From an uncultured Candidatus Saccharibacteria bacterium (GTDB taxonomy: Bacteria > Patescibacteriota > UBA1384 > 2-12-FULL-50-11), in contig CAZRED010000001.1 of NCBI GenBank assembly GCA_964599405.1, positions 75,528-139,527 of the forward strand: a DNA stretch of 64,000 nucleotides. The letters run 5' to 3'. The notes under the pieces are model-generated. The model ran no database searches and had not been told where the DNA came from. It saw nothing but the letters and a program-made list of their open reading frames with translations. Positions 1-64,000 of this stretch are shown here, piece after piece (the first letter of the stretch is position 1; the number at the start of each line of letters is the position of its first letter). A program made the translations under genes and the position numbers.

Positions 1-462
1 AACCAATTTGGCTGCCGAAACGCTGACCTCGGCAATCTCCGGCAAGCCCAGGGATTCAAAAAAAATTGTGGAGTGGCGCTTAGCACCAAAGCCAACCGCA
101 CCACCAACGGATTGAAAAGAAATTTGGTACTGCTGATTTGGTTCCCAATTTAGCTCGGGGGTGATAATCAGTGTCCGCGATAAGCGGCCAAACACTCCGC
201 CGCTCCAGCGCATTTCAAAGTCAACTGCCGGCTCAATCTCCACAACCACTTTCCGTCGGGCGACAGGCAAGGAGAACTTAACAACTAGCGGTTCAACGAC
301 GCTAATCTTTTCGGTCTGTCCAGCCAGCAGCCGCGCTTTAGGCGCCACGGTACTGGAGACCAACACCAGTAGTCCAATCAAGGCGGTCAGCGACAACGCC
401 GCAGCGACAACGATTTTTTTTGGCTCGGCCAGCCAAAGTTTTTTAATTTTTTGCCAATACAT
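1..462 (-). CDS. hypothetical exported/membrane-anchored protein, partial (3' end beyond window start)
   Basis: Manual minus-strand translation from ATG (plus 'cat' at 460-462) gives MYWQKIKKLWLAEPKKIVVAAALSLTALIGLLVLVSS... with no stop through position 1. The plus-strand ORF 161..559 looks like an antisense shadow. N-terminal hydrophobic segment. Confidence 0.4.
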   Translation of the reverse strand, partial: MYWQKIKKLWLAEPKKIVVAAALSLTALIGLLVLVSSTVAPKARLLAGQTEKISVVEPLVVKFSLPVARRKVVVEIEPAVDFEMRWSGGVFGRLSRTLIITPELNWEPNQQYQISFQSVGGAVGFGAKRHSTIFFESLGLPEIAEVSVSAAKLV

Positions 463-1105
463 CTTTAGCTGCGATATAAACCGGCCCCCAGAAGCCGCCG
501 TAGAGCAAAATAACAACAATTTTTTCTACCCCAATTCCCCACAGAACGCTGCCAGATAACTGATCACTAAACCAATACCGGCTGGTTTCGCCGGGCAAGT
601 CAAATAGTATCTGGGTGTAGATAAAGAGATAAAAGGCCCCCATCAGGAGAATCGAGAACAATACTTCGTTGAGTTGATCGCGGTAATAACGGATAGCTAA
701 GAGTAGATTGATAGCCATGCCAAAAATCAAACAAACTATTAACGGTTGATTAAGCACATCAAACATTAGCAAGCTTAAAGCCACTCCTACCAAGAAAAGT
801 AGATAGCGGTGCCGATGAGTGCCTTGGGCGTGGGCGATTTTTGGCCGGATGCCTTGCTCATAGAGGTACGACGCCAACACCGCCACCGCCAAAATTACCA
901 CTGCCTGCGTGGCCAGAAATAACAATCCTTGGCCAAGCATAAACAGACCAAAAAATGTTTGGGAAAGGATAGGTACCAGCAATAATAACGGTAGTATTGT
1001 AGCCATTGCCGCCATGAACTCCGGCCGTTTAGCCGGCTGGCTATAAAACAAAAAGGCGGCCGGGATAATTAACAGGTGCCAAATACTTAGGTAGGGGAGC
1101 TCCAT
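443..1105 (-). CDS. polytopic integral membrane protein, function unknown
   Basis: 220 aa ORF with multiple hydrophobic helices; no recognisable catalytic motif. Confidence 0.55.
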   Translation of the reverse strand: MELPYLSIWHLLIIPAAFLFYSQPAKRPEFMAAMATILPLLLLVPILSQTFFGLFMLGQGLLFLATQAVVILAVAVLASYLYEQGIRPKIAHAQGTHRHRYLLFLVGVALSLLMFDVLNQPLIVCLIFGMAINLLLAIRYYRDQLNEVLFSILLMGAFYLFIYTQILFDLPGETSRYWFSDQLSGSVLWGIGVEKIVVILLYGGFWGPVYIAAKDVLAKN

Positions 1106-2016
1106 CAGAAATATTGGTTAACTTTCGCGGTGTGTTCGGTTGAGGTTTTAGAGAAAAAGGTTTCGCCTTTGGCGTGAAAATAGTAGAAGTAGTCGTGGTC
1201 GGCTGGCTCCAGTGCGGCCTTAATACTGGTCAAGCCGGGGTTACAAATCGGGCCAGGGGGGAGGCCGGGGTTTAGATAAGTATTATATTTAGAAATTACA
1301 TCGCTGTAGTCCGCCACTGTCACCGCTTTCCAATCGCCTTTAGCATACTGAACGGTGGCATCGGCTTGCAGGTACATGTCAACCGCTAAACGGTTAGCAT
1401 AGACTCCAGCAATTGCCGCCCGTTCACCGTCACTTTTCGCTTCCCGCTCAATAATTGATGCCAAAATAATTACCTCCGGCGTTATTGTCAGATCTTTGGT
1501 GCGGTCTTTAAAATTTTCCCGCATCAGTTCGATTAGTTCGTCAGTAGTAATTTCAATTTTCACTTCGTAAGTATCGGGGAAAAGGTAGCCTTCATAAGCA
1601 GCAGCTTTGGCGGCAAAACCAACCGCGCCAGCTAATTTCTTTTCCTCAACCAAGTACGTTTCAATATCGGTGGCCCGCCAACCTTCAATAATGGTAATGT
1701 CAGCGGTTTTAAACTTGGCCCGAGCTAAATTGTCGGCAATAGTCGAAGCTGAATCGGTCGAGGCGATTTCGTAGGTCCCAGGCAATACGTTAGCTTGTAT
1801 CATTTTGAGGTATAAAAAAAATGCGAACTGACTTTTAATTAACTTTTCTTCCGAAAGTGTTTTGGCGATATCGGCGCGGGTCATACCAGAGACCACGACG
1901 ATTTCTTTGGTCACCGCCGCTTCACTGTCTTTAGCGCTAAGAAGCAATGTCATAATCACGCCTAAAGCTAAAATTACCCCAAACAAGGCAATGGCACTGA
2001 CTTTAAATAGCTTCAT
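1105..2016 (-). CDS. mltG: endolytic murein transglycosylase MltG (YceG family)
   Basis: N-terminal TM anchor, then a YceG-like domain (GVYANRLAVDMYLQADATVQYAKGD). Confidence 0.8.
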   Translation of the reverse strand: MKLFKVSAIALFGVILALGVIMTLLLSAKDSEAAVTKEIVVVSGMTRADIAKTLSEEKLIKSQFAFFLYLKMIQANVLPGTYEIASTDSASTIADNLARAKFKTADITIIEGWRATDIETYLVEEKKLAGAVGFAAKAAAYEGYLFPDTYEVKIEITTDELIELMRENFKDRTKDLTITPEVIILASIIEREAKSDGERAAIAGVYANRLAVDMYLQADATVQYAKGDWKAVTVADYSDVISKYNTYLNPGLPPGPICNPGLTSIKAALEPADHDYFYYFHAKGETFFSKTSTEHTAKVNQYF

Positions 2017-2431
2017 GCTCTTCTAGATATTGTTGAAGGATTAACTGGGCGGCCGCTTGATGAACCCGTTTTGCCACTTCCGGAGCCGGCAACTCTTGGG
2101 CAGTTAGTAGTTCTTCGGCCATAAAGCTAGTTAACGTTTCATCAACAAAGTGAACGGCACAACCAATCTCGGCTTCGAGCTTCTTGGAAAAGCCAGTAAT
2201 TTTTTTTGATTCTTCGGTTGGTTGACCGTCTTCGTCTACCGGTAGGCCCACCACGATGGCGTCCGCTTCTTCCAGCTCTTTCAGTCGGGCAATCTCCCCA
2301 ATGGCCAGCTCGGAGTTATCGTAAAAAGAGCTGTCTTTCGGCGATTCAATAGTGGTTAGTTCCGCCGCCAAGGTTTCCCCAACCGCTATGCCAATTCTGC
2401 GGGCACCAACATCAAGCCCCAAATAGCGCAT
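2003..2431 (-). CDS. ruvX: Holliday junction resolvase-like protein RuvX/YqgF
   Basis: MRYLGLDVGARRIGIAVGE... RNase H-fold YqgF signature; overlaps mltG by 14 nt. Confidence 0.85.
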   Translation of the reverse strand: MRYLGLDVGARRIGIAVGETLAAELTTIESPKDSSFYDNSELAIGEIARLKELEEADAIVVGLPVDEDGQPTEESKKITGFSKKLEAEIGCAVHFVDETLTSFMAEELLTAQELPAPEVAKRVHQAAAQLILQQYLEEHEAI

Positions 2432-4203
2432 TACGGCGCTACCCCCTCGGCTGGCGGAGCAGCTTCCTCAGCTTTTTGGACAAATCCGTATTCAACAGTA
2501 ATTGCTTGGCGCAGTAGTGGCAGCCGGTTGATCCACCAGCCAGGGGTAATGGTTACTTCAGCCGCTTCGGCACCGTAGGCCTCCTTTAGGATCTGACCCA
2601 CCGCATCCTTTGACTGATTTTTCACTTTTTTGGCCACCTCGGCTTTATCAATCTTCGGTACGACATAGGCAGTTCCGGCAATCTCAAAATCAAAGCTGTT
2701 TTTGTCGTCGCCAATTTTGACTGTTTTATAAGTTGGCGGGGTGTCTTCCGGAAAAACAATTTGTTGGCTAGCGGAGATTTTACTGTCAAATACGGCGGCA
2801 AAAAGGGAATTAGCGACTGTTTCGTCAAATACAATTGTTCCGTATTCAATAGTGATTGCGGCGGTTGCGCCATCAGTCTCCGTCCCCACCGCTTTGTCGG
2901 CGCCCTCTTTGCTAATCGTTTCCCAAATGCCGTCTTCCAACAGTTTCTGACCAACGGCTTTGGTTTTCAGCTCGGCTATCGCTTCCGCAATGGCTTCTTT
3001 TTTTAGCTCTAAAATTGCTGTGTCCACATCATCTTGGGCTAATATCGTCACAACTTTCGTCAAACCACCGCTAGTATTACCAGTCCCACTAATCCGTGAC
3101 GACAGTCCGTTAATTGTGAAAGTTGCTGCTGTCAGATTATGGGATTCACCGGCTTGGTCGGCGGTTAGTCCAATGTTGACAGACGTTGAATTACAGACGG
3201 TACCGCCGCCGCTAAAGTTGCCAGCTGGAATCGTCACCAAGCTATTAGTTAGAAACGTTTTGCCGCCAGCACTAACTTTACTGCCAGCCGCTACAGCATG
3301 CGACGCTGAATCCTCACAGTTACGGAACGGGATGGTGCCGCTAGCTTTGCTACCGACGTCTTTCTTGCCGGTGGCCGTAATCGCTTTGGTTTTTTCTTTA
3401 CTAACCAGTAGTTTGTTGCCAGTAACGGTATTGGCAATCTGGGTGTCGGCGGCGGTCACGGCACTAATGGCCACAGTTTCGCTTAAGGGTTCCGCCGGAA
3501 AAGTTACAACCACTTTGGCGCGGGGCACAAATACGTAGCCCAACAAACAAATTACTAGAAAAATACCAGCGCCAATCGCTACGGAACGCCAAGGAATTTT
3601 TACTTCTTTACGAACCGAAAAACCGCTGCGCGAAATGACTGGTGGCAAGTCTTCCTCGCTACCGCGAGGTTCATTCGGCACTACTTCCGGTTTTTTGGTT
3701 ATTTCTTCTGGGATAATCGTCACCGGCTCGAACGACTCACCCGGTTGGGTAATCCCATCTGCTGGGCTATCCGATTCTCCTGCCTCGAGTTCGGCATCCT
3801 CAAGTGTCGGCTGATCGCCGGCTACTTGTCCTTCGAGATTTTGTCGGTTCGGATCGTACTGCTGAACTTTAACGCCGCCGATTACTTCGTCCGGAACGCC
3901 CGGAGTGATTGGCGCGGCCGTCGCAGCCGCCACGGCCGGTAGGGAAGCGATGGTGGCGTAGGTGTTAATTCCCACCTGTTTAGCCAACCTTTGGCCGATT
4001 TTGTTGGTGGAGACAAAAGCGACGTTTTTGCCTAACCGTTTCGCTTCTTTGGAAAGCAGTTTTAAGTTAACTAGGCTTTGAAAAAGGGGGCTATTCTTCG
4101 CCAACACTAAAACGATGTCTTTGTCGGTCGATTGAGCAATCTTATCGATCACTGAGGTGATCTCTTCGCTTGGTTCTAGGTAGACCGGTTTGTAGGCCAT
4201 CAC
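2431..4203 (-). CDS. membrane-anchored protein with Ala/Pro-rich linker and large extracytoplasmic domain (possible lineage-specific divisome partner of FtsA)
   Basis: 590 aa. Conserved about 90 aa cytoplasmic N-domain, a low-complexity AAATAAPITPGVPDE linker, one TM, then a G/S/T-rich ectodomain. 4-nt overlap with the upstream ftsA-like gene. Confidence 0.55.
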   Translation of the reverse strand: MMAYKPVYLEPSEEITSVIDKIAQSTDKDIVLVLAKNSPLFQSLVNLKLLSKEAKRLGKNVAFVSTNKIGQRLAKQVGINTYATIASLPAVAAATAAPITPGVPDEVIGGVKVQQYDPNRQNLEGQVAGDQPTLEDAELEAGESDSPADGITQPGESFEPVTIIPEEITKKPEVVPNEPRGSEEDLPPVISRSGFSVRKEVKIPWRSVAIGAGIFLVICLLGYVFVPRAKVVVTFPAEPLSETVAISAVTAADTQIANTVTGNKLLVSKEKTKAITATGKKDVGSKASGTIPFRNCEDSASHAVAAGSKVSAGGKTFLTNSLVTIPAGNFSGGGTVCNSTSVNIGLTADQAGESHNLTAATFTINGLSSRISGTGNTSGGLTKVVTILAQDDVDTAILELKKEAIAEAIAELKTKAVGQKLLEDGIWETISKEGADKAVGTETDGATAAITIEYGTIVFDETVANSLFAAVFDSKISASQQIVFPEDTPPTYKTVKIGDDKNSFDFEIAGTAYVVPKIDKAEVAKKVKNQSKDAVGQILKEAYGAEAAEVTITPGWWINRLPLLRQAITVEYGFVQKAEEAAPPAEGVAP

Positions 4204-5447
4204 TGTTTCAACCCCGTTACGGCTTTGCGCATCATCGTCTCCAAGATACTTGATTCACCGATTAAATCTAACCCCACGTTGGCTAGCGCTAGCGGCGTTA
4301 CCTCGGAGATGTCTTCCAAATTACCGGTTTCGTCTTTCATGTTGGCGACGTCGCCGGGATGGATGAACTGAACGTCAGGCACCCTGGCAAACGGCAAGTC
4401 TTTCACCCAACCAACGCTTTCCAAGACTTGTTTAATTTCTGGCAGGTTGCTACCACCCCCGCAGAGTAAAATTTTTGATGGTAACAGGTCGGATTCACCG
4501 AATTCTTCTAAGGAAATTTGTAGCGCTGAAAGCCAAACGTGACTATCCGATTCCAAGCCTTTCTGGACCTTGGCACTACTCTCCGCGTCAAGTTGGCCGG
4601 CGGAGTACTGTAATTTTAATTCTTCGGCTTCTTGGAAATTTTTTCCCATCACCGTAGCCACTCGCTTGGTGAAGGCACGCCCGCCAATCGCAAACATCTT
4701 GGTACCTTCAACGCCACCGTTGCGTACCACTGCCACATCAGTAGTACCACCGCCGATATCAATAAAAATCGCCGCGAAATCGGTGGATTCTTCATCGAGA
4801 CAACGCGCCACTGCGTACGGCTCGGCCGCCACGGCCAGCAGCTCTAAGCCCAGCTCGCTGACCACTGTTTCCAGCGCCCCTAGCTGCACAATTGGCGCAA
4901 AGGAATTGTAGACCCCCACAGCCAGTTCTTTGCCCTGGTAGCTCATGGGATTGGAAACTTTATAACCGTCGATAATCACGTTAACGATAGCGGCATTAAC
5001 TAGCTGGACATCGATTTCGTCTTGGCCGGTTTCCAGTGCCAACTCGGCCCGGGCTTGGCGAAATGCTTCGGCTTGAACTTTATTAACAATATCTTGTAGC
5101 TCAGACAGTTGGATCTGCTCGGATGGGTTTTCCCGGCGGATTTTAATGGTGCTAGTTGTACCTTTTACTAATTCGCCGGCAATGCCGATAATCGCTTGGG
5201 TCGGTAGGTGTTGAGCTTGGTTAGCGGCCTCTTCGATCGCCATTTCGCAGTTTTTGGCTACGCCATGGATATCGGTCACGCCGCCACCTTGCATATCCGA
5301 GAGTCGTTGGCGGGTTCGCCCAACGCCCCGGACATAGCCCCGGCCGTCAATTACTTCAAAAACCAGGGCTTTAACAAACTCGGTGCCAATATCCAATGAA
5401 ATTGCCCAATTAGACTGTCGTTTTTTCTTCCCTCCGAAGATTCCCAT
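4200..5447 (-). CDS. ftsA: actin-like ATPase, cell division protein FtsA-like (PilM not excluded)
   Basis: AISLDIGTEFVKALVFE... phosphate-1 motif, DIGGGTTDV phosphate-2 motif; 415 aa. Confidence 0.6.
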   Translation of the reverse strand: MGIFGGKKKRQSNWAISLDIGTEFVKALVFEVIDGRGYVRGVGRTRQRLSDMQGGGVTDIHGVAKNCEMAIEEAANQAQHLPTQAIIGIAGELVKGTTSTIKIRRENPSEQIQLSELQDIVNKVQAEAFRQARAELALETGQDEIDVQLVNAAIVNVIIDGYKVSNPMSYQGKELAVGVYNSFAPIVQLGALETVVSELGLELLAVAAEPYAVARCLDEESTDFAAIFIDIGGGTTDVAVVRNGGVEGTKMFAIGGRAFTKRVATVMGKNFQEAEELKLQYSAGQLDAESSAKVQKGLESDSHVWLSALQISLEEFGESDLLPSKILLCGGGSNLPEIKQVLESVGWVKDLPFARVPDVQFIHPGDVANMKDETGNLEDISEVTPLALANVGLDLIGESSILETMMRKAVTGLKQ

Positions 5448-5488
5448 CTCTTATGAGCCTACCAGAGAACGACTGGTCGGAAAAGCAG

Positions 5489-7171
5489 TTACGACAGTTC
5501 AGCTTTGATTCTTCGGACACCTTGTGACGAAGCTTCTTCTTTAAGGATTTTGAATCTTCCTAGTTCGCCAGTACTTTTGACGTGAGGGCCGCCGCAGAGC
5601 TCTTTGGAAAAGTCCCCAATCGAATATACCGAAACGATATCACCATATTTTTGACCGAATTCCGCTAACGCTCCTGATTTCAAAGCTTCTTTTTGCGGCA
5701 TCTCAACGCGCGTTACCGGCAGGTTGGCTTTGATTTGTTGGTTGACAATTTTCTCGACTTTTTCCAGCTCGGCCTCCGTTACTTTGCTGCCGAACGAAAA
5801 ATCCATTCGCAGCCGTTCACTGGTAACATTGGAGCCGCGCTGATGGACTTCCGGTCCCAGCACCTCCCGCAAAGCGGCAAGCAACAAGTGGTGAGCGGTG
5901 TGATGTTTGATGGTTTGCACGTTGTGGTCGGCTAATCCGCCCTTAAACTGTCCAGCCGAACCGGCTCGGGAAACATCCTGATGCTGGGCAAAGAGTTGTT
6001 CGAAATGTTTCAAGTCCACCGAATGACCTAAGCTAACCAAGTGCTCCAGTACCAACTCCTTCGGGAAACCAAACGACTCGTACATGTAGAAAGCCAGTTC
6101 GGTCACGACTTTTTCGGATTTGTCAGTAGTTTTTTCCAGCCACCGCTCTAAGTAATTAGTCGCCCGAGCGAGGTTTTTCTGGAACGCTTCTCGCTCTTTT
6201 TCCACTAATCCAGTAATTTTTTCAGCGCTCTCTAGCGGGTAGTGGCCGGCGTAGTAGTTGTGGATATGGAAAATCGCTACCGTCCAATCGAAGCCGCGAG
6301 CAAGCTGACTGACCAAAAAGGCGGTTTTGCGAATCAACCGGCGCAAGACATAGCCTTGGCCTTTATTGCTCGGCTCAACGCTGGCGCTGGCAATGAAAAT
6401 CGTGGCTCGCAAATGATCAATAATAATCCGGCTTTCGTGCAATTTGGTTGGGTCGGTGTAGTTTACCCAACCTTTGAACGGCTCGATTTCCCAAACTGAA
6501 CTTTTTCCCTGCAAGGTAACGGCCAGACGCTCCAGGCCGCTGCCCGTGTCTAAGCCAAAAAATTCCAACGGCGTATATTTTTTGTCTTTGTCGCAGTAGA
6601 ACTGGTTGAAAACCAAATTCCAAACCTCGATACCATCAACGTAGATTTCAGTGTTTGGTCCGCACGGCCCTTCATCGCCGGTGGGCCCCCAAAAGTTTTC
6701 CTCGCGGTTAGCCTTAACAACTTTAACGCCGTGAATTTTCCAAATCTTCTCGGACTCTTCATCGGCCGGCGTTTGGGTGTCGCCTTCAAAAACAGTCACG
6801 TGGATTCGCCCTTTGGCTACCTTCAGCTCCTTGGTCACAAACTCCCAGGCCTCATCAATGGCTTTTTCCTTCATGGCGTAGGAATCGTGTTGACCAAAGC
6901 GGAAGTTGCCGAGCATTTCGAAATTAGTGAGGTGCGTGGCATCACCGACCTCGGCAATATCGGAGGTTCGAATCACCGGCTGAACGGTCGCCACGGCATG
7001 GTGTTTGGTTAGTTCGGGTTGGGTGTAGAACGGTTTGAATTGCTGCATCCCGGCGGTAGTAAACAGCACCGATGGATCATTCTCCGGAATTAACGACGCT
7101 GCCGGCAAACGAACATAGTGATGTCGTTGATAAAAATCTAAAAATTTCTGGCGCAACTGCTCAACATTCAT
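5489..7171 (-). CDS. alaS: alanine--tRNA ligase, compact form lacking C-Ala domain
   Basis: N-terminus MNVEQLRQKFLDFYQRHHYVRLPAASLIPENDPSVLFTTAGMQQFKP (class II AlaRS). Editing-domain HxxxH (HHTAHHLL) and CGGPHV motifs. Only 560 aa. Confidence 0.85.
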   Translation of the reverse strand: MNVEQLRQKFLDFYQRHHYVRLPAASLIPENDPSVLFTTAGMQQFKPFYTQPELTKHHAVATVQPVIRTSDIAEVGDATHLTNFEMLGNFRFGQHDSYAMKEKAIDEAWEFVTKELKVAKGRIHVTVFEGDTQTPADEESEKIWKIHGVKVVKANREENFWGPTGDEGPCGPNTEIYVDGIEVWNLVFNQFYCDKDKKYTPLEFFGLDTGSGLERLAVTLQGKSSVWEIEPFKGWVNYTDPTKLHESRIIIDHLRATIFIASASVEPSNKGQGYVLRRLIRKTAFLVSQLARGFDWTVAIFHIHNYYAGHYPLESAEKITGLVEKEREAFQKNLARATNYLERWLEKTTDKSEKVVTELAFYMYESFGFPKELVLEHLVSLGHSVDLKHFEQLFAQHQDVSRAGSAGQFKGGLADHNVQTIKHHTAHHLLLAALREVLGPEVHQRGSNVTSERLRMDFSFGSKVTEAELEKVEKIVNQQIKANLPVTRVEMPQKEALKSGALAEFGQKYGDIVSVYSIGDFSKELCGGPHVKSTGELGRFKILKEEASSQGVRRIKAELS

Positions 7172-7924
7172 CTAATTGCCCGGTAGGAAGAATTGCCAGA
7201 TGTTGCCAGCGCTGCCGGTTGTTGGCTCAGTTGTTTCGGCCGGCGCTTCAGCCACTGGGGCGGAGAGCAGACCCCGCCAGAAATCTAGAATTGGGATTGT
7301 CAGCAACAGCGAGATATCGCTCTTTGGCTTGATCTCAAAAGTCTCGCCGCTGCCAGCAGCATCAAGCTGCTTCCACCACTCGCCGTAGATGGTATTGTAG
7401 GCTTTTTCAATTGTTAAAATTTTCTCGGCGTAACCAACTGTCGAACGAATCGGTGTGCCGCGCTCGTACGCTAGCACCGCTCCGCCGCCGCCGTTGTAGG
7501 CAATTAAACCTTTGCGCACATTGCCGCCATAGTCCTGAATTCGGGTGCAGATGTAGTAAGCTCCGAAGCGGATAGACATGTCGGGATTAGTGGTTAAGTC
7601 GTTTGGCGTAAATGGGGAAACTCCCAGCCTTTTGGCTACCGAATTGGCGGTGGAGGGAATAAATTGGGTCATCCCAATCGCCCCGGCGTAGGAACGAGCG
7701 CCTTCTTTCCAGCCACTCTCAACCATAATAAGCGCCGACAAAAAGTTCGGTGTGGCAATATTCGTACAGTATTCGTTGGTCCACTTCGCTAACGATGCCC
7801 GATGTTTTTCTGGTAATGGGTAAGCAACGCTGGCAAAAAGCACTGGGCCCAAAACAATCACAATAGCGCCCAGTGAAAGTAGTGCTAAAACCACGTACAG
7901 CCCAATTTTTGTCCGCGCGGTCAT
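7172..7924 (-). CDS. lytic transglycosylase (SLT domain), membrane anchored
   Basis: ESGWKEGARSYAGAIGMTQFIPSTA SLT motif. Start moved to MTARTKIGLYVV... to avoid overlap with tRNA. Confidence 0.75.
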   Translation of the reverse strand: MTARTKIGLYVVLALLSLGAIVIVLGPVLFASVAYPLPEKHRASLAKWTNEYCTNIATPNFLSALIMVESGWKEGARSYAGAIGMTQFIPSTANSVAKRLGVSPFTPNDLTTNPDMSIRFGAYYICTRIQDYGGNVRKGLIAYNGGGGAVLAYERGTPIRSTVGYAEKILTIEKAYNTIYGEWWKQLDAAGSGETFEIKPKSDISLLLTIPILDFWRGLLSAPVAEAPAETTEPTTGSAGNIWQFFLPGN

Positions 7925-7969
7925 CCCGCCCAGTGTACCAGAGAAAATCCGACGCTGTCGACAAATTTG

Positions 7970-8053
7970 TGCGCGAGAGAGGACTTGAACCTCCACGGGG
8001 TTGCCCCCACAGCCACCTCAAGGCTGCGTGTATACCAATTTCACCACTCGCGC
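7970..8053 (-). tRNA. tRNA-Leu(GAG)
   Basis: Minus-strand cloverleaf with 7-bp acceptor gcgcgag/ctcgcgc, anticodon loop TTGAGGT, long variable arm, T-loop GGTTCAAGTCC. Confidence 0.75.
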
Positions 8054-8117
8054 TTATAAATGCCAGTAGTGAAAATGCCTCGAAGAGAAGTATTTCACCA
8101 CTCGCGCAAAAGAGCCG

Positions 8118-8200
8118 TGCGCGTGAGAGGAGTTGAACCTCCACGCCCTTGCGGACACTGGAACCTGAATCCAGCGCGTCTACCGTTCCGCCACACGCGC
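8118..8200 (-). tRNA. tRNA-Leu(CAG)
   Basis: Minus-strand cloverleaf; anticodon stem ctgga/tccag, loop TTCAGGT, long variable arm, T-loop GGTTCAACTCC. Confidence 0.75.
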
Positions 8201-8236
8201 GCTCCTGAATTTTACCAGAAACCTCGGGTCAGTTCA

Positions 8237-9532
8237 CTACTTTAGGTGCCACTGATCAATCGCTTGCCAACGGTCGCGCTCACCCAAAGGCAGCCACGGC
8301 TCGGCCGGAACAATATTTCTGATGATGTGAACAGTTTTTGTAACTTGTTCCAAAATTTTCGCCACCCCTAGCTCGGCTAATCGGGCATGAACTTGGTCAA
8401 TCTTCTGATAGCGCACCGCCAACGACGACTCGGCTTCAATCTCCGCAATTAAGCTATCAATCACATCGTCCTTAACGCCAGGTAGATTGTTGCCGGGCGG
8501 GCGCAGCTGGGTAGAGTGCCAAAGATAGTATGGGTCGAGCTCCGGCCAGTAGCTGACACCAGTCAGTAGCGCCTGAAAGTCGCGAGTTGGGGCGATGGTT
8601 GTGGAGATTTCTTCGGTTGGCCGGCGATCGACGGTCACTCGTAAGCCACTGCTAATCCAGCTATCCACTACCTGGTCGATATAGCTCTGATATTCGGCTT
8701 CGGCCGGGGCCGTTAAAACAACGTCCGTGGGCGTCACAGCCTCACCGTTCAAAACTTTCTGTCTATAACCCAGCTCCCGAAACGGAGATTTATTGATGTT
8801 GAGCATCACCGCGTAGTAGCGCGGCAACTGATAAGTGAATAAATTATAGCCATCAATTGGTTGTTTGTTGGTTAACGCTGCCCCATCAACTTTGCCTTTT
8901 TGTAGCGCTTCGCTCAAGGCGGCTTCGTCGGCAAAAGCGTGAATAACTATTTTATTTAGGTACGATGCTAGGGCGAATTCGCTGCTATTACGAGTGAAAA
9001 TCGCCGTGGTCGTGCTCATTTTGCTTAACTTATATGGGCCAAAATCAAACAGTGGCTGGGTAAGAAGCAGCGGCAAGTTAGGATTTGGTGTGGCGATAGC
9101 CAGTAAGATAACGCCATCGCCTTCATCGGTAACGGTTGATGGACCAATCAAGTCGCCGTTTTCTTCCAGAGCAGTAGTCACTTCGCTAGTATCAAGGCCG
9201 CGACGCAGATCAAAACGGTACTCGGTTTTTTCAGCATTAACCTGCCAGCCATCAATCAGGTGGTTCTCCACCATTCCTTCGGGGCTGATTTTAAATAACC
9301 CAGATTTAGTTAGCTTAGCGGCAGCCAGGGTTAAATCTTCACTGCCACCGACAATTCCTTCTACATAAGTACCGCCGGCCACTGGGCCGCTGTCCTGATT
9401 AAAGTACTGTCGGTACCAGAGGGAGCCGGAGACAGCAATCACCAAGGCCAAAATCGCCAGCAAGAGCTTTTCGTGGTGTTGGAGAAACCTTCCAAGCTGC
9501 CGCCACAGCGACGCCGGAGTTGGTAAGTTCAT
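8237..9532 (-). CDS. exported/membrane-anchored protein, possibly solute-binding-like
   Basis: 431 aa with N-terminal TM/signal segment; weak resemblance to family-5 substrate-binding proteins. Confidence 0.45.
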   Translation of the reverse strand: MNLPTPASLWRQLGRFLQHHEKLLLAILALVIAVSGSLWYRQYFNQDSGPVAGGTYVEGIVGGSEDLTLAAAKLTKSGLFKISPEGMVENHLIDGWQVNAEKTEYRFDLRRGLDTSEVTTALEENGDLIGPSTVTDEGDGVILLAIATPNPNLPLLLTQPLFDFGPYKLSKMSTTTAIFTRNSSEFALASYLNKIVIHAFADEAALSEALQKGKVDGAALTNKQPIDGYNLFTYQLPRYYAVMLNINKSPFRELGYRQKVLNGEAVTPTDVVLTAPAEAEYQSYIDQVVDSWISSGLRVTVDRRPTEEISTTIAPTRDFQALLTGVSYWPELDPYYLWHSTQLRPPGNNLPGVKDDVIDSLIAEIEAESSLAVRYQKIDQVHARLAELGVAKILEQVTKTVHIIRNIVPAEPWLPLGERDRWQAIDQWHLK

Positions 9533-9757
9533 CTAAAGGAAGAGTCGAGCAATCGCGGAAACCAGAAATATCGCAGCAAAAACAATCGACGCTCGAAACA
9601 GTACCCTTTCTACCCCTCGGCGGCTCCGGTAACTAACGTCATTACCGCCGAACGCCCCGCCCAAACCTGTCCCTCGGTGTTGCAGAAGGATTGAAATTAT
9701 CAAAAGTACGGCCGAGGCAAATTGGCTTATCTGTATGACTGTTGTCATGTACGGCAA
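9533..9757 (-). CDS. secG: preprotein translocase subunit SecG
   Basis: 74 aa. LLQHRGTGLGGAFGG matches the SecG consensus; two TM helices. Confidence 0.7.
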   Translation of the reverse strand: MPYMTTVIQISQFASAVLLIISILLQHRGTGLGGAFGGNDVSYRSRRGVERVLFRASIVFAAIFLVSAIARLFL

Positions 9758-9993
9758 ATGGTAACCCGGCTAGCTACCCCAGTCAAGGTAAAATCAAGTC
9801 TCGAAGGGCTAATCTTTGAGGCCAGGACCGGATTTGCACCGGCGTAAAACGGTTTTGCAGACCGTCACCTCACTACTCGGTCACCTGGCCAATATAGACA
9901 TTATACCTGTAAATCTTAAGGTAAACGAGTGATTTGATAGGTATTTTCATTTTGCTACACTACCGACATCAACTAAACGGAGGTTGACGCACA

Positions 9994-11181
9994 TTGGCAC
10001 TAAACTTTTTTCACGATCGGATTTACACACAGATTCCCTTCACTGACGACGACTTGCGACTCTATCAAACTCCCGAAATGACTCGCTTGCGACAGGTTTC
10101 ATTATCGGCAATACCACCTTGGATTCTGCCTTGTGGGCTTTGTGCCAGCAAGTTTGAACACTCGGTCGGGGTGAAATTCTTAGCCGAAATTGTCGGTAAT
10201 CAGTCCGGGTTTGCTTCTATGGCAAAGAACATCGTATTTGCTGGGCTTGCACACGACGTTGGCACGCCACCGTTCTCTCATATGAGCGAGTACTTTCTTA
10301 AGCTTCTTCACGGTAAAGACCACGAAGAGTTTGCGGAAGATCTATTGCTCAACTCTCAACTGGCCGAGGAATTTCATCGGCAAGGTGGGGACGTTGAAAC
10401 AATTCTCAAGATGATCACCGGTAAGCTGCCTGGGGTGAGCGATGTGGTGAACGGATCGATTGACATCGACAATCTCGACAACTCGCTAAGATACTGTCTT
10501 AGTATGGGGTTGGTCGACTATCGGACCTACCGTCCGGAAGTGTTGGCTAGATCCTATCGGATGTCAGATAGTGGCGATATTTACTTGGACGAAAGCGCCC
10601 TGTCAGAGTTACCGGGATGGGAAGAGTGCCGGGTTAGAACGTACGCGTTCGTATATTCTGAACACAACCTAGCGCCCGGAAGCATGCTCCACCGAGCTAT
10701 GGATTTGGCTACCCGTGAGGGGGTGGATGAGATACCGCCGGAGTACTTCCGCTTCACTGACACTCAAGCTTACCGATGGCTGCTTGATAAATGCAGCTTC
10801 GGGACGCAGGACTTGGCTCGTAAAGTCGAGGGATTCCGCTTCCATCAGCCGGTAATCGGGACGACCATCACGGAAGAAAATCCGAGCCTATCGAAGCTAA
10901 TTAGCGAGCCACGCTCTCGTGGCCTACTGGCCGATGAGATCGCGGAGCTGCTTTCACTCCCTAGGGAGGCAGTTGCTGTTATTCACGGGAAGAACAAAGG
11001 TAACAAGCAAATTCACCTGCCTATTCGTGATAAAAGCGGGGCGTTGTCACCCAGCCACCGTTCGATGCTACGAGAAAGTTGGTATATCCGGGTGTTCGTT
11101 GCTCCTGAAAACATCAAGAGCGACACACGGGAGACTATTCACCGGTTACTTCTGTCTCGTTTACCTGAACTTTCCTTTTGA
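9994..11181 (+). CDS. HD-domain phosphohydrolase, dGTP triphosphohydrolase-like
   Basis: HSVG...GLAHDVGTPPFSH HD motif typical of the Dgt/dNTPase family. TTG start with GGAGG 10 nt upstream. Confidence 0.7.
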   Translation: MALNFFHDRIYTQIPFTDDDLRLYQTPEMTRLRQVSLSAIPPWILPCGLCASKFEHSVGVKFLAEIVGNQSGFASMAKNIVFAGLAHDVGTPPFSHMSEYFLKLLHGKDHEEFAEDLLLNSQLAEEFHRQGGDVETILKMITGKLPGVSDVVNGSIDIDNLDNSLRYCLSMGLVDYRTYRPEVLARSYRMSDSGDIYLDESALSELPGWEECRVRTYAFVYSEHNLAPGSMLHRAMDLATREGVDEIPPEYFRFTDTQAYRWLLDKCSFGTQDLARKVEGFRFHQPVIGTTITEENPSLSKLISEPRSRGLLADEIAELLSLPREAVAVIHGKNKGNKQIHLPIRDKSGALSPSHRSMLRESWYIRVFVAPENIKSDTRETIHRLLLSRLPELSF

Positions 11182-11211
11182 TTATTCCGGCTTCCAGCCG
11201 GAATTTTTTTG

Positions 11212-11284
11212 AGCGGCAGACCGGATTTGAACCGGCGACCTCTTCCTTGGCAAGGAAGCGTTCTACCAACTGAACTACTGCCGC
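11212..11284 (-). tRNA. tRNA-Gly(GCC)
   Basis: RC reads GCGGCAGTAGTTCAGTTGGTAGAACGCTTCCTTGCCAAGGAAG...GGTTCAAATCCGGTCTGCCGCT; anticodon GCC. Confidence 0.8.
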
Positions 11285-11354
11285 GCGTAATGTGATTATA
11301 TCTTGCCCGCCACCCTTGTGTAAAGGAGATAACGGGGCTAATATTGCCTCTGAA

Positions 11355-11669
11355 ATGGCAAAAAAGCACGGCAAAAATCTGCAGAAATTATTAGCCAAAA
11401 AACAGCAGCTCCAACGCCTCCAGGAAAGTCCTAGTACCGTCGCCGAGGCTCTGCCCACGCCAGTTGTTGCCGACCGACCGGCGATCGCCGCCGCTCCGGA
11501 GCTGCCAGCCTTGCCCGTTGGCGACAACAAACCGGTCAAGCGCACGTTAATTAGCGTGGCGATTGTCGCCGTTATTTTAACGGTGCTGACTCTGACCGCC
11601 CAATCCAACCATTACCTCGGTAGTTTTGGTGACTGGCTCTACGAAACTCTGAAGCTCGGCGCTAATTAG
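11355..11669 (+). CDS. hypothetical membrane-anchored protein
   Basis: Start at MAKKHGKN...; Ala/Pro-rich region then a C-terminal TM helix. Confidence 0.4.
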   Translation: MAKKHGKNLQKLLAKKQQLQRLQESPSTVAEALPTPVVADRPAIAAAPELPALPVGDNKPVKRTLISVAIVAVILTVLTLTAQSNHYLGSFGDWLYETLKLGAN

Positions 11670-11836
11670 TGCTGACTGGTCGACTTTGGCGAGATACCTT
11701 CTGTCAGGTCTCGGTTGGAATTCAGAGTATTAATTACAATCACAAAACTACTGGCTAATGCCACAAACACCGCCAGAATCACGAAAAATTCGGTAACAAA
11801 CTCGGTTAGATAATTTTTCGGAGATTTTGCTGCCAT
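11666..11836 (-). CDS. small membrane protein (56 aa), unannotated in ORF track
   Basis: Manual translation: MAAKSPKNYLTEFVTEFFVILAVFVALASSFVIVINTLNSNRDLTEGISPKSTSQH*. Confidence 0.3.
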   Translation of the reverse strand: MAAKSPKNYLTEFVTEFFVILAVFVALASSFVIVINTLNSNRDLTEGISPKSTSQH

Positions 11837-11856
11837 AGTTTTACTTTAGCAATAAA

Positions 11857-13371
11857 TTAGCGTTGAAAACGGTACTGCAGGGCTTCGGCTAGATCACCAG
11901 CGCTGACTTTTTCGTGATCATTCAAGTCCGCTACCGTCTGCGCCACTCGCAGCAATTTGTGGAAACCCCGGCCGGTAATCACGTACTGCTTGCTGGCTTT
12001 TTCCAGCATTGCCTGGGCTTCTGGCTCTAGCGCAATTAACTTATTAACTTCTTTGGGCGATAAGCCAGCGTTCAGAACGCTGGCCCGCTCCTTAGAGCGC
12101 TGCCAAACCTTTTTCACCGCCGTTTGCTTAGCTGCCAGGTCGGCACTATCGTCGTCGGGGCTGGCTTGCAGTTGCTCTAGCGAGACCGGTAGCATTTGAA
12201 TCGACATATCAATCCGGTCCAATATCGGCCCGCTGATTTTTTTGCGATATTGTTCAATTTGATGTGCCGAGCAAATGCACTCCTTCAGACCACTCTCATG
12301 CCAGCCGCAGGGGCAGGGGTTCATAGTGGCAACCATCTGGAAATCGGCCGGGAAACTGGTGCGGGCATTAGCCCTAGCCACATGAACGATTTTGTCCTCC
12401 AGCGGCTGGCGGAGCGATTCAATAACTTGCCGGGGAAATTCTGGCAATTCATCTAAAAACAAAATGCCACGGTGAGCTAAAGATATTTCGCCCGGGCGAA
12501 TTGTGGAATTACCACCGCCAACAATTGCGATATGGCTGGCACTGTGATGAGGGCTGCGCAGTGGCCGGGTGCGAAAGGAAAATATTTCTTCTGGCGACAA
12601 AATCCCGAAAACGCTGTGGATTTGCAGGACTTCAATTTGTTCGTCTTGTTCTAGTGGCGGTAGCAAGACTTGCAGGGCTTTGGCCAACATTGTTTTTCCG
12701 GCGCCTGGTGGTCCGTGGAGCAGGATGCTGTGGCCGCCAGCGGCGGCCACCATGGCTGCCCGTTTGGCTTGTTCTTGGCCGCGAATTTGGCTCCAAACTT
12801 CATCGCTCAACGGCTTTTGCTCGGTAGTGTCGCGCCGGTACGGCTCAATTTCAATTACTCCAGCCAACCAATCCACTACCTCCCGCAGACTGTTAATCGG
12901 TAAGACACTGACCCCACTCACCAACGCTGCTTCGGCAGCATTTTCCTTGGGCACCAACACATTTTTCAGGCCTTTTTTCTTCGCCCACTGCGTCAGCACC
13001 AGCACTGCCCGAACCGGCTGGATACTGCCGTCCAGCGACAAACCGCCGATAATTAAACTATCTTTCAGCCGGAGCGAAGTGGGGATTTGTTTGTCGGCCA
13101 GCAGCACCGACAGGGCAATTGGCACATCAAAATGCGCCCCACTTTTTTTAATCTCCGACGGCGCTAAGTTAACGGTGATGCGATTCAGGGGAAACTTGTA
13201 GCCAGAGTTTTTAATGGCAGCCCGCACCCGCTCGCGACTCTCATCTACCAGTCGGTCAGTTAAGCCAATAATCGAAAAAGCCGGCAAACCGCTGGCCACA
13301 TCTACTTCAACTGTCGTTGGAGATGCCGAAATCCCATCAACGGTGGCGCTGGGGAATTTGGCAAGCGCCAT
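11857..13371 (-). CDS. comM: Mg-chelatase-like AAA+ ATPase YifB/ComM
   Basis: 504 aa. Lon-like N-domain, Walker A GPPGAGKT, C-terminal ChlI/MCM-like domain. Confidence 0.85.
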   Translation of the reverse strand: MALAKFPSATVDGISASPTTVEVDVASGLPAFSIIGLTDRLVDESRERVRAAIKNSGYKFPLNRITVNLAPSEIKKSGAHFDVPIALSVLLADKQIPTSLRLKDSLIIGGLSLDGSIQPVRAVLVLTQWAKKKGLKNVLVPKENAAEAALVSGVSVLPINSLREVVDWLAGVIEIEPYRRDTTEQKPLSDEVWSQIRGQEQAKRAAMVAAAGGHSILLHGPPGAGKTMLAKALQVLLPPLEQDEQIEVLQIHSVFGILSPEEIFSFRTRPLRSPHHSASHIAIVGGGNSTIRPGEISLAHRGILFLDELPEFPRQVIESLRQPLEDKIVHVARANARTSFPADFQMVATMNPCPCGWHESGLKECICSAHQIEQYRKKISGPILDRIDMSIQMLPVSLEQLQASPDDDSADLAAKQTAVKKVWQRSKERASVLNAGLSPKEVNKLIALEPEAQAMLEKASKQYVITGRGFHKLLRVAQTVADLNDHEKVSAGDLAEALQYRFQR

Positions 13372-14037
13372 TTATGGACCAAAGATTATCACCGAAAAGC
13401 CGAATAAACAGATGACAATGACGCCCCAGCCCATAAAAATAATCGGTAGGCGGCGGCCTAGCACCGCTAAAATTGTGCCGGCTAAGTAGGTTAACGCTAA
13501 CATCGCCAGTGTTAATAAGTTCGGTCCGGAATTCGGCAAAGTTTGGGCTTGGGCCGCTTGCAGATCAACGTTAGCCAGCGAGGCAAACACCGCTACTGTC
13601 AGCACAAATAGTGACAATACGCCGGTAATAGCTTGGGTGCGGGAAAATCCCCGCTCTTTGGCACCGACCGGCTGTTGGGCGGCGAGCCACTGGGTGTATA
13701 GCGCTAGTTGGCCGCGGGGGAAAAACATCCCATCGCAGTCGGGACAGCTCCAAAATTGGCCGGAGTGCGGCGACACGTCGTGGTCGGCCGGCGCCAGCAA
13801 CGTTCCATCAAGCGGGCAGATTAAATCGTAGGATTTCACCGAGTAGTTCGGGCTAGGGGAGTCGTATTGAGTAACAACGGCCGGATCCAGCTGGCTCTCC
13901 AACGGTTGGGGGAACCAAAAGCCGCCGCATTGTAGGCAGCGCTTGGCTTCGACTAGCGAACCCGAAACGGTCCGCAAATCTACTCGATCGTAATCGCCGT
14001 TACACAACGGGCACTTCACTGTTTGTCCCCTCCGCAC
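13372..14037 (-). CDS. zinc-ribbon (2x CxxC pairs) membrane protein
   Basis: CPLCNGD...CLQCGG and CPLDG...CPDCDG ribbons followed by 3 TM helices. Confidence 0.5.
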   Translation of the reverse strand: MRRGQTVKCPLCNGDYDRVDLRTVSGSLVEAKRCLQCGGFWFPQPLESQLDPAVVTQYDSPSPNYSVKSYDLICPLDGTLLAPADHDVSPHSGQFWSCPDCDGMFFPRGQLALYTQWLAAQQPVGAKERGFSRTQAITGVLSLFVLTVAVFASLANVDLQAAQAQTLPNSGPNLLTLAMLALTYLAGTILAVLGRRLPIIFMGWGVIVICLFGFSVIIFGP

Positions 14038-14055
14038 ATACCCCCACTCTACTGA

Positions 14056-14829
14056 CTATTCTTGGTTGCGCAAGAAGCGGCTGGTCAGATCGGCGGCTTC
14101 AGCACTACTGGAAACAGTCACCACCGGCCCGTGGTGGCGCCACCAGGTTAGCTGCCGGCGGATGTAGGCCCGACTGACCTTTTGTAGCTCCCGAATGGCT
14201 TCGTGATAACCCAATTGCCCGCCAAGGTGCAGGGCGGCGTAGCGGTAATCCAGGCCAATATTTGTCAACCACTCCGGACTAATTCCCTTCTCGATTAGCT
14301 CTTTCGTTTCGGCAAGTAATTTGTCGAATACTCTTACTTTCTTATAACGCTTATCGCTACGGCGATATAGTTCATCACGATCAACGCTGGGCATTAAAAT
14401 TAATGATTGAAAATCAACTGGAGCCTGTTTTCTGGAAAAACGTCCCCCGCCTGGCTGATAGCCTTCCAGCAGCGCTGTAACGTATAGGCCAGTACCGCCA
14501 ACGACAATTGGCAGTTTGTCAGAGCGCCAAATTTCTTCCAACTCTGCTTTGGCTAGAATAAGCCAATCTGCAAGAGTGAATCTTTCCCCAGGATCAACGA
14601 CATCGATTAACATCTGGTGAACATCGTCTATCATTCGCCGCGGCTTTCCCTGGAATTGATCAGGCGCTCCTTCTTTATTCGTGCCCACATCTAACCCCAT
14701 GTAAACCTGCCGGGAGTCGGCCGAAATTATTACTCCGTTGAATTTTTTAGCCAACTCAACGGCTAGCGCGGTTTTTCCCGAGCCGGTTGGTCCAACTACC
14801 GCAATTAATTTTCGCTTGCTATTTACCAT
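14056..14829 (-). CDS. miaA: tRNA dimethylallyltransferase
   Basis: LIAVVGPTGSGKTALAVELAKKF...ISADSRQVYMGLDVGTNK; compact at 257 aa. Confidence 0.8.
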   Translation of the reverse strand: MVNSKRKLIAVVGPTGSGKTALAVELAKKFNGVIISADSRQVYMGLDVGTNKEGAPDQFQGKPRRMIDDVHQMLIDVVDPGERFTLADWLILAKAELEEIWRSDKLPIVVGGTGLYVTALLEGYQPGGGRFSRKQAPVDFQSLILMPSVDRDELYRRSDKRYKKVRVFDKLLAETKELIEKGISPEWLTNIGLDYRYAALHLGGQLGYHEAIRELQKVSRAYIRRQLTWWRHHGPVVTVSSSAEAADLTSRFLRNQE

Positions 14830-14851
14830 TCCGCCTCATATTATCTCTTTG

Positions 14852-15568
14852 ATGCTTGAGATTAAAAACCTCTCAAAAAAATTTTGGCGCGGCAAGGGGG
14901 AATTTCTTGCCGTCAATAATCTTACTCTTACCGTCACGCCTGGTAGCGTTTTTGGGTTCTTGGGCTTAAACGGCGCCGGCAAAACTACCACTATCAAAAT
15001 GCTGACCGACTTAATTTTCGCCGATACCGGCCGCTCCAGCTGGAAAAAACAGCCAACTCAAAGCCCCGCTAGCAAAGCCAGAATCGGTTTTATGCCTGAG
15101 CAGCCGCAGTTTCACCGCCATCTTACTGCCAACGAGGTACTAAACTACGTCGGCGAGCTGTTCGAACTGGAACCAACAGTCATTGCCAAACGCCGTAAGT
15201 TACTACTGAAAGAAGTTGGTCTTTCTGCTAGCGCCGATACCGCCACCGAACAGTTCTCCAAAGGAATGAACCAACGTCTTGGTTTGGCCGTCGCCTTAAT
15301 TAACGAACCGGAGTTGTTAATTTTAGACGAGCCGCTCGACGGCCTCGACCCCATCGGCCGAGCCGAATTCAAAACAATTATCCGTGCCCAGCAAAAAAGA
15401 GGAAAAACGGTGTTTTTCAGCAGCCACATCTTGGCTGACGTGGAAGAGCTATGTGATCAAATTGGAGTTATCGACCAGGGAAAATTAATTTTCACTGGCC
15501 CGCCGAAGGAGTTGGCCAAACCTAACCAATCCCTGGAAGACGCGTTTGTCAGCTTGGTCCGACCATGA
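14852..15568 (+). CDS. ABC transporter ATP-binding protein
   Basis: Start at MLEIKNLSKKF. Walker A GLNGAGKTT, signature FSKGMNQRL, Walker B LLILDEP. Confidence 0.85.
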   Translation: MLEIKNLSKKFWRGKGEFLAVNNLTLTVTPGSVFGFLGLNGAGKTTTIKMLTDLIFADTGRSSWKKQPTQSPASKARIGFMPEQPQFHRHLTANEVLNYVGELFELEPTVIAKRRKLLLKEVGLSASADTATEQFSKGMNQRLGLAVALINEPELLILDEPLDGLDPIGRAEFKTIIRAQQKRGKTVFFSSHILADVEELCDQIGVIDQGKLIFTGPPKELAKPNQSLEDAFVSLVRP

Positions 15569-16332
15569 TCAATAAAAAAATCCTGACCATTGCCAAAAAT
15601 ACCCTCACCGAAACCATTCGGGAGCGGATTCTTTATGTGATTATCGGTTTTGCCGTTCTAACAATTGCCGCCACCCTGCTAGCCGGCTCGATTTCGTTGG
15701 GGCAGGATCTGCGAGTTATCCAGACGTTCGGCCTAACAGCCCTGCTGGTTTTTCTGGTAGTGATAGCGATTTTTACCGGCAGCCAGATGCTCAAGCGGGA
15801 AACCGACAGTCGAACGATATACCTAACGCTCTCCAAGCCCGTCTCCCGCGAAATGTTTTACCTGGGCAAATTTATCGGGGTTTGTTCGGTTTTATTGATT
15901 TGCGCGGTGGCAATGGCCGCCGTATTGGTGACGTTACTGTGGATAAAGTCCGGCGTTTTTCCGACAGTTACACTCTGGGCCGTGGCCTTTATAATCCTCG
16001 AGGTTTGGTTAGTAGCAGCGCTAGGGATGCTCTTTGGCAGCTTTGCCACACCGCTGATGAGTGTGGTTTACACTTTTGGGTTGGTGTTAATCGGCCATTC
16101 TGCCACCACAATTTATATTATCTCCCAAAAGTCCGCCCCTGCCGTAAAATATCTTCTCCAAACTGTTTACTACGGATTCCCTAACTTAGAGAAATTTAAC
16201 CTACGAAACGACGTAATTTACTCCTTGTCACCGGATTTCGCCCAAGTATTGGGAATAATTGGCTACTTTATTGGCTACACGCTCTTGCTGTTGGTGCTGG
16301 GCCTGATCGTCTTTCGCCGCCATGAAGCGTGA
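15565..16332 (+). CDS. ABC-2 type transporter permease
   Basis: 255 aa, six TM helices; 4-nt overlap with the ATPase gene. Confidence 0.75.
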   Translation: MINKKILTIAKNTLTETIRERILYVIIGFAVLTIAATLLAGSISLGQDLRVIQTFGLTALLVFLVVIAIFTGSQMLKRETDSRTIYLTLSKPVSREMFYLGKFIGVCSVLLICAVAMAAVLVTLLWIKSGVFPTVTLWAVAFIILEVWLVAALGMLFGSFATPLMSVVYTFGLVLIGHSATTIYIISQKSAPAVKYLLQTVYYGFPNLEKFNLRNDVIYSLSPDFAQVLGIIGYFIGYTLLLLVLGLIVFRRHEA

Positions 16333-17170
16333 ACTAGCCGACCGGCGCTTTGCCTGGTTGGTGGTAGTGTTTCTCTGGGGAGCTGCCTATCTCTCACAGC
16401 TCCATTACGACACCTGGCGGCTTTACAGTCCGGCGAAAATTACTGTTGATTACAACGAATTTATCGAGCCGCAGCCGCTCTCGGGGAACAGTGCCAGACT
16501 GGCCAGCTTTGGCGCAACGGAATTTCTGGCCGATATTTACTGGCTGCAGTTGATTCAGTACTACGGCGGTGGTACACCCAACGGCCAATACCGAAAATTA
16601 CCCGAACTATTCTCCACCATAACCGAGCTAGCTCCTCACTTCAAACAAGCATATGTCACCGGGTTACTAATCCTTCCCGGCGAGGGATTTGTTGATCAAG
16701 CGCTAGCTCTTGGCGAAAAAGGCCAACAATTCCTGCCTGACGCCTGGGAGCTGCCGTACTACACCGGTTTGGTTTACCACATCTACCAAAAAGATTTTAC
16801 TGCTGCCGCCAAAGAGTTCGAAAAAGCCGCGGCAATTGCCGACTCTCCGCCAATTGCAAAGCTCTTTGCCGGTATTTACTACAAAGAAGCTAATCAGCGC
16901 CAAACCGCCTACATTATTTTCCAGACGATTTTGGCCACCAGCGACAACGACTTTGTACGGGAACGGGCTGCCAAGTACCTGCAACATCTCGACGGCATGA
17001 TTGCCCTAGAGAAAGCCGTTGCCCAATTTCACAGCCAATTTGGCCGCTACCCGACATCCCTGGGCGAGCTGGTAGCCAAACAAATAATTAGCGAATTACC
17101 TAAAAGTCCACTGGTTATCGAATACACCTACGACTCCGTTACCGGTGCGGTCGGGGAAGCCGCCAATTAG
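16322..17170 (+). CDS. membrane-anchored helical-repeat (TPR-like) protein, in transporter operon
   Basis: 282 aa with N-terminal TM; overlaps permease stop. Confidence 0.5.
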   Translation: MKRELADRRFAWLVVVFLWGAAYLSQLHYDTWRLYSPAKITVDYNEFIEPQPLSGNSARLASFGATEFLADIYWLQLIQYYGGGTPNGQYRKLPELFSTITELAPHFKQAYVTGLLILPGEGFVDQALALGEKGQQFLPDAWELPYYTGLVYHIYQKDFTAAAKEFEKAAAIADSPPIAKLFAGIYYKEANQRQTAYIIFQTILATSDNDFVRERAAKYLQHLDGMIALEKAVAQFHSQFGRYPTSLGELVAKQIISELPKSPLVIEYTYDSVTGAVGEAAN

Positions 17171-18114
17171 CTGCCGGCGAACAGTCGCCAAACGGCGTCA
17201 GCCAACTTTTTGGAACTATGGAACAGCGGCTGGCTTTCATTAATTAAATCCGTCCGGACGATTGGCACACCCAGAATTTCCGTTTCTTCGGCGGTAATAT
17301 TGTGAATGCTGCCGGGCTTGTCCTCACTGCCTCTGGCCACAACCTTGTCGTTCACTAACGCCGCGTCAAACCGGGTGCCGTTAACGTAACGACGAAGTTG
17401 CTTAATATGGTCTTCCACCGTGAAACCTTCTGTTTCGCCGCGCTCGGTCGAAGCATTACAGATGTAAATTTTCATCGCCGTCGATTTTTCAAAGGCGTCG
17501 CGAAATTCTTTAATCAAAAAGTTTGGCAAAATACTGGTGAACAAGCTGCCTGGCCCCACTAAAATTAAATCGGCGTTATTAATAAAATGAATGGCGGTCG
17601 GGTTAGCTTTGGCGCCCACCGGCGAAAGTTCAATCTTGTCTATGCCGAAGCGATGGCCCTGGACCGGAATATCCACTTCGCCCAATGCCTGCTGGCCATT
17701 TTTCAGCCGGGCAATCAAACTAACGTGCTCCAACGTTGATGGAATCACCTCGCCTTTAATCGACAGAATCTTACTGCTGGCTTGGACGGCCGACTCAAAA
17801 TCGCCAGTGATATCGGCCAGGGCAATTAGTAGCAAGTTGCCCAGCGAATGTCCGCTCAACCCTCGCCCTTTACCGAACCGGTACTCAAAAAGTTTCGTTA
17901 GCAGCTGCTCGTCGTCGGAGAGCGCCGCTAAACACTTTCGAATATCCCCGGGCGGCAGTACGCCCATTTCCCGACTCAACCGGCCACTGGAAGCGCCGTT
18001 GTCGGTCATGGTAACGATTCCCGATAAACTAACCGGGTGATTTTTTAGGCCACGCAAAAGGGTAGATAGCCCAGAACCCCCGCCAATGGCGACGACTTTG
18101 GGTTTGGGGGTCAT
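17167..18114 (-). CDS. yvcK: gluconeogenesis factor / UPF0052 YvcK (CofD-like)
   Basis: KVVAIGGGSGLSTLLRGLK N-terminal signature. Confidence 0.8.
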   Translation of the reverse strand: MTPKPKVVAIGGGSGLSTLLRGLKNHPVSLSGIVTMTDNGASSGRLSREMGVLPPGDIRKCLAALSDDEQLLTKLFEYRFGKGRGLSGHSLGNLLLIALADITGDFESAVQASSKILSIKGEVIPSTLEHVSLIARLKNGQQALGEVDIPVQGHRFGIDKIELSPVGAKANPTAIHFINNADLILVGPGSLFTSILPNFLIKEFRDAFEKSTAMKIYICNASTERGETEGFTVEDHIKQLRRYVNGTRFDAALVNDKVVARGSEDKPGSIHNITAEETEILGVPIVRTDLINESQPLFHSSKKLADAVWRLFAGS

Positions 18115-18626
18115 GGAACTAATGGATAGCGGTAATTGGTGACTTCGTCCAGCGCAGCGGGGCTGGATTTCGTCCAGGTTTGCAGGACAAATTTTTCTGA
18201 AGCCGTCGCCGTGCGGTTATTAGTGTAGGCCACGGCCGTTACGTGGAAAACGCCAAGGAAGTGAAAATCGTCTAGTTTGTACTTTTGAACGTAGCTGCCG
18301 CTGCCGTCAACCGTCATCTTCAGGGTTTGGGAGTTGTTAACGCTACCGTTAGGATATTGGGTAACGATTTCCAGCTCCGCGCCGGGAACGGTGGTGAAAG
18401 TGACGGTTTGGCTCTGCCCCAGCCGCACCACTTCCCGCGAAAAAGTAATCGCCAGCGGAAACGGCTGCTCTTCGGTTTGGCTCGCTTCGTTTTGCGAAGC
18501 GAGTACCGCCTCACTAATTGTCACTGGGTCGCGTTGCACGGTTATCTCGCGATTCCAGTTTAGACCCAGCGTCGTCAGAATCAGCGCGACGATGGTGAAG
18601 AAGGTGTTACGCAGCGTTCGTGACAT
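18111..18626 (-). CDS. hypothetical secreted protein
   Basis: Start at MSRTLRNTFFTIVALILTTLGL (signal/TM); no motif. Confidence 0.5.
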   Translation of the reverse strand: MSRTLRNTFFTIVALILTTLGLNWNREITVQRDPVTISEAVLASQNEASQTEEQPFPLAITFSREVVRLGQSQTVTFTTVPGAELEIVTQYPNGSVNNSQTLKMTVDGSGSYVQKYKLDDFHFLGVFHVTAVAYTNNRTATASEKFVLQTWTKSSPAALDEVTNYRYPLVP

Positions 18627-18710
18627 AGCTTTTTTATATTGTAGCCGCTTCAAGAACAATGACAACGCTCGTTGCGACGGCGCCAAAAACACGTTACGCT
18701 CGGAAAAGCG

Positions 18711-19688
18711 ATGACAGCCGACACTAACTACGACGTGGCAATTATTGGTTCCGGCATTGCTGGGCTTTCGGCCGGACTATATTCCGGTCGCTACGAACTA
18801 CCGACCGCCGTTATCGGCGATATGTTGGGCGGCGCCACCTCCACTGCTTGGACGGTGGAAAACTACCCGGGCTACAAAGAAATTGACGGCTACGATTTGA
18901 TTATCAAGGTTAAAGAGCAAAACGAAGCGCTCGGCGTCAATATTATTAACGATCGCGTCACCGGTTTGGAAAAGACCGGGGATGGTTTTGAGCTGTCGCT
19001 GCGCGACGGCGGCGAGCACAAAGTTCAAGCGAAAACGGTGATTTTTGCCGTTGGTGCTGCGAGGCGCAAATTGGGCGTTGATAAAGAGGACGAATTTTCC
19101 CAGGGCAAAGGCGTCCACTACTGCGCTACCTGTGACGCCCCGCTCTACAAAGGTAAGGTTATTGGATTAATCGGCGGAGGAGACGCCTCCGTTAAGGGAA
19201 TGAACTTGGCTGTTCAGTACGCCGAAAAGGTTCACGCTTTTGTCCGAGGCGACAAGCTCAAAGCCGAACCGATCAACTACGAGCGCCTCGAGCCGCATAT
19301 TCAGTCCGGCAAAGTGGAGGTTCACTTCAAAACCGAAATTACCGAACTGTTGGGTACGGAGCGCCTAACCGGTGTTAAAACCAACGACGGCCGAGAGATT
19401 GAGTTGGACGGCGTATTTATTGAAATTGGGGCCATCCCAGAAGTGGAGCTGGCCGAAAAAGTTGGCGTCAAGCTCGACGAGCACGGCTATATCGGCGTCA
19501 ACAATATGATGGAAACTAATGTTCCGGGAATCTACGCCGCTGGCGACACCACTAGTTTCTTTGGCCATTTCAAACAAGATATTACTGCCGCCGCCATGGG
19601 CGCCGTCGCCGCAACGTCGGCCTTTAACTTTGTTCAAAGCCAAAACGCTAAAACCGTCAAAGAGCCTGCCAAAGCAGCCGCCAACTGA
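18711..19688 (+). CDS. trxB: thioredoxin-disulfide reductase
   Basis: YDVAIIGSGIAGLSAG FAD motif; redox-active CATCDA. Confidence 0.85.
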   Translation: MTADTNYDVAIIGSGIAGLSAGLYSGRYELPTAVIGDMLGGATSTAWTVENYPGYKEIDGYDLIIKVKEQNEALGVNIINDRVTGLEKTGDGFELSLRDGGEHKVQAKTVIFAVGAARRKLGVDKEDEFSQGKGVHYCATCDAPLYKGKVIGLIGGGDASVKGMNLAVQYAEKVHAFVRGDKLKAEPINYERLEPHIQSGKVEVHFKTEITELLGTERLTGVKTNDGREIELDGVFIEIGAIPEVELAEKVGVKLDEHGYIGVNNMMETNVPGIYAAGDTTSFFGHFKQDITAAAMGAVAATSAFNFVQSQNAKTVKEPAKAAAN

Positions 19689-19729
19689 TTGAGCGGTAAG
19701 CATTTTACTGGTACAATTTGTATTACTAC

Positions 19730-19802
19730 AGGCCTGTAGCTCAGCGGTAGAGCAGGTGCCTTTTAAGCACTGTGCGGCGGGTTCGACTCCCGCCAGGCCT
19801 AC
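19730..19802 (+). tRNA. tRNA-Lys(UUU)
   Basis: AGGCCTG acceptor, D-arm GCTCAGCGGTAGAGC, anticodon loop CTTTTAA, T-arm GCGGGTTCGACTCCCGC. Confidence 0.8.
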
Positions 19803-19805
19803 ATG

Positions 19806-19836
19806 AAAAAGTACCCACCTCTGTGGGTACTTTTTA
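19806..19836 (+). terminator. rho-independent terminator-like hairpin (bidirectional)
   Basis: AAAAAGTACCCAC-CTCT-GTGGGTACTTTTTAT. Confidence 0.6.
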
Positions 19837-19932
19837 TGTATGTCTTGGGAGCGAACCAGCCGGCTTTGCCGGCTCGGTTAGATAGCGAGCGTAACGAAGT
19901 GAAGCGAGCTATACCGCAGCGAAGCGGAGGGT

Positions 19933-19949
19933 ACTCCCGCCAGGCCTAC
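19933..19949 (+). repeat. direct repeat of tRNA-Lys 3' end (copy 2)
   Basis: ACTCCCGCCAGGCCTAC is identical to tRNA 19786-19802; followed by CACCCTCCGC. Confidence 0.7.
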
Positions 19950-20032
19950 CACCCTCCGCTAAAGCTTCGGCTGGCAAGCCGATAGCGATACAATAGCGGT
20001 GCAACCCGTAGCTTTATGCGAAGGGTTGAAAA

Positions 20033-20269
20033 ATGTATTACGTCTATTTGTTAAAGCTGAAAAACGATAGTTATTACACTGGTATAACCAAGGACTTAAA
20101 GAATAGAGTTAAGAAACACAATAAGGGCGATGTTTTTACTACTAAGAGTAAACGTCCAGTTGAATTGGTTTTTTACTGTGCTTTTCCTTCCAAAAGCCGC
20201 GCAGCTAATTTTGAAGCGTATTTAAAGACTGGCTCCGGCCAGGCGTTTCGCAACCGCCATTTTCTGTGA
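20033..20269 (+). CDS. GIY-YIG nuclease-superfamily protein (UPF0213/YhbQ-like)
   Basis: MYYVYLLKLKNDSYYTGITKDLKNRVKKHN GIY-YIG motif. Confidence 0.7.
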   Translation: MYYVYLLKLKNDSYYTGITKDLKNRVKKHNKGDVFTTKSKRPVELVFYCAFPSKSRAANFEAYLKTGSGQAFRNRHFL

Positions 20270-20281
20270 CGAAGCGCCGAC

Positions 20282-20298
20282 GACTCCCGCCAGGCCTA
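20282..20298 (+). repeat. direct repeat of tRNA-Lys 3' end (copy 3)
   Basis: ACTCCCGCCAGGCCTAC followed by GACCCTCCGCC. Confidence 0.7.
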
Positions 20299-20319
20299 CG
20301 ACCCTCCGCCTTTTCCACC

Positions 20320-20700
20320 TTACTTGACATATGTTTTTAAAAAGAGCGAAAATATTAGTGATGAGGGTTCCCAACGGACTTCTCAAGGAACATTTGGATG
20401 GCAGTAGATTATCGATACGGAAAGGTAATGCGCCGTAACAAGCGCACATCGCACGTCAATGGAGCCGGCGGGGGCAGGAAGCTCCCACCTCGACAGCATC
20501 GTCTAGACAGAAACCGAAAGCTGGCACCAACGAATCCGTAACGATCCACGACCAAACGCATCATGGCAAAGAGCACACGGGGAAACTTAAGGTAACCCAA
20601 TGACCCAAAACGGGTCGCAGCAAAAAGCCATGAAAGCGTTCAGGCCGGGGAAAGACACACGTCTTTACGTGACATTGTCGTCACCCCCGGTCTTTTTCTT
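20320..20700 (+). ncRNA. ORF-free structured region; candidate structured RNA (RNase P RNA-like motif), unresolved
   Basis: GAAAGGUAAUGCGCC-GUAACAA-GCGCAC hairpin resembles RNase P P10-12 GGUGCGGUAAGAGCGCACC. ACAGAAACCG resembles the P4 3' strand. GGUAACCC...GCAGCAA resembles the P15 region. A long nested terminal stem CCGGGG...CCCCGG is followed by TCTTTTTCT. No ORF of 60 aa or more with coding character. Confidence 0.3.
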
Positions 20701-20712
20701 AATACTCAATAT

Positions 20713-21246
20713 TTAATAATCCGAGCTACTGCGACCCTTGCCCAAACCACCGGTCGCAATTAACGCAATTAACGGGGCGATAAACCACCAAACTTCTTTG
20801 GTAATAATCATTTTGGCAATCCGCGAGGTTTCCGAAAATTTTGTCTGGGATTCGGCATCCATAAAGGAAAACACCGCCGCCAAAATTAATGCCGAATTCA
20901 AAAAGCTAAACAACGCCAGCTCAAAGGTTGAAAGTTTGCCGCCGCTACTGGAGTTCCGGCTACCCAAGCCAGAGCGAATCGTTACTAACACTACCGTCAA
21001 TAAAAAGACGCCGCTCTGAATTGAAAACGGCGAGGTGTTGGCGCTAATAAACAATGAGTTGGCAACGGTTTTGTCGCCGTTAAAGAATTGCTGGAGCGGC
21101 GCGCCAAGAATCCCGGCCATCACAATACCAACGTAGATTGCTAAAAGCGTCACCACTACCTTGTCGCGCTGCAACACAAAGGAGTAGCCGATGCTGACAA
21201 TGAAAAAAATCGTTAAAAACAAATCCCAGCTTGGAACGGTCTGCAC
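20713..21246 (-). CDS. integral membrane protein
   Basis: 177 aa, 5 TM helices. Confidence 0.55.
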   Translation of the reverse strand: MQTVPSWDLFLTIFFIVSIGYSFVLQRDKVVVTLLAIYVGIVMAGILGAPLQQFFNGDKTVANSLFISANTSPFSIQSGVFLLTVVLVTIRSGLGSRNSSSGGKLSTFELALFSFLNSALILAAVFSFMDAESQTKFSETSRIAKMIITKEVWWFIAPLIALIATGGLGKGRSSSDY

Positions 21247-21318
21247 CCCTCGTTACCTCCTGAATTCAGTATCTTAAGAAGTGGCCCTGGTGTCAAATTA
21301 AAAGATAAAAAATCCCGC

Positions 21319-21531
21319 TTAAACAGATTGCGTAAGCGGGGAGGAAAGTTCGTCCATTCGATCAGCAAAGTCGGCGCCACACTCGGAGCAGCCGGCGCGG
21401 ATGTGACGTTGCAGCTTGGCCATATTTGAGTCATGAGCGATTGGCTTATTTTTGGTCAGAGCTTCTGCCAGTTCGTAGATCTCTCGCTGCGTTATAGTGC
21501 AGCGTCGGTTTTCTCCAGAAGGTACGTTCAT
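21319..21531 (-). CDS. small Cys-containing hypothetical protein
   Basis: 70 aa, CTITQ...CSECG; fills the gap before the topoisomerase gene. Confidence 0.3.
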   Translation of the reverse strand: MNVPSGENRRCTITQREIYELAEALTKNKPIAHDSNMAKLQRHIRAGCSECGADFADRMDELSSPLTQSV

Positions 21532-21600
21532 ATGGGCAAATTATACCTTCCTAGCACTCTTGTGTCACTACCAAATTGACGGGCGTGATACACTAGCCGC

Positions 21601-22656
21601 ATGAGTGATGCCGTCGCCCTCGTCAAAGATCCAGTTGAGTCTGCTAAAGAAGCGGGTCTGCGTTATTTTTCCGACAATAAACTAACGATTAGCCGCGTCA
21701 AACACGGCGACGGGTTCCGCTACATTAGTAAAGACGAGGAACCGATCAGTGACGTCGACACCATTACTCGCATTAAATCCTTGGTCCTGCCGCCGGCTTG
21801 GGTAGAAGTGAAAATATCGCCAGTCGATAACAGCCACCTGCAAGCAGTGGGTATCGACGAAAAAGGCCGCAAGCAATACCGCTACCACCCGGAGTGGCTG
21901 AAGTTCCGCGACCAAACCAAGTACGACAAATTGATTGATTTCGGCAAAGCCCTGCCGAAAATCCGCACCCAAGTTTCCGTTGATATGTCTAAACAAGGCT
22001 TACCGCGCGAGAAAGTATTAGCAGCAATAGTCAAAATGCTGGAGAAAACGATGATTCGCATCGGTAATGAACAGTACGCCAAAGAAAACAAATCCTACGG
22101 CCTAACTACCCTCCAAAACCGCCATGTTGACGTTGGAACCGAGAAAGTCACCATCAATTTCAAGGGCAAAAGCGGCCAGTTTCACACTATTGAGTTGGAA
22201 GACCGCCGGCTGGCCCGGCTGATTGGCAAACTCCAGGATTTACCCGGTCAAGATTTGTTCCAGTTTATTGATGACAACGACAACCTCCATGGCATCGACT
22301 CGGCTGACGTTAACGAATACATCCAAGAAGCCGCTAACGATGAGTTTACCGCCAAAGATTTCCGGACTTGGCGTGGCACGGTCTTGGCCGCCTGGTTTCT
22401 GGCTGACTGCGAGCGCGCCAAAACCCAAAAGGAAAACAAAAAACTCGTCACCCAAATAGTTAAAGAAGTTGCCGCCGAACTAGGTAATACGCCAACAGTT
22501 TGCCGCAAGTGCTATATCCACCCGACTGTCATTGACAGCTTCCTGGCCGAATCCGGTATGACTATTAAAGCCATCAACACCATAGAAGTGGACACGGTTG
22601 ATTTACTGCCGGAAGAAAAAGTCGTTCTGGAATTCCTGAAACAAAACACCGCCTAA
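21601..22656 (+). CDS. DNA topoisomerase IB (poxvirus-like bacterial TopIB)
   Basis: RYFSDNK...GFRY...LPPAWVEVKISP...GRKQYRYHPEW; 351 aa. Confidence 0.75.
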   Translation: MSDAVALVKDPVESAKEAGLRYFSDNKLTISRVKHGDGFRYISKDEEPISDVDTITRIKSLVLPPAWVEVKISPVDNSHLQAVGIDEKGRKQYRYHPEWLKFRDQTKYDKLIDFGKALPKIRTQVSVDMSKQGLPREKVLAAIVKMLEKTMIRIGNEQYAKENKSYGLTTLQNRHVDVGTEKVTINFKGKSGQFHTIELEDRRLARLIGKLQDLPGQDLFQFIDDNDNLHGIDSADVNEYIQEAANDEFTAKDFRTWRGTVLAAWFLADCERAKTQKENKKLVTQIVKEVAAELGNTPTVCRKCYIHPTVIDSFLAESGMTIKAINTIEVDTVDLLPEEKVVLEFLKQNTA

Positions 22657-22736
22657 TTCCCGTAACTATTTATTTATTATACGAATATACGTGTATATAA
22701 GTGGCGCTTAGTAAAATTTCGTAAATTATTCTCTAA

Positions 22737-22768
22737 GAACAAATATACGTTTAAACATATATTTGTTC
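22737..22768. promoter_or_regulatory. 32-bp near-perfect palindrome with core ATATACGTTTAAACATATAT
   Basis: GAACAAATATACGTTTAAACATATATTTGTTC; the same core recurs at 45539-45558 and 32446-32465. Confidence 0.6.
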
Positions 22769-22792
22769 TTCAATAATTAACGTAAAAGAAAA

Positions 22793-22825
22793 CGCCGACC
22801 GCAATGCGGTCGGCGCTGGAAAGTG
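22793..22825 (-). terminator. rho-independent terminator for 22829..23416 gene
   Basis: Minus strand GCCGACCGCAttGCGGTCGGC then TTTTCTTTT. Confidence 0.7.
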
Positions 22826-22828
22826 GTG

Positions 22829-23416
22829 TCAGGCCGTTGGCTGGGGCGCTGGAACCGGCTTTGGGGCAAACACTCCCGCCACCTTCGCCCAACTGCTCTT
22901 GATCAGCCCCTTACAAGTAGTCTTGATACTGATATCGAAGTGACGCATTAGGTAGAGATGGAATCCTATCGGCACAGCTATCCAGACAAGCCACCTGAGT
23001 GAATAAGGATCAGAGGGTAACCTAGGCCAAAATAAAAACATGACTACACAGATAACTTGGAAGAGGAAAACCGCACCAAGTCGATAAACCCGACTCCATT
23101 CAATACCGGAGGGGTAAGTACGCTCTGTCCCCATCTGCTCAAGATCGCGAATCATTCGTTCGACTTCCCTAAGCTGTGACCTAATAAAGAAGAAATAGTG
23201 GAAAACGGATATGAATACCGCTGCTAGCAAGAGCTCAGTCACGTCGCCAGGATTGATTAACGCGCTAAAGGATATGTATCCAGGCAACATAAGGCCGGCG
23301 ATCACGACATAGCCACGAACCGCCACTGCCTGATCAATGCCGAAGAACTTCGCTGTTTTCATCAGTTGCTTCGCCCACCAGTCGAAGCCACTGTCTACTG
23401 GTAGGAAAATGTTCAT
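22829..23416 (-). CDS. integral membrane protein
   Basis: 195 aa, 4-5 TM helices. Confidence 0.55.
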   Translation of the reverse strand: MNIFLPVDSGFDWWAKQLMKTAKFFGIDQAVAVRGYVVIAGLMLPGYISFSALINPGDVTELLLAAVFISVFHYFFFIRSQLREVERMIRDLEQMGTERTYPSGIEWSRVYRLGAVFLFQVICVVMFLFWPRLPSDPYSLRWLVWIAVPIGFHLYLMRHFDISIKTTCKGLIKSSWAKVAGVFAPKPVPAPQPTA

Positions 23417-23486
23417 GTTCTACTCCAGAACGACAAAAGCCGTTTTGTAAGAGTATTTTACCAGGTCACGGGGGCAAATCAATAAA

Positions 23487-24092
23487 TTAGCGCAGGTTTT
23501 TGAGTTGTTCGTAGAGATCGCGTTCGGCACGGGAGAGGTGGTGGGGGATTTCAATAGCGATTACAACAGTTAAATCCCCTCGGCCGCGGCGGGTTTGCTG
23601 GCCTTTGCCGCGAAAACGGAAACCTTCGCCGGTTTGGACTCCGGCGGGGATTTTTAGCTCTATTTCGTCGCCAAATTGGGTTTTAAATTTTACCGTGTCC
23701 CCTAAAACGGCCTGGGGGATAGAGATCGAAATCTGCACTTGGACGTTGGCAAAGGCGCTTTCAAATAAATCTTCAAAAATTGAGCCAAATCCACCGCCGC
23801 CGGAACTGCGGAAACCGCCGAAACCGGAAAATCCGTCAAAGCCACCAGCCGCTCCCCCACTCTGCCCCCCACCAAAACCGCTACGGGTTCCGGCATGACC
23901 AAACTGGTCGTATGAGGCGCGTTTCTGGGCATTGCCTAAAACCTGGTAGGCCTCGTTAATTTCTTGGAATTTGGCCTTATCTCCCCCCTTGTCCGGGTGG
24001 AGTTTGTGAGCCATTTTTCGGTAGGCCTTTTTGATGTCAGCTTCGGTCGCTTTTTTATCGACGCCCAAAACCTCGTAGTAATCTCGTGCCAT
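23487..24092 (-). CDS. dnaJ: J-domain co-chaperone, DnaJ-like without zinc-finger domain
   Basis: DYYEVLGV...HPDK J-domain, G/F-rich region, C-terminal DnaJ-C fragment. No CxxCxGxG repeats; 201 aa. Confidence 0.8.
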
Positions 24093-24130
24093 TTCCCAGA
24101 AATTATACTGTAAAGGGAGCTTTACATCAA
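24090..24130 (-). promoter_or_regulatory. dnaJ promoter TTGATG-17-TATAAT-9 nt-ATG with embedded TGTAAAG-N4-CTTTACA palindrome
   Basis: Minus strand: TTGATG (plus 24125-24130), TATAAT (plus 24102-24107). The inverted repeat at 24109-24126 lies in the spacer. Confidence 0.55.
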
Positions 24131-24336
24131 AGTATATACTGCTATATTTTCTTTGCCGTCGGGTCGGGACGTTGGCCTGGAAGCGGGCAATCGTTATAGT
24201 CCTTCGGGACGGCGTAACAGCCTACCGGCCCACGGCACCAAAACACCCCGCAGGTGCGCACATGATAATAACAACCGAACTTTCCGGACGTGGGCACTAC
24301 TGCATTTGTAGCGTACTGCCCCGTTCAGGCGTTCCA

Positions 24337-25011
24337 ATGCTAATGGAGCGCGTAGATAGCCTCCGCCCGGAGATAAAAGAAAAATACGGAGCATGGACGA
24401 AACCGGACTTTGACACTGACCCATGGGGACGAACTGGTCTCGGCGAATCATTTGAATGCTTAGATCGAGACAATAACTCGGAAGAAATTCGACTTGGCTG
24501 GATACCTAGCAAAATCGAAAGAGCGCTTGTGTCGCTGGAGCTTTTAGGATTATGCAACGTCTTCGATCCTGAAAAGAAATCCCGAAAAGAGCGAATGCCT
24601 ACCGAGGCGATCTTGGAAGTCAGTGTCGGTCAAGGCACAAGAGGTTGGCACGTTAACGCTAATCTTGGCGACCCGGTCTGGGAAGTGATTAAAAGCAATT
24701 ACTTCTCGAGCGAGCTAATGCCGATTGTTAGGCAAAGGCTCCGGCGACTCTGGGAGGACTGGTACGGCAGTGACCACCAATACGGGATGTCAAACACTAT
24801 GGTTTTTGACGGTAACTCCGGAAAAGTCCTCCAGATCTACCACCCCGTTGGCAATGGGTTATGGATTGTGGGGAGCCAAGAAGCAACTAACGACTATCAG
24901 CTCATAGACCACAACACAGACAGCTATCGCGATGCCTTTGCCCACATTTACGGACTCTGCGTCGTTCTAGATGAGTGCCGCAAGCACATCGAGAGCTCCA
25001 AAACGACCTAA
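24337..25011 (+). CDS. hypothetical protein (island gene)
   Basis: Start MLMERVDSLRPE...; W/Y-rich, no motif. Terminator follows. Confidence 0.5.
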   Translation: MLMERVDSLRPEIKEKYGAWTKPDFDTDPWGRTGLGESFECLDRDNNSEEIRLGWIPSKIERALVSLELLGLCNVFDPEKKSRKERMPTEAILEVSVGQGTRGWHVNANLGDPVWEVIKSNYFSSELMPIVRQRLRRLWEDWYGSDHQYGMSNTMVFDGNSGKVLQIYHPVGNGLWIVGSQEATNDYQLIDHNTDSYRDAFAHIYGLCVVLDECRKHIESSKTT

Positions 25012-25038
25012 ACCCCGCATCTGCGGGGTTTCTTTTTA
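25011..25038 (+). terminator. rho-independent terminator
   Basis: AACCCCGCAtcTGCGGGGTT then TCTTTTT. Confidence 0.75.
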
Positions 25039-25053
25039 TGCTATTGTGTAGCC

Positions 25054-25281
25054 ATGGAAGAAATTAAAACAGTCAACGTCAACGTTCCGCGCAAAGCAAT
25101 CGTTATCAACAAGTACACCGAGCATTCCGGTGGCTGGACTTACTTTTTAGGATTTTTGGGCACGTTTATCTACTTTGTCCAAGGCGCCAGCACGTTCGGC
25201 GAAGGGTTTATTGGATTTCTGAAGGCCTTGGTTTGGCCGGCCTACGCCGTCTACCACATCTTCAAGTTCTTGGGGATTTAG
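25054..25281 (+). CDS. small membrane protein
   Basis: 75 aa, two hydrophobic helices. Confidence 0.4.
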   Translation: MEEIKTVNVNVPRKAIVINKYTEHSGGWTYFLGFLGTFIYFVQGASTFGEGFIGFLKALVWPAYAVYHIFKFLGI

Positions 25282-25934
25282 TCTTCTTTGTCTTTGAAGA
25301 CGCCGCTGCAGATATCCGGATAATCTTTCTTAAACTGGTCGTCAGAGCGCACGTTGGCCCAAATTTGTTCAATTCGGCGGCGTGATTCGGCGTCAAAGTA
25401 CTCCACCGGGCATAGTCGATCAATTAAGAATGAAGCCGACGAAAATTCCCAGTGGATTTGGCCGGAGCCATCTTCCGGTTTGGGCCGGCCTTCAATAATT
25501 CTATCCCGGCCGGCGTAACCCAATAGTTGGCCTTTCTTAATTTTGGCGAAGCGCTTAATCTCCGGTTCAATGGTGTTTAACTCTTTATAGGTAATTTTGT
25601 AAAAGCCGGAGTAGGTAGTGACATCAATCGAATTAGCGGCGGTTTTCCCGGCCGTGAATATCCAACCGTCAGCGGAAGCGATGATGGCGGTAACGCGCTG
25701 AAAACCAAAATCAATTCCCGGATGTCCGTCGGGATTGCCATTGGCTTCGTTGTGTTCAATTTTCTCACCCATCGGAATTAAGTTAACGGTGGCATCTTCA
25801 GACGCGGCAAAGGGTAGTGATATCTCAACGTGGTTATGCGGCAAGAACGCCCAGGGCTGGAACATAAAGACGGCGGCTAGTAACACGAGCCCCCCAATAA
25901 CCATCCCCGCCCAAACAAGTATCTTCTTAAGCAT
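25278..25934 (-). CDS. membrane-anchored M23-like (LytM) peptidase candidate
   Basis: N-terminal TM; GHPGIDF (HxxxD-like) and IHWEF (HxH-like). Confidence 0.45.
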   Translation of the reverse strand: MLKKILVWAGMVIGGLVLLAAVFMFQPWAFLPHNHVEISLPFAASEDATVNLIPMGEKIEHNEANGNPDGHPGIDFGFQRVTAIIASADGWIFTAGKTAANSIDVTTYSGFYKITYKELNTIEPEIKRFAKIKKGQLLGYAGRDRIIEGRPKPEDGSGQIHWEFSSASFLIDRLCPVEYFDAESRRRIEQIWANVRSDDQFKKDYPDICSGVFKDKED

Positions 25935-26042
25935 GTTTCAATTGTATAGCAATTGGGGCATTGCTTGGTGGTCGGCAAACCGACCGCCATAGAAAAAGTG
26001 CGAAGGGCGGCGGCGCCCTTCGCACTGTGGGGGGGTGGTGGG

Positions 26043-26696
26043 TCAGAAGGAATCAAAACCAAGCTTCTTGAGCTTTTCTTCCGAATCGCTGACACCCGCA
26101 GCCTTCAAGAATACGACCGCATTGTCGTAGGCCTGGAAGTAGAACTTGGGTGTGTTCGTAAACTCCCACTTGTTCTTCCTCCCAGCAATCTGCCGGTAGC
26201 CAATCAGGTGCCCGTAGGTCGCCGACGTTCCGGGTGGAGATAGCTCCACACATGCCTCGCGAAGCTTGGTGATCTCGATGAAAGAGAGACCCTCCTTGAG
26301 AACGATCCCTTTCTCTTCAAGCAATCCGTATATAGCTTTTCGTGAGGCCGGGCTTAGGCCGGGTAGCCTATCGATATCGTCCTTACGACACCTTGCCAGC
26401 TCTGACAGTTTATTCACGCCCAGTTCGACCAGCGGCTTCCATGCCCGTTCTGGCAGACCAGCGGCGCTCAGCACTTCGTCTTCGGCTATCGCCGTAGACT
26501 CTGGGATAGTCGTCTTTTCCGGCGGCGGCACTCCTTTGCACCGGCTAATGATAGATTGTAGCTCGTCCTGTCGGTCTTCCAGCCATTTGATGGTCTTGTC
26601 TAGGTCGCTACGCACCGTTTTGAAATCGAGGATCATCTGGCGATTCAGTTCCCAAGTGTCCGAAGCTATCATGCGTACTTCTTCATCTCTATCCAT
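26043..26696 (-). CDS. helix-hairpin-helix protein with RNAP alpha-CTD-like domain
   Basis: Start MDRDEEVRMIAS with GGAGG 9 nt upstream. VNKLSELARCRKDDIDRLPGLSPASRKAIYGLLEEKGIVL resembles the alpha-CTD HhH. Confidence 0.5.
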   Translation of the reverse strand: MDRDEEVRMIASDTWELNRQMILDFKTVRSDLDKTIKWLEDRQDELQSIISRCKGVPPPEKTTIPESTAIAEDEVLSAAGLPERAWKPLVELGVNKLSELARCRKDDIDRLPGLSPASRKAIYGLLEEKGIVLKEGLSFIEITKLREACVELSPPGTSATYGHLIGYRQIAGRKNKWEFTNTPKFYFQAYDNAVVFLKAAGVSDSEEKLKKLGFDSF

Positions 26697-26697
26697 G

Positions 26698-26760
26698 CTT
26701 AAAGAACCTCCATAAGGGTTGTACGAGCATCGTACTGGAAAATTTTTGCCAGGCAAGGAT
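26698..26760 (-). promoter_or_regulatory. palindrome GTACGAgcaTCGTAC upstream of 26043..26696
   Basis: Perfect 6-bp arms at about 26725-26739. Confidence 0.35.
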
Positions 26761-26853
26761 GGAGCTGGGATTTTTGCCTGTGTGAAACACAATTAGTAAT
26801 AAAAGGGCGCGGATTGGCCGAAGCCGCACCGCGCAATTGTTTGATATTGTCTG

Positions 26854-27498
26854 TTACTCCGGGACGCCCATGGCCAACCGCTGATCAGCGCAGCTCATGG
26901 TGCCGAAAGGAACACGCTTGAAGATCCAGCTCCCCAGCTTGCGAAGCGCCTCCCTGTCCAGATCGCTGATGAGGTCGCCCTTCTTGTCGCTTAAGGAGCG
27001 GGCTTGATGCCTGAGATCGCCTTTAGCGGCCCAGAGGCCAGGGAGATACCAGATCTCCCAGTATTGACCATTGTCGGCCCTTCTTGATCGAAGGCAGACG
27101 AATCCCCAGGATTCCAGCATTGAACAGGCCTCGGCGTATTTCCTCTCTGTCCAATAGTAACCGCAGAGGGACTGGATCATGATGGATGGAGAAGCGTGCT
27201 TGTTCTCCTTGTCAGGACAGACAAACCATGCCTCTTTTGGCTCGCCTGTCTCCTTCCAGTGCGGACCAACCAGCGGGTCGGCCTGGGGAGTGGGCATTGG
27301 CTCGGTTAGCTCGCGCCTGACAAGGCGTCCCTCAACGCAGTCGACACGACACTGTCCAGCGAGCATCGCTTCCAGCATGTCTAGCTCGTTACTGAGCAGA
27401 TTGCCTAGACCCAGCTCACCATCGTTGTCCACTGAAGGCTTCCTACGGGTTACGCGGATTTCTTTCATAAATACCTCAAAGATCGAAGATGGGAACAT
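26854..27498 (-). CDS. hypothetical protein (island gene)
   Basis: W/Y/C-rich; start uncertain (MFPSSIF or MKEIRV); no motif. Confidence 0.45.
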   Translation of the reverse strand: MFPSSIFEVFMKEIRVTRRKPSVDNDGELGLGNLLSNELDMLEAMLAGQCRVDCVEGRLVRRELTEPMPTPQADPLVGPHWKETGEPKEAWFVCPDKENKHASPSIMIQSLCGYYWTERKYAEACSMLESWGFVCLRSRRADNGQYWEIWYLPGLWAAKGDLRHQARSLSDKKGDLISDLDREALRKLGSWIFKRVPFGTMSCADQRLAMGVPE

Positions 27499-27569
27499 TC
27501 TATCAGATGTATCTAGAAAATCCAACGAGTAAATCCCGCTTTTACCTGTGGAAAAGTCAACGAACGGTA

Positions 27570-27600
27570 TAGAAAAAGCGGCGGGTTTCCCCGCCGCCAG
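27570..27600 (-). terminator. rho-independent terminator for 27625..28290
   Basis: Minus strand GGCGGCGGGgaaaCCCGCCGC then TTTTTCT. Confidence 0.75.
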
Positions 27601-27624
27601 TACATTGTTCGCTTAGGACTCGAA

Positions 27625-28290
27625 CTACTCCGCTTTGCGCATGACGACCATGTCGCAAGGGACTTTGATCCCAGTCCTCGATCCCTGCCAGCCGTCACCG
27701 CTCCAGATCGTTTCACCTTCCCAGTGGTGGTTGGGCACGTAGCAAGTGAAGCCTTCGCGGTGGTCATAGACAGCTACTCTCTGGTGAATGCTGCCCGACC
27801 ACTGGTCGGCCATCGCTTGGGGAACGCCGTCGTAGGTGACGACGATGCCCTTCTGGCAAAGTTGTCCGAGTGTGTTGAGCAGACGTTTCAGCCGCTCTGG
27901 CGAGAAGTAATACGTCACGCTGATCAGGACTGCCCAATCAACTCGACTTCCTTCCGCCAACATCGAAACACAGACATCGTCAGCTGGGCCATGATAGTAG
28001 CGGGCGTAAAATCCCCGTCCCATTGTCCAGCGCAGGTTGTTGGCCGAGATGTCGTTGGCGTAACGCTCGCCGTGGCGAGCATGTGCGCAGAGAATGTCGG
28101 CGACCACTCCTGTGGCTGAGCCAATATCTAAAACCGTATCTTGGGCACCGATGAACGGCACCGCCTTGTCTTCGAAGACTTGGTGGAGGTTCACCTTGGC
28201 CAGCTGCAAACGCTGGCAGTACTCCCTGGGGTCATTGTGAAGTGCGAGGACCGCTTGGTCCTCCATATTGAGGGGCCATCCGGTTACCAT
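27625..28290 (-). CDS. class I SAM-dependent methyltransferase (substrate unknown)
   Basis: VLDIGSATGVVADIL motif I; start moved to MVTGWPLNMEDQ directly after the promoter. Confidence 0.6.
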   Translation of the reverse strand: MVTGWPLNMEDQAVLALHNDPREYCQRLQLAKVNLHQVFEDKAVPFIGAQDTVLDIGSATGVVADILCAHARHGERYANDISANNLRWTMGRGFYARYYHGPADDVCVSMLAEGSRVDWAVLISVTYYFSPERLKRLLNTLGQLCQKGIVVTYDGVPQAMADQWSGSIHQRVAVYDHREGFTCYVPNHHWEGETIWSGDGWQGSRTGIKVPCDMVVMRKAE

Positions 28291-28326
28291 GTTGCGATTT
28301 ATACCACATTTCTCGAGAAAAGTCAA
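28288..28326 (-). promoter_or_regulatory. leaderless promoter cassette TTGACT-17-TATAAA-7 nt-ATG with XhoI-centred palindrome
   Basis: Minus strand: TTGACT (plus 28321-28326), TATAAA (plus 28298-28303), ATG at 28290. Palindrome TTTCTCGAGAAA. Confidence 0.6.
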
Positions 28327-28403
28327 GTATTAAAGCCGCAATTTCGCCAATGGAAAATCCAGCAAGAGTGACGGGGTAGCGGAAAATAATAATCACTGTT
28401 ACG

Positions 28404-28901
28404 TTGCGGTTAATGCCACAGAAGCTCGATCAATACCGCGACCCAATCCTGGCTACCAATGAAAAAGTGATCGGTTTTTACGAGCGCGAATTTTATGTTT
28501 TTTCTAATTTCTCTAGTTTCCAGGTGGAGTGGCGGGGACGGCTTTGGCCAACGTCTGAACACGCTTTCCAGGCCGCCCATTTTTTCGACACTGCGCCGGA
28601 GCTGGTTGAACAAATTTTTAATGCCCGTTCCGCCCACGATGCTTTTAAAATCGCTAAAGCCAACGGCGACAAAGCGCCGAAGAATTGGGAAGAAATCAAA
28701 GTTGGGATTATGGAAGATATCTGCCGCCACAAACTCCTGCAACACCCTTACGTCGAAAAGAAGCTCCGCCAAACCAAAGACTGGCCGCTCGTGGAAGACT
28801 CGCCGAGCGATCCTTGCTGGGGTTGGGGTAAAGACCGGAAAGGCCGTAACGAACTCGGCAAGGTTTGGATGCGTCTGCGCGACGAACTCAATAAAAAGTA
28901 A
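28404..28901 (+). CDS. NADAR-domain protein (YbiA/DUF1768-like)
   Basis: FYVFSNFS...WPTSEHAFQAAHFFD NADAR signature; 165 aa. Confidence 0.65.
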   Translation: MRLMPQKLDQYRDPILATNEKVIGFYEREFYVFSNFSSFQVEWRGRLWPTSEHAFQAAHFFDTAPELVEQIFNARSAHDAFKIAKANGDKAPKNWEEIKVGIMEDICRHKLLQHPYVEKKLRQTKDWPLVEDSPSDPCWGWGKDRKGRNELGKVWMRLRDELNKK

Positions 28902-28933
28902 TTTCCAGCGGGTGGATACAATAAGGTGGCGAA

Positions 28934-29341
28934 CTAGCTTTTAGAGTGATGTTCCAACCAGCTGGCAATTTCTGGTAGTGCTACTTGTTTGCTTGCTACT
29001 TTCATCACAAATTGTTCTGCTTCTTGATTGGAAGCTGTCAGCTTAAAACCGTTGATAAATAAAAACCGAGCAACGCTAGCCAAGCCGGTGCGTTTATTGC
29101 CGTCAACGAAGATTTGATACGCCGCAAAACTTTCCAGATAGGTCGCGGCTTTGAGAAAAACTGTCGGGAATTGTTCTTCACCAAATACCGCTGACTTTGG
29201 TCTTTCGGCAGTTGATAGAAATAAGTTCATATCACGGACACCATGAGATCCACCAACTTTTTCGATGATTTGGTGATGGATATACAATATCTCCTCGCCA
29301 GTCAGATAGCGCGCCTGGCGATTACTTTTTGGCAAGCTCAT
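28934..29341 (-). CDS. doc: Doc/Fic-family toxin
   Basis: FVDGNKRTG Fic/Doc motif; start moved to MSLPKSNRQARYL (ORF-track N-extension unlikely). Confidence 0.7.
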   Translation of the reverse strand: MSLPKSNRQARYLTGEEILYIHHQIIEKVGGSHGVRDMNLFLSTAERPKSAVFGEEQFPTVFLKAATYLESFAAYQIFVDGNKRTGLASVARFLFINGFKLTASNQEAEQFVMKVASKQVALPEIASWLEHHSKS

Positions 29342-29531
29342 CAAGTGCCGGTCGGTACTGGTCAATGAACTTATTTGTCCACTCGTGTAGCTCTGGGCTA
29401 ATGACAGTTTTGGCTGGTTTTTTGACGATAACCTCAACCTGGTCGCCCACGGTGACGTTCAGTTTTTTCAGCTCGCTTTTAGGAATAATTACTCCTGTTG
29501 AACTGCCGATCTTGATCAGTTTTTGAGTCAT
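29322..29531 (-). CDS. AbrB/MazE-fold antitoxin (Phd-like partner of Doc)
   Basis: MTQKLIKIGSSTGVIIPKSELKKLNVTVGD; 20-nt overlap with doc. Confidence 0.65.
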   Translation of the reverse strand: MTQKLIKIGSSTGVIIPKSELKKLNVTVGDQVEVIVKKPAKTVISPELHEWTNKFIDQYRPALDELAKK

Positions 29532-29565
29532 GTTTCGATTATAACTTTATAATAATAATCGTCAA
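29529..29565 (-). promoter_or_regulatory. leaderless promoter TTGACG-16-TATAAT-6 nt-ATG for the antitoxin gene
   Basis: Minus strand: TTGACG (plus 29560-29565), TATAAT (plus 29538-29543), ATG at 29531. Confidence 0.55.
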
Positions 29566-29666
29566 TGTGAAAAACTTCCGGCGGGTGGGGTTGAGGTGGA
29601 GGGGTTCATTTTTCGCTGTTTTTCGGTTATACTCTTCGCAACGCACTTTCAATTGGTAAAAAACAA

Positions 29667-30284
29667 ATGGACAGAAAATTCACTCAGACCGAGCTTGAAG
29701 AAGCTTTTCCGGTTTTATTCGGAGAAGTGACGAAGACATTTCACAACAACGCCCAGATCGACAACTGGCCACGCGCTCTGTGGCTGTTTTCATCTATAAT
29801 GATGTTCGCCGCATTTCTCATCTACTTGACTATAGTGCTTACGAAGCCGAATGCGGATATTTGGGATGTTGTCTTGGTTAATGGCACAGGCATTCTCACT
29901 GTATCCAGCTTCTTTTTGTTTCTGTTTGGTGACGAGGACACATCCAGTAAGCACTACCTGGAGCGGAAATACTTGCACCTGGTTGAAGACACCGAAGCAT
30001 ATGATCTTCTTCTGGAAGCGTTGAACAATCGGAAGAAAGGGGTTGTGAGGGGACTTGGTGGCAAGAAGAAAACGGAAGAATATCTGCGCAAGCTCTGGAT
30101 TACGGCGTTCGATGAGGCTAGGTTGCTGGTAGCGGAGCCAATCCTGGGTAAACCCGCAGAACAGCCGATTGCCGATCGCGTCAGGGAGCATCTCCAGCTA
30201 CACGACCAAGCACGCGAACAAGCGATAGACGAGGTTTACAACCGCTCACCGGAGGTTACCGATGACCTGCACCAACAGAACTAG
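29667..30284 (+). CDS. two-TM membrane protein with charged C-terminal domain
   Basis: 205 aa. Confidence 0.5.
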   Translation: MDRKFTQTELEEAFPVLFGEVTKTFHNNAQIDNWPRALWLFSSIMMFAAFLIYLTIVLTKPNADIWDVVLVNGTGILTVSSFFLFLFGDEDTSSKHYLERKYLHLVEDTEAYDLLLEALNNRKKGVVRGLGGKKKTEEYLRKLWITAFDEARLLVAEPILGKPAEQPIADRVREHLQLHDQAREQAIDEVYNRSPEVTDDLHQQN

Positions 30285-30401
30285 ACCTGGACCGCACGAC
30301 CTGAAAAGGTACGGCGGTTTTTTTCTTTTGCCTGTGGAAAAGCCCGCCCTGAGCTTGTCGAAGGGTCAACGGCCAGCGGGTGGGTTCATTATAAAATGTT
30401 T

Positions 30402-30432
30402 AGAGCCGCCCCATCGGGGCGGCTCTGTTTTG
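30402..30432 (+). terminator. rho-independent terminator
   Basis: AGAGCCGCCCCatcGGGGCGGCTCT then GTTTT. Confidence 0.8.
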
Positions 30433-30480
30433 CGCAGGATATTCACATAGGTTTGGATGTAAGCACGGGATCTATCGAGC

Positions 30481-31449
30481 TTAAACGGCTACCTCCTGGA
30501 AATCATGACAGGCAAAGACCTGTGTCTCGCCGTCACGGTTCAGGCAGGTGTCTTGAGCGCAATTTCGAGCGTCGCTCTCAATCGCCTCAATCATCTCGTC
30601 GGTGGCTCGCGGGTCGTGGTGCGTCAGTCCTAAGACTTTCGCTCCAATCTCGCAAGCTGTCCGAACACAGTAGTCTGGTGTGCCATGCCCATAGCCGGCT
30701 GTCTTGGTATTGTAGGTTTCGCGGTCGTACTGCGAATCCATCACCAAGAAATCGGCCTCCTTGAGGTGTGACTTCATTCGGGCAGGCATTTGGTCAAGAT
30801 TCTCGTGATCGGTTAGAAAAACGAAAACCTTACCTGTTGGTCGCTCTTCAAAACGATACGAAATCGTCCGTTCCGGGTGATTGGTGTAGTACATTCGCAC
30901 CACCAAACACTCGGAGATGTTGTAGTGGCCCCCTCTGATCTTGATTTGGCTCGGGGTCTTTCCCTGAACGCCATCAAGCTCCTCAATTGCCACTTTCTTC
31001 ATACCGCCCTCCGGGTGGAACACCAGGACAACAGCAGATGGAACTGTGATTCGGATCGGCCGAAATCGCTGCGCGATTTCGGTGAAGTTGACTGGGTGAA
31101 ACGGGGTGCGCATAACGTACTCGAAAGCCTTGCGAGGATCGTAACCCTCCTCGACCGGTCCGTAGACGTTAAAGCGCATCGATGGCGAGTAGATTGCTGG
31201 ACACAGCAGGAGCCCTTGAGTGTGATCGTGATGATAGTGAGTCATCAACAGATGTGTCTCGGTGATCTTTTCCTTAAGCAGCTGGTCTCCGAGTGGAAAC
31301 AAGCCGCTACCGGCATCAATCACGAGGGCGTTGTCCAGCGGTAGACATTGCGACTCAACCCGCAAGCAGGTGGTGTTACCACCGTACTTGAGAAAGTCTT
31401 GGCCGCTAACGGGGATTGAACCCCTGGTTCCGTAGAAGGTGATCTTCAT
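30481..31449 (-). CDS. MBL-fold metallo-hydrolase
   Basis: THYHHDH metal-binding motif; 322 aa; GGAG SD. Confidence 0.7.
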   Translation of the reverse strand: MKITFYGTRGSIPVSGQDFLKYGGNTTCLRVESQCLPLDNALVIDAGSGLFPLGDQLLKEKITETHLLMTHYHHDHTQGLLLCPAIYSPSMRFNVYGPVEEGYDPRKAFEYVMRTPFHPVNFTEIAQRFRPIRITVPSAVVLVFHPEGGMKKVAIEELDGVQGKTPSQIKIRGGHYNISECLVVRMYYTNHPERTISYRFEERPTGKVFVFLTDHENLDQMPARMKSHLKEADFLVMDSQYDRETYNTKTAGYGHGTPDYCVRTACEIGAKVLGLTHHDPRATDEMIEAIESDARNCAQDTCLNRDGETQVFACHDFQEVAV

Positions 31450-31582
31450 GGTTTTCTCCGTCGCGTCTTACAGCAACCAAAGAGCCATGTGAAGGTGCGC
31501 AATTCGCCGCAAGTATATACCTTAAAAACAGGAATAACTATGAAAACTTACAAAAATAACGACGGGTGGGGTTGAAGTATAG

Positions 31583-31610
31583 AAAAAGCGGCGGGGAAAA
31601 CCCGCCGCAA
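31583..31610 (-). terminator. rho-independent terminator for 31630..32016
   Basis: Minus strand GCGGCGGGttttCCCCGCCGC then TTTTTCT. Confidence 0.75.
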
Positions 31611-31629
31611 TTCGAATGCTGCCTGCAGT

Positions 31630-32016
31630 TCAGTCCAGAAGCCTGAACTCGACGTCAAAGTCGTGCCGAACACTCCCCACGAACCCGACCAGCTTGAGTT
31701 TCCCGTCTGCATCCAGCCGTATGCGCATGGATGTTAGCTTGTCGTCAAACTCCTTTCCCACTGACATGAGCGGTTCGGTAACAGGTGTGATGGTGACGAA
31801 GTGGGGCCTGTCCTCATCAGGAGGATTGGCGGAAACAGACGCGATCGTTCCATAGAGCTCACACGGCAGATGGGTTCTTGGCTTTCCGTATCTGTTGTAT
31901 ATCTCCATGTGGAACTTTTTGCCGATTAGATCCTCAGGCATCAGACCGTCAAACTTGTCAGAAACAAGCTTTCTAGTCAGAGCCACCGATCCTTTATCAG
32001 AAAGTACGCTGAGCAT
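31630..32016 (-). CDS. hypothetical protein (island gene)
   Basis: Start moved to MLSVLSDKGS; the ORF-track TTG start coincides with the -35 TTGACT. Confidence 0.5.
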   Translation of the reverse strand: MLSVLSDKGSVALTRKLVSDKFDGLMPEDLIGKKFHMEIYNRYGKPRTHLPCELYGTIASVSANPPDEDRPHFVTITPVTEPLMSVGKEFDDKLTSMRIRLDADGKLKLVGFVGSVRHDFDVEFRLLD

Positions 32017-32052
32017 ACTGCGAAATATATTACTTTTCTCGAGAAAAGTCAA
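32014..32052 (-). promoter_or_regulatory. second copy of leaderless promoter cassette TTGACT-17-TATATT-7 nt-ATG with XhoI-centred palindrome
   Basis: Minus strand: TTGACT (plus 32047-32052), TATATT (plus 32024-32029), ATG at 32016. Near-identical to 28288-28326. Confidence 0.6.
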
Positions 32053-32096
32053 GGGTTAGAACCGCAATTTTGCCTGTGGAAAAGTCGTTGTCTAAC

Positions 32097-32126
32097 CTTG
32101 ACTTTTTCTTGGTTTACAGGTATAAT
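32097..32126 (+). promoter_or_regulatory. sigma70-like promoter TTGACT-17-TATAAT for 32142..32375
   Basis: cTTGACTttttcttggtttacaggTATAAT. Confidence 0.65.
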
Positions 32127-32141
32127 TCTCTCGTCACTTAG

Positions 32142-32375
32142 GTGGCTGGAGGAAGTGTGAGAACCCTAACAATCATCGCGTCGCACGACGAACAAACCGA
32201 GTACTTGCACAACGTCTTAAAAGAAGGCGGCTGCAATACCTTTCCGGAATACGAGGGTGAATGTCCAAGCTGCAAAAACATCCTCAGATCCAACCTTACT
32301 GAAGTTAACTGCCCTGGTTTTGGTTGCGATGGTCTTGAGCCAGTCAGACTGGAACACAAACACAGATTCGGCTAG
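32142..32375 (+). CDS. small zinc-ribbon protein
   Basis: 77 aa, GTG start; CPSC...CPGFGC. Confidence 0.45.
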   Translation: MAGGSVRTLTIIASHDEQTEYLHNVLKEGGCNTFPEYEGECPSCKNILRSNLTEVNCPGFGCDGLEPVRLEHKHRFG

Positions 32376-32390
32376 AGCAACTTCTTGAAC

Positions 32391-32425
32391 GGGCGCGGCG
32401 AAAGCCGCGCCCTTCTCTTTTTCTG
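32391..32425 (+). terminator. rho-independent terminator
   Basis: GGGCGCGGCgaaaGCCGCGCCC then TTCTCTTTTTCT. Confidence 0.8.
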
Positions 32426-32445
32426 TAAAAAAGCCAATCTCACAG

Positions 32446-32465
32446 ATATACGTTAAAACATATAC
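32446..32465. promoter_or_regulatory. variant copy of ATATACGTTTAAACATATAT palindrome
   Basis: ATATACGTTAAAACATATAC. Confidence 0.45.
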
Positions 32466-32525
32466 GAGGGGTTAGAAGATAAAGTAAAAACCGTGAATGA
32501 CCCATACGCCCGGGTTGTTCGTCTT

Positions 32526-33305
32526 TTATGGTCGGAGAGTCCCGGCAAAGACCTGCCAGGCCAGTAAGCTCTTGGCGACAAGTGAAAGAATAATATACGC
32601 CCGTTCGCCGTAGAGATAATCCGCCCATTTACCGATCTTTTTGTACTGGAGGGTCATATTGATAGCAAAACAGTTGAAGAAAACGAAGATCGAAACGTAA
32701 ATCCAGTAAACAAACGTTGGGATATCGCCGGAGCCGTAGCGACTAGCCGCCCAAAACCAAATTGCCACCACCAACCACGGGATTACCCCGGCAAACGTCC
32801 CCAACTTAAAGGCCAACCAATTGGGTTTTTGGCCGCTCTCTAATGTGCCTTGGTTGTATATTTCCATTGCCAGGCCAGTGAGATTCATGATTGCCACTAA
32901 GGCAAAAATCATCAGCAAACTCGTCAGGTCATAGATCCCCACCAACATAGCAATGGCCACCATCATGACTGAAGCCGAGACGCTGTACTCCCACCACCGG
33001 GCCTTATTGACGCCCCTAAGCAGGTTGGCGTTGTAACTGCGATTGTAAACAGTGGCAATAATCAGGTGGGCCAGGGCGGAGATTGCCAGAAATCCCGCTA
33101 CCAGCCAGACCAGAGGCATATTAAACAGTGTCTCACTAGCTGGGATCAGCGATTGGCTAGCGATATCAAAGCGCAAGAAACCGACATTAACCGGCAAGGA
33201 AAAATCAGCGCTCAAATATACAATCGCCGCCGCCTGCAGTGCATGCAGCAGTGCCATAACCAAATTGAACTTACGTAGCTTTGCTAATCTAACGTCTTGC
33301 TCCAT
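32526..33305 (-). CDS. heliorhodopsin (7-TM retinal protein)
   Basis: Full-length collinearity with heliorhodopsin: FNLVMALLHALQ, RWWEYSVSASVMMV (E counterion), GVIPW, KWADYLYGERAYIILSLVAKSLLAWQ (Schiff-base Lys). Confidence 0.8.
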   Translation of the reverse strand: MEQDVRLAKLRKFNLVMALLHALQAAAIVYLSADFSLPVNVGFLRFDIASQSLIPASETLFNMPLVWLVAGFLAISALAHLIIATVYNRSYNANLLRGVNKARWWEYSVSASVMMVAIAMLVGIYDLTSLLMIFALVAIMNLTGLAMEIYNQGTLESGQKPNWLAFKLGTFAGVIPWLVVAIWFWAASRYGSGDIPTFVYWIYVSIFVFFNCFAINMTLQYKKIGKWADYLYGERAYIILSLVAKSLLAWQVFAGTLRP

Positions 33306-33484
33306 CGCCCCTCCTCCATTTATTTAACGATACCGCAATCCGCCAACGCAACAAGCAATATCAAACCAAACGCTAGGCAGGGAGTGGAATTTCTCTTTAG
33401 TTAGTTGGTTAGTTCGGGTTTTTCTTCTATGTGTTTGTCAGTAGTCATTATGGTGTTCTAGCAGTATTAGCGAAGCGTCAGAGT

Positions 33485-34000
33485 TAGAAAGTTAGTTATA
33501 TATTTATAAAGAACTCCCCTTTTTCCATTTCCATACCTTAAAGATAGTCATATTTTGGTGCAACTGCTGCACCAGTTCAAAGCCGGGGTTACAAAGCTTA
33601 GTTATATATTTATAGAGACTCCACTTTGGCGATTGTACTTACCTGTTAGAGCGATCTTTTTTGTCTCAGCTGCTGAGACGTTTTGTTAGATGAAACTAAT
33701 GAGTACTAAGTGGTGTAGATATGTATAGAAAGTGTAGTGATTTTTATTGATGAAGCTGTGAATGTCTTGGAAGTGGTATCAGGCCGGATGTTTCTTAGTA
33801 TATATATTAATAAAGACTCTACTTTTTCTTTCAGTTAACCAGGAAATTGAACGAATTTAGGAGCAACAGCTGCTCTTTTTGGGTAGCGAAGCCGAACATT
33901 AGCAGGGGGTCAGTAATATATATAAAGAGTAGTGAATTTTGTTTACTAAACCTGCAAAGATCGGCTTTTCGGTATCAGGCCTGATACCGGTGTCTCCAGG
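33485..34000 (+). repeat. tandem array of 5 degenerate ~105-bp units, each with AT-rich TATAAAG box and downstream hairpin
   Basis: TATA(A/G)AG boxes at 33505, 33611, 33723, 33809, 33921. Hairpins 50-52 nt downstream: GGTGCAactgcTGCACC (33557), GTCTCAGCtgcTGAGAC+GTTTTG (33663), GAGCAacagcTGCTC+TTTTTG (33859), GGTATCAGGccTGATACC (33972). Confidence 0.6.
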
Positions 34001-34153
34001 TAATTAATTGGCGTGCAGTGACGGTATACTTACGAAATAAATCGCTACTCCAACCGCCGCCAGAATTATCGCTACCCACCAAACTGGATTCATGGTTTTA
34101 GTTTAGCAAAAACGGTAGTACCCAACGAATAATCGCTTGTATAGTGGAAGAGT

Positions 34154-35884
34154 CTACGTAGTATCAGTAAAACATACGTTGTAGATCTCGTCGCCCAAAT
34201 CTTTCCAATGACTAGATTTATAATTGAAGGTTTCCGTGGAGAAATCTATTTTTCCAGAAAGTTTACTAAAGCCCTTATCATAGTAAGCGAAGCCATTCAC
34301 CTTATTATTCTCGATCAATATACGCATACAATGAATCAAGCCAGTAATCGTAGTCACGGTCAGCGCTCGGCTAACCTTCTGCTTAGTGGTCCACATATCG
34401 TTCGGTATTTGGTTCTTGAATGCTTTAAGAAACTCATTTATTTCTTTAGTGCAAAATTCTACGTATTCATTTAATAGGGCAGTATCTTTACCGTCTCTAA
34501 GCTCACTCTTTTTCCCTTCACTCCAAACATTAAAAAGCGTGTCCTTCCCTGAAAGCTTAACTACGTGCCTTACTCCGTAGGAAACTATAGATGTTGTTTT
34601 TAGCTTACCCTTGTCGAAAAAGTGTCTTTCGAGAACTTTATCCATTGGGTCAAGCTCAGCAAGTTTATTCATTACCTTCTTGGCTATAGATACCTCGTCG
34701 AACGGATTTACTATTGTATTAATTACTTGACGGAGAGACCCACTGGTTCTTGTCTGTCTATCATTAATTTCTAAAAATAGCTTCGCTTCAAACCTTCCTC
34801 GGTCTTCGAGAGATAGGTCGCTAGGGAAGACAATACCCGTAATCAAAAGGTGCTGCTTATCTCTTAAACTACTAATGTGCGTGTCATGTGCATCATCACC
34901 TTCATGGTATGAAAATACCCTATGTTGTCCGTCGATAATCCCAATGTTCCCGGCAACCTTTGGGATCCTAATTTTTATAGGATCCTTCATTACCCCTGTA
35001 CTTATTGGGAGATTTATCCGGTCGTTACTTTCATACTCAAGAAGTTGTAAGTCATTAGGTAAAGAGACGATGATATTATTTACGAATACCCGACCCTCAC
35101 TAGCAAGGTACTTACGCATATTACGTATTTTGTTACCGAGGATAATTCTTTGATAAACAAAGTCACTATCTTGCCAACCATCCCTTCTCAGTACATAAGC
35201 TTGCTTTAATAAGGTGTTTGGGTCAATTAGAAAAGATACCAGGTTATGCCCACTTGGAAAGCCACTCGGAGTTTCTGGAAGAATAAGGCCAACATAATCA
35301 TCCCCCGGAGAGCCGCTATTCTGTGGCCCTATCTCCTCAAATCCAACCCCGATAAATTTAAATAGTTCGAATCTTGCAGATCTTTTAATCGTTTTTGAGA
35401 GGCTTAAGAAATAACTACGTGACTTGTAATCCATAAAATGAAGGTGCTGATAACGATCTCTAAGTGACTGAGTTACCTCTTCGTGCGAAACATATAAGAA
35501 TGCTAACTTAATATCATGACTAGCGTAGCCCGCGGTAGAATTTTTCCCGTAATTTGGGATTTTGCTCTTAAAAAGCTCAATTAAGTCATTTTGGTTGTTC
35601 TTGCAGTTAGTAAAGAACTCAGCTTTCTTCCGAAGGTGATCAGTATCACTTGTTGTAGTATCCTCTACGATAAGAATAAGGTTCTCGAAAACAAAAACAT
35701 TATCTAGATCGCTTTCTTGTCCACATAGATTAATTTTAAAGTCTTCGGCGACTGCCATAAATCCCATATTGCTAAAGGTAGTGCGTACGTCCCTTCTAAT
35801 TTTTCTCTTAAGGCCTAATCTTTCACTGTCTGATAGGTTAGGCATATTATTTATTGTCTTGATGCATAATTCTCTTATACCCAA
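34154..35884 (-). CDS. DGQHR-domain (DndB-like, ParB/Srx fold) protein
   Basis: GIIDGQHRV at aa 318-322, codons verified at 34919-34933. 576 aa with about 220 aa N-terminal domain of unknown function. Overlaps upstream MTase stop. Confidence 0.7.
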   Translation of the reverse strand: MGIRELCIKTINNMPNLSDSERLGLKRKIRRDVRTTFSNMGFMAVAEDFKINLCGQESDLDNVFVFENLILIVEDTTTSDTDHLRKKAEFFTNCKNNQNDLIELFKSKIPNYGKNSTAGYASHDIKLAFLYVSHEEVTQSLRDRYQHLHFMDYKSRSYFLSLSKTIKRSARFELFKFIGVGFEEIGPQNSGSPGDDYVGLILPETPSGFPSGHNLVSFLIDPNTLLKQAYVLRRDGWQDSDFVYQRIILGNKIRNMRKYLASEGRVFVNNIIVSLPNDLQLLEYESNDRINLPISTGVMKDPIKIRIPKVAGNIGIIDGQHRVFSYHEGDDAHDTHISSLRDKQHLLITGIVFPSDLSLEDRGRFEAKLFLEINDRQTRTSGSLRQVINTIVNPFDEVSIAKKVMNKLAELDPMDKVLERHFFDKGKLKTTSIVSYGVRHVVKLSGKDTLFNVWSEGKKSELRDGKDTALLNEYVEFCTKEINEFLKAFKNQIPNDMWTTKQKVSRALTVTTITGLIHCMRILIENNKVNGFAYYDKGFSKLSGKIDFSTETFNYKSSHWKDLGDEIYNVCFTDTT

Positions 35885-36770
35885 ACTTCAAATATTTTTT
35901 ATTAAGCTCTGCCCCCACTGAGTTTCTGCCCTGCTTTTCGGCAGCGACAGAGGTAGTAAACGTACCAGCGAAGGGGTCGAAAATCGTATCTCCCTTATTG
36001 CTACTCACTTTTATAAAGAGCTCTAGCAAATTCAGTGGCAGTTGGCATGGATGGTCTTTCTCCTTCAGCTCGCCCGGCTCCATGGACCGAAACTTATTTC
36101 CAAGGTTCCGAACTCGATCCTTGGAATTATTCTTCATCATGTGCATATCTATAGTATCGATTAGGCCATCTTGTAGCTCTATCAGATCAAGGAACCTTAA
36201 TAAGTCGTATGAGGTTCTGCCCTTAGATCCTTCTGCGATACGTTTCCGTACTACTGGCGCGGTTGGATTTTTATAGTGCTGTACTAAATTTTCTCTATTG
36301 AAGACATAGCCCTTCGTTGACTTAGTAAAAAATAAAACAGACCTCTGGCTTCGCGTATAATTATTTTTTGAATGCCCAATATTTGTGGGGTAGTGCCATG
36401 TAATCCATCTCCGGTAATTAAGACCTAGCTCATCTTGAAGATAGGGCAGAAGGCGGGCATTAATCTCGGGGTAACTAATTAGGTAGAAGCTCCCCTTGTC
36501 ACTTAAGATTCTTGGGATATCGCGCAATTTGGCTTCTAGCCAGGCATAATACTCCTTCCAGGACTTGGAGTCGTCAAAGCTACCATAGTCGAGCCCCATA
36601 TTGTAGGGAGGATCCGTAATAATGAGGTCTATACTTTTACTAGGGATCTGACTGATTATCTGTTCGCAATCACCTAGCACGAGGATGTGTCCTGTTTTTT
36701 CTTTCTCAATAAAGTCAAAGGCAAAGCCTTGCTTGCTTATAGGTTTGAGGATAGATTTTATATTCCTCAT
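35847..36770 (-). CDS. DNA methyltransferase (beta class, DPPY; N4-C or N6-A)
   Basis: LIITDPPYNMG motif IV, N6_N4_Mtase-like; 307 aa. Confidence 0.75.
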   Translation of the reverse strand: MRNIKSILKPISKQGFAFDFIEKEKTGHILVLGDCEQIISQIPSKSIDLIITDPPYNMGLDYGSFDDSKSWKEYYAWLEAKLRDIPRILSDKGSFYLISYPEINARLLPYLQDELGLNYRRWITWHYPTNIGHSKNNYTRSQRSVLFFTKSTKGYVFNRENLVQHYKNPTAPVVRKRIAEGSKGRTSYDLLRFLDLIELQDGLIDTIDMHMMKNNSKDRVRNLGNKFRSMEPGELKEKDHPCQLPLNLLELFIKVSSNKGDTIFDPFAGTFTTSVAAEKQGRNSVGAELNKKYLKFGYKRIMHQDNK

Positions 36771-36807
36771 AAGCCTATTCTATACAAATATTCTCGAAAA
36801 GAAGTGA

Positions 36808-37899
36808 CTATTTTTTGCCTTTGCGGCGGTTATCGTCGCGGCAGAGCATTTGGCAGTTATCGGCATTAGTTTTTCCGCCCTCAACCCACGGCGTAATGTG
36901 GTCGGCTTCCATTTCTTCAATCTCAAAATGTTTACCACAATCCGGACAAACACCTTTCTGTCGTTCAAAGGCCTCGCGTTTCATGTTATCGGTAAACGCC
37001 CGAATATTTAGACACTTTTCTTCACGGGTTAGAACATATTCATAGATACCGGACTTTTTTGTTACGTCTTCGTCCATCATCAACTGTGTAACTTCCGCTT
37101 CCAGCTTGTCGGTATCGAACTTATCGTCCTTAAATTGATTGTAAAATCTGCCCCAATCCAAACCTTTCATTTCTTTTCGATACTTCGGAAAAGTCAGACG
37201 TGTCCAGCTTATAACATTTTGGAAGTACGACCAAAGCTCATTGGCATTTTGGTCGTGTTGGTGCTTGGCCATGTAGTCTTCTATTTTTCCGTCGTTAATC
37301 CAAGCTAGCGTAGTTTCCAGTATCTCTTGCCGAATTGGCGAACCGTTCACTAGCTGCCCGCCATCGCTAGCTAGCAAATAAGCTGCACAGTTAGATTTGC
37401 TGAATTTCAGTTTGGCGTCACTTAGCCATGGTCCAGTATAAATCGCATTGCGGAGCTCTTGGTCGGTTAATTTTTCGCCAGCGATGTTAATGATTCTGAA
37501 CCAATCCAGTCTTTCTTTGTCGGTGCCTTCGCACCAGTAAATCATCAGCTCATAGTCCTGAATTTGCTTCTGTTCCTCATCAGTTAGGTTGTGGAAAAAG
37601 CGATCTTTGAGCGAAAAATCACCGTTGACATATTGCCCAATACTTATTGTTCGTTGCTGGCCGTCCATAACTTCAAAGTTCCCTTGGTCGGTTTTGACCC
37701 AATACATTACGTTCAGCGGAAAACCATTTTTAATCGTTTCTATTACTGCGTCGCGCTGCTTGTCTTTATAAACAAATTCACGTTGGTATCTTGGGCGGAT
37801 GTCGAGTTTACCACCGTAAGCTATGACGCCTTCCTCGGCGCTGTCTTTGTAGCCGACGATCACTTCTCGAACAGGAATTCGTTGTAGTTCAATTTTCAT
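36808..37899 (-). CDS. DUF262 (DGQQR NTPase-like, ParB fold) + HNH endonuclease; SspE/GmrSD-like
   Basis: VMDGQQRTISIGQY (codons verified at 37651-37665). C-terminal CPDCGKHF...ADHITPW...NADNCQMLCRDDNRRKG HNH. Confidence 0.75.
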   Translation of the reverse strand: MKIELQRIPVREVIVGYKDSAEEGVIAYGGKLDIRPRYQREFVYKDKQRDAVIETIKNGFPLNVMYWVKTDQGNFEVMDGQQRTISIGQYVNGDFSLKDRFFHNLTDEEQKQIQDYELMIYWCEGTDKERLDWFRIINIAGEKLTDQELRNAIYTGPWLSDAKLKFSKSNCAAYLLASDGGQLVNGSPIRQEILETTLAWINDGKIEDYMAKHQHDQNANELWSYFQNVISWTRLTFPKYRKEMKGLDWGRFYNQFKDDKFDTDKLEAEVTQLMMDEDVTKKSGIYEYVLTREEKCLNIRAFTDNMKREAFERQKGVCPDCGKHFEIEEMEADHITPWVEGGKTNADNCQMLCRDDNRRKGKK

Positions 37900-38983
37900 T
37901 TTGTGTCCTTTTCCTTTGCTTAATTATTATTCTTGCGTATGTCGCTTTGCCGTTGATGATAGCGCCTACATATTTTTTATGCTGTTCATCAAGATATGTT
38001 GGATTCCCTTGTATTAACGAGTCTGACTTCTCTCTCTTGTCTGCAAATAAGCCAATAATTTCAAACTGTTGGGGGTTATATTTATCTAGAAAAGTAATCG
38101 GAACACCCATTGCACCATTCCAATCCATAGGTACGTCTGCAAACTTAGAAACCTCTATCGCATCATAATTGTCGTATTTTGGATATTCTTCAGGCGTGTA
38201 TTTTTTATACAAGTCTACCTCCTCGTGACGCTTGGTGGTGTCAAGGTTTGTGAACCATACTATGCTTCCCATACTGATGTATTTGATGCCATTCTCGATT
38301 TTCTTTCTTGATTCGGTCGGGATATCGTAATCATCAGGAACTTGGAACCACTTTGTGCCACCATTATCATATCCAAGCCACATTTTATTTTCTTTAATAA
38401 GTTTGAAGGTCTCTTTATACGTGATGGCATTCTGGTTACCAAGAATCAAAAACTTTTTATCATATTCCATAAGCTGCGCCACATACTCGCGAAACAATGA
38501 AAACGGCGGGTTTGTCACTACGATATCGGCTTCTTTGAGCAGCTCTATACACTCATGACTTCTAAAATCACCGTTGCCTTGTAAGGACGATGAAGTATTT
38601 TTAGTGTGCTTTATAAGATTCTGAACATCACCCAAATCTACAGCGCCATCACCATCACTGTCAGGCACTTCGTTTACTTCGACTTTAAATGGTTGCTTAC
38701 CATCTGGCTTTAGACCCTCCATCTCGAAGATTGGCAACTGCGTTCCAGCAATAGGCGATTTAGTGTAGCTGGTGGCGATAAGTTTTTTTAAGCCCAAATG
38801 GTTAAAGCTGCTCGCAAAATACTTGAAAAAATTACTCTCATACGGATCGTCACAATTACAAAAAACAACCTTGCTGCGGAATTGATCTTTGTATCGCGTT
38901 AACTCTTTTTCGATATCAGCACGTTGTGTGTAAAACTCGTCCTTTTTCTGCAACTTTGCTGTATGTAAATTATTCTGCGCCAT
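37889..38983 (-). CDS. N6-adenine DNA methyltransferase (NPPF motif)
   Basis: IVVTNPPFSLF motif IV; 364 aa; TAATG coupling with upstream small ORF. Confidence 0.7.
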   Translation of the reverse strand: MAQNNLHTAKLQKKDEFYTQRADIEKELTRYKDQFRSKVVFCNCDDPYESNFFKYFASSFNHLGLKKLIATSYTKSPIAGTQLPIFEMEGLKPDGKQPFKVEVNEVPDSDGDGAVDLGDVQNLIKHTKNTSSSLQGNGDFRSHECIELLKEADIVVTNPPFSLFREYVAQLMEYDKKFLILGNQNAITYKETFKLIKENKMWLGYDNGGTKWFQVPDDYDIPTESRKKIENGIKYISMGSIVWFTNLDTTKRHEEVDLYKKYTPEEYPKYDNYDAIEVSKFADVPMDWNGAMGVPITFLDKYNPQQFEIIGLFADKREKSDSLIQGNPTYLDEQHKKYVGAIINGKATYARIIIKQRKRTQNEN

Positions 38984-39252
38984 TAAATTAGCCGGGTGTT
39001 TTTGAGCTTTGCTAGGTAGCTAAAGTCATCTTCTGATATTTTGGGCACAACATTGAACGTTATTTTCGTTTTTGATGTGTCGCTTATTGCACCGCCTAAT
39101 ACTACAAAGTATTTTATCTCTCCCTTAGCTTCTTTTGTTGATTCAACTTCTACCTCAACTTTTATCGCACCCCAAACTACACCGTTCTTAAGATTATTGA
39201 TAAGTTCGTTGGTGAGATTCTCAATGTAAGATGAAAGCTCAACTTTCTCCAT
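38983..39252 (-). CDS. small operon-leading protein of unknown function
   Basis: 89 aa; its stop overlaps the MTase start (TAATG). Confidence 0.45.
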   Translation of the reverse strand: MEKVELSSYIENLTNELINNLKNGVVWGAIKVEVEVESTKEAKGEIKYFVVLGGAISDTSKTKITFNVVPKISEDDFSYLAKLKNTRLI

Positions 39253-39289
39253 TTGCCAAATTCTACTCTTTTTAACCTGAAAAAGCCAG

Positions 39290-39330
39290 GTTTGGGGAAC
39301 AACCCACCCCGGGTGGGTTGTTCAGGGGCT
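39290..39330 (-). terminator. tandem hairpins between HEPN-like gene and defense operon (attenuator/terminator)
   Basis: CAACCCACCccgGGTGGGTTG and AACCTGgctttttCAGGTT. Confidence 0.4.
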
Positions 39331-39408
39331 ATGGTCGCGCGGGACAGATTTGGTCACGGTAGATCGGGTAAATCAACTAATAACATTCTTGCATATGGAA
39401 GGGATTAA

Positions 39409-40131
39409 TTATCTTTTTTTGAATTTTTTACAATTGCAACCATCCGTTAAGCATTCTACAAAAAGAATATTTTTCCCCTTCATTACGAAATGAGCAGCTT
39501 TTGCATGACCGCAGTCACAGATAGCAAACAGACCCTTTTTCCTGCCGAATTCTACTACTTCCTCATTAGATACAACACCATAAGTTTTCGCGAAACTTCT
39601 TTCACTTCTAGAATTAATCTTCTTTGATGCGAGATATTCAACTTTTACCTCTATGCCGTTATCTATCCTGCTCTTTGTCATTCCGTAACCAGTAGCAACT
39701 TGTTTGTCTTCCAATGATTTATTTATCTTATTTAACTCTTGAAAAATCTTTTCGTACCGTGAACATGCCAAACCAAGATGGGAATACTCTATTTCGCTAG
39801 TAAAAAACCTGTGGATTGCCTTATTCCTGACATCATAGAGTTTATTCAGCTCGTCATATATTGATCGGGTGATAATTTTTTTCTCATATGCTAATTGATA
39901 AATTATCCTCTCTGACAAGTAATCGTTTCCTTCTTGAAAAATATATTTCTCAGTAATTCTGTTGGTTTTTTCTTCTAGCTGTTGCTCTAAAACTAGACAA
40001 ATCCGACACTGTGCTTCGACTAGAGAAGAATACAATACCAACCCCTCTATTAACGAGCCATTATCATAAGCCTTATTGAGCAGTAACCTTGTTGCAGCAA
40101 ATGCGGAAATAAAGTTTTCTAACTTTTTCAT
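39409..40131 (-). CDS. HEPN-like (Rx4H) protein with C-terminal Cys-rich zinc ribbon
   Basis: DVRNKAIHR Rx4H motif; C-terminal CDCGH...CLTDGCNC; 240 aa. Starts 23 nt after the dnaK stop. Confidence 0.45.
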   Translation of the reverse strand: MKKLENFISAFAATRLLLNKAYDNGSLIEGLVLYSSLVEAQCRICLVLEQQLEEKTNRITEKYIFQEGNDYLSERIIYQLAYEKKIITRSIYDELNKLYDVRNKAIHRFFTSEIEYSHLGLACSRYEKIFQELNKINKSLEDKQVATGYGMTKSRIDNGIEVKVEYLASKKINSRSERSFAKTYGVVSNEEVVEFGRKKGLFAICDCGHAKAAHFVMKGKNILFVECLTDGCNCKKFKKR

Positions 40132-40142
40132 TTACCCAAGAG

Positions 40143-40162
40143 AAAGAGAGCTGGTTAGCTCT
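40143..40162 (-). terminator. weak hairpin overlapping dnaK stop (partial terminator, read-through likely)
   Basis: AGAGAGCTggttAGCTCTCT followed on the minus strand by TTCTCTT then ATG of the HEPN-like gene. Confidence 0.35.
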
Positions 40163-42107
40163 CTTTCTTGTCTTCTCCTTTATTTTCTTCTTTTGGTTCG
40201 TCCTCTTTTGGAGGTTGCTCGGCCGATCCGCCAGCTGGCGGAGTATCAGGCGAGGCCGGAGGGGTTTCCCCACCCTTTGGCTCGTCCTTAGTTTCAGAAT
40301 AGGCGGCGGATCCGACTTTTTGGAGGGCGGTGGAGAGTTTTTCGGCTTCCGCGCTAATTTTCTCTTTATCGTCACCAGGGAGGACGCCGCGAACGGCGGT
40401 GATAGCGTCTTCGACCTCCCGCTTGTCGTCCGGTTTTACTTTATCGCCCAAATCTTTCAGGGATTTTTCGGCGGTGTGGATGAGCCCTTCGGCCAAGTTG
40501 CGGGTTTCGACCAGCTCTTTTTTCTTAGCGTCGTCGGCCGCGTGTTTTTCGGCTTCGGCTTTCATCTTCTCTACTTCCTCATCCGACAGGCCGCTGGAAG
40601 CGGTGATGGTGATTTTCTGCTCTTTACCGGTGGCTTTGTCTTTAGCCGAGACGTTCAAGATGCCATTTGCATCAATGTCGAACGTAACCTCAACTTGCGG
40701 AACGCCTCGGGGAGCGGGCGGAATGCCGTCGAGCATAAATTTGCCGAGCGTCCGGTTGTCGCTGGCCATGGGCCGTTCGCCTTGGAGAACGTGGACTTCC
40801 ACCGAAGTCTGGTTGTCAGCGGCGGTGGAGAAGGTTTCGGTTTTGCTGGTGGGGATAGTGGTGTTGCGGGTAATCAGCGCCGTCATGACACCGCCGAGAG
40901 TTTCCAAGCCAAGAGTGAGCGGAGTAACGTCGAGCAGCAGAATATCTTTGACTTCGCCGGATAATACGCCGCCCTGGAGAGCCGCGCCAAGCGCTACCGC
41001 TTCGTCCGGGTTAACGCCTTTGCCTGGCTCTTTGCCAAAAACATCCTTTACGATTTGCTGAATTAACGGCATGCGGGTCATCCCACCGACAAGGATTACT
41101 TCGTCGACGTCGCCTTTGGAGAGCTTGGCGTCTTTGAGAGCCGCTTCGGCAATCGGACCGGTTTTTTTAATCAGGTCGCCGACGAGCGCTTCCAGTTTGG
41201 CTCGGCTTAAGTTCATTACTAAGTTCTTTGGACCGTCGGCATCAGCGGAGATAAACGGCAGGTTAATCTCGGATTCCTGGGTAGTGGAGAGCTCGATCTT
41301 GGCTTTTTCGGCTCCTTCTTTGATGCGCTGCATCGCCATAGCGTCACCACGTAGATCCACGCCTTCTTTAGTTTTAAATTCTTCGACAATCCAATCCATC
41401 AAGCGCAGGTCAATATCGTCACCGCCCAAGTGGGTGTCGCCGTTAGTGGAGAGTACTTCGAAGCTGGACTCGCCGTCGGCTTCGCCGACTTCTATAATGG
41501 TGATATCAAAGGTACCGCCACCGAAGTCATAAACAGCGATTTTTTGGTCTTTTTTGTCTTCTTTACCCAAGCCATAAGCCAGAGCGGCGGCAGTTGGTTC
41601 GTTGATAATGCGTTTAACCTCTAAACCAGCGATCTTACCGGCATCTTTAGTGGCTTGGCGCTGGGAGTCGGTAAAGTAAGCCGGGACGGTAATCACCGCT
41701 CCGTCAACTTTTTCGCCCAAGTAACTTTCGGCGTCAGCTTTAATTTTCGAGAGGATCATCGCCGAGACTTCTTGCGGAGAGTATTCGGCATCGCCCATCT
41801 TGACTTTGACGCCTTCGCCGCCTTTAACGATTTTGTACGGCATTAGCTTGATGTCGCGTTGAACTTCTTCGTCTTCAAACTTGCGGCCAATAAGGCGCTT
41901 AACCGAGTAAACGGTATTTTCCGGATTAGTAACGGCTTGGCGCTTGGCGAGTTGGCCAACGAGGCGTTCACCCTTTTTGTTAAACGCGACAATGGATGGA
42001 ATGAGGTTACCCCCTTCGGCAGAAGGGATCATTTTGGCTTTGCCGCCTTCCATAACGGCGACGGCTGAGTTGGTAGTTCCTAAGTCAATTCCGATGATTT
42101 TAGGCAT
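40155..42107 (-). CDS. dnaK: molecular chaperone DnaK (Hsp70)
   Basis: [22 protein letters not shown], full-length 650 aa; SD AAGGGGT. Confidence 0.95.
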
Positions 42108-42202
42108 TTGTACCCCTTGTGCCTAAGATTACCGAAGCTTTGCTTTGTATGATTTTTCCCATTTTTTGTATGCCTCCTTGAGATTTTGATTACCTAAAAA
42201 GT

Positions 42203-42219
42203 GTAAAGTTTCCTTTACA
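42203..42219 (-). promoter_or_regulatory. TGTAAAG-N4-CTTTACA palindrome in dnaK promoter (candidate heat-shock operator)
   Basis: TGTAAAGtttcCTTTACA between TTGACA (-35, plus 42223-42228) and the -10 region; same palindrome at 24109-24126 upstream of dnaJ. Confidence 0.55.
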
Positions 42220-42274
42220 TATTGTCAAGAAATAATGCTCTAGATAGTTGATTACTGTTTAATCACTTGCTAGT

Positions 42275-42841
42275 ATGCCGTCATATTCGCACGTTGGAAC
42301 ATTACTCATGAGCACACTACTACAACTTTCGGACGTTCTACGGGATCTCGTGAAGGAGAACCCACAAGCGTTTCCTTATGGTTACCCGAAATTCAATATA
42401 GGGTTTTCCAAAGTCGACGAAAACGTGATTCAGGAAGTGGACATTCCTAACCTGCGGGCGCCATATGTCTTGGCGGTGGATGAGCGCGGCACACTAACAA
42501 TGATCTTCCAGCCTGCGGCTATTAGGAGACTCATTGCGTTACAAGGAGCTGACCGCCTACTTAGGAACACTTCTTGCGACCTCCTCTGCCAGGTCTTTTT
42601 CCAAGCCAGGAAAGAGACAGACAGATTCCTCCGATGGAAGTACTGTTCGCTTAACCTCGTCCTTACTCCACTGTCCCAGCTCAAAGGAAAAGTGGGGCAT
42701 AAGATGTGTCACGTGCAAAACGTCCTAATCTGGAGAATGCATGATAGATGTGGCGCAACCAAGTTCGGTCGGGATAACTACGAAAGGGTTTTGCCGATAC
42801 TTTCGGAGTTGGCTGGCACGTCGAATTTCTCCCCCGCGTAA
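42275..42841 (+). CDS. hypothetical protein encoded opposite to grpE-dnaK
   Basis: 188 aa; its own terminator follows immediately. Confidence 0.4.
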   Translation: MPSYSHVGTLLMSTLLQLSDVLRDLVKENPQAFPYGYPKFNIGFSKVDENVIQEVDIPNLRAPYVLAVDERGTLTMIFQPAAIRRLIALQGADRLLRNTSCDLLCQVFFQARKETDRFLRWKYCSLNLVLTPLSQLKGKVGHKMCHVQNVLIWRMHDRCGATKFGRDNYERVLPILSELAGTSNFSPA

Positions 42842-42857
42842 GCGGGGATTTTTCTAC
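42830..42857 (+). terminator. rho-independent terminator
   Basis: CCCCGCgtaaGCGGGG then ATTTTTCT. Confidence 0.7.
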
Positions 42858-43384
42858 CCCTTAGAAACCCGAACTTTTGCCGGACGGAGAACTTTACCGT
42901 TTAGGAGCCAGCCGGCTTCGACTTCGTCGATAACATGGTCGGCCGGAATATCGGATTCTTCATGGGAAATTGCTTCGTGCAGCTCTGGATCGAATTCGGC
43001 GCCTTTAGCCTGGATACGCTGCAAGCCCATTTCGGCCAAGGCGGATTCAAGTTGCTTTTCAATCTGCTGAAGGCCAGAAATATAGCTCAATAGTTTTTTG
43101 AAATCGTCTTCGGTGATTTTTTCAAAATCTTCAGCCGAAATTGCCGGGGCGTGGGTACTGGCGCGGTAGAAATTATCAAAAATTGGGAAGAGCTTGGCAA
43201 TAGCTTCCGTCTGTGACCGTTCGGAAATTGCCTGCCGCTCACTGTCAAAACGTTTCCGGGAATTATCCAACTCAGCCGCCAAACGCAGCTTGTCGGCAAT
43301 CGCCACTTCCAATTCGGTTTCTAATTTAGATTTTTTATCAGGTTTCTTGGCAGTCATTACGAACGTCATTGTACTAATACTCAT
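42854..43384 (-). CDS. grpE: nucleotide exchange factor GrpE
   Basis: LDNSRKRFDSERQ...; 176 aa. Confidence 0.8.
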   Translation of the reverse strand: MSISTMTFVMTAKKPDKKSKLETELEVAIADKLRLAAELDNSRKRFDSERQAISERSQTEAIAKLFPIFDNFYRASTHAPAISAEDFEKITEDDFKKLLSYISGLQQIEKQLESALAEMGLQRIQAKGAEFDPELHEAISHEESDIPADHVIDEVEAGWLLNGKVLRPAKVRVSKG

Positions 43385-43486
43385 AAAAACAATCCAGCCC
43401 TCGAGGGCATTGTATATGTTCTAACATATATTCTAATTTGAACGGATTTTGCGGTTTTAAGCACAGTATATTAAGGTAGTTCAGTA

Positions 43487-44665
43487 ATGAAGCTATGGAC
43501 GCCATCGCGGCAGTTTGTGTGGTTTTGGCTGGCTCTAATTGTTGGCGCCGTGATCGGCCGTTACTTCCAATTTCCGGCTGTCACCCTAGCCTGGATTGGC
43601 GGACTGTGGCTGTTGGTATTTATTAGCGGGCAGGTTTGGAAGATAGAATTTTTGGCATTATCGCTAACCGGGCTGATTGCCGGGGTACTGCTGTGGCAAG
43701 TGACCGGCGGGGAAAGCTGGTTGCGTTTGGAATTTCTGACAAAATTCCAAACCGTGCTGGTAGGCGTGCGCGACAGCATAGTTGAACGGATTTTCCTGGC
43801 TCTGCCCGAGCCACACGGCTCGCTGTTAGCCGGAATACTGCTGGGCAATCGAGTAAAACTGGATCGGGATTTGCTGGAAGTATTCCGACTAGTTGGCTTG
43901 AGCCATATTATCGCCGTTTCTGGCTACAATCTGACAATTTTGACCGCCAACATCCGCAGCATTCTGCGCCCAGCGTTGGGACGAAAGCTAACTCTGGCGG
44001 TGGCGGCAATTGCCGTAGTCAGTTTCGTGTTGCTGTCCGGCGCGCCGCCGTCAATTATCCGGGCAGCGGTGATGGCTGGAATATTATTGTGGGGCGAATA
44101 TTTGGGCCGCCCGCAACGCTCGCTCGGCGCATTAGCGCTAGCCGCCGGAGTAATTGTGCTGTTCCAGCCGAAAATTATCTTTGATGTTGGCTTTCAACTG
44201 TCGATTGCCGCTACCTACGGGCTAATTCGCTTAGCACCAGTAATTACCAGCGCCCTGGAGCGCTTCAAAATGCCGCAGTGGCTGAAATTAATTTTGGGCG
44301 AAACATTGGCGGCGACAATTATGACCGCGCCGCTGATTATGGCGGTGTTTGAACGCCTGGCCATCGTCTCGCCCCTTTCCAATATTTTGGTTGTGCCACT
44401 AATCCCCCTATTAATGGCGCTGGGAATTGGCTCGGTGGTATTGCTGTTTATTGTGCCGCCAATCGGCAAACTGGCCGTACTGCTGTGCTGGCCGATTTTG
44501 CACTGGATAATTTTAGTTGGACAAACCCTATCTGGCTGGCACTTCTCCAGCACCAACGTGACACTATCGGCTATTTTGAGCGGAGCGATCATGCTGGCGT
44601 TTTTCATTGGCGCGGAAGTGCTGCATAACCGCCTCCAAAAACAAGAAAAAGCCGTTGTGATATGA
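43487..44665 (+). CDS. comEC: competence protein ComEC/Rec2 membrane channel domain
   Basis: Polytopic membrane protein of the ComEC family; stop overlaps next start (ATATGA). Confidence 0.8.
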   Translation: MKLWTPSRQFVWFWLALIVGAVIGRYFQFPAVTLAWIGGLWLLVFISGQVWKIEFLALSLTGLIAGVLLWQVTGGESWLRLEFLTKFQTVLVGVRDSIVERIFLALPEPHGSLLAGILLGNRVKLDRDLLEVFRLVGLSHIIAVSGYNLTILTANIRSILRPALGRKLTLAVAAIAVVSFVLLSGAPPSIIRAAVMAGILLWGEYLGRPQRSLGALALAAGVIVLFQPKIIFDVGFQLSIAATYGLIRLAPVITSALERFKMPQWLKLILGETLAATIMTAPLIMAVFERLAIVSPLSNILVVPLIPLLMALGIGSVVLLFIVPPIGKLAVLLCWPILHWIILVGQTLSGWHFSSTNVTLSAILSGAIMLAFFIGAEVLHNRLQKQEKAVVI

Positions 44666-45525
44666 GGGGCACAGGAGGACGGTTTTTAGGATTGTTGGTG
44701 CTGCTGGGATTAATTGTATTCGGCGTTAATTCTTTCAACGCTGAAACCAACAGTACTAATTTACGACTGTACTTTTTCGACATCGGCCAGGGCGACACAA
44801 TTTTTATGGACACACCAAGTCATTTTCAGGTGCTAGTGGATGGCGGGCCGAACAATGAAGTAGTTAGCGAACTATCGAAAGTGATGCCAATTGGTGACAC
44901 AACGCTGGATTTAGTTGTAGTAACACACAACCACGCCGACCATATTGGCGGGCTGGTGGATGTGTTGCGTCACTACGATGTGGCGGAAATTTGGATTTCT
45001 GGAGCGATTCACACCACCGAAGGATTTCAGGAAATGCTGGAACTGATTCGCGACCGCGGCGTCAAAGTAACGGTGGTGACAGCCGGCCAAACCGTGGCGC
45101 AAGACGGCCTGGAGGGGATCGCGCTGTTTCCGCTAACTAACCAAACTGGTTTATCGCCAGAGAACCAGCATGATTCCAGCCTGGTAACCTACTGGCAGTA
45201 CGGGACTAACTCCTGGCTACTGACCGGGGATGCCGAAACCGAACATGAAACGCAGATGTTGGCGCGCGGGCTAATAAAGCCGGTAACAATTTTGAAAATT
45301 GGCCATCACGGCAGTAACACCAGCACCAGCGAAGAGCTACTGAAAGCCGCCCAACCAAAGTACGCGGTAATTTCGCTGGGGGAAAACAATCGCTACGGCC
45401 ACCCGCACCAGGTAACTTTAGACAAACTAGCGACGTTCGGTATCCCGGTGCTACGAACTGACCAGGCCGGAACAATCCGCTTTGATTTTTCGCTAACTGA
45501 CTATACCTACCGCAGCGCAAAGTGA
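44662..45525 (+). CDS. ComEC C-terminal metallo-beta-lactamase domain as separate ORF
   Basis: VVVTHNHADHIGG motif; signal/TM at N-terminus. Confidence 0.8.
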   Translation: MRGTGGRFLGLLVLLGLIVFGVNSFNAETNSTNLRLYFFDIGQGDTIFMDTPSHFQVLVDGGPNNEVVSELSKVMPIGDTTLDLVVVTHNHADHIGGLVDVLRHYDVAEIWISGAIHTTEGFQEMLELIRDRGVKVTVVTAGQTVAQDGLEGIALFPLTNQTGLSPENQHDSSLVTYWQYGTNSWLLTGDAETEHETQMLARGLIKPVTILKIGHHGSNTSTSEELLKAAQPKYAVISLGENNRYGHPHQVTLDKLATFGIPVLRTDQAGTIRFDFSLTDYTYRSAK

Positions 45526-45530
45526 CCCTG

Positions 45531-45568
45531 TTGCATCCGTATACGTTTAAACATATATTGTGCCCATG
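45531..45568 (+). promoter_or_regulatory. promoter TTGCAT-17-TATATT-6 nt-ATG overlapped by palindrome ATATACGTTTAAACATATAT
   Basis: TTGCAT 45531-45536, TATATT 45554-45559, ATG 45566; palindrome 45539-45558. Confidence 0.55.
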
Positions 45569-45922
45569 GCGCGGAGAAAATCTGTTCAGATAGGTGAGGG
45601 TGAGAAATTTGAAACTGTCCGGGTGGGCGGGCCTAAAAAATACTTCAACAAAATCGTCAAACGAGTGGGCTGGGGAAAAACCAAGTATTCTTATATTTCC
45701 ATCTCCGCACCGTGGTATAAAGCCGCCATCAACGAAGTAAGATCCGCCCGGCACAAAAAGCGCATATCGCAAAAACAATTGGCAACATTGTTGGGATCAA
45801 CCCAATCGGAAATATCGCGTTTTGAAAATGGCAAGAGCAACCCGACAGTAGAGTTTTTGGACCGGTTGATGGCAACGTTGGATTTGGAGCTGAAAATCTG
45901 GGCCAAAAAGCCCAAGAAGTGA
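45560..45922 (+). CDS. XRE-family HTH transcriptional regulator
   Basis: ISQKQLATLLGSTQSEISRFENGKSNPTVEFLDRL HTH_XRE. Confidence 0.65.
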   Translation: MPMARRKSVQIGEGEKFETVRVGGPKKYFNKIVKRVGWGKTKYSYISISAPWYKAAINEVRSARHKKRISQKQLATLLGSTQSEISRFENGKSNPTVEFLDRLMATLDLELKIWAKKPKK

Positions 45923-46005
45923 ATATATACTAGAACATATACGGTGACCTAGAAAAACTGGATATTGTTTTGTTTATTGGTATCAGAGAGTAAAATTGAG
46001 TAACT

Positions 46006-46734
46006 ATGTCAGGTCACAGTAAGTGGGCGTCGATAAAGCGGCAGAAAGGCGTGGCGGATCAGAAACGCGGGGCGCTGTTTGCGAAATTGGCTAGCGCGAT
46101 TACGATTGCTGCCCGAAGTGGGGTGGATCCGGAGATGAACTTTCAGCTACGCATTGTTATCGACAAGGCCAAGACGGCCAACATGCCGAAAGATAATATC
46201 GAACGAGCGGTTGAACGAGCCAGTGGAGCCGGTGGGGCGGCGATGGAAGAAGTGATGTTTGAGGCTTACGGCCCGGGGGGAACGGCCTTTTTGATTGAAA
46301 CGGCTACTGATAACCATAACCGGACAGTTGGGGAAATTAAGGCAGTATTAAATAGAAACAACGGTAAGTTGGCCGAAAACGGATCGGTGGCGTATTTATT
46401 CAAAAAGTTCGGGCAGATTATTTTTGAAAAGCTCAATCCGGACGAAGTAGAGTTAGCGGCGATTGATGCGGGAGCCGTGGAAGTTGAGCACGATAGCGGA
46501 CAAGTTTTTATCTATACCGACCCGAAAGAGTTGGAGGCGGTGCGGAAGAATTTGGAAAAACTCGGTTTTGTTTCGCACGATATTGGTTTTGAGTGGCAAC
46601 CGACCCTCTCCGTACCGATTGCCGACAAGAAAACCGCTCAAAAAGTGCTACATCTGGCTGAAGCGCTGGACGATTTGGAAGATATCACCCGCGTTTCGGG
46701 GAACTTCAGCATTGCCGAAAGTCTGCTAGAGTAG
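46006..46734 (+). CDS. yebC: YebC/PmpR family DNA-binding regulator
   Basis: MSGHSKWASIKRQKG...; 242 aa. Confidence 0.9.
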   Translation: MSGHSKWASIKRQKGVADQKRGALFAKLASAITIAARSGVDPEMNFQLRIVIDKAKTANMPKDNIERAVERASGAGGAAMEEVMFEAYGPGGTAFLIETATDNHNRTVGEIKAVLNRNNGKLAENGSVAYLFKKFGQIIFEKLNPDEVELAAIDAGAVEVEHDSGQVFIYTDPKELEAVRKNLEKLGFVSHDIGFEWQPTLSVPIADKKTAQKVLHLAEALDDLEDITRVSGNFSIAESLLE

Positions 46735-46741
46735 TCAGACG

Positions 46742-47215
46742 ATGGAGGGCAAACGAATACTAGGCATTGATCCGGGTTCGGGCCGAGTGGGGCACGGACT
46801 GATTGAAATTATTGATGGCCACGCCCAGCTGATTGGCCATGGCTGTATTGAAACCACCAAAAATGCTCCCGAGCCGCAGAAACTTTCCCAAATCTATGAA
46901 GAAGTCTCGAAATTGGTCAAAGAAATTAAGCCAGATTTGATGGCGATTGAGATGTTGTTTTTTGCCCGCAATGTCACCACCGCCTTTTCAGTCGGCCAAG
47001 CCCGCGGAGTGATATTGTTAGTCGCCCAACAGTCAAATGTTGAGGTGGTGGAAATCGCGCCACTGCGGCTGAAAAAAGTGCTGCTGGGCAACGGCAACTC
47101 TAAGAAAAAAGACGTTCAGCGTTTCGTTCGCAGCTACTTTGGCATTAGCGAAGATCGCAAGCTTGGCGACGACGCCGCCGACGCCATTGCCATTGCCTTA
47201 AGCCAAACGTTTTAA
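46742..47215 (+). CDS. ruvC: crossover junction endodeoxyribonuclease RuvC
   Basis: ILGIDPGSGRVGHGLIE...; 157 aa. Confidence 0.85.
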   Translation: MEGKRILGIDPGSGRVGHGLIEIIDGHAQLIGHGCIETTKNAPEPQKLSQIYEEVSKLVKEIKPDLMAIEMLFFARNVTTAFSVGQARGVILLVAQQSNVEVVEIAPLRLKKVLLGNGNSKKKDVQRFVRSYFGISEDRKLGDDAADAIAIALSQTF

Positions 47216-47299
47216 TTTTGCGTTTGGGATTGATAGTTCGCGCCAAAAACCGTACAATTAACCGGCATTTTAGACCGTAAAAAACGGAGTACGAAAACC

Positions 47300-48532
47300 A
47301 TGACGACAAAGCAGAAAAATACCTTAGCTACCAGGTTAGCGGCTTCCGAGCCGCGCGTTCGAGTTATCTACGTTTCTACTTACATCCCCCGAGAGTGCGG
47401 TATTGCCACCTACACTAAAGATCTAACCAGCGCGATTAATCTACTTAATCCCGAGCGTTTGGCGGATATTGTCGCCATTGACGACGAAAAATCTGGCGGT
47501 GAGTTTAAGAAATACCCCTGGGAGGTAAAGTACAAAATTGACCAAGAAGATATCCGCAGCTGGATGAATGCGGCTGACTACATTAACCAGTCGAGTGCTG
47601 AAGTGGTGAACATCCAGCACGAGTTCGGGATCTGCGGAGGCGTCGAAGGTGAGTACGTCTTACCGTTTATGGAAGCGGTTACAAAGCCAATCATTATCTG
47701 TCTGCACACTGTTTTACCTGACCCTTCACCGAAAATGTTAGAGATGGTAAAGCGGATGACCGAACGCGCTCAAGCAATTATTGTAATGGTCGGTTCAGCC
47801 GGTAAAATTCTGGAAGAAAAATACGGCGTTGATAGTAAAAAGATCGTCGTTATCCCACACGGCGTACCAGATGTGTCGTTTGGGCAAAACAAAGTATTAA
47901 AACGAAAGATGGGCTACGGCGGTTGGAAAATCGTCACCAGCTTTGGACTTTTTGGACGATCAAAAGGCTACGAGTACGCTATACGAGCCTTGCCCCAGGT
48001 CATAAAGAAACACCCAAAAACAAAGCTCTTGTTGTTAGGCGAGACTCATCCAGTAGTTAGACGTCAAGAAGGCGAGAAATATCGTAATTCGCTAAAGGCG
48101 TTAATAAAAAGGCTACGGGTTGAGAAAAACGTCGAGTTTGTGAACCGCTATCTAACCATAGAGGAGATCATTCAATACCTTCGTATAAGCGACGTCTATA
48201 TCACCCCTTACCCAAACCTAAACCAGGTTTCGTCAGGGACGCTCTCATACGCAGTCAGCGCGGGGCTACCGTGTATCTCAACATCGTATATTCACGCAAA
48301 AGATGTTTTGGCCGAGGGACGAGGGCTACTATTAGATTCGCTGGAACCGAGCGAAATTGCTGAAAAATTAACCGATTTGTTGAGCGACAGTAAAAAACGT
48401 CTAATGATGGCGAAAAAATCTTACCTTTACGGTCGTAGTATGACCTGGTTCCGAGTCGCTTTGCGCCACTTGGATTTATTTGAGATTGTGACCGAAGAAC
48501 ATGGAAAGCCCCACCCAGCCCCGGTTTCTTAA
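47300..48532 (+). CDS. glycosyltransferase family 4
   Basis: GT-B fold, C-terminal EX7E-like region; 410 aa. Confidence 0.7.
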   Translation: MTTKQKNTLATRLAASEPRVRVIYVSTYIPRECGIATYTKDLTSAINLLNPERLADIVAIDDEKSGGEFKKYPWEVKYKIDQEDIRSWMNAADYINQSSAEVVNIQHEFGICGGVEGEYVLPFMEAVTKPIIICLHTVLPDPSPKMLEMVKRMTERAQAIIVMVGSAGKILEEKYGVDSKKIVVIPHGVPDVSFGQNKVLKRKMGYGGWKIVTSFGLFGRSKGYEYAIRALPQVIKKHPKTKLLLLGETHPVVRRQEGEKYRNSLKALIKRLRVEKNVEFVNRYLTIEEIIQYLRISDVYITPYPNLNQVSSGTLSYAVSAGLPCISTSYIHAKDVLAEGRGLLLDSLEPSEIAEKLTDLLSDSKKRLMMAKKSYLYGRSMTWFRVALRHLDLFEIVTEEHGKPHPAPVS

Positions 48533-49538
48533 ACAACCACCGTTGAGACACCTCAAACGTCTCACCACCGCACGGGGGATTATTCAGCACGCCGATCACG
48601 ACGTCCCCGATCCAAGCTTTGGTTATTCAATCGACGACAACGCTCGAGCATTAATTGCCTGTCTATGGCATTACCGATTATTTGATAACGCTGCCGTTCT
48701 TCAATTGGCCGAAATTTACTTTCGTTACATTGAGCGAGTCGAAAAAGATGGCGGAAGTTTTCATAACTTTTTAAACTTTGCGGAAACAGTTCTTGATGCC
48801 GAGGGTTCGGAGGATTCAATCGGCCGGGCAATCTGGGCATTAGGCGAAGTCGTTGCCAACCAACCGGAAAGTGAGATGGCCAAAAAGTCAGCAACGATGC
48901 TAAAACGTACAGCCATCGAAAAACACCTTATCCATCCTCATCTGCGAACAAAAGCATATATCTTTCTAGGTTTGTTAGCTGCGGAAAACCCAGACGAGGC
49001 CAAGCCATGGGTAGATAAGTTAGCGGAGAGCTACGACGCCAACGCCCAAGCAGATTGGTCGTGGTTCGAAAACGGTCTGTACTACGCTAATGGAATCCTG
49101 CCGTATGCAGTCGCTAAAGCAGCGATTGCTTTTAAGGATCAGCGTTTGGAGAAAATTGCCGTCCAGTCGTTTGATTGGCTCGACCAAGTTTCGCGCGATA
49201 ACGGTGTACCAGCCCCGATTGGCCAAAACGGTTGGTATATTAAGGACCAAACCAAAGCTCTCTACGACCAGCAGCCACTGGAAGCCGCCGATATGGTTTT
49301 AGCTGCCTGCGAACTCTTTAAACTGACCAGAGATCAGCGTTACCGGGAAAAGGCGTTAGAATGGTACGGTTGGTATGAGGGTAATAATTTGCAAACACTA
49401 GCCTTAACTAATAAATCAACGGGCGGTATCTACGACGGGCTAACCCCGGAGGGAGTTAATGAAAACCAGGGTGCCGAATCGATTGTCACCTATCTAATGG
49501 CCTACTTAGCTCTAACCGAAATAACAAAGCATGCTTAA
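48501..49538 (+). CDS. hypothetical protein in glycan cluster (possible alpha/alpha-toroid hydrolase-like)
   Basis: 345 aa; start probably downstream of the 32-nt overlap. Confidence 0.45.
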   Translation: MESPTQPRFLKQPPLRHLKRLTTARGIIQHADHDVPDPSFGYSIDDNARALIACLWHYRLFDNAAVLQLAEIYFRYIERVEKDGGSFHNFLNFAETVLDAEGSEDSIGRAIWALGEVVANQPESEMAKKSATMLKRTAIEKHLIHPHLRTKAYIFLGLLAAENPDEAKPWVDKLAESYDANAQADWSWFENGLYYANGILPYAVAKAAIAFKDQRLEKIAVQSFDWLDQVSRDNGVPAPIGQNGWYIKDQTKALYDQQPLEAADMVLAACELFKLTRDQRYREKALEWYGWYEGNNLQTLALTNKSTGGIYDGLTPEGVNENQGAESIVTYLMAYLALTEITKHA

Positions 49539-50580
49539 ATACATACAGTTCGATAATCTCGACGAAAAAGTTTCCAAGCTCCTGAGCAAGCTAGGCCTTC
49601 AACCAGAACACATTTATTGTGACGAAGACGGCGATTTCAAGTTCCGGTTTGATAACAAATCTGGCGTGGAAGAAGGTCACCACTACTACTTAGCTAAATC
49701 GCCGATTGAGGAGTCGAAAAAAGTTGTGATTAAAATTCAGCTCGACTACCCCAATCAACCTGACCATATTTTTATCAGCCACAAAAGCTTCGCCAAAGAA
49801 CAGGAATTTTATCGGAGCACCTCCGGAAACCTCGACTTCATCCCTAACTATATTTCCAGTGGCCGGTTTGAAGACTTGAACTGGTTAACTTATGAATTTG
49901 TACCCGGAGAAACACTGGGGTTGGCTCACACCACCTCTCTCAACATTAGCCAAAGCCAGATCACCCGATTAATCCAGGTGCTCGTCGAGTTATTGAACAC
50001 CAACGCGCCCCCAGGAATGGAATTGGCAGTCAAAGATGGGGCGTACTTTACTGAGCATCTGAAAAAGTTCTTTGATGTTCACGCTGCTACCCTCAATCGC
50101 TTGGTCAGCCCGGAGCAACGTCAGAAGCTTTTCTCTCTGAACGAGACGTTTGCAACCATTATCGATAACGAGCGGCGCTACTTAGTTCATGGGGATTTCC
50201 ATCCCGGCAATATCATCCTGGGAGCAGACGAAACGTCAGTTACGATCATCGATTGGGAGCAAGTTCACTTAGGAACGCCGGTGTTGGATGTGGCGAAGCT
50301 CTGGAACCGCGCTTGGCAGAGCCCTTGGAGAGATAGGTTAGTAACTTCCGCCCGTGAGCATATGCCGGTTCAAAACTTTGACGACCAATTTCGATACCTA
50401 GCCCTGCACCTTCTTCTCGACGAGCTAGTCTTTTGGTCTCGGCTAGCCGAACGAAAAGACAACAACCCGCTTGAAGAACTAGCCGACCAGGCGTTAGCGA
50501 TCCATACAAAAGCTTTCGAATATTTGATTGAAGGTCTCCCCATCAAGAATTTAGAATCAGAAAAGCAGCTAACGTCTTAA
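49531..50580 (+). CDS. aminoglycoside-phosphotransferase-fold kinase (APH/CotS-like)
   Basis: LVHGDFHPGNIILG and IIDWEQV motifs. Confidence 0.6.
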   Translation: MLKYIQFDNLDEKVSKLLSKLGLQPEHIYCDEDGDFKFRFDNKSGVEEGHHYYLAKSPIEESKKVVIKIQLDYPNQPDHIFISHKSFAKEQEFYRSTSGNLDFIPNYISSGRFEDLNWLTYEFVPGETLGLAHTTSLNISQSQITRLIQVLVELLNTNAPPGMELAVKDGAYFTEHLKKFFDVHAATLNRLVSPEQRQKLFSLNETFATIIDNERRYLVHGDFHPGNIILGADETSVTIIDWEQVHLGTPVLDVAKLWNRAWQSPWRDRLVTSAREHMPVQNFDDQFRYLALHLLLDELVFWSRLAERKDNNPLEELADQALAIHTKAFEYLIEGLPIKNLESEKQLTS

Positions 50581-50597
50581 AGCTGTCGTAAATTAAG

Positions 50598-51644
50598 ATG
50601 TTGCCCAAAGACACTCGAATTGGCCTACTTGCTCCAATCACCTGGGAAATCCCGCCACAAAAATACGGACCGTGGGAACTAGCCGTTACCAATCTGGCAA
50701 ATGGTCTTGTTAAGTACGGTTATACAAACGTCACACTATATGCCACTAAAGAAGCTCGCATACCGGGAGTTAATAACCAATCGATTATCAGTCACCCTTT
50801 TGGCGGGACTGACGCCTTGGATAAACATGCTCAAGAGCTGCTTCATATAGCCCATAGTATGAGACATGCCGAGAAGCACTGTGACCTAATCCATAACCAC
50901 CTCGACTATTATCCTGTAGCTTTTTCCCCTTTTATTTCCGCCCCTTTTATTACAACACTGCATGGGCTAGGCCAGAACCCAAATGCAAACACAGTTTTTC
51001 TGGCCCACAAAGACCTGCCTTACGTTTCTATATCTAATGCCGAGCGCCGACAGTTACCGACGCTTAACTACGTTTCGACGATTTATCACGGTATCGATTT
51101 TTCCGAATTTAAACTTAGCCCTAATCCTCAAGACTATTTGGTTTATACCGGTCGGATTCATCCCGAGAAAGGTGTTCATCTAGCTATTAAATTGGCGAAG
51201 AGATTGGGTAAAAGTATTTTTATTGCCGGAATTGTCCAACCCGAAATGCAAAACTATTTTCAAACAGTAATTGTGCCAGAGCTCAACGAAAGTACCGTGT
51301 ACTTAGGTAACTTAGGGAGAAGGGAGATAGCCGAGCTAGTTGGTAGCGCCGAAGCATACATCGGATTAATTGACGTAGATGAAGCGTTTGGTTTTTCGAT
51401 AGCTGAAGCTATTGCCTGTGGTACACCGGCAGTTGCCACCCCTCGTGGCTCACATGTTGAGCTAATTCGTCCAGGAGAAACTGGTATCTTAGTGAATTCC
51501 CTTGACGAAGCAGTTGCTCGTTACGGTGAAGTACTGAAAATTGATCGCACTCAATGCAGGGAAGTTGGCAAAACGATGTTTAGCATCGAGACAATGGTAG
51601 AAGGTTACTTAGCAGTTTACGAGAAAGTTTTACGAAGAGTTTAG
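50598..51644 (+). CDS. glycosyltransferase family 4
   Basis: GT-B fold; 348 aa. Confidence 0.7.
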   Translation: MLPKDTRIGLLAPITWEIPPQKYGPWELAVTNLANGLVKYGYTNVTLYATKEARIPGVNNQSIISHPFGGTDALDKHAQELLHIAHSMRHAEKHCDLIHNHLDYYPVAFSPFISAPFITTLHGLGQNPNANTVFLAHKDLPYVSISNAERRQLPTLNYVSTIYHGIDFSEFKLSPNPQDYLVYTGRIHPEKGVHLAIKLAKRLGKSIFIAGIVQPEMQNYFQTVIVPELNESTVYLGNLGRREIAELVGSAEAYIGLIDVDEAFGFSIAEAIACGTPAVATPRGSHVELIRPGETGILVNSLDEAVARYGEVLKIDRTQCREVGKTMFSIETMVEGYLAVYEKVLRRV

Positions 51645-52592
51645 CGGGCTCATTTCCTGACAAATCCGTTCCGAAGTGGGGAGGAATGACTTCCAACCGA
51701 TTACTGACCAGACGAGTAGCAAAAAGTACTTAAAGCGCTTATCTATCTTGAATGCTAAAAGAAGGTGTTGCAAAACTTTTTTACGATCTCCCGCATGAAA
51801 AAAGAAGTTGGCGACGACCAGGTGCCGCCAAGCCCATATTTTCGGGTAGCGCCGGTAAAGAAAGAGATACTTATTGAGAATATACTCCCTGGACAAGGCT
51901 CTCCTACTTGGTCGGGCAGCAGTTTCTGTTGTGACACTATTCTCTAGAACATAGTAGTTAACTAATACTTCTGGGGTAGCAGCAAAAGTGAATTTTTCCG
52001 CAATTCTAATCCAGAGCTCATACTCCTGTGCACCACCAAAACGGAGTCTTTCGTCCTCATCAAAATAACCGATAGCTTCAAAGACCCTTCGATGAATTAG
52101 ACCACTACTCGCCCCACCCAATATTACACAATCAGCTAATAGCTGGGGCAAGAGCTCTGGTGGATTGCTAGGGGTAAAAGTGCTGGTTTTACTGGGGAAT
52201 ATGAACTTTATCCCCGAATAAACCATTCCAAGCTTCGGATCGGTAGAACCTCGGAAAAGGTCAATTTCTTTTGCCAACTTCCCCGGCAACCATTCGTCGT
52301 CAGAATCTAAAAACGCTATGTACTGGCCTCGGGCCTTTTTAAGGCCGATATTTCGAGTGATATTACCTCCAGAGTTGCTCTCCTGGGGTAGGTAGATCAA
52401 ATTTGAATATTTATCTTGTAACTCTTTTACTACTTGGGACGTATTATCCTTGGAGCCATCGTCAACAACGATAACCTCTAAGTTTTTGTAATCCTGTTTA
52501 ACAACACTAGTTACCGCGCGCTCAATTAAATCAGCTCGATTATATGTGGGGATAACGACTGAAATAAGCGGCTGGATGGGGGGTCTTTCCAT
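51630..52592 (-). CDS. glycosyltransferase family 2
   Basis: ISVVIPTYNRADLIERAVTSV...DDGSKD...LDSDDEW. Confidence 0.75.
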   Translation of the reverse strand: MERPPIQPLISVVIPTYNRADLIERAVTSVVKQDYKNLEVIVVDDGSKDNTSQVVKELQDKYSNLIYLPQESNSGGNITRNIGLKKARGQYIAFLDSDDEWLPGKLAKEIDLFRGSTDPKLGMVYSGIKFIFPSKTSTFTPSNPPELLPQLLADCVILGGASSGLIHRRVFEAIGYFDEDERLRFGGAQEYELWIRIAEKFTFAATPEVLVNYYVLENSVTTETAARPSRRALSREYILNKYLFLYRRYPKIWAWRHLVVANFFFHAGDRKKVLQHLLLAFKIDKRFKYFLLLVWSVIGWKSFLPTSERICQEMSPLNSS

Positions 52593-52723
52593 ATCTTTAT
52601 TATCTCAAGACAAGATTCACTTTGACAGCTCTTAACGCTTAATTGCTTGCAGGAATTGAGGGGAGCAAGAAGGATTGTTTTTGGTAAGCACTAGAATGCG
52701 TTAGATAAATTGCTAGTCTGTGA

Positions 52724-53686
52724 GTGATGGAAATAAAATTGAAGCGTTATAGGAACAACCCCATCCTCATGCCGTCCCACCACAAATGGGAAAATAAAGC
52801 AGTGTTTAACTGCGGTGCCACTATATATAACGGACGGGTTGCTATCCTATATCGAGCACAGGGTGATGATATGATTTCTCGATTTGGTTTGGCTTTTTCC
52901 GATGATGGGTATCACATTGCCGAACGGCTTCCCGACCCAGTTTTTGACGCTGACCGAGACACTGAGTACGAGACGCACGGTGTTGAGGATCCAAGAATCA
53001 GCGTCATCGATAGCAGCTACTATATTGTTTACACGTCCGCCTCCCTTTACCCATCAGTCGCCGGAAAAGGTGTCGAGCAAAGAAAGGAAGGCGAGCTTCC
53101 GTGGCGAGTTCGCGTAAGTATCGCCCACACCACCGACTTTCGAACATTTACTAGACATGGGGTAGTTATTAGCCACATCGATAGCAAGGATGGGGTGTTG
53201 TTCCCAGGGAAATTCCGTGACCAAATGCTTTTGCTCCACCGAGTTATTCCAGAGATCCGCCTAGCTGTTGGGGAACATGTCACCAGCTTTGCAGAACGTG
53301 GCCCACTATTAGGACCAAGCGGCAAGGGATGGGACTCTAGAAAGGTCGGCGCCGGTGCACCGCCGATTAAAACCGAGTACGGCTGGGTGCTTATTTACCA
53401 TGGTGTTGACGACAGCAACCACTATAACCTCGGGTTAGCGCTAATCGACCGACATGACCCACTTCGAGTTATCGCTAGAAGCAAGCAACCAATCCTTTCA
53501 CCCGAGAAAGACTACGAAAAAAAAGGACAGGTTAACAACGTGGTCTTTTCCTGCGGTGCGGTGAGAGTGAAAGACGAACTGCTCGTTTACTACGGTGCAG
53601 CAGACTCAACCGTTGCCGTAGCTAGTATTGAATACAGTAAAATAGAGCAGTGGGCCGAGCACCACTACCGACTCGCCCACAAATAG
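52724..53686 (+). CDS. GH130-like glycoside phosphorylase (DUF377)
   Basis: VFNCGA...GVEDPRI...YHGVDD beta-propeller family pattern. Confidence 0.6.
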   Translation: MMEIKLKRYRNNPILMPSHHKWENKAVFNCGATIYNGRVAILYRAQGDDMISRFGLAFSDDGYHIAERLPDPVFDADRDTEYETHGVEDPRISVIDSSYYIVYTSASLYPSVAGKGVEQRKEGELPWRVRVSIAHTTDFRTFTRHGVVISHIDSKDGVLFPGKFRDQMLLLHRVIPEIRLAVGEHVTSFAERGPLLGPSGKGWDSRKVGAGAPPIKTEYGWVLIYHGVDDSNHYNLGLALIDRHDPLRVIARSKQPILSPEKDYEKKGQVNNVVFSCGAVRVKDELLVYYGAADSTVAVASIEYSKIEQWAEHHYRLAHK

Positions 53687-54706
53687 TTAGCCGCGCAAGT
53701 ACTTCGCCGCTTCTTCCGGACTGATAACATCAATAATCACTCCCGAACCAAGTTCGTAACCACCGTACGAAGAGAGCCGCGGGGTAATTTCAATATGCCA
53801 ACGGAAAAAATCACTTTGCTCAATAGTGGGCGGTAAACGCCCACTTAGCAGTTTATCAGCTGCTATTGATTTCGGTAGATCGTGAAGAAAGAAATTAAGA
53901 TGGGGCTGGCTAAGCACCCGGTCGTACATCGTCATGACTTTTTTCATTATGCCACCCAAGGCGTGTAGTGTTGTCTCCGGCTCTTGCTCAAAATGACCGC
54001 CATCTTCTTTAACCATCACCCAACTCTCAAAGGGAAAACGGGCAGCATAAAAAGTGAAGGCGATAAATTCGTCGTTTTCGGCGATAATCCGATGTTTTTC
54101 CTTTTTTTCGTGATCAATTAAATCCTGGAAGACGTTGCGGCCATTATCGATAAAATACTTTTCCGAACCCTGAATTTCCCGATAAATCTGGTTGGGAACG
54201 ATATTGCTGGCAAATATTTGGGCATGGGGATGAACAATCGAGGCGCCGGCGCGGGTACCGTGGTTGTAAATTAGCATGGTTTGCTCGGCGTTACAGTCGT
54301 TGCGCCAATATTGGTAGCGTTTTTTGGCGATCGAAAAAAGGTCTTGCCAAATTTCGCTGGAGAACGTGTAGATATCGGTATCGGCTTCTTTAATGATTAC
54401 AACATCGTGTCCGCCGGTGGACGGCCGCGCCCGGTAAAAATCCTCCAATTCATAGGTACGATGGCTGCATTTTTCTTTGTCTTCAACGAAGGCCGGAAAG
54501 GAGTTGGGGATAACGTAGACGTGATCGGTTTCGAACTTACCCGGCAGACGTTGCTCCTTATAAACTTTGCCGCCCACCTCAAAAACATCGGTTTTTTTGG
54601 AAGTGTCTTTCACGCCTTCGGAAACGATAAAGTCGCTCGGGCGTTTGGCTCGCTCCGGAGCAATCACCACCCATTCGCCGGTAATAATATTTTGGCGTAG
54701 CTGCGG
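53687..54706 (-). CDS. galactose-1-phosphate uridylyltransferase-like (GalT/HIT family)
   Basis: Start moved to MPQLRQNIITGEWVVIAPERAKRP; HPHAQIFAS (HxHxQ). Confidence 0.6.
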   Translation of the reverse strand, partial: PQLRQNIITGEWVVIAPERAKRPSDFIVSEGVKDTSKKTDVFEVGGKVYKEQRLPGKFETDHVYVIPNSFPAFVEDKEKCSHRTYELEDFYRARPSTGGHDVVIIKEADTDIYTFSSEIWQDLFSIAKKRYQYWRNDCNAEQTMLIYNHGTRAGASIVHPHAQIFASNIVPNQIYREIQGSEKYFIDNGRNVFQDLIDHEKKEKHRIIAENDEFIAFTFYAARFPFESWVMVKEDGGHFEQEPETTLHALGGIMKKVMTMYDRVLSQPHLNFFLHDLPKSIAADKLLSGRLPPTIEQSDFFRWHIEITPRLSSYGGYELGSGVIIDVISPEEAAKYLRG

Positions 54707-54836
54707 CATAGCTCCAGCGTAACCGTTGGGGCAGTTTTCAACAAACTGACGGAGCGAATGTTTTACGGTAGGATTTAGATAGGAGGGAACAATTTCGGAA
54801 AAGTACGGCGATTTTTCGGCAACAGGTAAAGAGTTT

Positions 54837-57044
54837 GTGATTAATCGGCCGGACACGCCGCGACCTTGGCGTAACTTGCTCTCCAACGGCCAGTACACCG
54901 CCACCATTAGTCAGACCGGGTCGGGAACGGCCACCGATCAACGGGGAAGTTTTGCCACGCTACTGCGCGGCGACAGCACCAAAGCCGCTGACGCACTACC
55001 CGGACGAATTATCTACATATTTGACAACGACTCCGGCGAGTTTTGGAGCGTCGGTCACTTTCCCGGCGAAAAAACCTACCAGTCTTTCCAGGCCGTCCAT
55101 GGCCTGGGTTACACAACAATCTCTTCCGGCGCCCAAGACATTGACACGGCTGTGACATTTTTCGTTCCGCCGGATGATGCCTGTGAAATTTGGCAGCTAA
55201 AAATTAACAACACCAAAAAGAAAAAGCGCCGGTTAAGTATTTTTCTAGTGGCCAACGTCGAAGCCCAACAAAACTGCGACATTCAACTAAAAAATAATAT
55301 TCTTTATGCCAACTCCAAAAGTGTCACTGGTAGTTGCCTCTGCTATTTCGGCCTTAACCACAGCGTTGACAGTTTCGACACCGACCGCGAAGCGTTCTTT
55401 GGCCCGTATGGCAGTTTCGCTGCGCCGCGAGCAGTCACTGACGGCAAATGCTCACGGAGTGTGGCCTTAAGCGACCCGATTATGGTGCTGCAGCGCAATA
55501 TTACCCTTGGGGCCCAGGCAAAAACGGAGTTAACGGCGGTTTTTGGCGGGCTAGAAATAGAAAGTACGGACGGAACTTTTGCTCAAGAGCGCGCCAACGC
55601 CTTGCGAAAAACCCAAACAGTGGTGGAAAAATATACCCGCTCCAACCAAGCCGAACAGTCTTTAGCGGCTGTTAGAACATTTTGGAGTAAACATATAGAA
55701 ACGTCCCAATTCAACTCCCCCGATGAAGCACTGAATGTGTCGCAGAGCATTTGGGCGAAGTATCAGGCGTTTTCGAACTTCCTAACAATTAGTTCGGTGG
55801 AGTACAGCACTGCTTTGGCGAAAAAAATTATTCCCGTTGTTGCCCTTTCACCGACGCTCGCCGCCGAAAAAACCGAGGCGCTATTAGCCCGGCAAGCCAA
55901 AGACGGACGAGTGGTGGAGTGGCTGGATTACCGAAACGGCAACGCACGCCTTAGCGACAACATTACGGCTCCAGCGTGGCTAGGGCTAACAGCCTTAGCG
56001 CTAGTCAATGAAACAGGCGATACCGGTTGGCTACGCCAACAAGTAAGTTTCTTTGACGGCGGCAGCGCTAGTGTGTTGGAGCACGTAATCCGCGCCGCCG
56101 AACATTGCCTGGCTCAAACCGACAGCAATCACCTGGTGGGGGATGACGAGTTAATATCCACCGAAAAAACCAGTTTAGTTGCTCTGTTTCTGAAGGAGCT
56201 GCTGCCAATCCTCGAGCACGAACACGACCATCATGCTGTCCGAAAGTACCAGTTGGCCTACGAAAAAATCAAAGAATCCGCCAGTCGGCGGCTGTGGGAT
56301 GGCGGGTATTACCTGGCTGGACGCAACGGCAAGAAAATTGGTTCAGCCAAAAACCCTCACCGAAAAATTGATTTAGCGGCGCAGGTTTGGCCGGTGCTGG
56401 CCGGGTTAGCACACACCGACCGGGCCGAAAAAGCCCTGAATGCCGCTTGGCGAACACTTCGTAGTGGCAACGGCTTGGCTAATTTCAGTGCCGCCTACAC
56501 CGGCCTGATTGCCGAGGCGCCAGAAAGTTTGTTTGCCCCCGGTGAAAAAACCAACGGCGGCATCAGCTTGGAGTTAGCAGCATTGGCGGCAACGGCCGAA
56601 GCGAAGCTGGGCCGCGGCGAACTGGTTTATCAAATCTTCCAAGATCATCACTTTGCTTACCGCTCTGCCAATCAAGCAAAATATAAAATTGAGCCGTTTG
56701 TTTACCCCGAGTACATTTTCGGACCGGATAGCCCACACTTTGGTGAGGGCGACTTTGGTTGGGGAACAGCTGGCGGCTGGCAGTGGCGAGCGGTTAACGA
56801 GGCAATGCTTGGCATTAAACCCATGCTCAATGGATTACGAATTGACCCATGCCTACCCCGCGATTGGCGCCAAGCAGAAATCAGCCGACAATTCCGCGGT
56901 GCCGATTACCACATCCGCATTTTGAACCCAACTAGGCAAAGTAAAGGAGTCGACCGAGTTGTGGTAGACGGTATCCGCCAAACCGGCAACGTTGTCCCCG
57001 CCTTCAAAACCGGCGTTCACTATATAGAAGTGTTTTTGGGCTAA
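54837..57044 (+). CDS. GH94/GH65-like glycoside phosphorylase (alpha/alpha barrel)
   Basis: 735 aa. N-terminal beta-sandwich plus (a/a)6 architecture inferred from length and sequence character; true start may be downstream. Confidence 0.5.
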   Translation: MINRPDTPRPWRNLLSNGQYTATISQTGSGTATDQRGSFATLLRGDSTKAADALPGRIIYIFDNDSGEFWSVGHFPGEKTYQSFQAVHGLGYTTISSGAQDIDTAVTFFVPPDDACEIWQLKINNTKKKKRRLSIFLVANVEAQQNCDIQLKNNILYANSKSVTGSCLCYFGLNHSVDSFDTDREAFFGPYGSFAAPRAVTDGKCSRSVALSDPIMVLQRNITLGAQAKTELTAVFGGLEIESTDGTFAQERANALRKTQTVVEKYTRSNQAEQSLAAVRTFWSKHIETSQFNSPDEALNVSQSIWAKYQAFSNFLTISSVEYSTALAKKIIPVVALSPTLAAEKTEALLARQAKDGRVVEWLDYRNGNARLSDNITAPAWLGLTALALVNETGDTGWLRQQVSFFDGGSASVLEHVIRAAEHCLAQTDSNHLVGDDELISTEKTSLVALFLKELLPILEHEHDHHAVRKYQLAYEKIKESASRRLWDGGYYLAGRNGKKIGSAKNPHRKIDLAAQVWPVLAGLAHTDRAEKALNAAWRTLRSGNGLANFSAAYTGLIAEAPESLFAPGEKTNGGISLELAALAATAEAKLGRGELVYQIFQDHHFAYRSANQAKYKIEPFVYPEYIFGPDSPHFGEGDFGWGTAGGWQWRAVNEAMLGIKPMLNGLRIDPCLPRDWRQAEISRQFRGADYHIRILNPTRQSKGVDRVVVDGIRQTGNVVPAFKTGVHYIEVFLG

Positions 57045-57106
57045 TTACCGTTGATTTTTGAATCAGTCTGCAGTATAATTTGCCCAACGAACCTTGGAGA
57101 ACGAAT

Positions 57107-57304
57107 ATGGCAGGAAGTGCATCCCCACACACAATGCTGGAGATTAAGATGTCTTGGCTTAACCGCTGTACGTCCCTTGAGGAGCAACAGGAGAAAGCAA
57201 AAGAAATCCTCAATTGGATGGACGGCTGGAGTCCGGGACATTTCGCCGACGGCACTGGCCGTGAACCCCATCGCGAGCAACTAACTCAGTTACTCAACGC
57301 TTAG
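57107..57304 (+). CDS. small hypothetical protein
   Basis: MAGSASPHTMLEIKMSWLNRC...; terminator follows. Confidence 0.3.
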   Translation: MAGSASPHTMLEIKMSWLNRCTSLEEQQEKAKEILNWMDGWSPGHFADGTGREPHREQLTQLLNA

Positions 57305-57329
57305 CTTTTACCTCCTCCTCCCACACACG

Positions 57330-57368
57330 AAGGCCCCCACCGCGCAAGCGGATCGGGGGCCCTTTTAT
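57330..57368 (+). terminator. rho-independent terminator
   Basis: GGCCCCC...GGGGGCC then CTTTTATT. Confidence 0.75.
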
Positions 57369-57375
57369 TACTTAA

Positions 57376-57537
57376 AATAATTCCGAGAGATCAATCTGTA
57401 CTTCGGCGGTTGACGGTTCGCTGATTGGAGCCGTCCCCTCAAGCTGGAAAAGATGCCAATAAGACAGCCCGGCAACTAGGCTAAAGAAAATGATGGTGTA
57501 GACTAGGGCGGTGCGATGCTGGCGTTCTTCACTCATC
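57376..57537 (-). CDS. small membrane protein (54 aa), unannotated in ORF track
   Basis: Manual translation MSEERQHRTALVYTIIFFSLVAGLSYWHLFQLEG... Confidence 0.3.
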
Positions 57538-57611
57538 ACTTATATAGTAAGCGCTAAACCGCTTACTTAACAACCTGTTCATACAGCTTGCTATTGTAGC
57601 AGGCCAACCTC

Positions 57612-59597
57612 ATGAAATTGACTGATTCGATTACGACATTGTCTGGCGTGGGGGAACAAACAGCGCAGAGCTTGCGTCGTTTGGGTGTGGAAACGGTTCA
57701 AGACCTGCTGTTTTACCTGCCTTTTCGCTTTGAAGACCGAAGCCAGGTGGTAAGTATCGCTGGCTTGCGGGTAGGCGAAGAAGCGGTAATTGCCGGGGAA
57801 ATCGGTAAAGTCCACGGCCGTCGGACTAAACGCGGCGGTTTTTTGGTTGACGCCAGGATTACCGACAAGACTGGCACCATTCCCGCAATTTGGTTTAATC
57901 AGCGGTTTCTACTATCGCAGCTGAAAACTGGGGAACAAATTATGTTGTTTGGCACCAAAAAACTAGCACCAACTATTGGCAATCCTTTTGTGGTTAAACA
58001 AATTATTACCGAAGCCGAAATTGCCCCAATCTACCCAACTACCAAAGGCTTGCGACAAGGAGTACTCCGAAAGTTAATTCGCCAAGTACTGCCGCTCTGC
58101 CCAACCTTGCCCGACTTACTGCCAAAACCACTGCAAAAGACTTTTGACGTTTCGACGCGCCGAGAGGCGCTTGCCAATATCCATGCCCCGTCCGAACTAG
58201 CGGCGTTGGAGGGTGCTCGAAAACTACTGGCGGTGGAGGAATTACTAGGTCTGGCCCTGTCGGTGCTAGAAAGTAAGCGTTTGCGTCAAAACGAACGAGC
58301 CGAAAAAATGATTGCCGATACCGACTTTTTGAAACGCTTCGTCGCCGGCTTACCGTTTGCTTTAACGACCGGGCAACGGAAAACTGCTTGGGAAATTATT
58401 CAGGGGATGACGCAAGGTTATCCGGCCAACCGTCTGCTCTACGGCGAAGTGGGGGCCGGGAAAACCATCGTTGCCCTGTTGGCGGCGGTGGCAGCGGTCC
58501 GATCCGGCAAGCGAGCAATCTTTTTGGTGCCGACAGTGACTTTGGCCGAACAGCAAGCCGAGCGAATTCGCCAATTTGTGGGTAGTCAATTTTCTGTCAG
58601 CTTAATTACCGGTACGGAAAAAGACCGTAGCGACAACGATATTATTATCGGCACCCATGCCCTACTCAATCGCGCCGACTCGTTTACTAACGTTGGCCTC
58701 ATTGTGATTGACGAGCAGCAACGTTTTGGGGTGCGCCAACGCCAAAAACTGCTGACCCACCACCCGGAAGCCCATTTGCTAATGACCACAGCCACGCCGA
58801 TTCCCCGTTCGCTCGCCCAAACACTCTTTGGTCATCTGGAAATCAGTTATTTACTGGACAAACCGGCTCATCAACAAAAAATTACCACCAAACGTTTTCA
58901 AGTGGATGAGCGAGCCAGTGTGATAACTGATGTTCGGCAACGGATTGCCGCCGGCGAGCCAGGCTATGTAATCTGTCCCGCCATTATTGAACAAGAGGCG
59001 GCCGTAACGTTGTTTGGTGATGAAAAAAAATCCGTTTCTCAAGAGGTCAAGCGGCTGCAAAAAGAGCTACCGAATGCGCGGATTGCTGCTATGCACGGCC
59101 AGCTAAAAGACGACCAGAAACAGCGGGTGATGGCGGACTTTGCCAATGGAGAATTGGACGTGTTAGTCGCCACGACCGTGGTGGAAGTGGGAATTGATAA
59201 CCAACAGGCTAGTTGGATTATCATCGAAAACGCCGAGATGTTTGGCTTAAGCAGCTTGCATCAGTTGCGCGGCCGGGTGGGCCGCGGCGAGCGGGCATCA
59301 GTTTGTTTCTTGGCCGAGCCATCGAATAACGATTTGGCGGCGAAACGTCTGAAAGCGCTAGAGCATTCCGACGATGGCTTGGCCTTGTCGGAGTTGGATT
59401 TAACGCTGCGCGGACCGGGCGAAGTGCTAGGGAGCGAGCAGAGCGGCTTGCCGGATTTGCACTACGCCGACCTGTCCGATAAAGAGCTAATTGCCAAAGT
59501 GTTTAAAGAAGCGCAAAAAATAGTTAACGATGGAATTGAAAAATACCCGTCATTAAAAAGCTTAATCAAAAACGTTGATGGACTGGCAGCGAGCTGA
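57612..59597 (+). CDS. recG: ATP-dependent DNA helicase RecG
   Basis: Wedge domain; helicase motifs GEVGAGKT, DEQQRFG, QLRGRVGRG; 661 aa. Confidence 0.9.
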   Translation: MKLTDSITTLSGVGEQTAQSLRRLGVETVQDLLFYLPFRFEDRSQVVSIAGLRVGEEAVIAGEIGKVHGRRTKRGGFLVDARITDKTGTIPAIWFNQRFLLSQLKTGEQIMLFGTKKLAPTIGNPFVVKQIITEAEIAPIYPTTKGLRQGVLRKLIRQVLPLCPTLPDLLPKPLQKTFDVSTRREALANIHAPSELAALEGARKLLAVEELLGLALSVLESKRLRQNERAEKMIADTDFLKRFVAGLPFALTTGQRKTAWEIIQGMTQGYPANRLLYGEVGAGKTIVALLAAVAAVRSGKRAIFLVPTVTLAEQQAERIRQFVGSQFSVSLITGTEKDRSDNDIIIGTHALLNRADSFTNVGLIVIDEQQRFGVRQRQKLLTHHPEAHLLMTTATPIPRSLAQTLFGHLEISYLLDKPAHQQKITTKRFQVDERASVITDVRQRIAAGEPGYVICPAIIEQEAAVTLFGDEKKSVSQEVKRLQKELPNARIAAMHGQLKDDQKQRVMADFANGELDVLVATTVVEVGIDNQQASWIIIENAEMFGLSSLHQLRGRVGRGERASVCFLAEPSNNDLAAKRLKALEHSDDGLALSELDLTLRGPGEVLGSEQSGLPDLHYADLSDKELIAKVFKEAQKIVNDGIEKYPSLKSLIKNVDGLAAS

Positions 59598-60018
59598 TCA
59601 GATTATCACGACCCACCTAGGATCGGTGCTGGTAGTGGTGTTGGTAGCGGTCAGCGGCTTTGTGCTGGGTAGCCAGTATAAAACTTCCGCCACTGAGGTG
59701 GCGGAAGAAAGTACAGAAATATCTGCCAGTGCCGAATCATCAACCATACAGGAACTACAGCAGCTGATTGCTGACCCTACAAGCCAGACCACTGTCTCCA
59801 GCGAAACGACCAGCCCGGTGATTGCTGGACTGGTCAACATTAACTCCGCGAGCCTTGCTCAATTAGAAACTTTACCAGGCATCGGTCCGAGCAAAGCCCA
59901 GGCAATTATTGAATACCGCCTGAAGAACGGGCCGTTTATTCGAGTGGAGGATCTCGACAAAGTTAGCGGCATCGGGCCAAAGACCTTGGAAGATTTACGA
60001 CCGTTAATTACGCTGTAA
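59575..60018 (+). CDS. comEA: competence protein ComEA (HhH DNA-binding)
   Basis: VNINSASLAQLETLPGIGPSKAQAIIEYR. Confidence 0.75.
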   Translation: MMDWQRADQIITTHLGSVLVVVLVAVSGFVLGSQYKTSATEVAEESTEISASAESSTIQELQQLIADPTSQTTVSSETTSPVIAGLVNINSASLAQLETLPGIGPSKAQAIIEYRLKNGPFIRVEDLDKVSGIGPKTLEDLRPLITL

Positions 60019-60060
60019 CCCTGTAAAATTCGCTATTTTTTTGATAAAATTACATCTATC

Positions 60061-60110
60061 GCCGGGGTGGAGAAATCTTCCGCAAGGTCGATTCTTCCCC
60101 CAGCAGTCCC
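60061..60110 (+). other. deletion-type pseudo-tRNA fragment related to adjacent tRNA-Leu(UAG)
   Basis: GCCGGGGTGGAGAAAT (15/16 match to the tRNA 5' end) ...TCCGCAAGG... ...TTCTTCCCCCAGCA resemble the variable-arm and 3' acceptor portions; D and anticodon arms missing. Confidence 0.4.
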
Positions 60111-60111
60111 T

Positions 60112-60194
60112 GCCGGGGTGGCGAAATGGTAGACGCGCTAGGTTTAGGACCTAGTGTCCGTAAGGATGTGGAGGTTCGAGTCCTCTTCCCGGCA
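60112..60194 (+). tRNA. tRNA-Leu(UAG)
   Basis: Acceptor GCCGGGG/TCCCGGC, anticodon loop TTTAGGA, long variable arm, GGTTCGAGTCC. Confidence 0.8.
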
Positions 60195-60273
60195 CAACTG
60201 AAAATATACTCGTAAACCCTTGAAAAATGTGCCAATATATGGTAGTATTCGCAGACTCTTCGGAGGTTAACAT

Positions 60274-60660
60274 ATGGGTGCATTCATCGACGGTGGCCAA
60301 GTAGGCACACAGCGCGTCAGCGCTGAAAACGTCAGAAGGTTCTCTGAACTGACTGGCGACCACAACCCAATCCACGAGGGTGATCATGCAATCGTTCACG
60401 GCGTTTTGATCCTTGGAGTAATCTCCGCCGCAGTCTGGCGAATGCTAGGCGACGGAGTAATTGCTAAGGGGATTGAGAGCCTTTCTCTTGAACGACCGGT
60501 TCACCCAGACGAGGATTTCAACGTCTTCGTTGGTAACCCCGAGCCAATTCCTGGCTCGAAATACGGCGAACAGCGGGCAAAAATACGCGTCTATAAGATG
60601 TGTAATGGCCGAGAGAAAGTTATTGCCCACGGAACAATCATCGTCATCGTGCCAAACTAG
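60274..60660 (+). CDS. MaoC-like hotdog-fold dehydratase
   Basis: LTGDHNPIHEG...; 128 aa. Confidence 0.55.
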   Translation: MGAFIDGGQVGTQRVSAENVRRFSELTGDHNPIHEGDHAIVHGVLILGVISAAVWRMLGDGVIAKGIESLSLERPVHPDEDFNVFVGNPEPIPGSKYGEQRAKIRVYKMCNGREKVIAHGTIIVIVPN

Positions 60661-60737
60661 ACTCTTCGAGCGCCACAAGGTTTTCAACCCTATGGCGCTT
60701 TTTCTTACTCAAAAAATCAGGTAAAATACTCGAGTAA

Positions 60738-60809
60738 GCCGAAGTAGCTCAGTGGTAGAGCACGCCCCTGAAGAGGGTGGTGTCGTCAGTTCGATTCTGA
60801 CCTTCGGCA
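60738..60809 (+). tRNA. tRNA-Phe(GAA)
   Basis: GCCGAAGTAGCTCAGTGGTAGAGC...CTGAAGA...GTTCGATTC...CTTCGGCA. Confidence 0.8.
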
Positions 60810-60822
60810 CACAAACACAACC

Positions 60823-61320
60823 ATGAAAGATTTCTTCACTTCCCGCTTTCAAACCATTTCAAATTATTTGGCAACGCAGAGTTTTTCGCTGCGGGACTTC
60901 GGCAACGTTTTTTCGTGGGATTTTTGGACGGAATCGAGCATTGAACCAATCAGTGATTACACCGCGGCTCTGTTAATTTTGGTAATTATGCTAATTGTCG
61001 GATTGGTAATCTGGCGAAAAATTCTGAAAAAACGCCAAGCCGAAACACCAATTTACGACTGGCCGATTAACCAGCTGGCCAATATTGTCGCGTTTCTAGT
61101 AATAATGACACCCAGTTACTGGTTTTTCCGCAGCCAACAACTGGCTTACCTATCGAGTCGGTTAGTCGTCCTGATTACCCTTATTGTCACGATTGGTTGG
61201 TTGGGTTGGGTGGTGTTCCATATGGTTCGCCAGTTACCAGCCAAACGAGTTGCCTATCTTGAAAAAGAACGGTTTTTCAGGTATCTTCCAAAGAGTAAGA
61301 AAGCGAGAAATAACCCCTAA
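60823..61320 (+). CDS. integral membrane protein
   Basis: 165 aa, 4 TM helices. Confidence 0.5.
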   Translation: MKDFFTSRFQTISNYLATQSFSLRDFGNVFSWDFWTESSIEPISDYTAALLILVIMLIVGLVIWRKILKKRQAETPIYDWPINQLANIVAFLVIMTPSYWFFRSQQLAYLSSRLVVLITLIVTIGWLGWVVFHMVRQLPAKRVAYLEKERFFRYLPKSKKARNNP

Positions 61321-62435
61321 TGCCAAAAGCAGCCACCCTAAAATCCCCGACCACTATACCCGACGTCAAGCCTCGGGGTAGTGGCAGTAACCCTACCACT
61401 ATGGAAGAGCTCGTCGAATTGATGGGCGATAAACTCGTCCCGTTCATTCAGGGCGATGTTCTGGATGTGACTGTCATTAGCTCATCGAAAGAAAACATTG
61501 TTGCTGATGTCGCTGGTGTGGCCACCGGCATTATTCCGGAGAAAGAGTTCTCCGCCACTGCTACTCGCTTGAAAGCCGGCGACGTAATTCGCGCCTACGT
61601 AATTTCCGCTGAAAACCAAAACGGCTATGTGATTTTGTCGCTAAAGCGCGCCGAAAAAGAGCGGCTTTGGAACATGTTAGAACAGCGCAACACCGCCGGC
61701 GAAACTATCGCAGTCAAAGTGATTCAAGCCAACCGTGGCGGACTAGTGGCCGAGTACGGCAACATGCAAGGCTTTATCCCCGTTTCCCAACTGTCGTTCC
61801 GCCACTACCCACGCGTTGACGGCGACCGCTCGAAAATTCAACAGAAACTCTCTGAGTTAATCGGCGAATCGCTGCAAGTGAAAATTATTAATTACGACAA
61901 AAACAACAATAAAATTGTCTTCTCCGAAAAGGCTGCCGGCGACGAGATGCTGGAAGAGAAAGCTAAAACTTACGAAATTGGCCAAAAAGTGACCGGCCGC
62001 ATCACCGGTATCGTTGATTTTGGTTTATTTGTAAATCTCGGCGATATTGAGGGGCTGATTCACATCTCCCAAGTTTCTTGGCAGCGAATCAACAATTTGA
62101 AAGACCATTTCAAAGTCGGCCAGGAAGTGGAAGCGGAAGTCGTTAACGTTGATGGCGGCCGCATTTCCCTTTCCATTAAGAAACTCCAGCCAGATCCATG
62201 GCAAATTGAAGTGAAAACTTTGGAAGTTGGCGGCAAAGTGAAGGGCGAAGTAACGAAAGTTACTCCCTACGGCGCCTTTGTTCGAATCTCCGACAACCTC
62301 GAGGGCTTGTTCCACGTCAGCCAAATGGGCGAGAACGCCAAGCCAGAAGAAGTGGTTGAGGAAAACAAGAAGTACAGCTTCGAAATTATCTCGATCGAGC
62401 CAGAACTGCGCAAAATCTCTTTGAAACTCGCCTAA
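61320..62435 (+). CDS. rpsA: 30S ribosomal protein S1 (four S1 domains, compact)
   Basis: Repeated GxV...G(A/L)FV...G(L/I)xH(I/V)S S1 motifs. Confidence 0.75.
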   Translation: MPKAATLKSPTTIPDVKPRGSGSNPTTMEELVELMGDKLVPFIQGDVLDVTVISSSKENIVADVAGVATGIIPEKEFSATATRLKAGDVIRAYVISAENQNGYVILSLKRAEKERLWNMLEQRNTAGETIAVKVIQANRGGLVAEYGNMQGFIPVSQLSFRHYPRVDGDRSKIQQKLSELIGESLQVKIINYDKNNNKIVFSEKAAGDEMLEEKAKTYEIGQKVTGRITGIVDFGLFVNLGDIEGLIHISQVSWQRINNLKDHFKVGQEVEAEVVNVDGGRISLSIKKLQPDPWQIEVKTLEVGGKVKGEVTKVTPYGAFVRISDNLEGLFHVSQMGENAKPEEVVEENKKYSFEIISIEPELRKISLKLA

Positions 62436-62436
62436 T

Positions 62437-62904
62437 ATGCTACAGCTAAAGCGTTCCAAGTCCGGCGCTTACGAGCTATCGGATAAAAAGCAGGCCATTG
62501 AATTAGCTGGCCCAGAGATTAAACTTGCCGCCACGACCGTTAACACGCCGGGTGAATACGAACAGGGCGGTCTGGAAATTGTCTACGCTACCAACGCCGC
62601 GCTGCTGGTTTGGGATCATTTGCAGATCTGCTACCTTTTTTCGCTGACTAGCCCGGACAGTTTTGAAAAAAACCAGCTGTCATCAGCTGATATTATTTTA
62701 CTAAGCGACCAGATTGCCAAATGCAGCAAAGAACAGTTAACCGAGCTAATTGGTACCTACGATCCCCGTTCGGTAATCATTAGTAGCAAAACCGAATTGG
62801 ATGCGGGCTATCGCGAAAATATCAAACCAATCGAACAAACACCGATTAAGTTGGCAGAAAACACATTACCAATGGAGGGGCGGGATTTCTTTATCCTGCC
62901 ATGA
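62437..62904 (+). CDS. hypothetical protein
   Basis: 155 aa, coupled to rpsA and nrnA. Confidence 0.45.
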   Translation: MLQLKRSKSGAYELSDKKQAIELAGPEIKLAATTVNTPGEYEQGGLEIVYATNAALLVWDHLQICYLFSLTSPDSFEKNQLSSADIILLSDQIAKCSKEQLTELIGTYDPRSVIISSKTELDAGYRENIKPIEQTPIKLAENTLPMEGRDFFILP

Positions 62905-63830
62905 CGCCGCTAGCGAAGATTGCTTCGCTACTTGAAAACGCCGGTTCAATTACTTTTGTGCTCCACCAAAAACCGGACGGTGATGCCATTGGTAGCGCCG
63001 CGGCACTATGTAGCGCTCTGTCAGAAAAAACGGTTTCCGTAGTTTCGGTAGATACCGTACCGGAAGTTTTTTTGCGCTCCGCCCGGCTTCCAAACACCAC
63101 GACACGCATCGATAAAGAACCGGATTTGGTAGTGGTGTTGGACTGTAGCGAGCTCCATCGCACCGGCATTAAAGAGCAGCTGAAAAAAATTAACCGCCAT
63201 AAAATTGTTGTGCTGGATCATCACGACGGAGGCGACTTGCCACATCTAGCTGGTCATTGCCACATTGACAATCGTTATAGCGCCACCGGGGAGATTGTGG
63301 AGCTACTGCTCAAAGAAATGCGCCGGCCCATCACCGGTCCGATTGCTGACGCACTAGTGCTAGCGCTGTACTGCGACACTGGCGGCTTCACCCACCCCAA
63401 TACTTCCAAAGAGGTGTTAACCACCGTTAGCCGGTTGATTCGCTACGGCGCCAGCATTGAAAAAATTCACCGACTGTTTTTTCAGGAATTTTCACTAGCC
63501 AAACGTAAACTTTGGGGAAAGACTTTGACGGGGTTGGAGATTAATCGTTGGGGAATCGTGCTGGCAACAATTAAAGAAGAGGACCTAGGAAAGGCCGGCG
63601 CTACCGTCCAAGATATTTTAGGGCTGGCTAACGTGATTGCCCTAACTCATGAGGCCCGAGCAGCTTTGGTACTGGTAGAGCAAGCTGATAGCTGGCGGGG
63701 AATACTGCGCACCCGCCATAGTAACGTTGATTTGGGCCGTCTGGCCAGGCTTTTTGGTGGTACCGGTTTTAAAAAAGCCGCTGGTTTTACCGCGACAAAA
63801 CAGTTATTTTCCGGTAAAATTTACAGTTGA
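62901..63830 (+). CDS. nrnA: DHH-family phosphoesterase NrnA-like (oligoribonuclease/pAp phosphatase)
   Basis: VLHQKPDGDAIGSA and VVLDHHDGG DHH motifs. Confidence 0.75.
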   Translation: MTPLAKIASLLENAGSITFVLHQKPDGDAIGSAAALCSALSEKTVSVVSVDTVPEVFLRSARLPNTTTRIDKEPDLVVVLDCSELHRTGIKEQLKKINRHKIVVLDHHDGGDLPHLAGHCHIDNRYSATGEIVELLLKEMRRPITGPIADALVLALYCDTGGFTHPNTSKEVLTTVSRLIRYGASIEKIHRLFFQEFSLAKRKLWGKTLTGLEINRWGIVLATIKEEDLGKAGATVQDILGLANVIALTHEARAALVLVEQADSWRGILRTRHSNVDLGRLARLFGGTGFKKAAGFTATKQLFSGKIYS

Positions 63831-63833
63831 TAC

Positions 63834-63914
63834 GGGCGTGTGGCGGAACGGTATACGCGGCGGACTTAAAATCCGCTGCCGCAAGGCTTGTGGGTTCGAA
63901 TCCCACCTCGCCCA
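63834..63914 (+). tRNA. tRNA-Leu(UAA)
   Basis: Anticodon stem gcgga/tccgc, loop CTTAAAA, long variable arm, GGTTCGAATCC; one acceptor mismatch. Confidence 0.7.
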
Positions 63915-63917
63915 CAA

Positions 63918-63989
63918 GGTCACTTAGCTCAGCGGTAGAGCGTCTCATTTACACTGAGAGGGCCGTAGGTTCGAATCCTACAGTGACCA
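63918..63989 (+). tRNA. tRNA-Val(UAC)
   Basis: GGTCACTTAGCTCAGCGGTAGAGC...TTTACAC...GGTTCGAATCC...AGTGACCA. Confidence 0.8.
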
Positions 63990-64000
63990 CAAAAGATGCC

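Follow-up and report, generated by a model that had tools for sequence, protein, structure and literature searches.

A HEPN-type gene with a C-terminal Cys/His module inserted between two native hairpins behind dnaK in a Berkelbacteria-like bacterium

Among described systems, one close counterpart of the gene analysed here is the HepT toxin of MntA-HepT (HEPN-MNT), a type VII toxin-antitoxin pair represented by SO_3166 of Shewanella oneidensis (PDB 5yep, 6m6u and 7bxo). Other HEPN effectors are known from defence reverse transcriptases (RTs): the passages on UG13 and HEPN in Mestre et al. 2022 (PMC9226505) describe the C-terminal HEPN of AbiA, the HEPN-like genes associated with UG22 and UG19, and type IX retrons; they give UG13b as predicted to be defensive, and name no HEPN partner for it. 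Gabija-like operons, with their UvrD helicase of the GajB type, offer a third comparison. A fourth concerns transcription: in E. coli, a ribosome terminating at a stop codon almost fully represses a terminator that lies a few bp beyond it (Li et al. 2016, PMC4824070).

The window, that is the whole stretch of 64,000 nucleotides that was analysed, comes from a Berkelbacteria-like member of the Patescibacteria, as judged by the 82–90% amino-acid identity of its DnaK to that of such MAGs. Directly behind dnaK it carries an ORF of 240 aa (39409..40131, minus strand), here called HEPN-Zn. The encoded protein is predicted to share with HepT both the helical bundle and, on the equivalent helix, an R-x4-H motif; homologues of the gene lie in UG13b RT operons, in likeness to the HEPN effectors of defence RTs, and directly after a UvrD/GajB-like helicase, in likeness to Gabija-like operons; and its setting, with a stop codon in the loop of a hairpin, a weak stem and a promoterless gene next, recalls the terminators that are weakened by a nearby stop codon.

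The HEPN-Zn protein and its family

The 240-aa protein is laid out as a predicted HEPN helical bundle (approximately residues 1–150), a linker (151–195) and a Cys/His module (196–240). The bundle contains the sequence R102-N-K-A-I-H107 (RNKAIH; 39811..39828, minus strand), a motif of the HEPN Rx4H catalytic type, and R43, E74, R102, N103 and H107 are invariant in an alignment of 100 family members, the R, N and H of the motif being invariant in a 24-sequence alignment too. None of the Pfam HEPN models reached its gathering score with the protein, for which the best match was HEPN_RiboL-PSP (E = 0.012; 16 bits, where the cut-off is 28.4). Across the 100 family members, HepT-like was matched by 42 and RiboL-PSP-HEPN by 14 (Pfam, E ≤ 0.01; best E 4e-5), with further HEPN-type matches to NTase_sub_bind (5), DUF4145 (2) and HepT-like_2 (1). 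A profile search of the PDB matched HepT toxins only, at E ~0.6, in an alignment that falls on the Rx4H motif. Two AlphaFold models were built, the second from 24 sequences and with a pLDDT of 82–98 over residues 1–150, and for both the top Foldseek matches were HepT/HEPN toxins; the top 14 PDB matches were all of this kind, with a probability of 0.93–1.0, a TM (target) of 0.51–0.71 and marginal E-values of 0.016–0.4. On this combination of sequence and model, the N-terminal domain is assigned to the HEPN superfamily as a HepT-like four-helix bundle. The initial annotation had recognised a HEPN-like protein with a zinc-type element from its letters, and had left it to structure prediction to decide whether the Rx4H motif lies within a HEPN fold; the invariant motif, the HepT matches and the conserved C-terminal module bear out the first proposal, and the AlphaFold and Foldseek results the second. 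Because a HepT-like bundle is here combined with invariant R43, E74 and R-N-x3-H, the protein is probably a metal-independent endoribonuclease, so that a fold and a probable activity can be assigned to a family for which Pfam, NCBIfam, PHROGs and PADLOC hold no curated model.

The C-terminal cluster C205-x-C207-x-H209-x-K-x2-H214...C227-x4-C232-x-C234 (39430..39519, minus strand) forms a putative zinc-binding module. In 11 diverse homologues of the Zn form (30–50% identity), neither the Lys nor any of the seven Cys/His ligands varies, and the motif reads C-x(1-2)-C-x-H-x-K-x2-H...C-x4-C-x-C. The C-terminal 45 residues that house it were modelled poorly (pLDDT 40–55). The pattern of conservation suggests that the module probably binds zinc and nucleic acid; that it is a 'zinc ribbon' we infer from the motif alone.

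An exhaustive profile search placed 275 representative clusters in the HEPN family, where a word-indexed search had given three relatives; the exact 240-aa protein forms one cluster with one member. Three architectures are found: a stand-alone form of ~190 aa, a form of ~330 aa with an N-terminal extension, and a form of 240–300 aa with the C-terminal Cys/His module, to which the window protein belongs. The HEPN-Zn family was seen solely in uncultured lineages, and the 240-aa protein found no protein-level match among sequenced plasmids and phages. A PADLOC match to Cas7c (E = 3e-4 over 52 residues) was treated as spurious.

The nearest full-length homologues (47–49% identity) are the third gene of operons, in L085–L088, that run in the order RT, 382–384-aa protein, HEPN-Zn and 37-aa acidic peptide, with spacers of 4–8 nt; the RT is the RT_UG13b of PADLOC (E = 1.5e-153). 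The 382–384-aa partner bears an RNLYAH motif of its own, and the 37-aa acidic peptide is conserved among these operons. On two independent contigs a HEPN-Zn gene lies directly 3' of a UvrD/GajB-like helicase gene, with a spacer of 1–16 nt; one of these pairs lies on a conjugative element, and in the other context SNF2/Eco57I-type methylases surround the pair and SNase and NYN nucleases follow HEPN-Zn. Further copies adjoin restriction-modification systems of the MmeI or Eco57I type or are carried, beside a DpnII system and another HEPN, by an element that bears an integrase; a few members are solitary among housekeeping genes. None of the roughly ten other contexts examined has dnaK as a neighbour, and none of the contexts examined has an NTase beside HEPN-Zn. 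Judged from these neighbourhoods, the family is a component of defence islands and usually a downstream, promoterless member of an operon.

The dnaK junction and its two hairpins

The dnaK gene of the window (650 aa; 40155..42107, minus strand) is a native core gene with an HSP70 match, a GC content of 0.53 and a GC3 of 0.58; the corresponding values for the HEPN-Zn ORF are 0.35 and 0.34, and the drop in GC, from ~0.55 to ~0.35, coincides exactly with the dnaK stop. As the initial annotation had it, the ORF lies on the same strand and begins 23 nt past this stop (spacer 40154–40132, between the TAA at 40157–40155 and an ATG whose first base is 40131), and it lacks a strong Shine-Dalgarno (SD) sequence, the SD-like element being GGG alone, 3 nt from the ATG. 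The SD of dnaK is likewise weak (GGGG only), and several host genes have none at all. The start codon of HEPN-Zn can be regarded as fixed, since a TAA in frame abuts the ATG and alignments with homologues begin at residue 3. A DnaK-HEPN fusion protein made by stop read-through is ruled out: the two frames differ, and the in-frame extension of dnaK ends after eight residues.

Between the two genes stands a terminator-type hairpin (hairpin 1) of 12 bp, AGAAAGAGAGCU-AACC-AGCUCUCUUUCU (40141..40168, minus strand). The same annotation had noted its 8-bp core, AGAGAGCT (40164–40157), loop AACC and AGCTCTCT (40152–40145), whose arms may also be written AGAGAGCU/AGCUCUCU, together with its overlap with the dnaK stop and the TTCTCTT that follows; all of this is present, and A:U pairs lengthen the stem to 12 bp, with 4–5 G-C pairs over its 8–12 bp. 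The free energy is −17.1 kcal/mol for the 12-bp form and −10.8 kcal/mol for the core, and the fold of the 81 nt around it has a z of −2.66 against shuffles. Past the core the order is UUCUCUU, GGGUAA and AUG, and the U-rich tail UUUCUCUU has 6/8 U. The last four dnaK codons (KKES) and the stop make up the 5' arm and the loop, with the UAA (40157–40155) at the apex. Orthologues of hairpin 1 were found 3' of dnaK in the relatives L092, L098, L008, L095/96, L007 and L009, and RNAalifold on seven hairpin 1 sequences gave 12 pairs, 7/12 of them with compensatory changes. This covariation identifies hairpin 1, as far as sequence comparison can, as the conserved dnaK terminator of the clade and not a chance product of the junction; a consensus terminator scan did not return it.

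The strength of hairpin 1 differs from lineage to lineage. Stem energies are −31 in L009, −28.7 in L007, −18.6 in L098, −16.6 in L008 and −13.7 in L092. In a score of the d'Aubenton-Carafa type, which adds a weighted U-tract to hairpin energy per length, has E. coli as its calibration and serves here for ranking only, the window hairpin has the lowest value (−8.1) among the scored orthologues, behind L098 (−3.7), L008 (+2.9), L096 (+3.3), L007 (+32.7) and L009 (+35.5). The dnaK frame enters the hairpin in the window and in L092, so that the loop contains the stop codon; L098 and L008 differ, with a hairpin that starts 13 nt past the stop, is the sole one 3' of dnaK, has a stability like that of the window's and presumably terminates dnaK. 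Because it has the lowest score and the stop codon in its loop, a comparatively weak, leaky, ribosome-exposed terminator is a fair description of the window hairpin, in agreement with the weak terminator first suggested. Such leakiness may also be the reason for the second, much stronger hairpin of the sub-lineage to which the window belongs.

L092 is the closest relative (DnaK 90% identical in amino acids; 82.5% nucleotide identity up to window position 40141), and it preserves the empty site: hairpin 1, ten nucleotides TCAAAGTGAC, and hairpin 2. In the window, a maximal single-gene insert of ~817 nt (39324..40140, minus strand) takes the place of these ten nucleotides, and the alignment with L092 resumes at 39323..39256 with a local score of 49 (shuffles 29 ± 4, maximum 43). 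The homology of hairpin 2 was placed by such local alignment with shuffling controls, a global MAFFT alignment of the window with L092 having misplaced it. Hairpin 2 itself, GAACAACCCACC-CGG-GGUGGGUUGUUC (39297..39323, minus strand), is native, GC-rich, 12 bp long and unique in the window; its counterpart in L092 is GAACGACCCACC...GGGTCGTTC, with a compensatory change from G-C to A-U between the two. No U-tract follows it in the window, and its terminator score is −14 there and +2.9 in L092. The next segment, AACCUG...UAAAAAGAGUAGAAUUUGG (39256..39296, minus strand), is also native and common to L092, and holds a TAGAAT that precedes the next gene's ATG by 7 nt. Past hairpin 2 lies a restriction-modification island that is partly common to L095/L096; since hairpin 2 and the native segment separate it from the HEPN insert, the two were apparently acquired separately.

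The comparison with L092 identifies the HEPN-Zn gene, at the level of sequence, as a horizontally acquired insert between two native hairpins, and given the foreign composition and the mobility of the family we infer an insertion in the window rather than a deletion in L092. The nine nucleotides CUUGGGUAA that link hairpin 1 to the ATG (40132..40140, minus strand), which hold the weak SD-like GGG and the in-frame TAA, would mark the upstream boundary of the insert. They resemble the junction ...GATTGGTAAaaatATG that ends the upstream gene of UG13b operons, a short match and only suggestive. When the ends of the insert were searched for inverted repeats and target-site duplications, only short, chance-level matches appeared, with no recognisable duplication of the L092 spacer, and no known recombination site was found there. 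An integron cassette was rejected, hairpin 2 being unlike attC core sites (GTTRRRY / RYYYAAC) by eye, besides being native and in the empty site. Rfam gave a chance miRNA match only (E = 0.42) over 39200–40250, and tRNAs only over the whole window. The locus is thus a clean empty-site example of a tiny-genome, symbiont-type bacterium gaining a single promoterless gene within a core gene's terminator region.

The site has attracted other genes. The order comEC-grpE-dnaK is conserved among relatives upstream, and downstream of dnaK it is not: in different lineages the genes found there encode Fic, Bro-N, an unrelated HEPN of PF05168, unknown proteins, GmrSD with type I restriction-modification, and type I restriction-modification with DUF4062. 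In the window, core synteny returns only at ~25.9 kb, which leaves a variable tract of 14 kb. The gene content of these flanks marks the region 3' of dnaK as an accessory-gene hotspot in the Berkelbacteria-like lineage, and flags it as one for defence genes in such genomes. The PF05168 HEPN gene of L008 starts 9 nt past hairpin 1, just as HEPN-Zn does. It was rejected as a homologue (profile comparison probability 0.3%), and the two belong to independent HEPN families.

Position and expression of the HEPN-Zn gene

The only candidate source of transcription into the HEPN-Zn gene is a promoter-like site 5' of dnaK, TTGACA-17-TACACT (42200..42228, minus strand), with 10/12 consensus matches; a 33-nt block of the dnaK upstream spacer is 97% identical to L092, the rest of the spacer having diverged. 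The initial annotation had found no recognisable promoter for the ORF itself, and this stands: a sigma-70 consensus scan of the minus strand gave no site of at least 9/12 over 40132–40960, with the proviso that the consensus of Patescibacteria may differ, and the 9 nt past hairpin 1 leave no room for one. Its further suggestion that the gene could be heat-shock induced alongside dnaK found no support in the sequence. The search for heat-shock control covered the CIRCE operator of the HrcA regulon (TTAGCACTC-N9-GAGTGCTAA) and gave no match at up to three mismatches anywhere in the 64-kb window, so that heat-shock induction of this dnaK is an assumption; coupling to heat shock would be interesting if true, and is currently a possibility.

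The reading we prefer, with a probability of roughly 0.6, is that a promoterless gene of a defence operon has lodged horizontally between the dnaK hairpins, in a hotspot, and is expressed by read-through from dnaK. The HEPN-Zn copy would have arrived without a promoter as a single-gene insert of ~0.8 kb. Polymerases from upstream, most likely from the dnaK promoter, would then pass hairpin 1 into the gene; with only 9 nt before the ATG, too few for a promoter, no route of expression other than read-through is visible. Its plausibility comes from the low rank of hairpin 1 as a terminator and by analogy with the E. coli case: the 5' arm of hairpin 1 is coding and the stop lies in the loop, and a terminating ribosome should hinder the folding of the stem and so make read-through likely. 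Translation would probably be coupled as well, the ATG lying 23 nt past the stop and 9 nt past a stem that ribosomes finishing dnaK would open. Hairpin 2 may serve as the 3' end, or as a stabiliser, of a dnaK-HEPN transcript, although its missing U-tract weighs against this reading. A HEPN toxin left unregulated behind one of the strongest promoters of the cell might be expected to cause harm, and such harm would imply either efficient termination or an inactive or latent protein.

Chief among the alternatives is a silent orphan gene: hairpin 1 would terminate efficiently, and an effector stranded from its defence operon would be essentially unexpressed and decaying. That is a real possibility, if a doubtful one. 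Hairpin 1 (−17.1) is as stable as the orthologues of L008 and L098 (−16.6 and −18.6), which as sole hairpins appear to suffice for dnaK there, and this counts against read-through; the window, moreover, lacks the UG13b RT, the 382–384-aa protein, the 37-aa peptide and the UvrD helicase of the homologue operons, and the exact protein has no second member in its cluster. A decaying gene fits badly, however, with an intact ORF that has kept all the invariant catalytic and Cys/His residues, the relatives that stand alone among housekeeping genes indicate that a solitary copy can be viable, and the placing of the stop in the loop predicts leakiness (PMC4824070). It is very improbable that the gene is instead driven independently, by a non-consensus promoter in the 3' end of dnaK or over hairpin 1. 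The scan used the sigma-70 pattern alone, the promoter consensus of Patescibacteria is poorly known, and a GAAAAT hexamer does occur at ~40183–40178; yet apart from the empty scan and the short distance between hairpin 1 and the ATG, any transcript starting upstream of 40168 would still meet hairpin 1, and the TCTCTT at −12 to −7 is so unlike a −10 box that a leaderless start is unlikely. Scarcely credible is a two-gene toxin-antitoxin or effector pair with the downstream 89-aa Trypco2-like protein (38983–39252), for all that the two genes share a strand with 156 nt between them and that Trypco2 is a domain of conflict systems, matched here weakly and under the Pfam cut-off (E = 2.7e-4). Native DNA, namely hairpin 2 and 39256–39296, lies between them, and L092 has this DNA without either gene; the 89-aa gene and the start of an EcoRI-type methylase gene overlap, which makes the former a part of the methylase operon; a neighbour like it occurs in none of the homologue contexts examined; and an antitoxin of the MNT type is not adjacent to HEPN-Zn.

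It is tempting to go further and to see in the 3' end of dnaK a selected 'expression dock', in which promoterless toxin or defence cassettes settle behind a terminator that is leaky by design and their dose tracks chaperone transcription. If true, this would couple RNase-based dormancy or abortive infection to proteotoxic or phage-induced stress, with the strong hairpin 2 closing the unit. Two unrelated HEPN genes at the same spot are suggestive of such a dock, at n = 2 only, and we hold it to be improbable. The arrangement resembles a chance insertion into a hotspot rather than a conserved design, and a regulatory purpose, if there is any, is unlikely to be conserved. Nor is the functional fusion to dnaK that had been proposed for the gene supported, the ~817-nt stretch being foreign (GC3 0.34 against 0.58) and absent from L092, and its linkage to dnaK not conserved and confined to the genome of the window.

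Comparison with known systems

The principle of the stop-weakened terminator was set up for tR2 in E. coli, whereas the host of the window belongs to the Patescibacteria and is known here from sequence alone. The operons in which homologues of HEPN-Zn are found differ from Gabija in that no GajA/OLD ATPase-nuclease was detected in those contexts, the partners being unknown proteins, SNase and NYN, and in the window the helicase is missing as well. From the UG13b system the window differs in having dnaK as the upstream gene and in an insert that contains neither RT, nor 382–384-aa partner, nor 37-aa peptide. The association of the HEPN-Zn family with UG13b RT and UvrD-helicase operons is nevertheless a more durable result than the dnaK arrangement, and it makes these proteins effector candidates for a predicted, uncharacterised defence system.

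HepT toxins are the best structural and sequence-profile matches of HEPN-Zn, at an identity of only 15–17%. In MntA-HepT the toxin has an MNT nucleotidyltransferase beside it; HEPN-Zn has none adjacent, and its neighbours are dnaK and the 89-aa Trypco2-like ORF. The protein differs from HepT, too, in the greater length of its HEPN domain (~150 aa, against ~130 aa), in the additional invariant residues R43 and E74, and in the Cys/His module at its C-terminus.

Lineage-specific tract downstream of dnaK

The entire 14 kb (window 25900-40150) that separates dnaK from the next conserved core gene, which encodes a membrane protein (25278-25934), is lineage-specific. Besides the HEPN-Zn gene, it carries genes for two methylases, a GmrSD_N/HNH endonuclease, a DGQHR/DndB-DpdB-like protein, a heliorhodopsin, a Fic/Doc protein and a protein with a metallo-beta-lactamase fold. 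The heliorhodopsin gene (32526-33305, minus strand), which the precomputed L004 annotation assigns to Pfam PF18761, is preceded by a strong ribosome-binding site, GGAGGAGG. This is a heliorhodopsin gene in a Patescibacteria-type genome, and it is located at the edge of the low-GC island. Between it and the DndB-like gene lies a non-coding tract of about 850 nt with 37% GC (33400-34000), in which an AT-rich motif of about 25 nt (TATATATTTATAAAGAC/ACTC) occurs four times, at 33497, 33603, 33801 and 33916, together with an inverted repeat of 15 nt (33775/33974). An Rfam search of the whole window returned no family at gathering score within this tract.

The EcoRI-type methylase and the GmrSD_N/HNH 'type II REase' form a pair (36808-38983, minus strand) that is also found, with 65-87% amino acid identity, in the relatives L095 and L096. 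Because the pair there likewise lies downstream of dnaK, with different small ORFs ahead of it, the restriction-modification module is judged to be older, or to have been exchanged at the dnaK locus, independently of the HEPN-Zn insert. In the start region of the 89-aa Trypco2-like gene (39253-39270, minus strand), TAGAAT stands only 7 nt ahead of the ATG and a Shine-Dalgarno sequence is absent, which suggests that the transcript is leaderless or nearly so; the segment is conserved in the closest relative, L092, where it reads TATAGA.

Flanks of dnaK in the window and in L008

Immediately 5' of dnaK, a 20-codon ORF (42099-42161, minus strand) is preceded by a strong GGAGG Shine-Dalgarno sequence, and its stop codon overlaps the dnaK ATG. 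The encoded peptide is similar to the DnaK N-terminus, and the ORF may be a leader peptide or the relic of a duplicated start.

In the relative L008 (JALHMV010000001.1), a 160-aa PF05168 HEPN-domain protein (11947-12429, plus strand; 22.9 bits, above the cut-off of 22 bits) is encoded from 9 nt past the orthologous dnaK hairpin, in a geometry identical to that of the window. Comparison with the window HEPN-Zn protein by hhalign gave no kinship (probability 0.3%), and the two families are unrelated.

HEPN-Zn homologues in other gene neighbourhoods

A conserved four-gene operon (L085:64-3480; L086:1-2514; L087; L088) encodes, in order, a UG13b reverse transcriptase of 441 aa, a protein of 382-384 aa with an RNLYAH motif and a faint Csx1_HEPN match, a HEPN-Zn protein of 264 aa, and an acidic 37-aa peptide, MDEEKERQKEIKEKLE...ELADLL. 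The passages retrieved on UG13 and HEPN from Mestre et al. 2022 (PMC9226505) describe no partners for UG13b. On two unrelated contigs (L179:7001-10130; L183:5035-9252), the HEPN-Zn gene is followed by a gene encoding an SNase domain, and a gene encoding an NYN domain lies a few genes beyond that one; in L183 a UvrD helicase gene also precedes HEPN-Zn. This grouping may represent an undescribed multi-nuclease defence operon.
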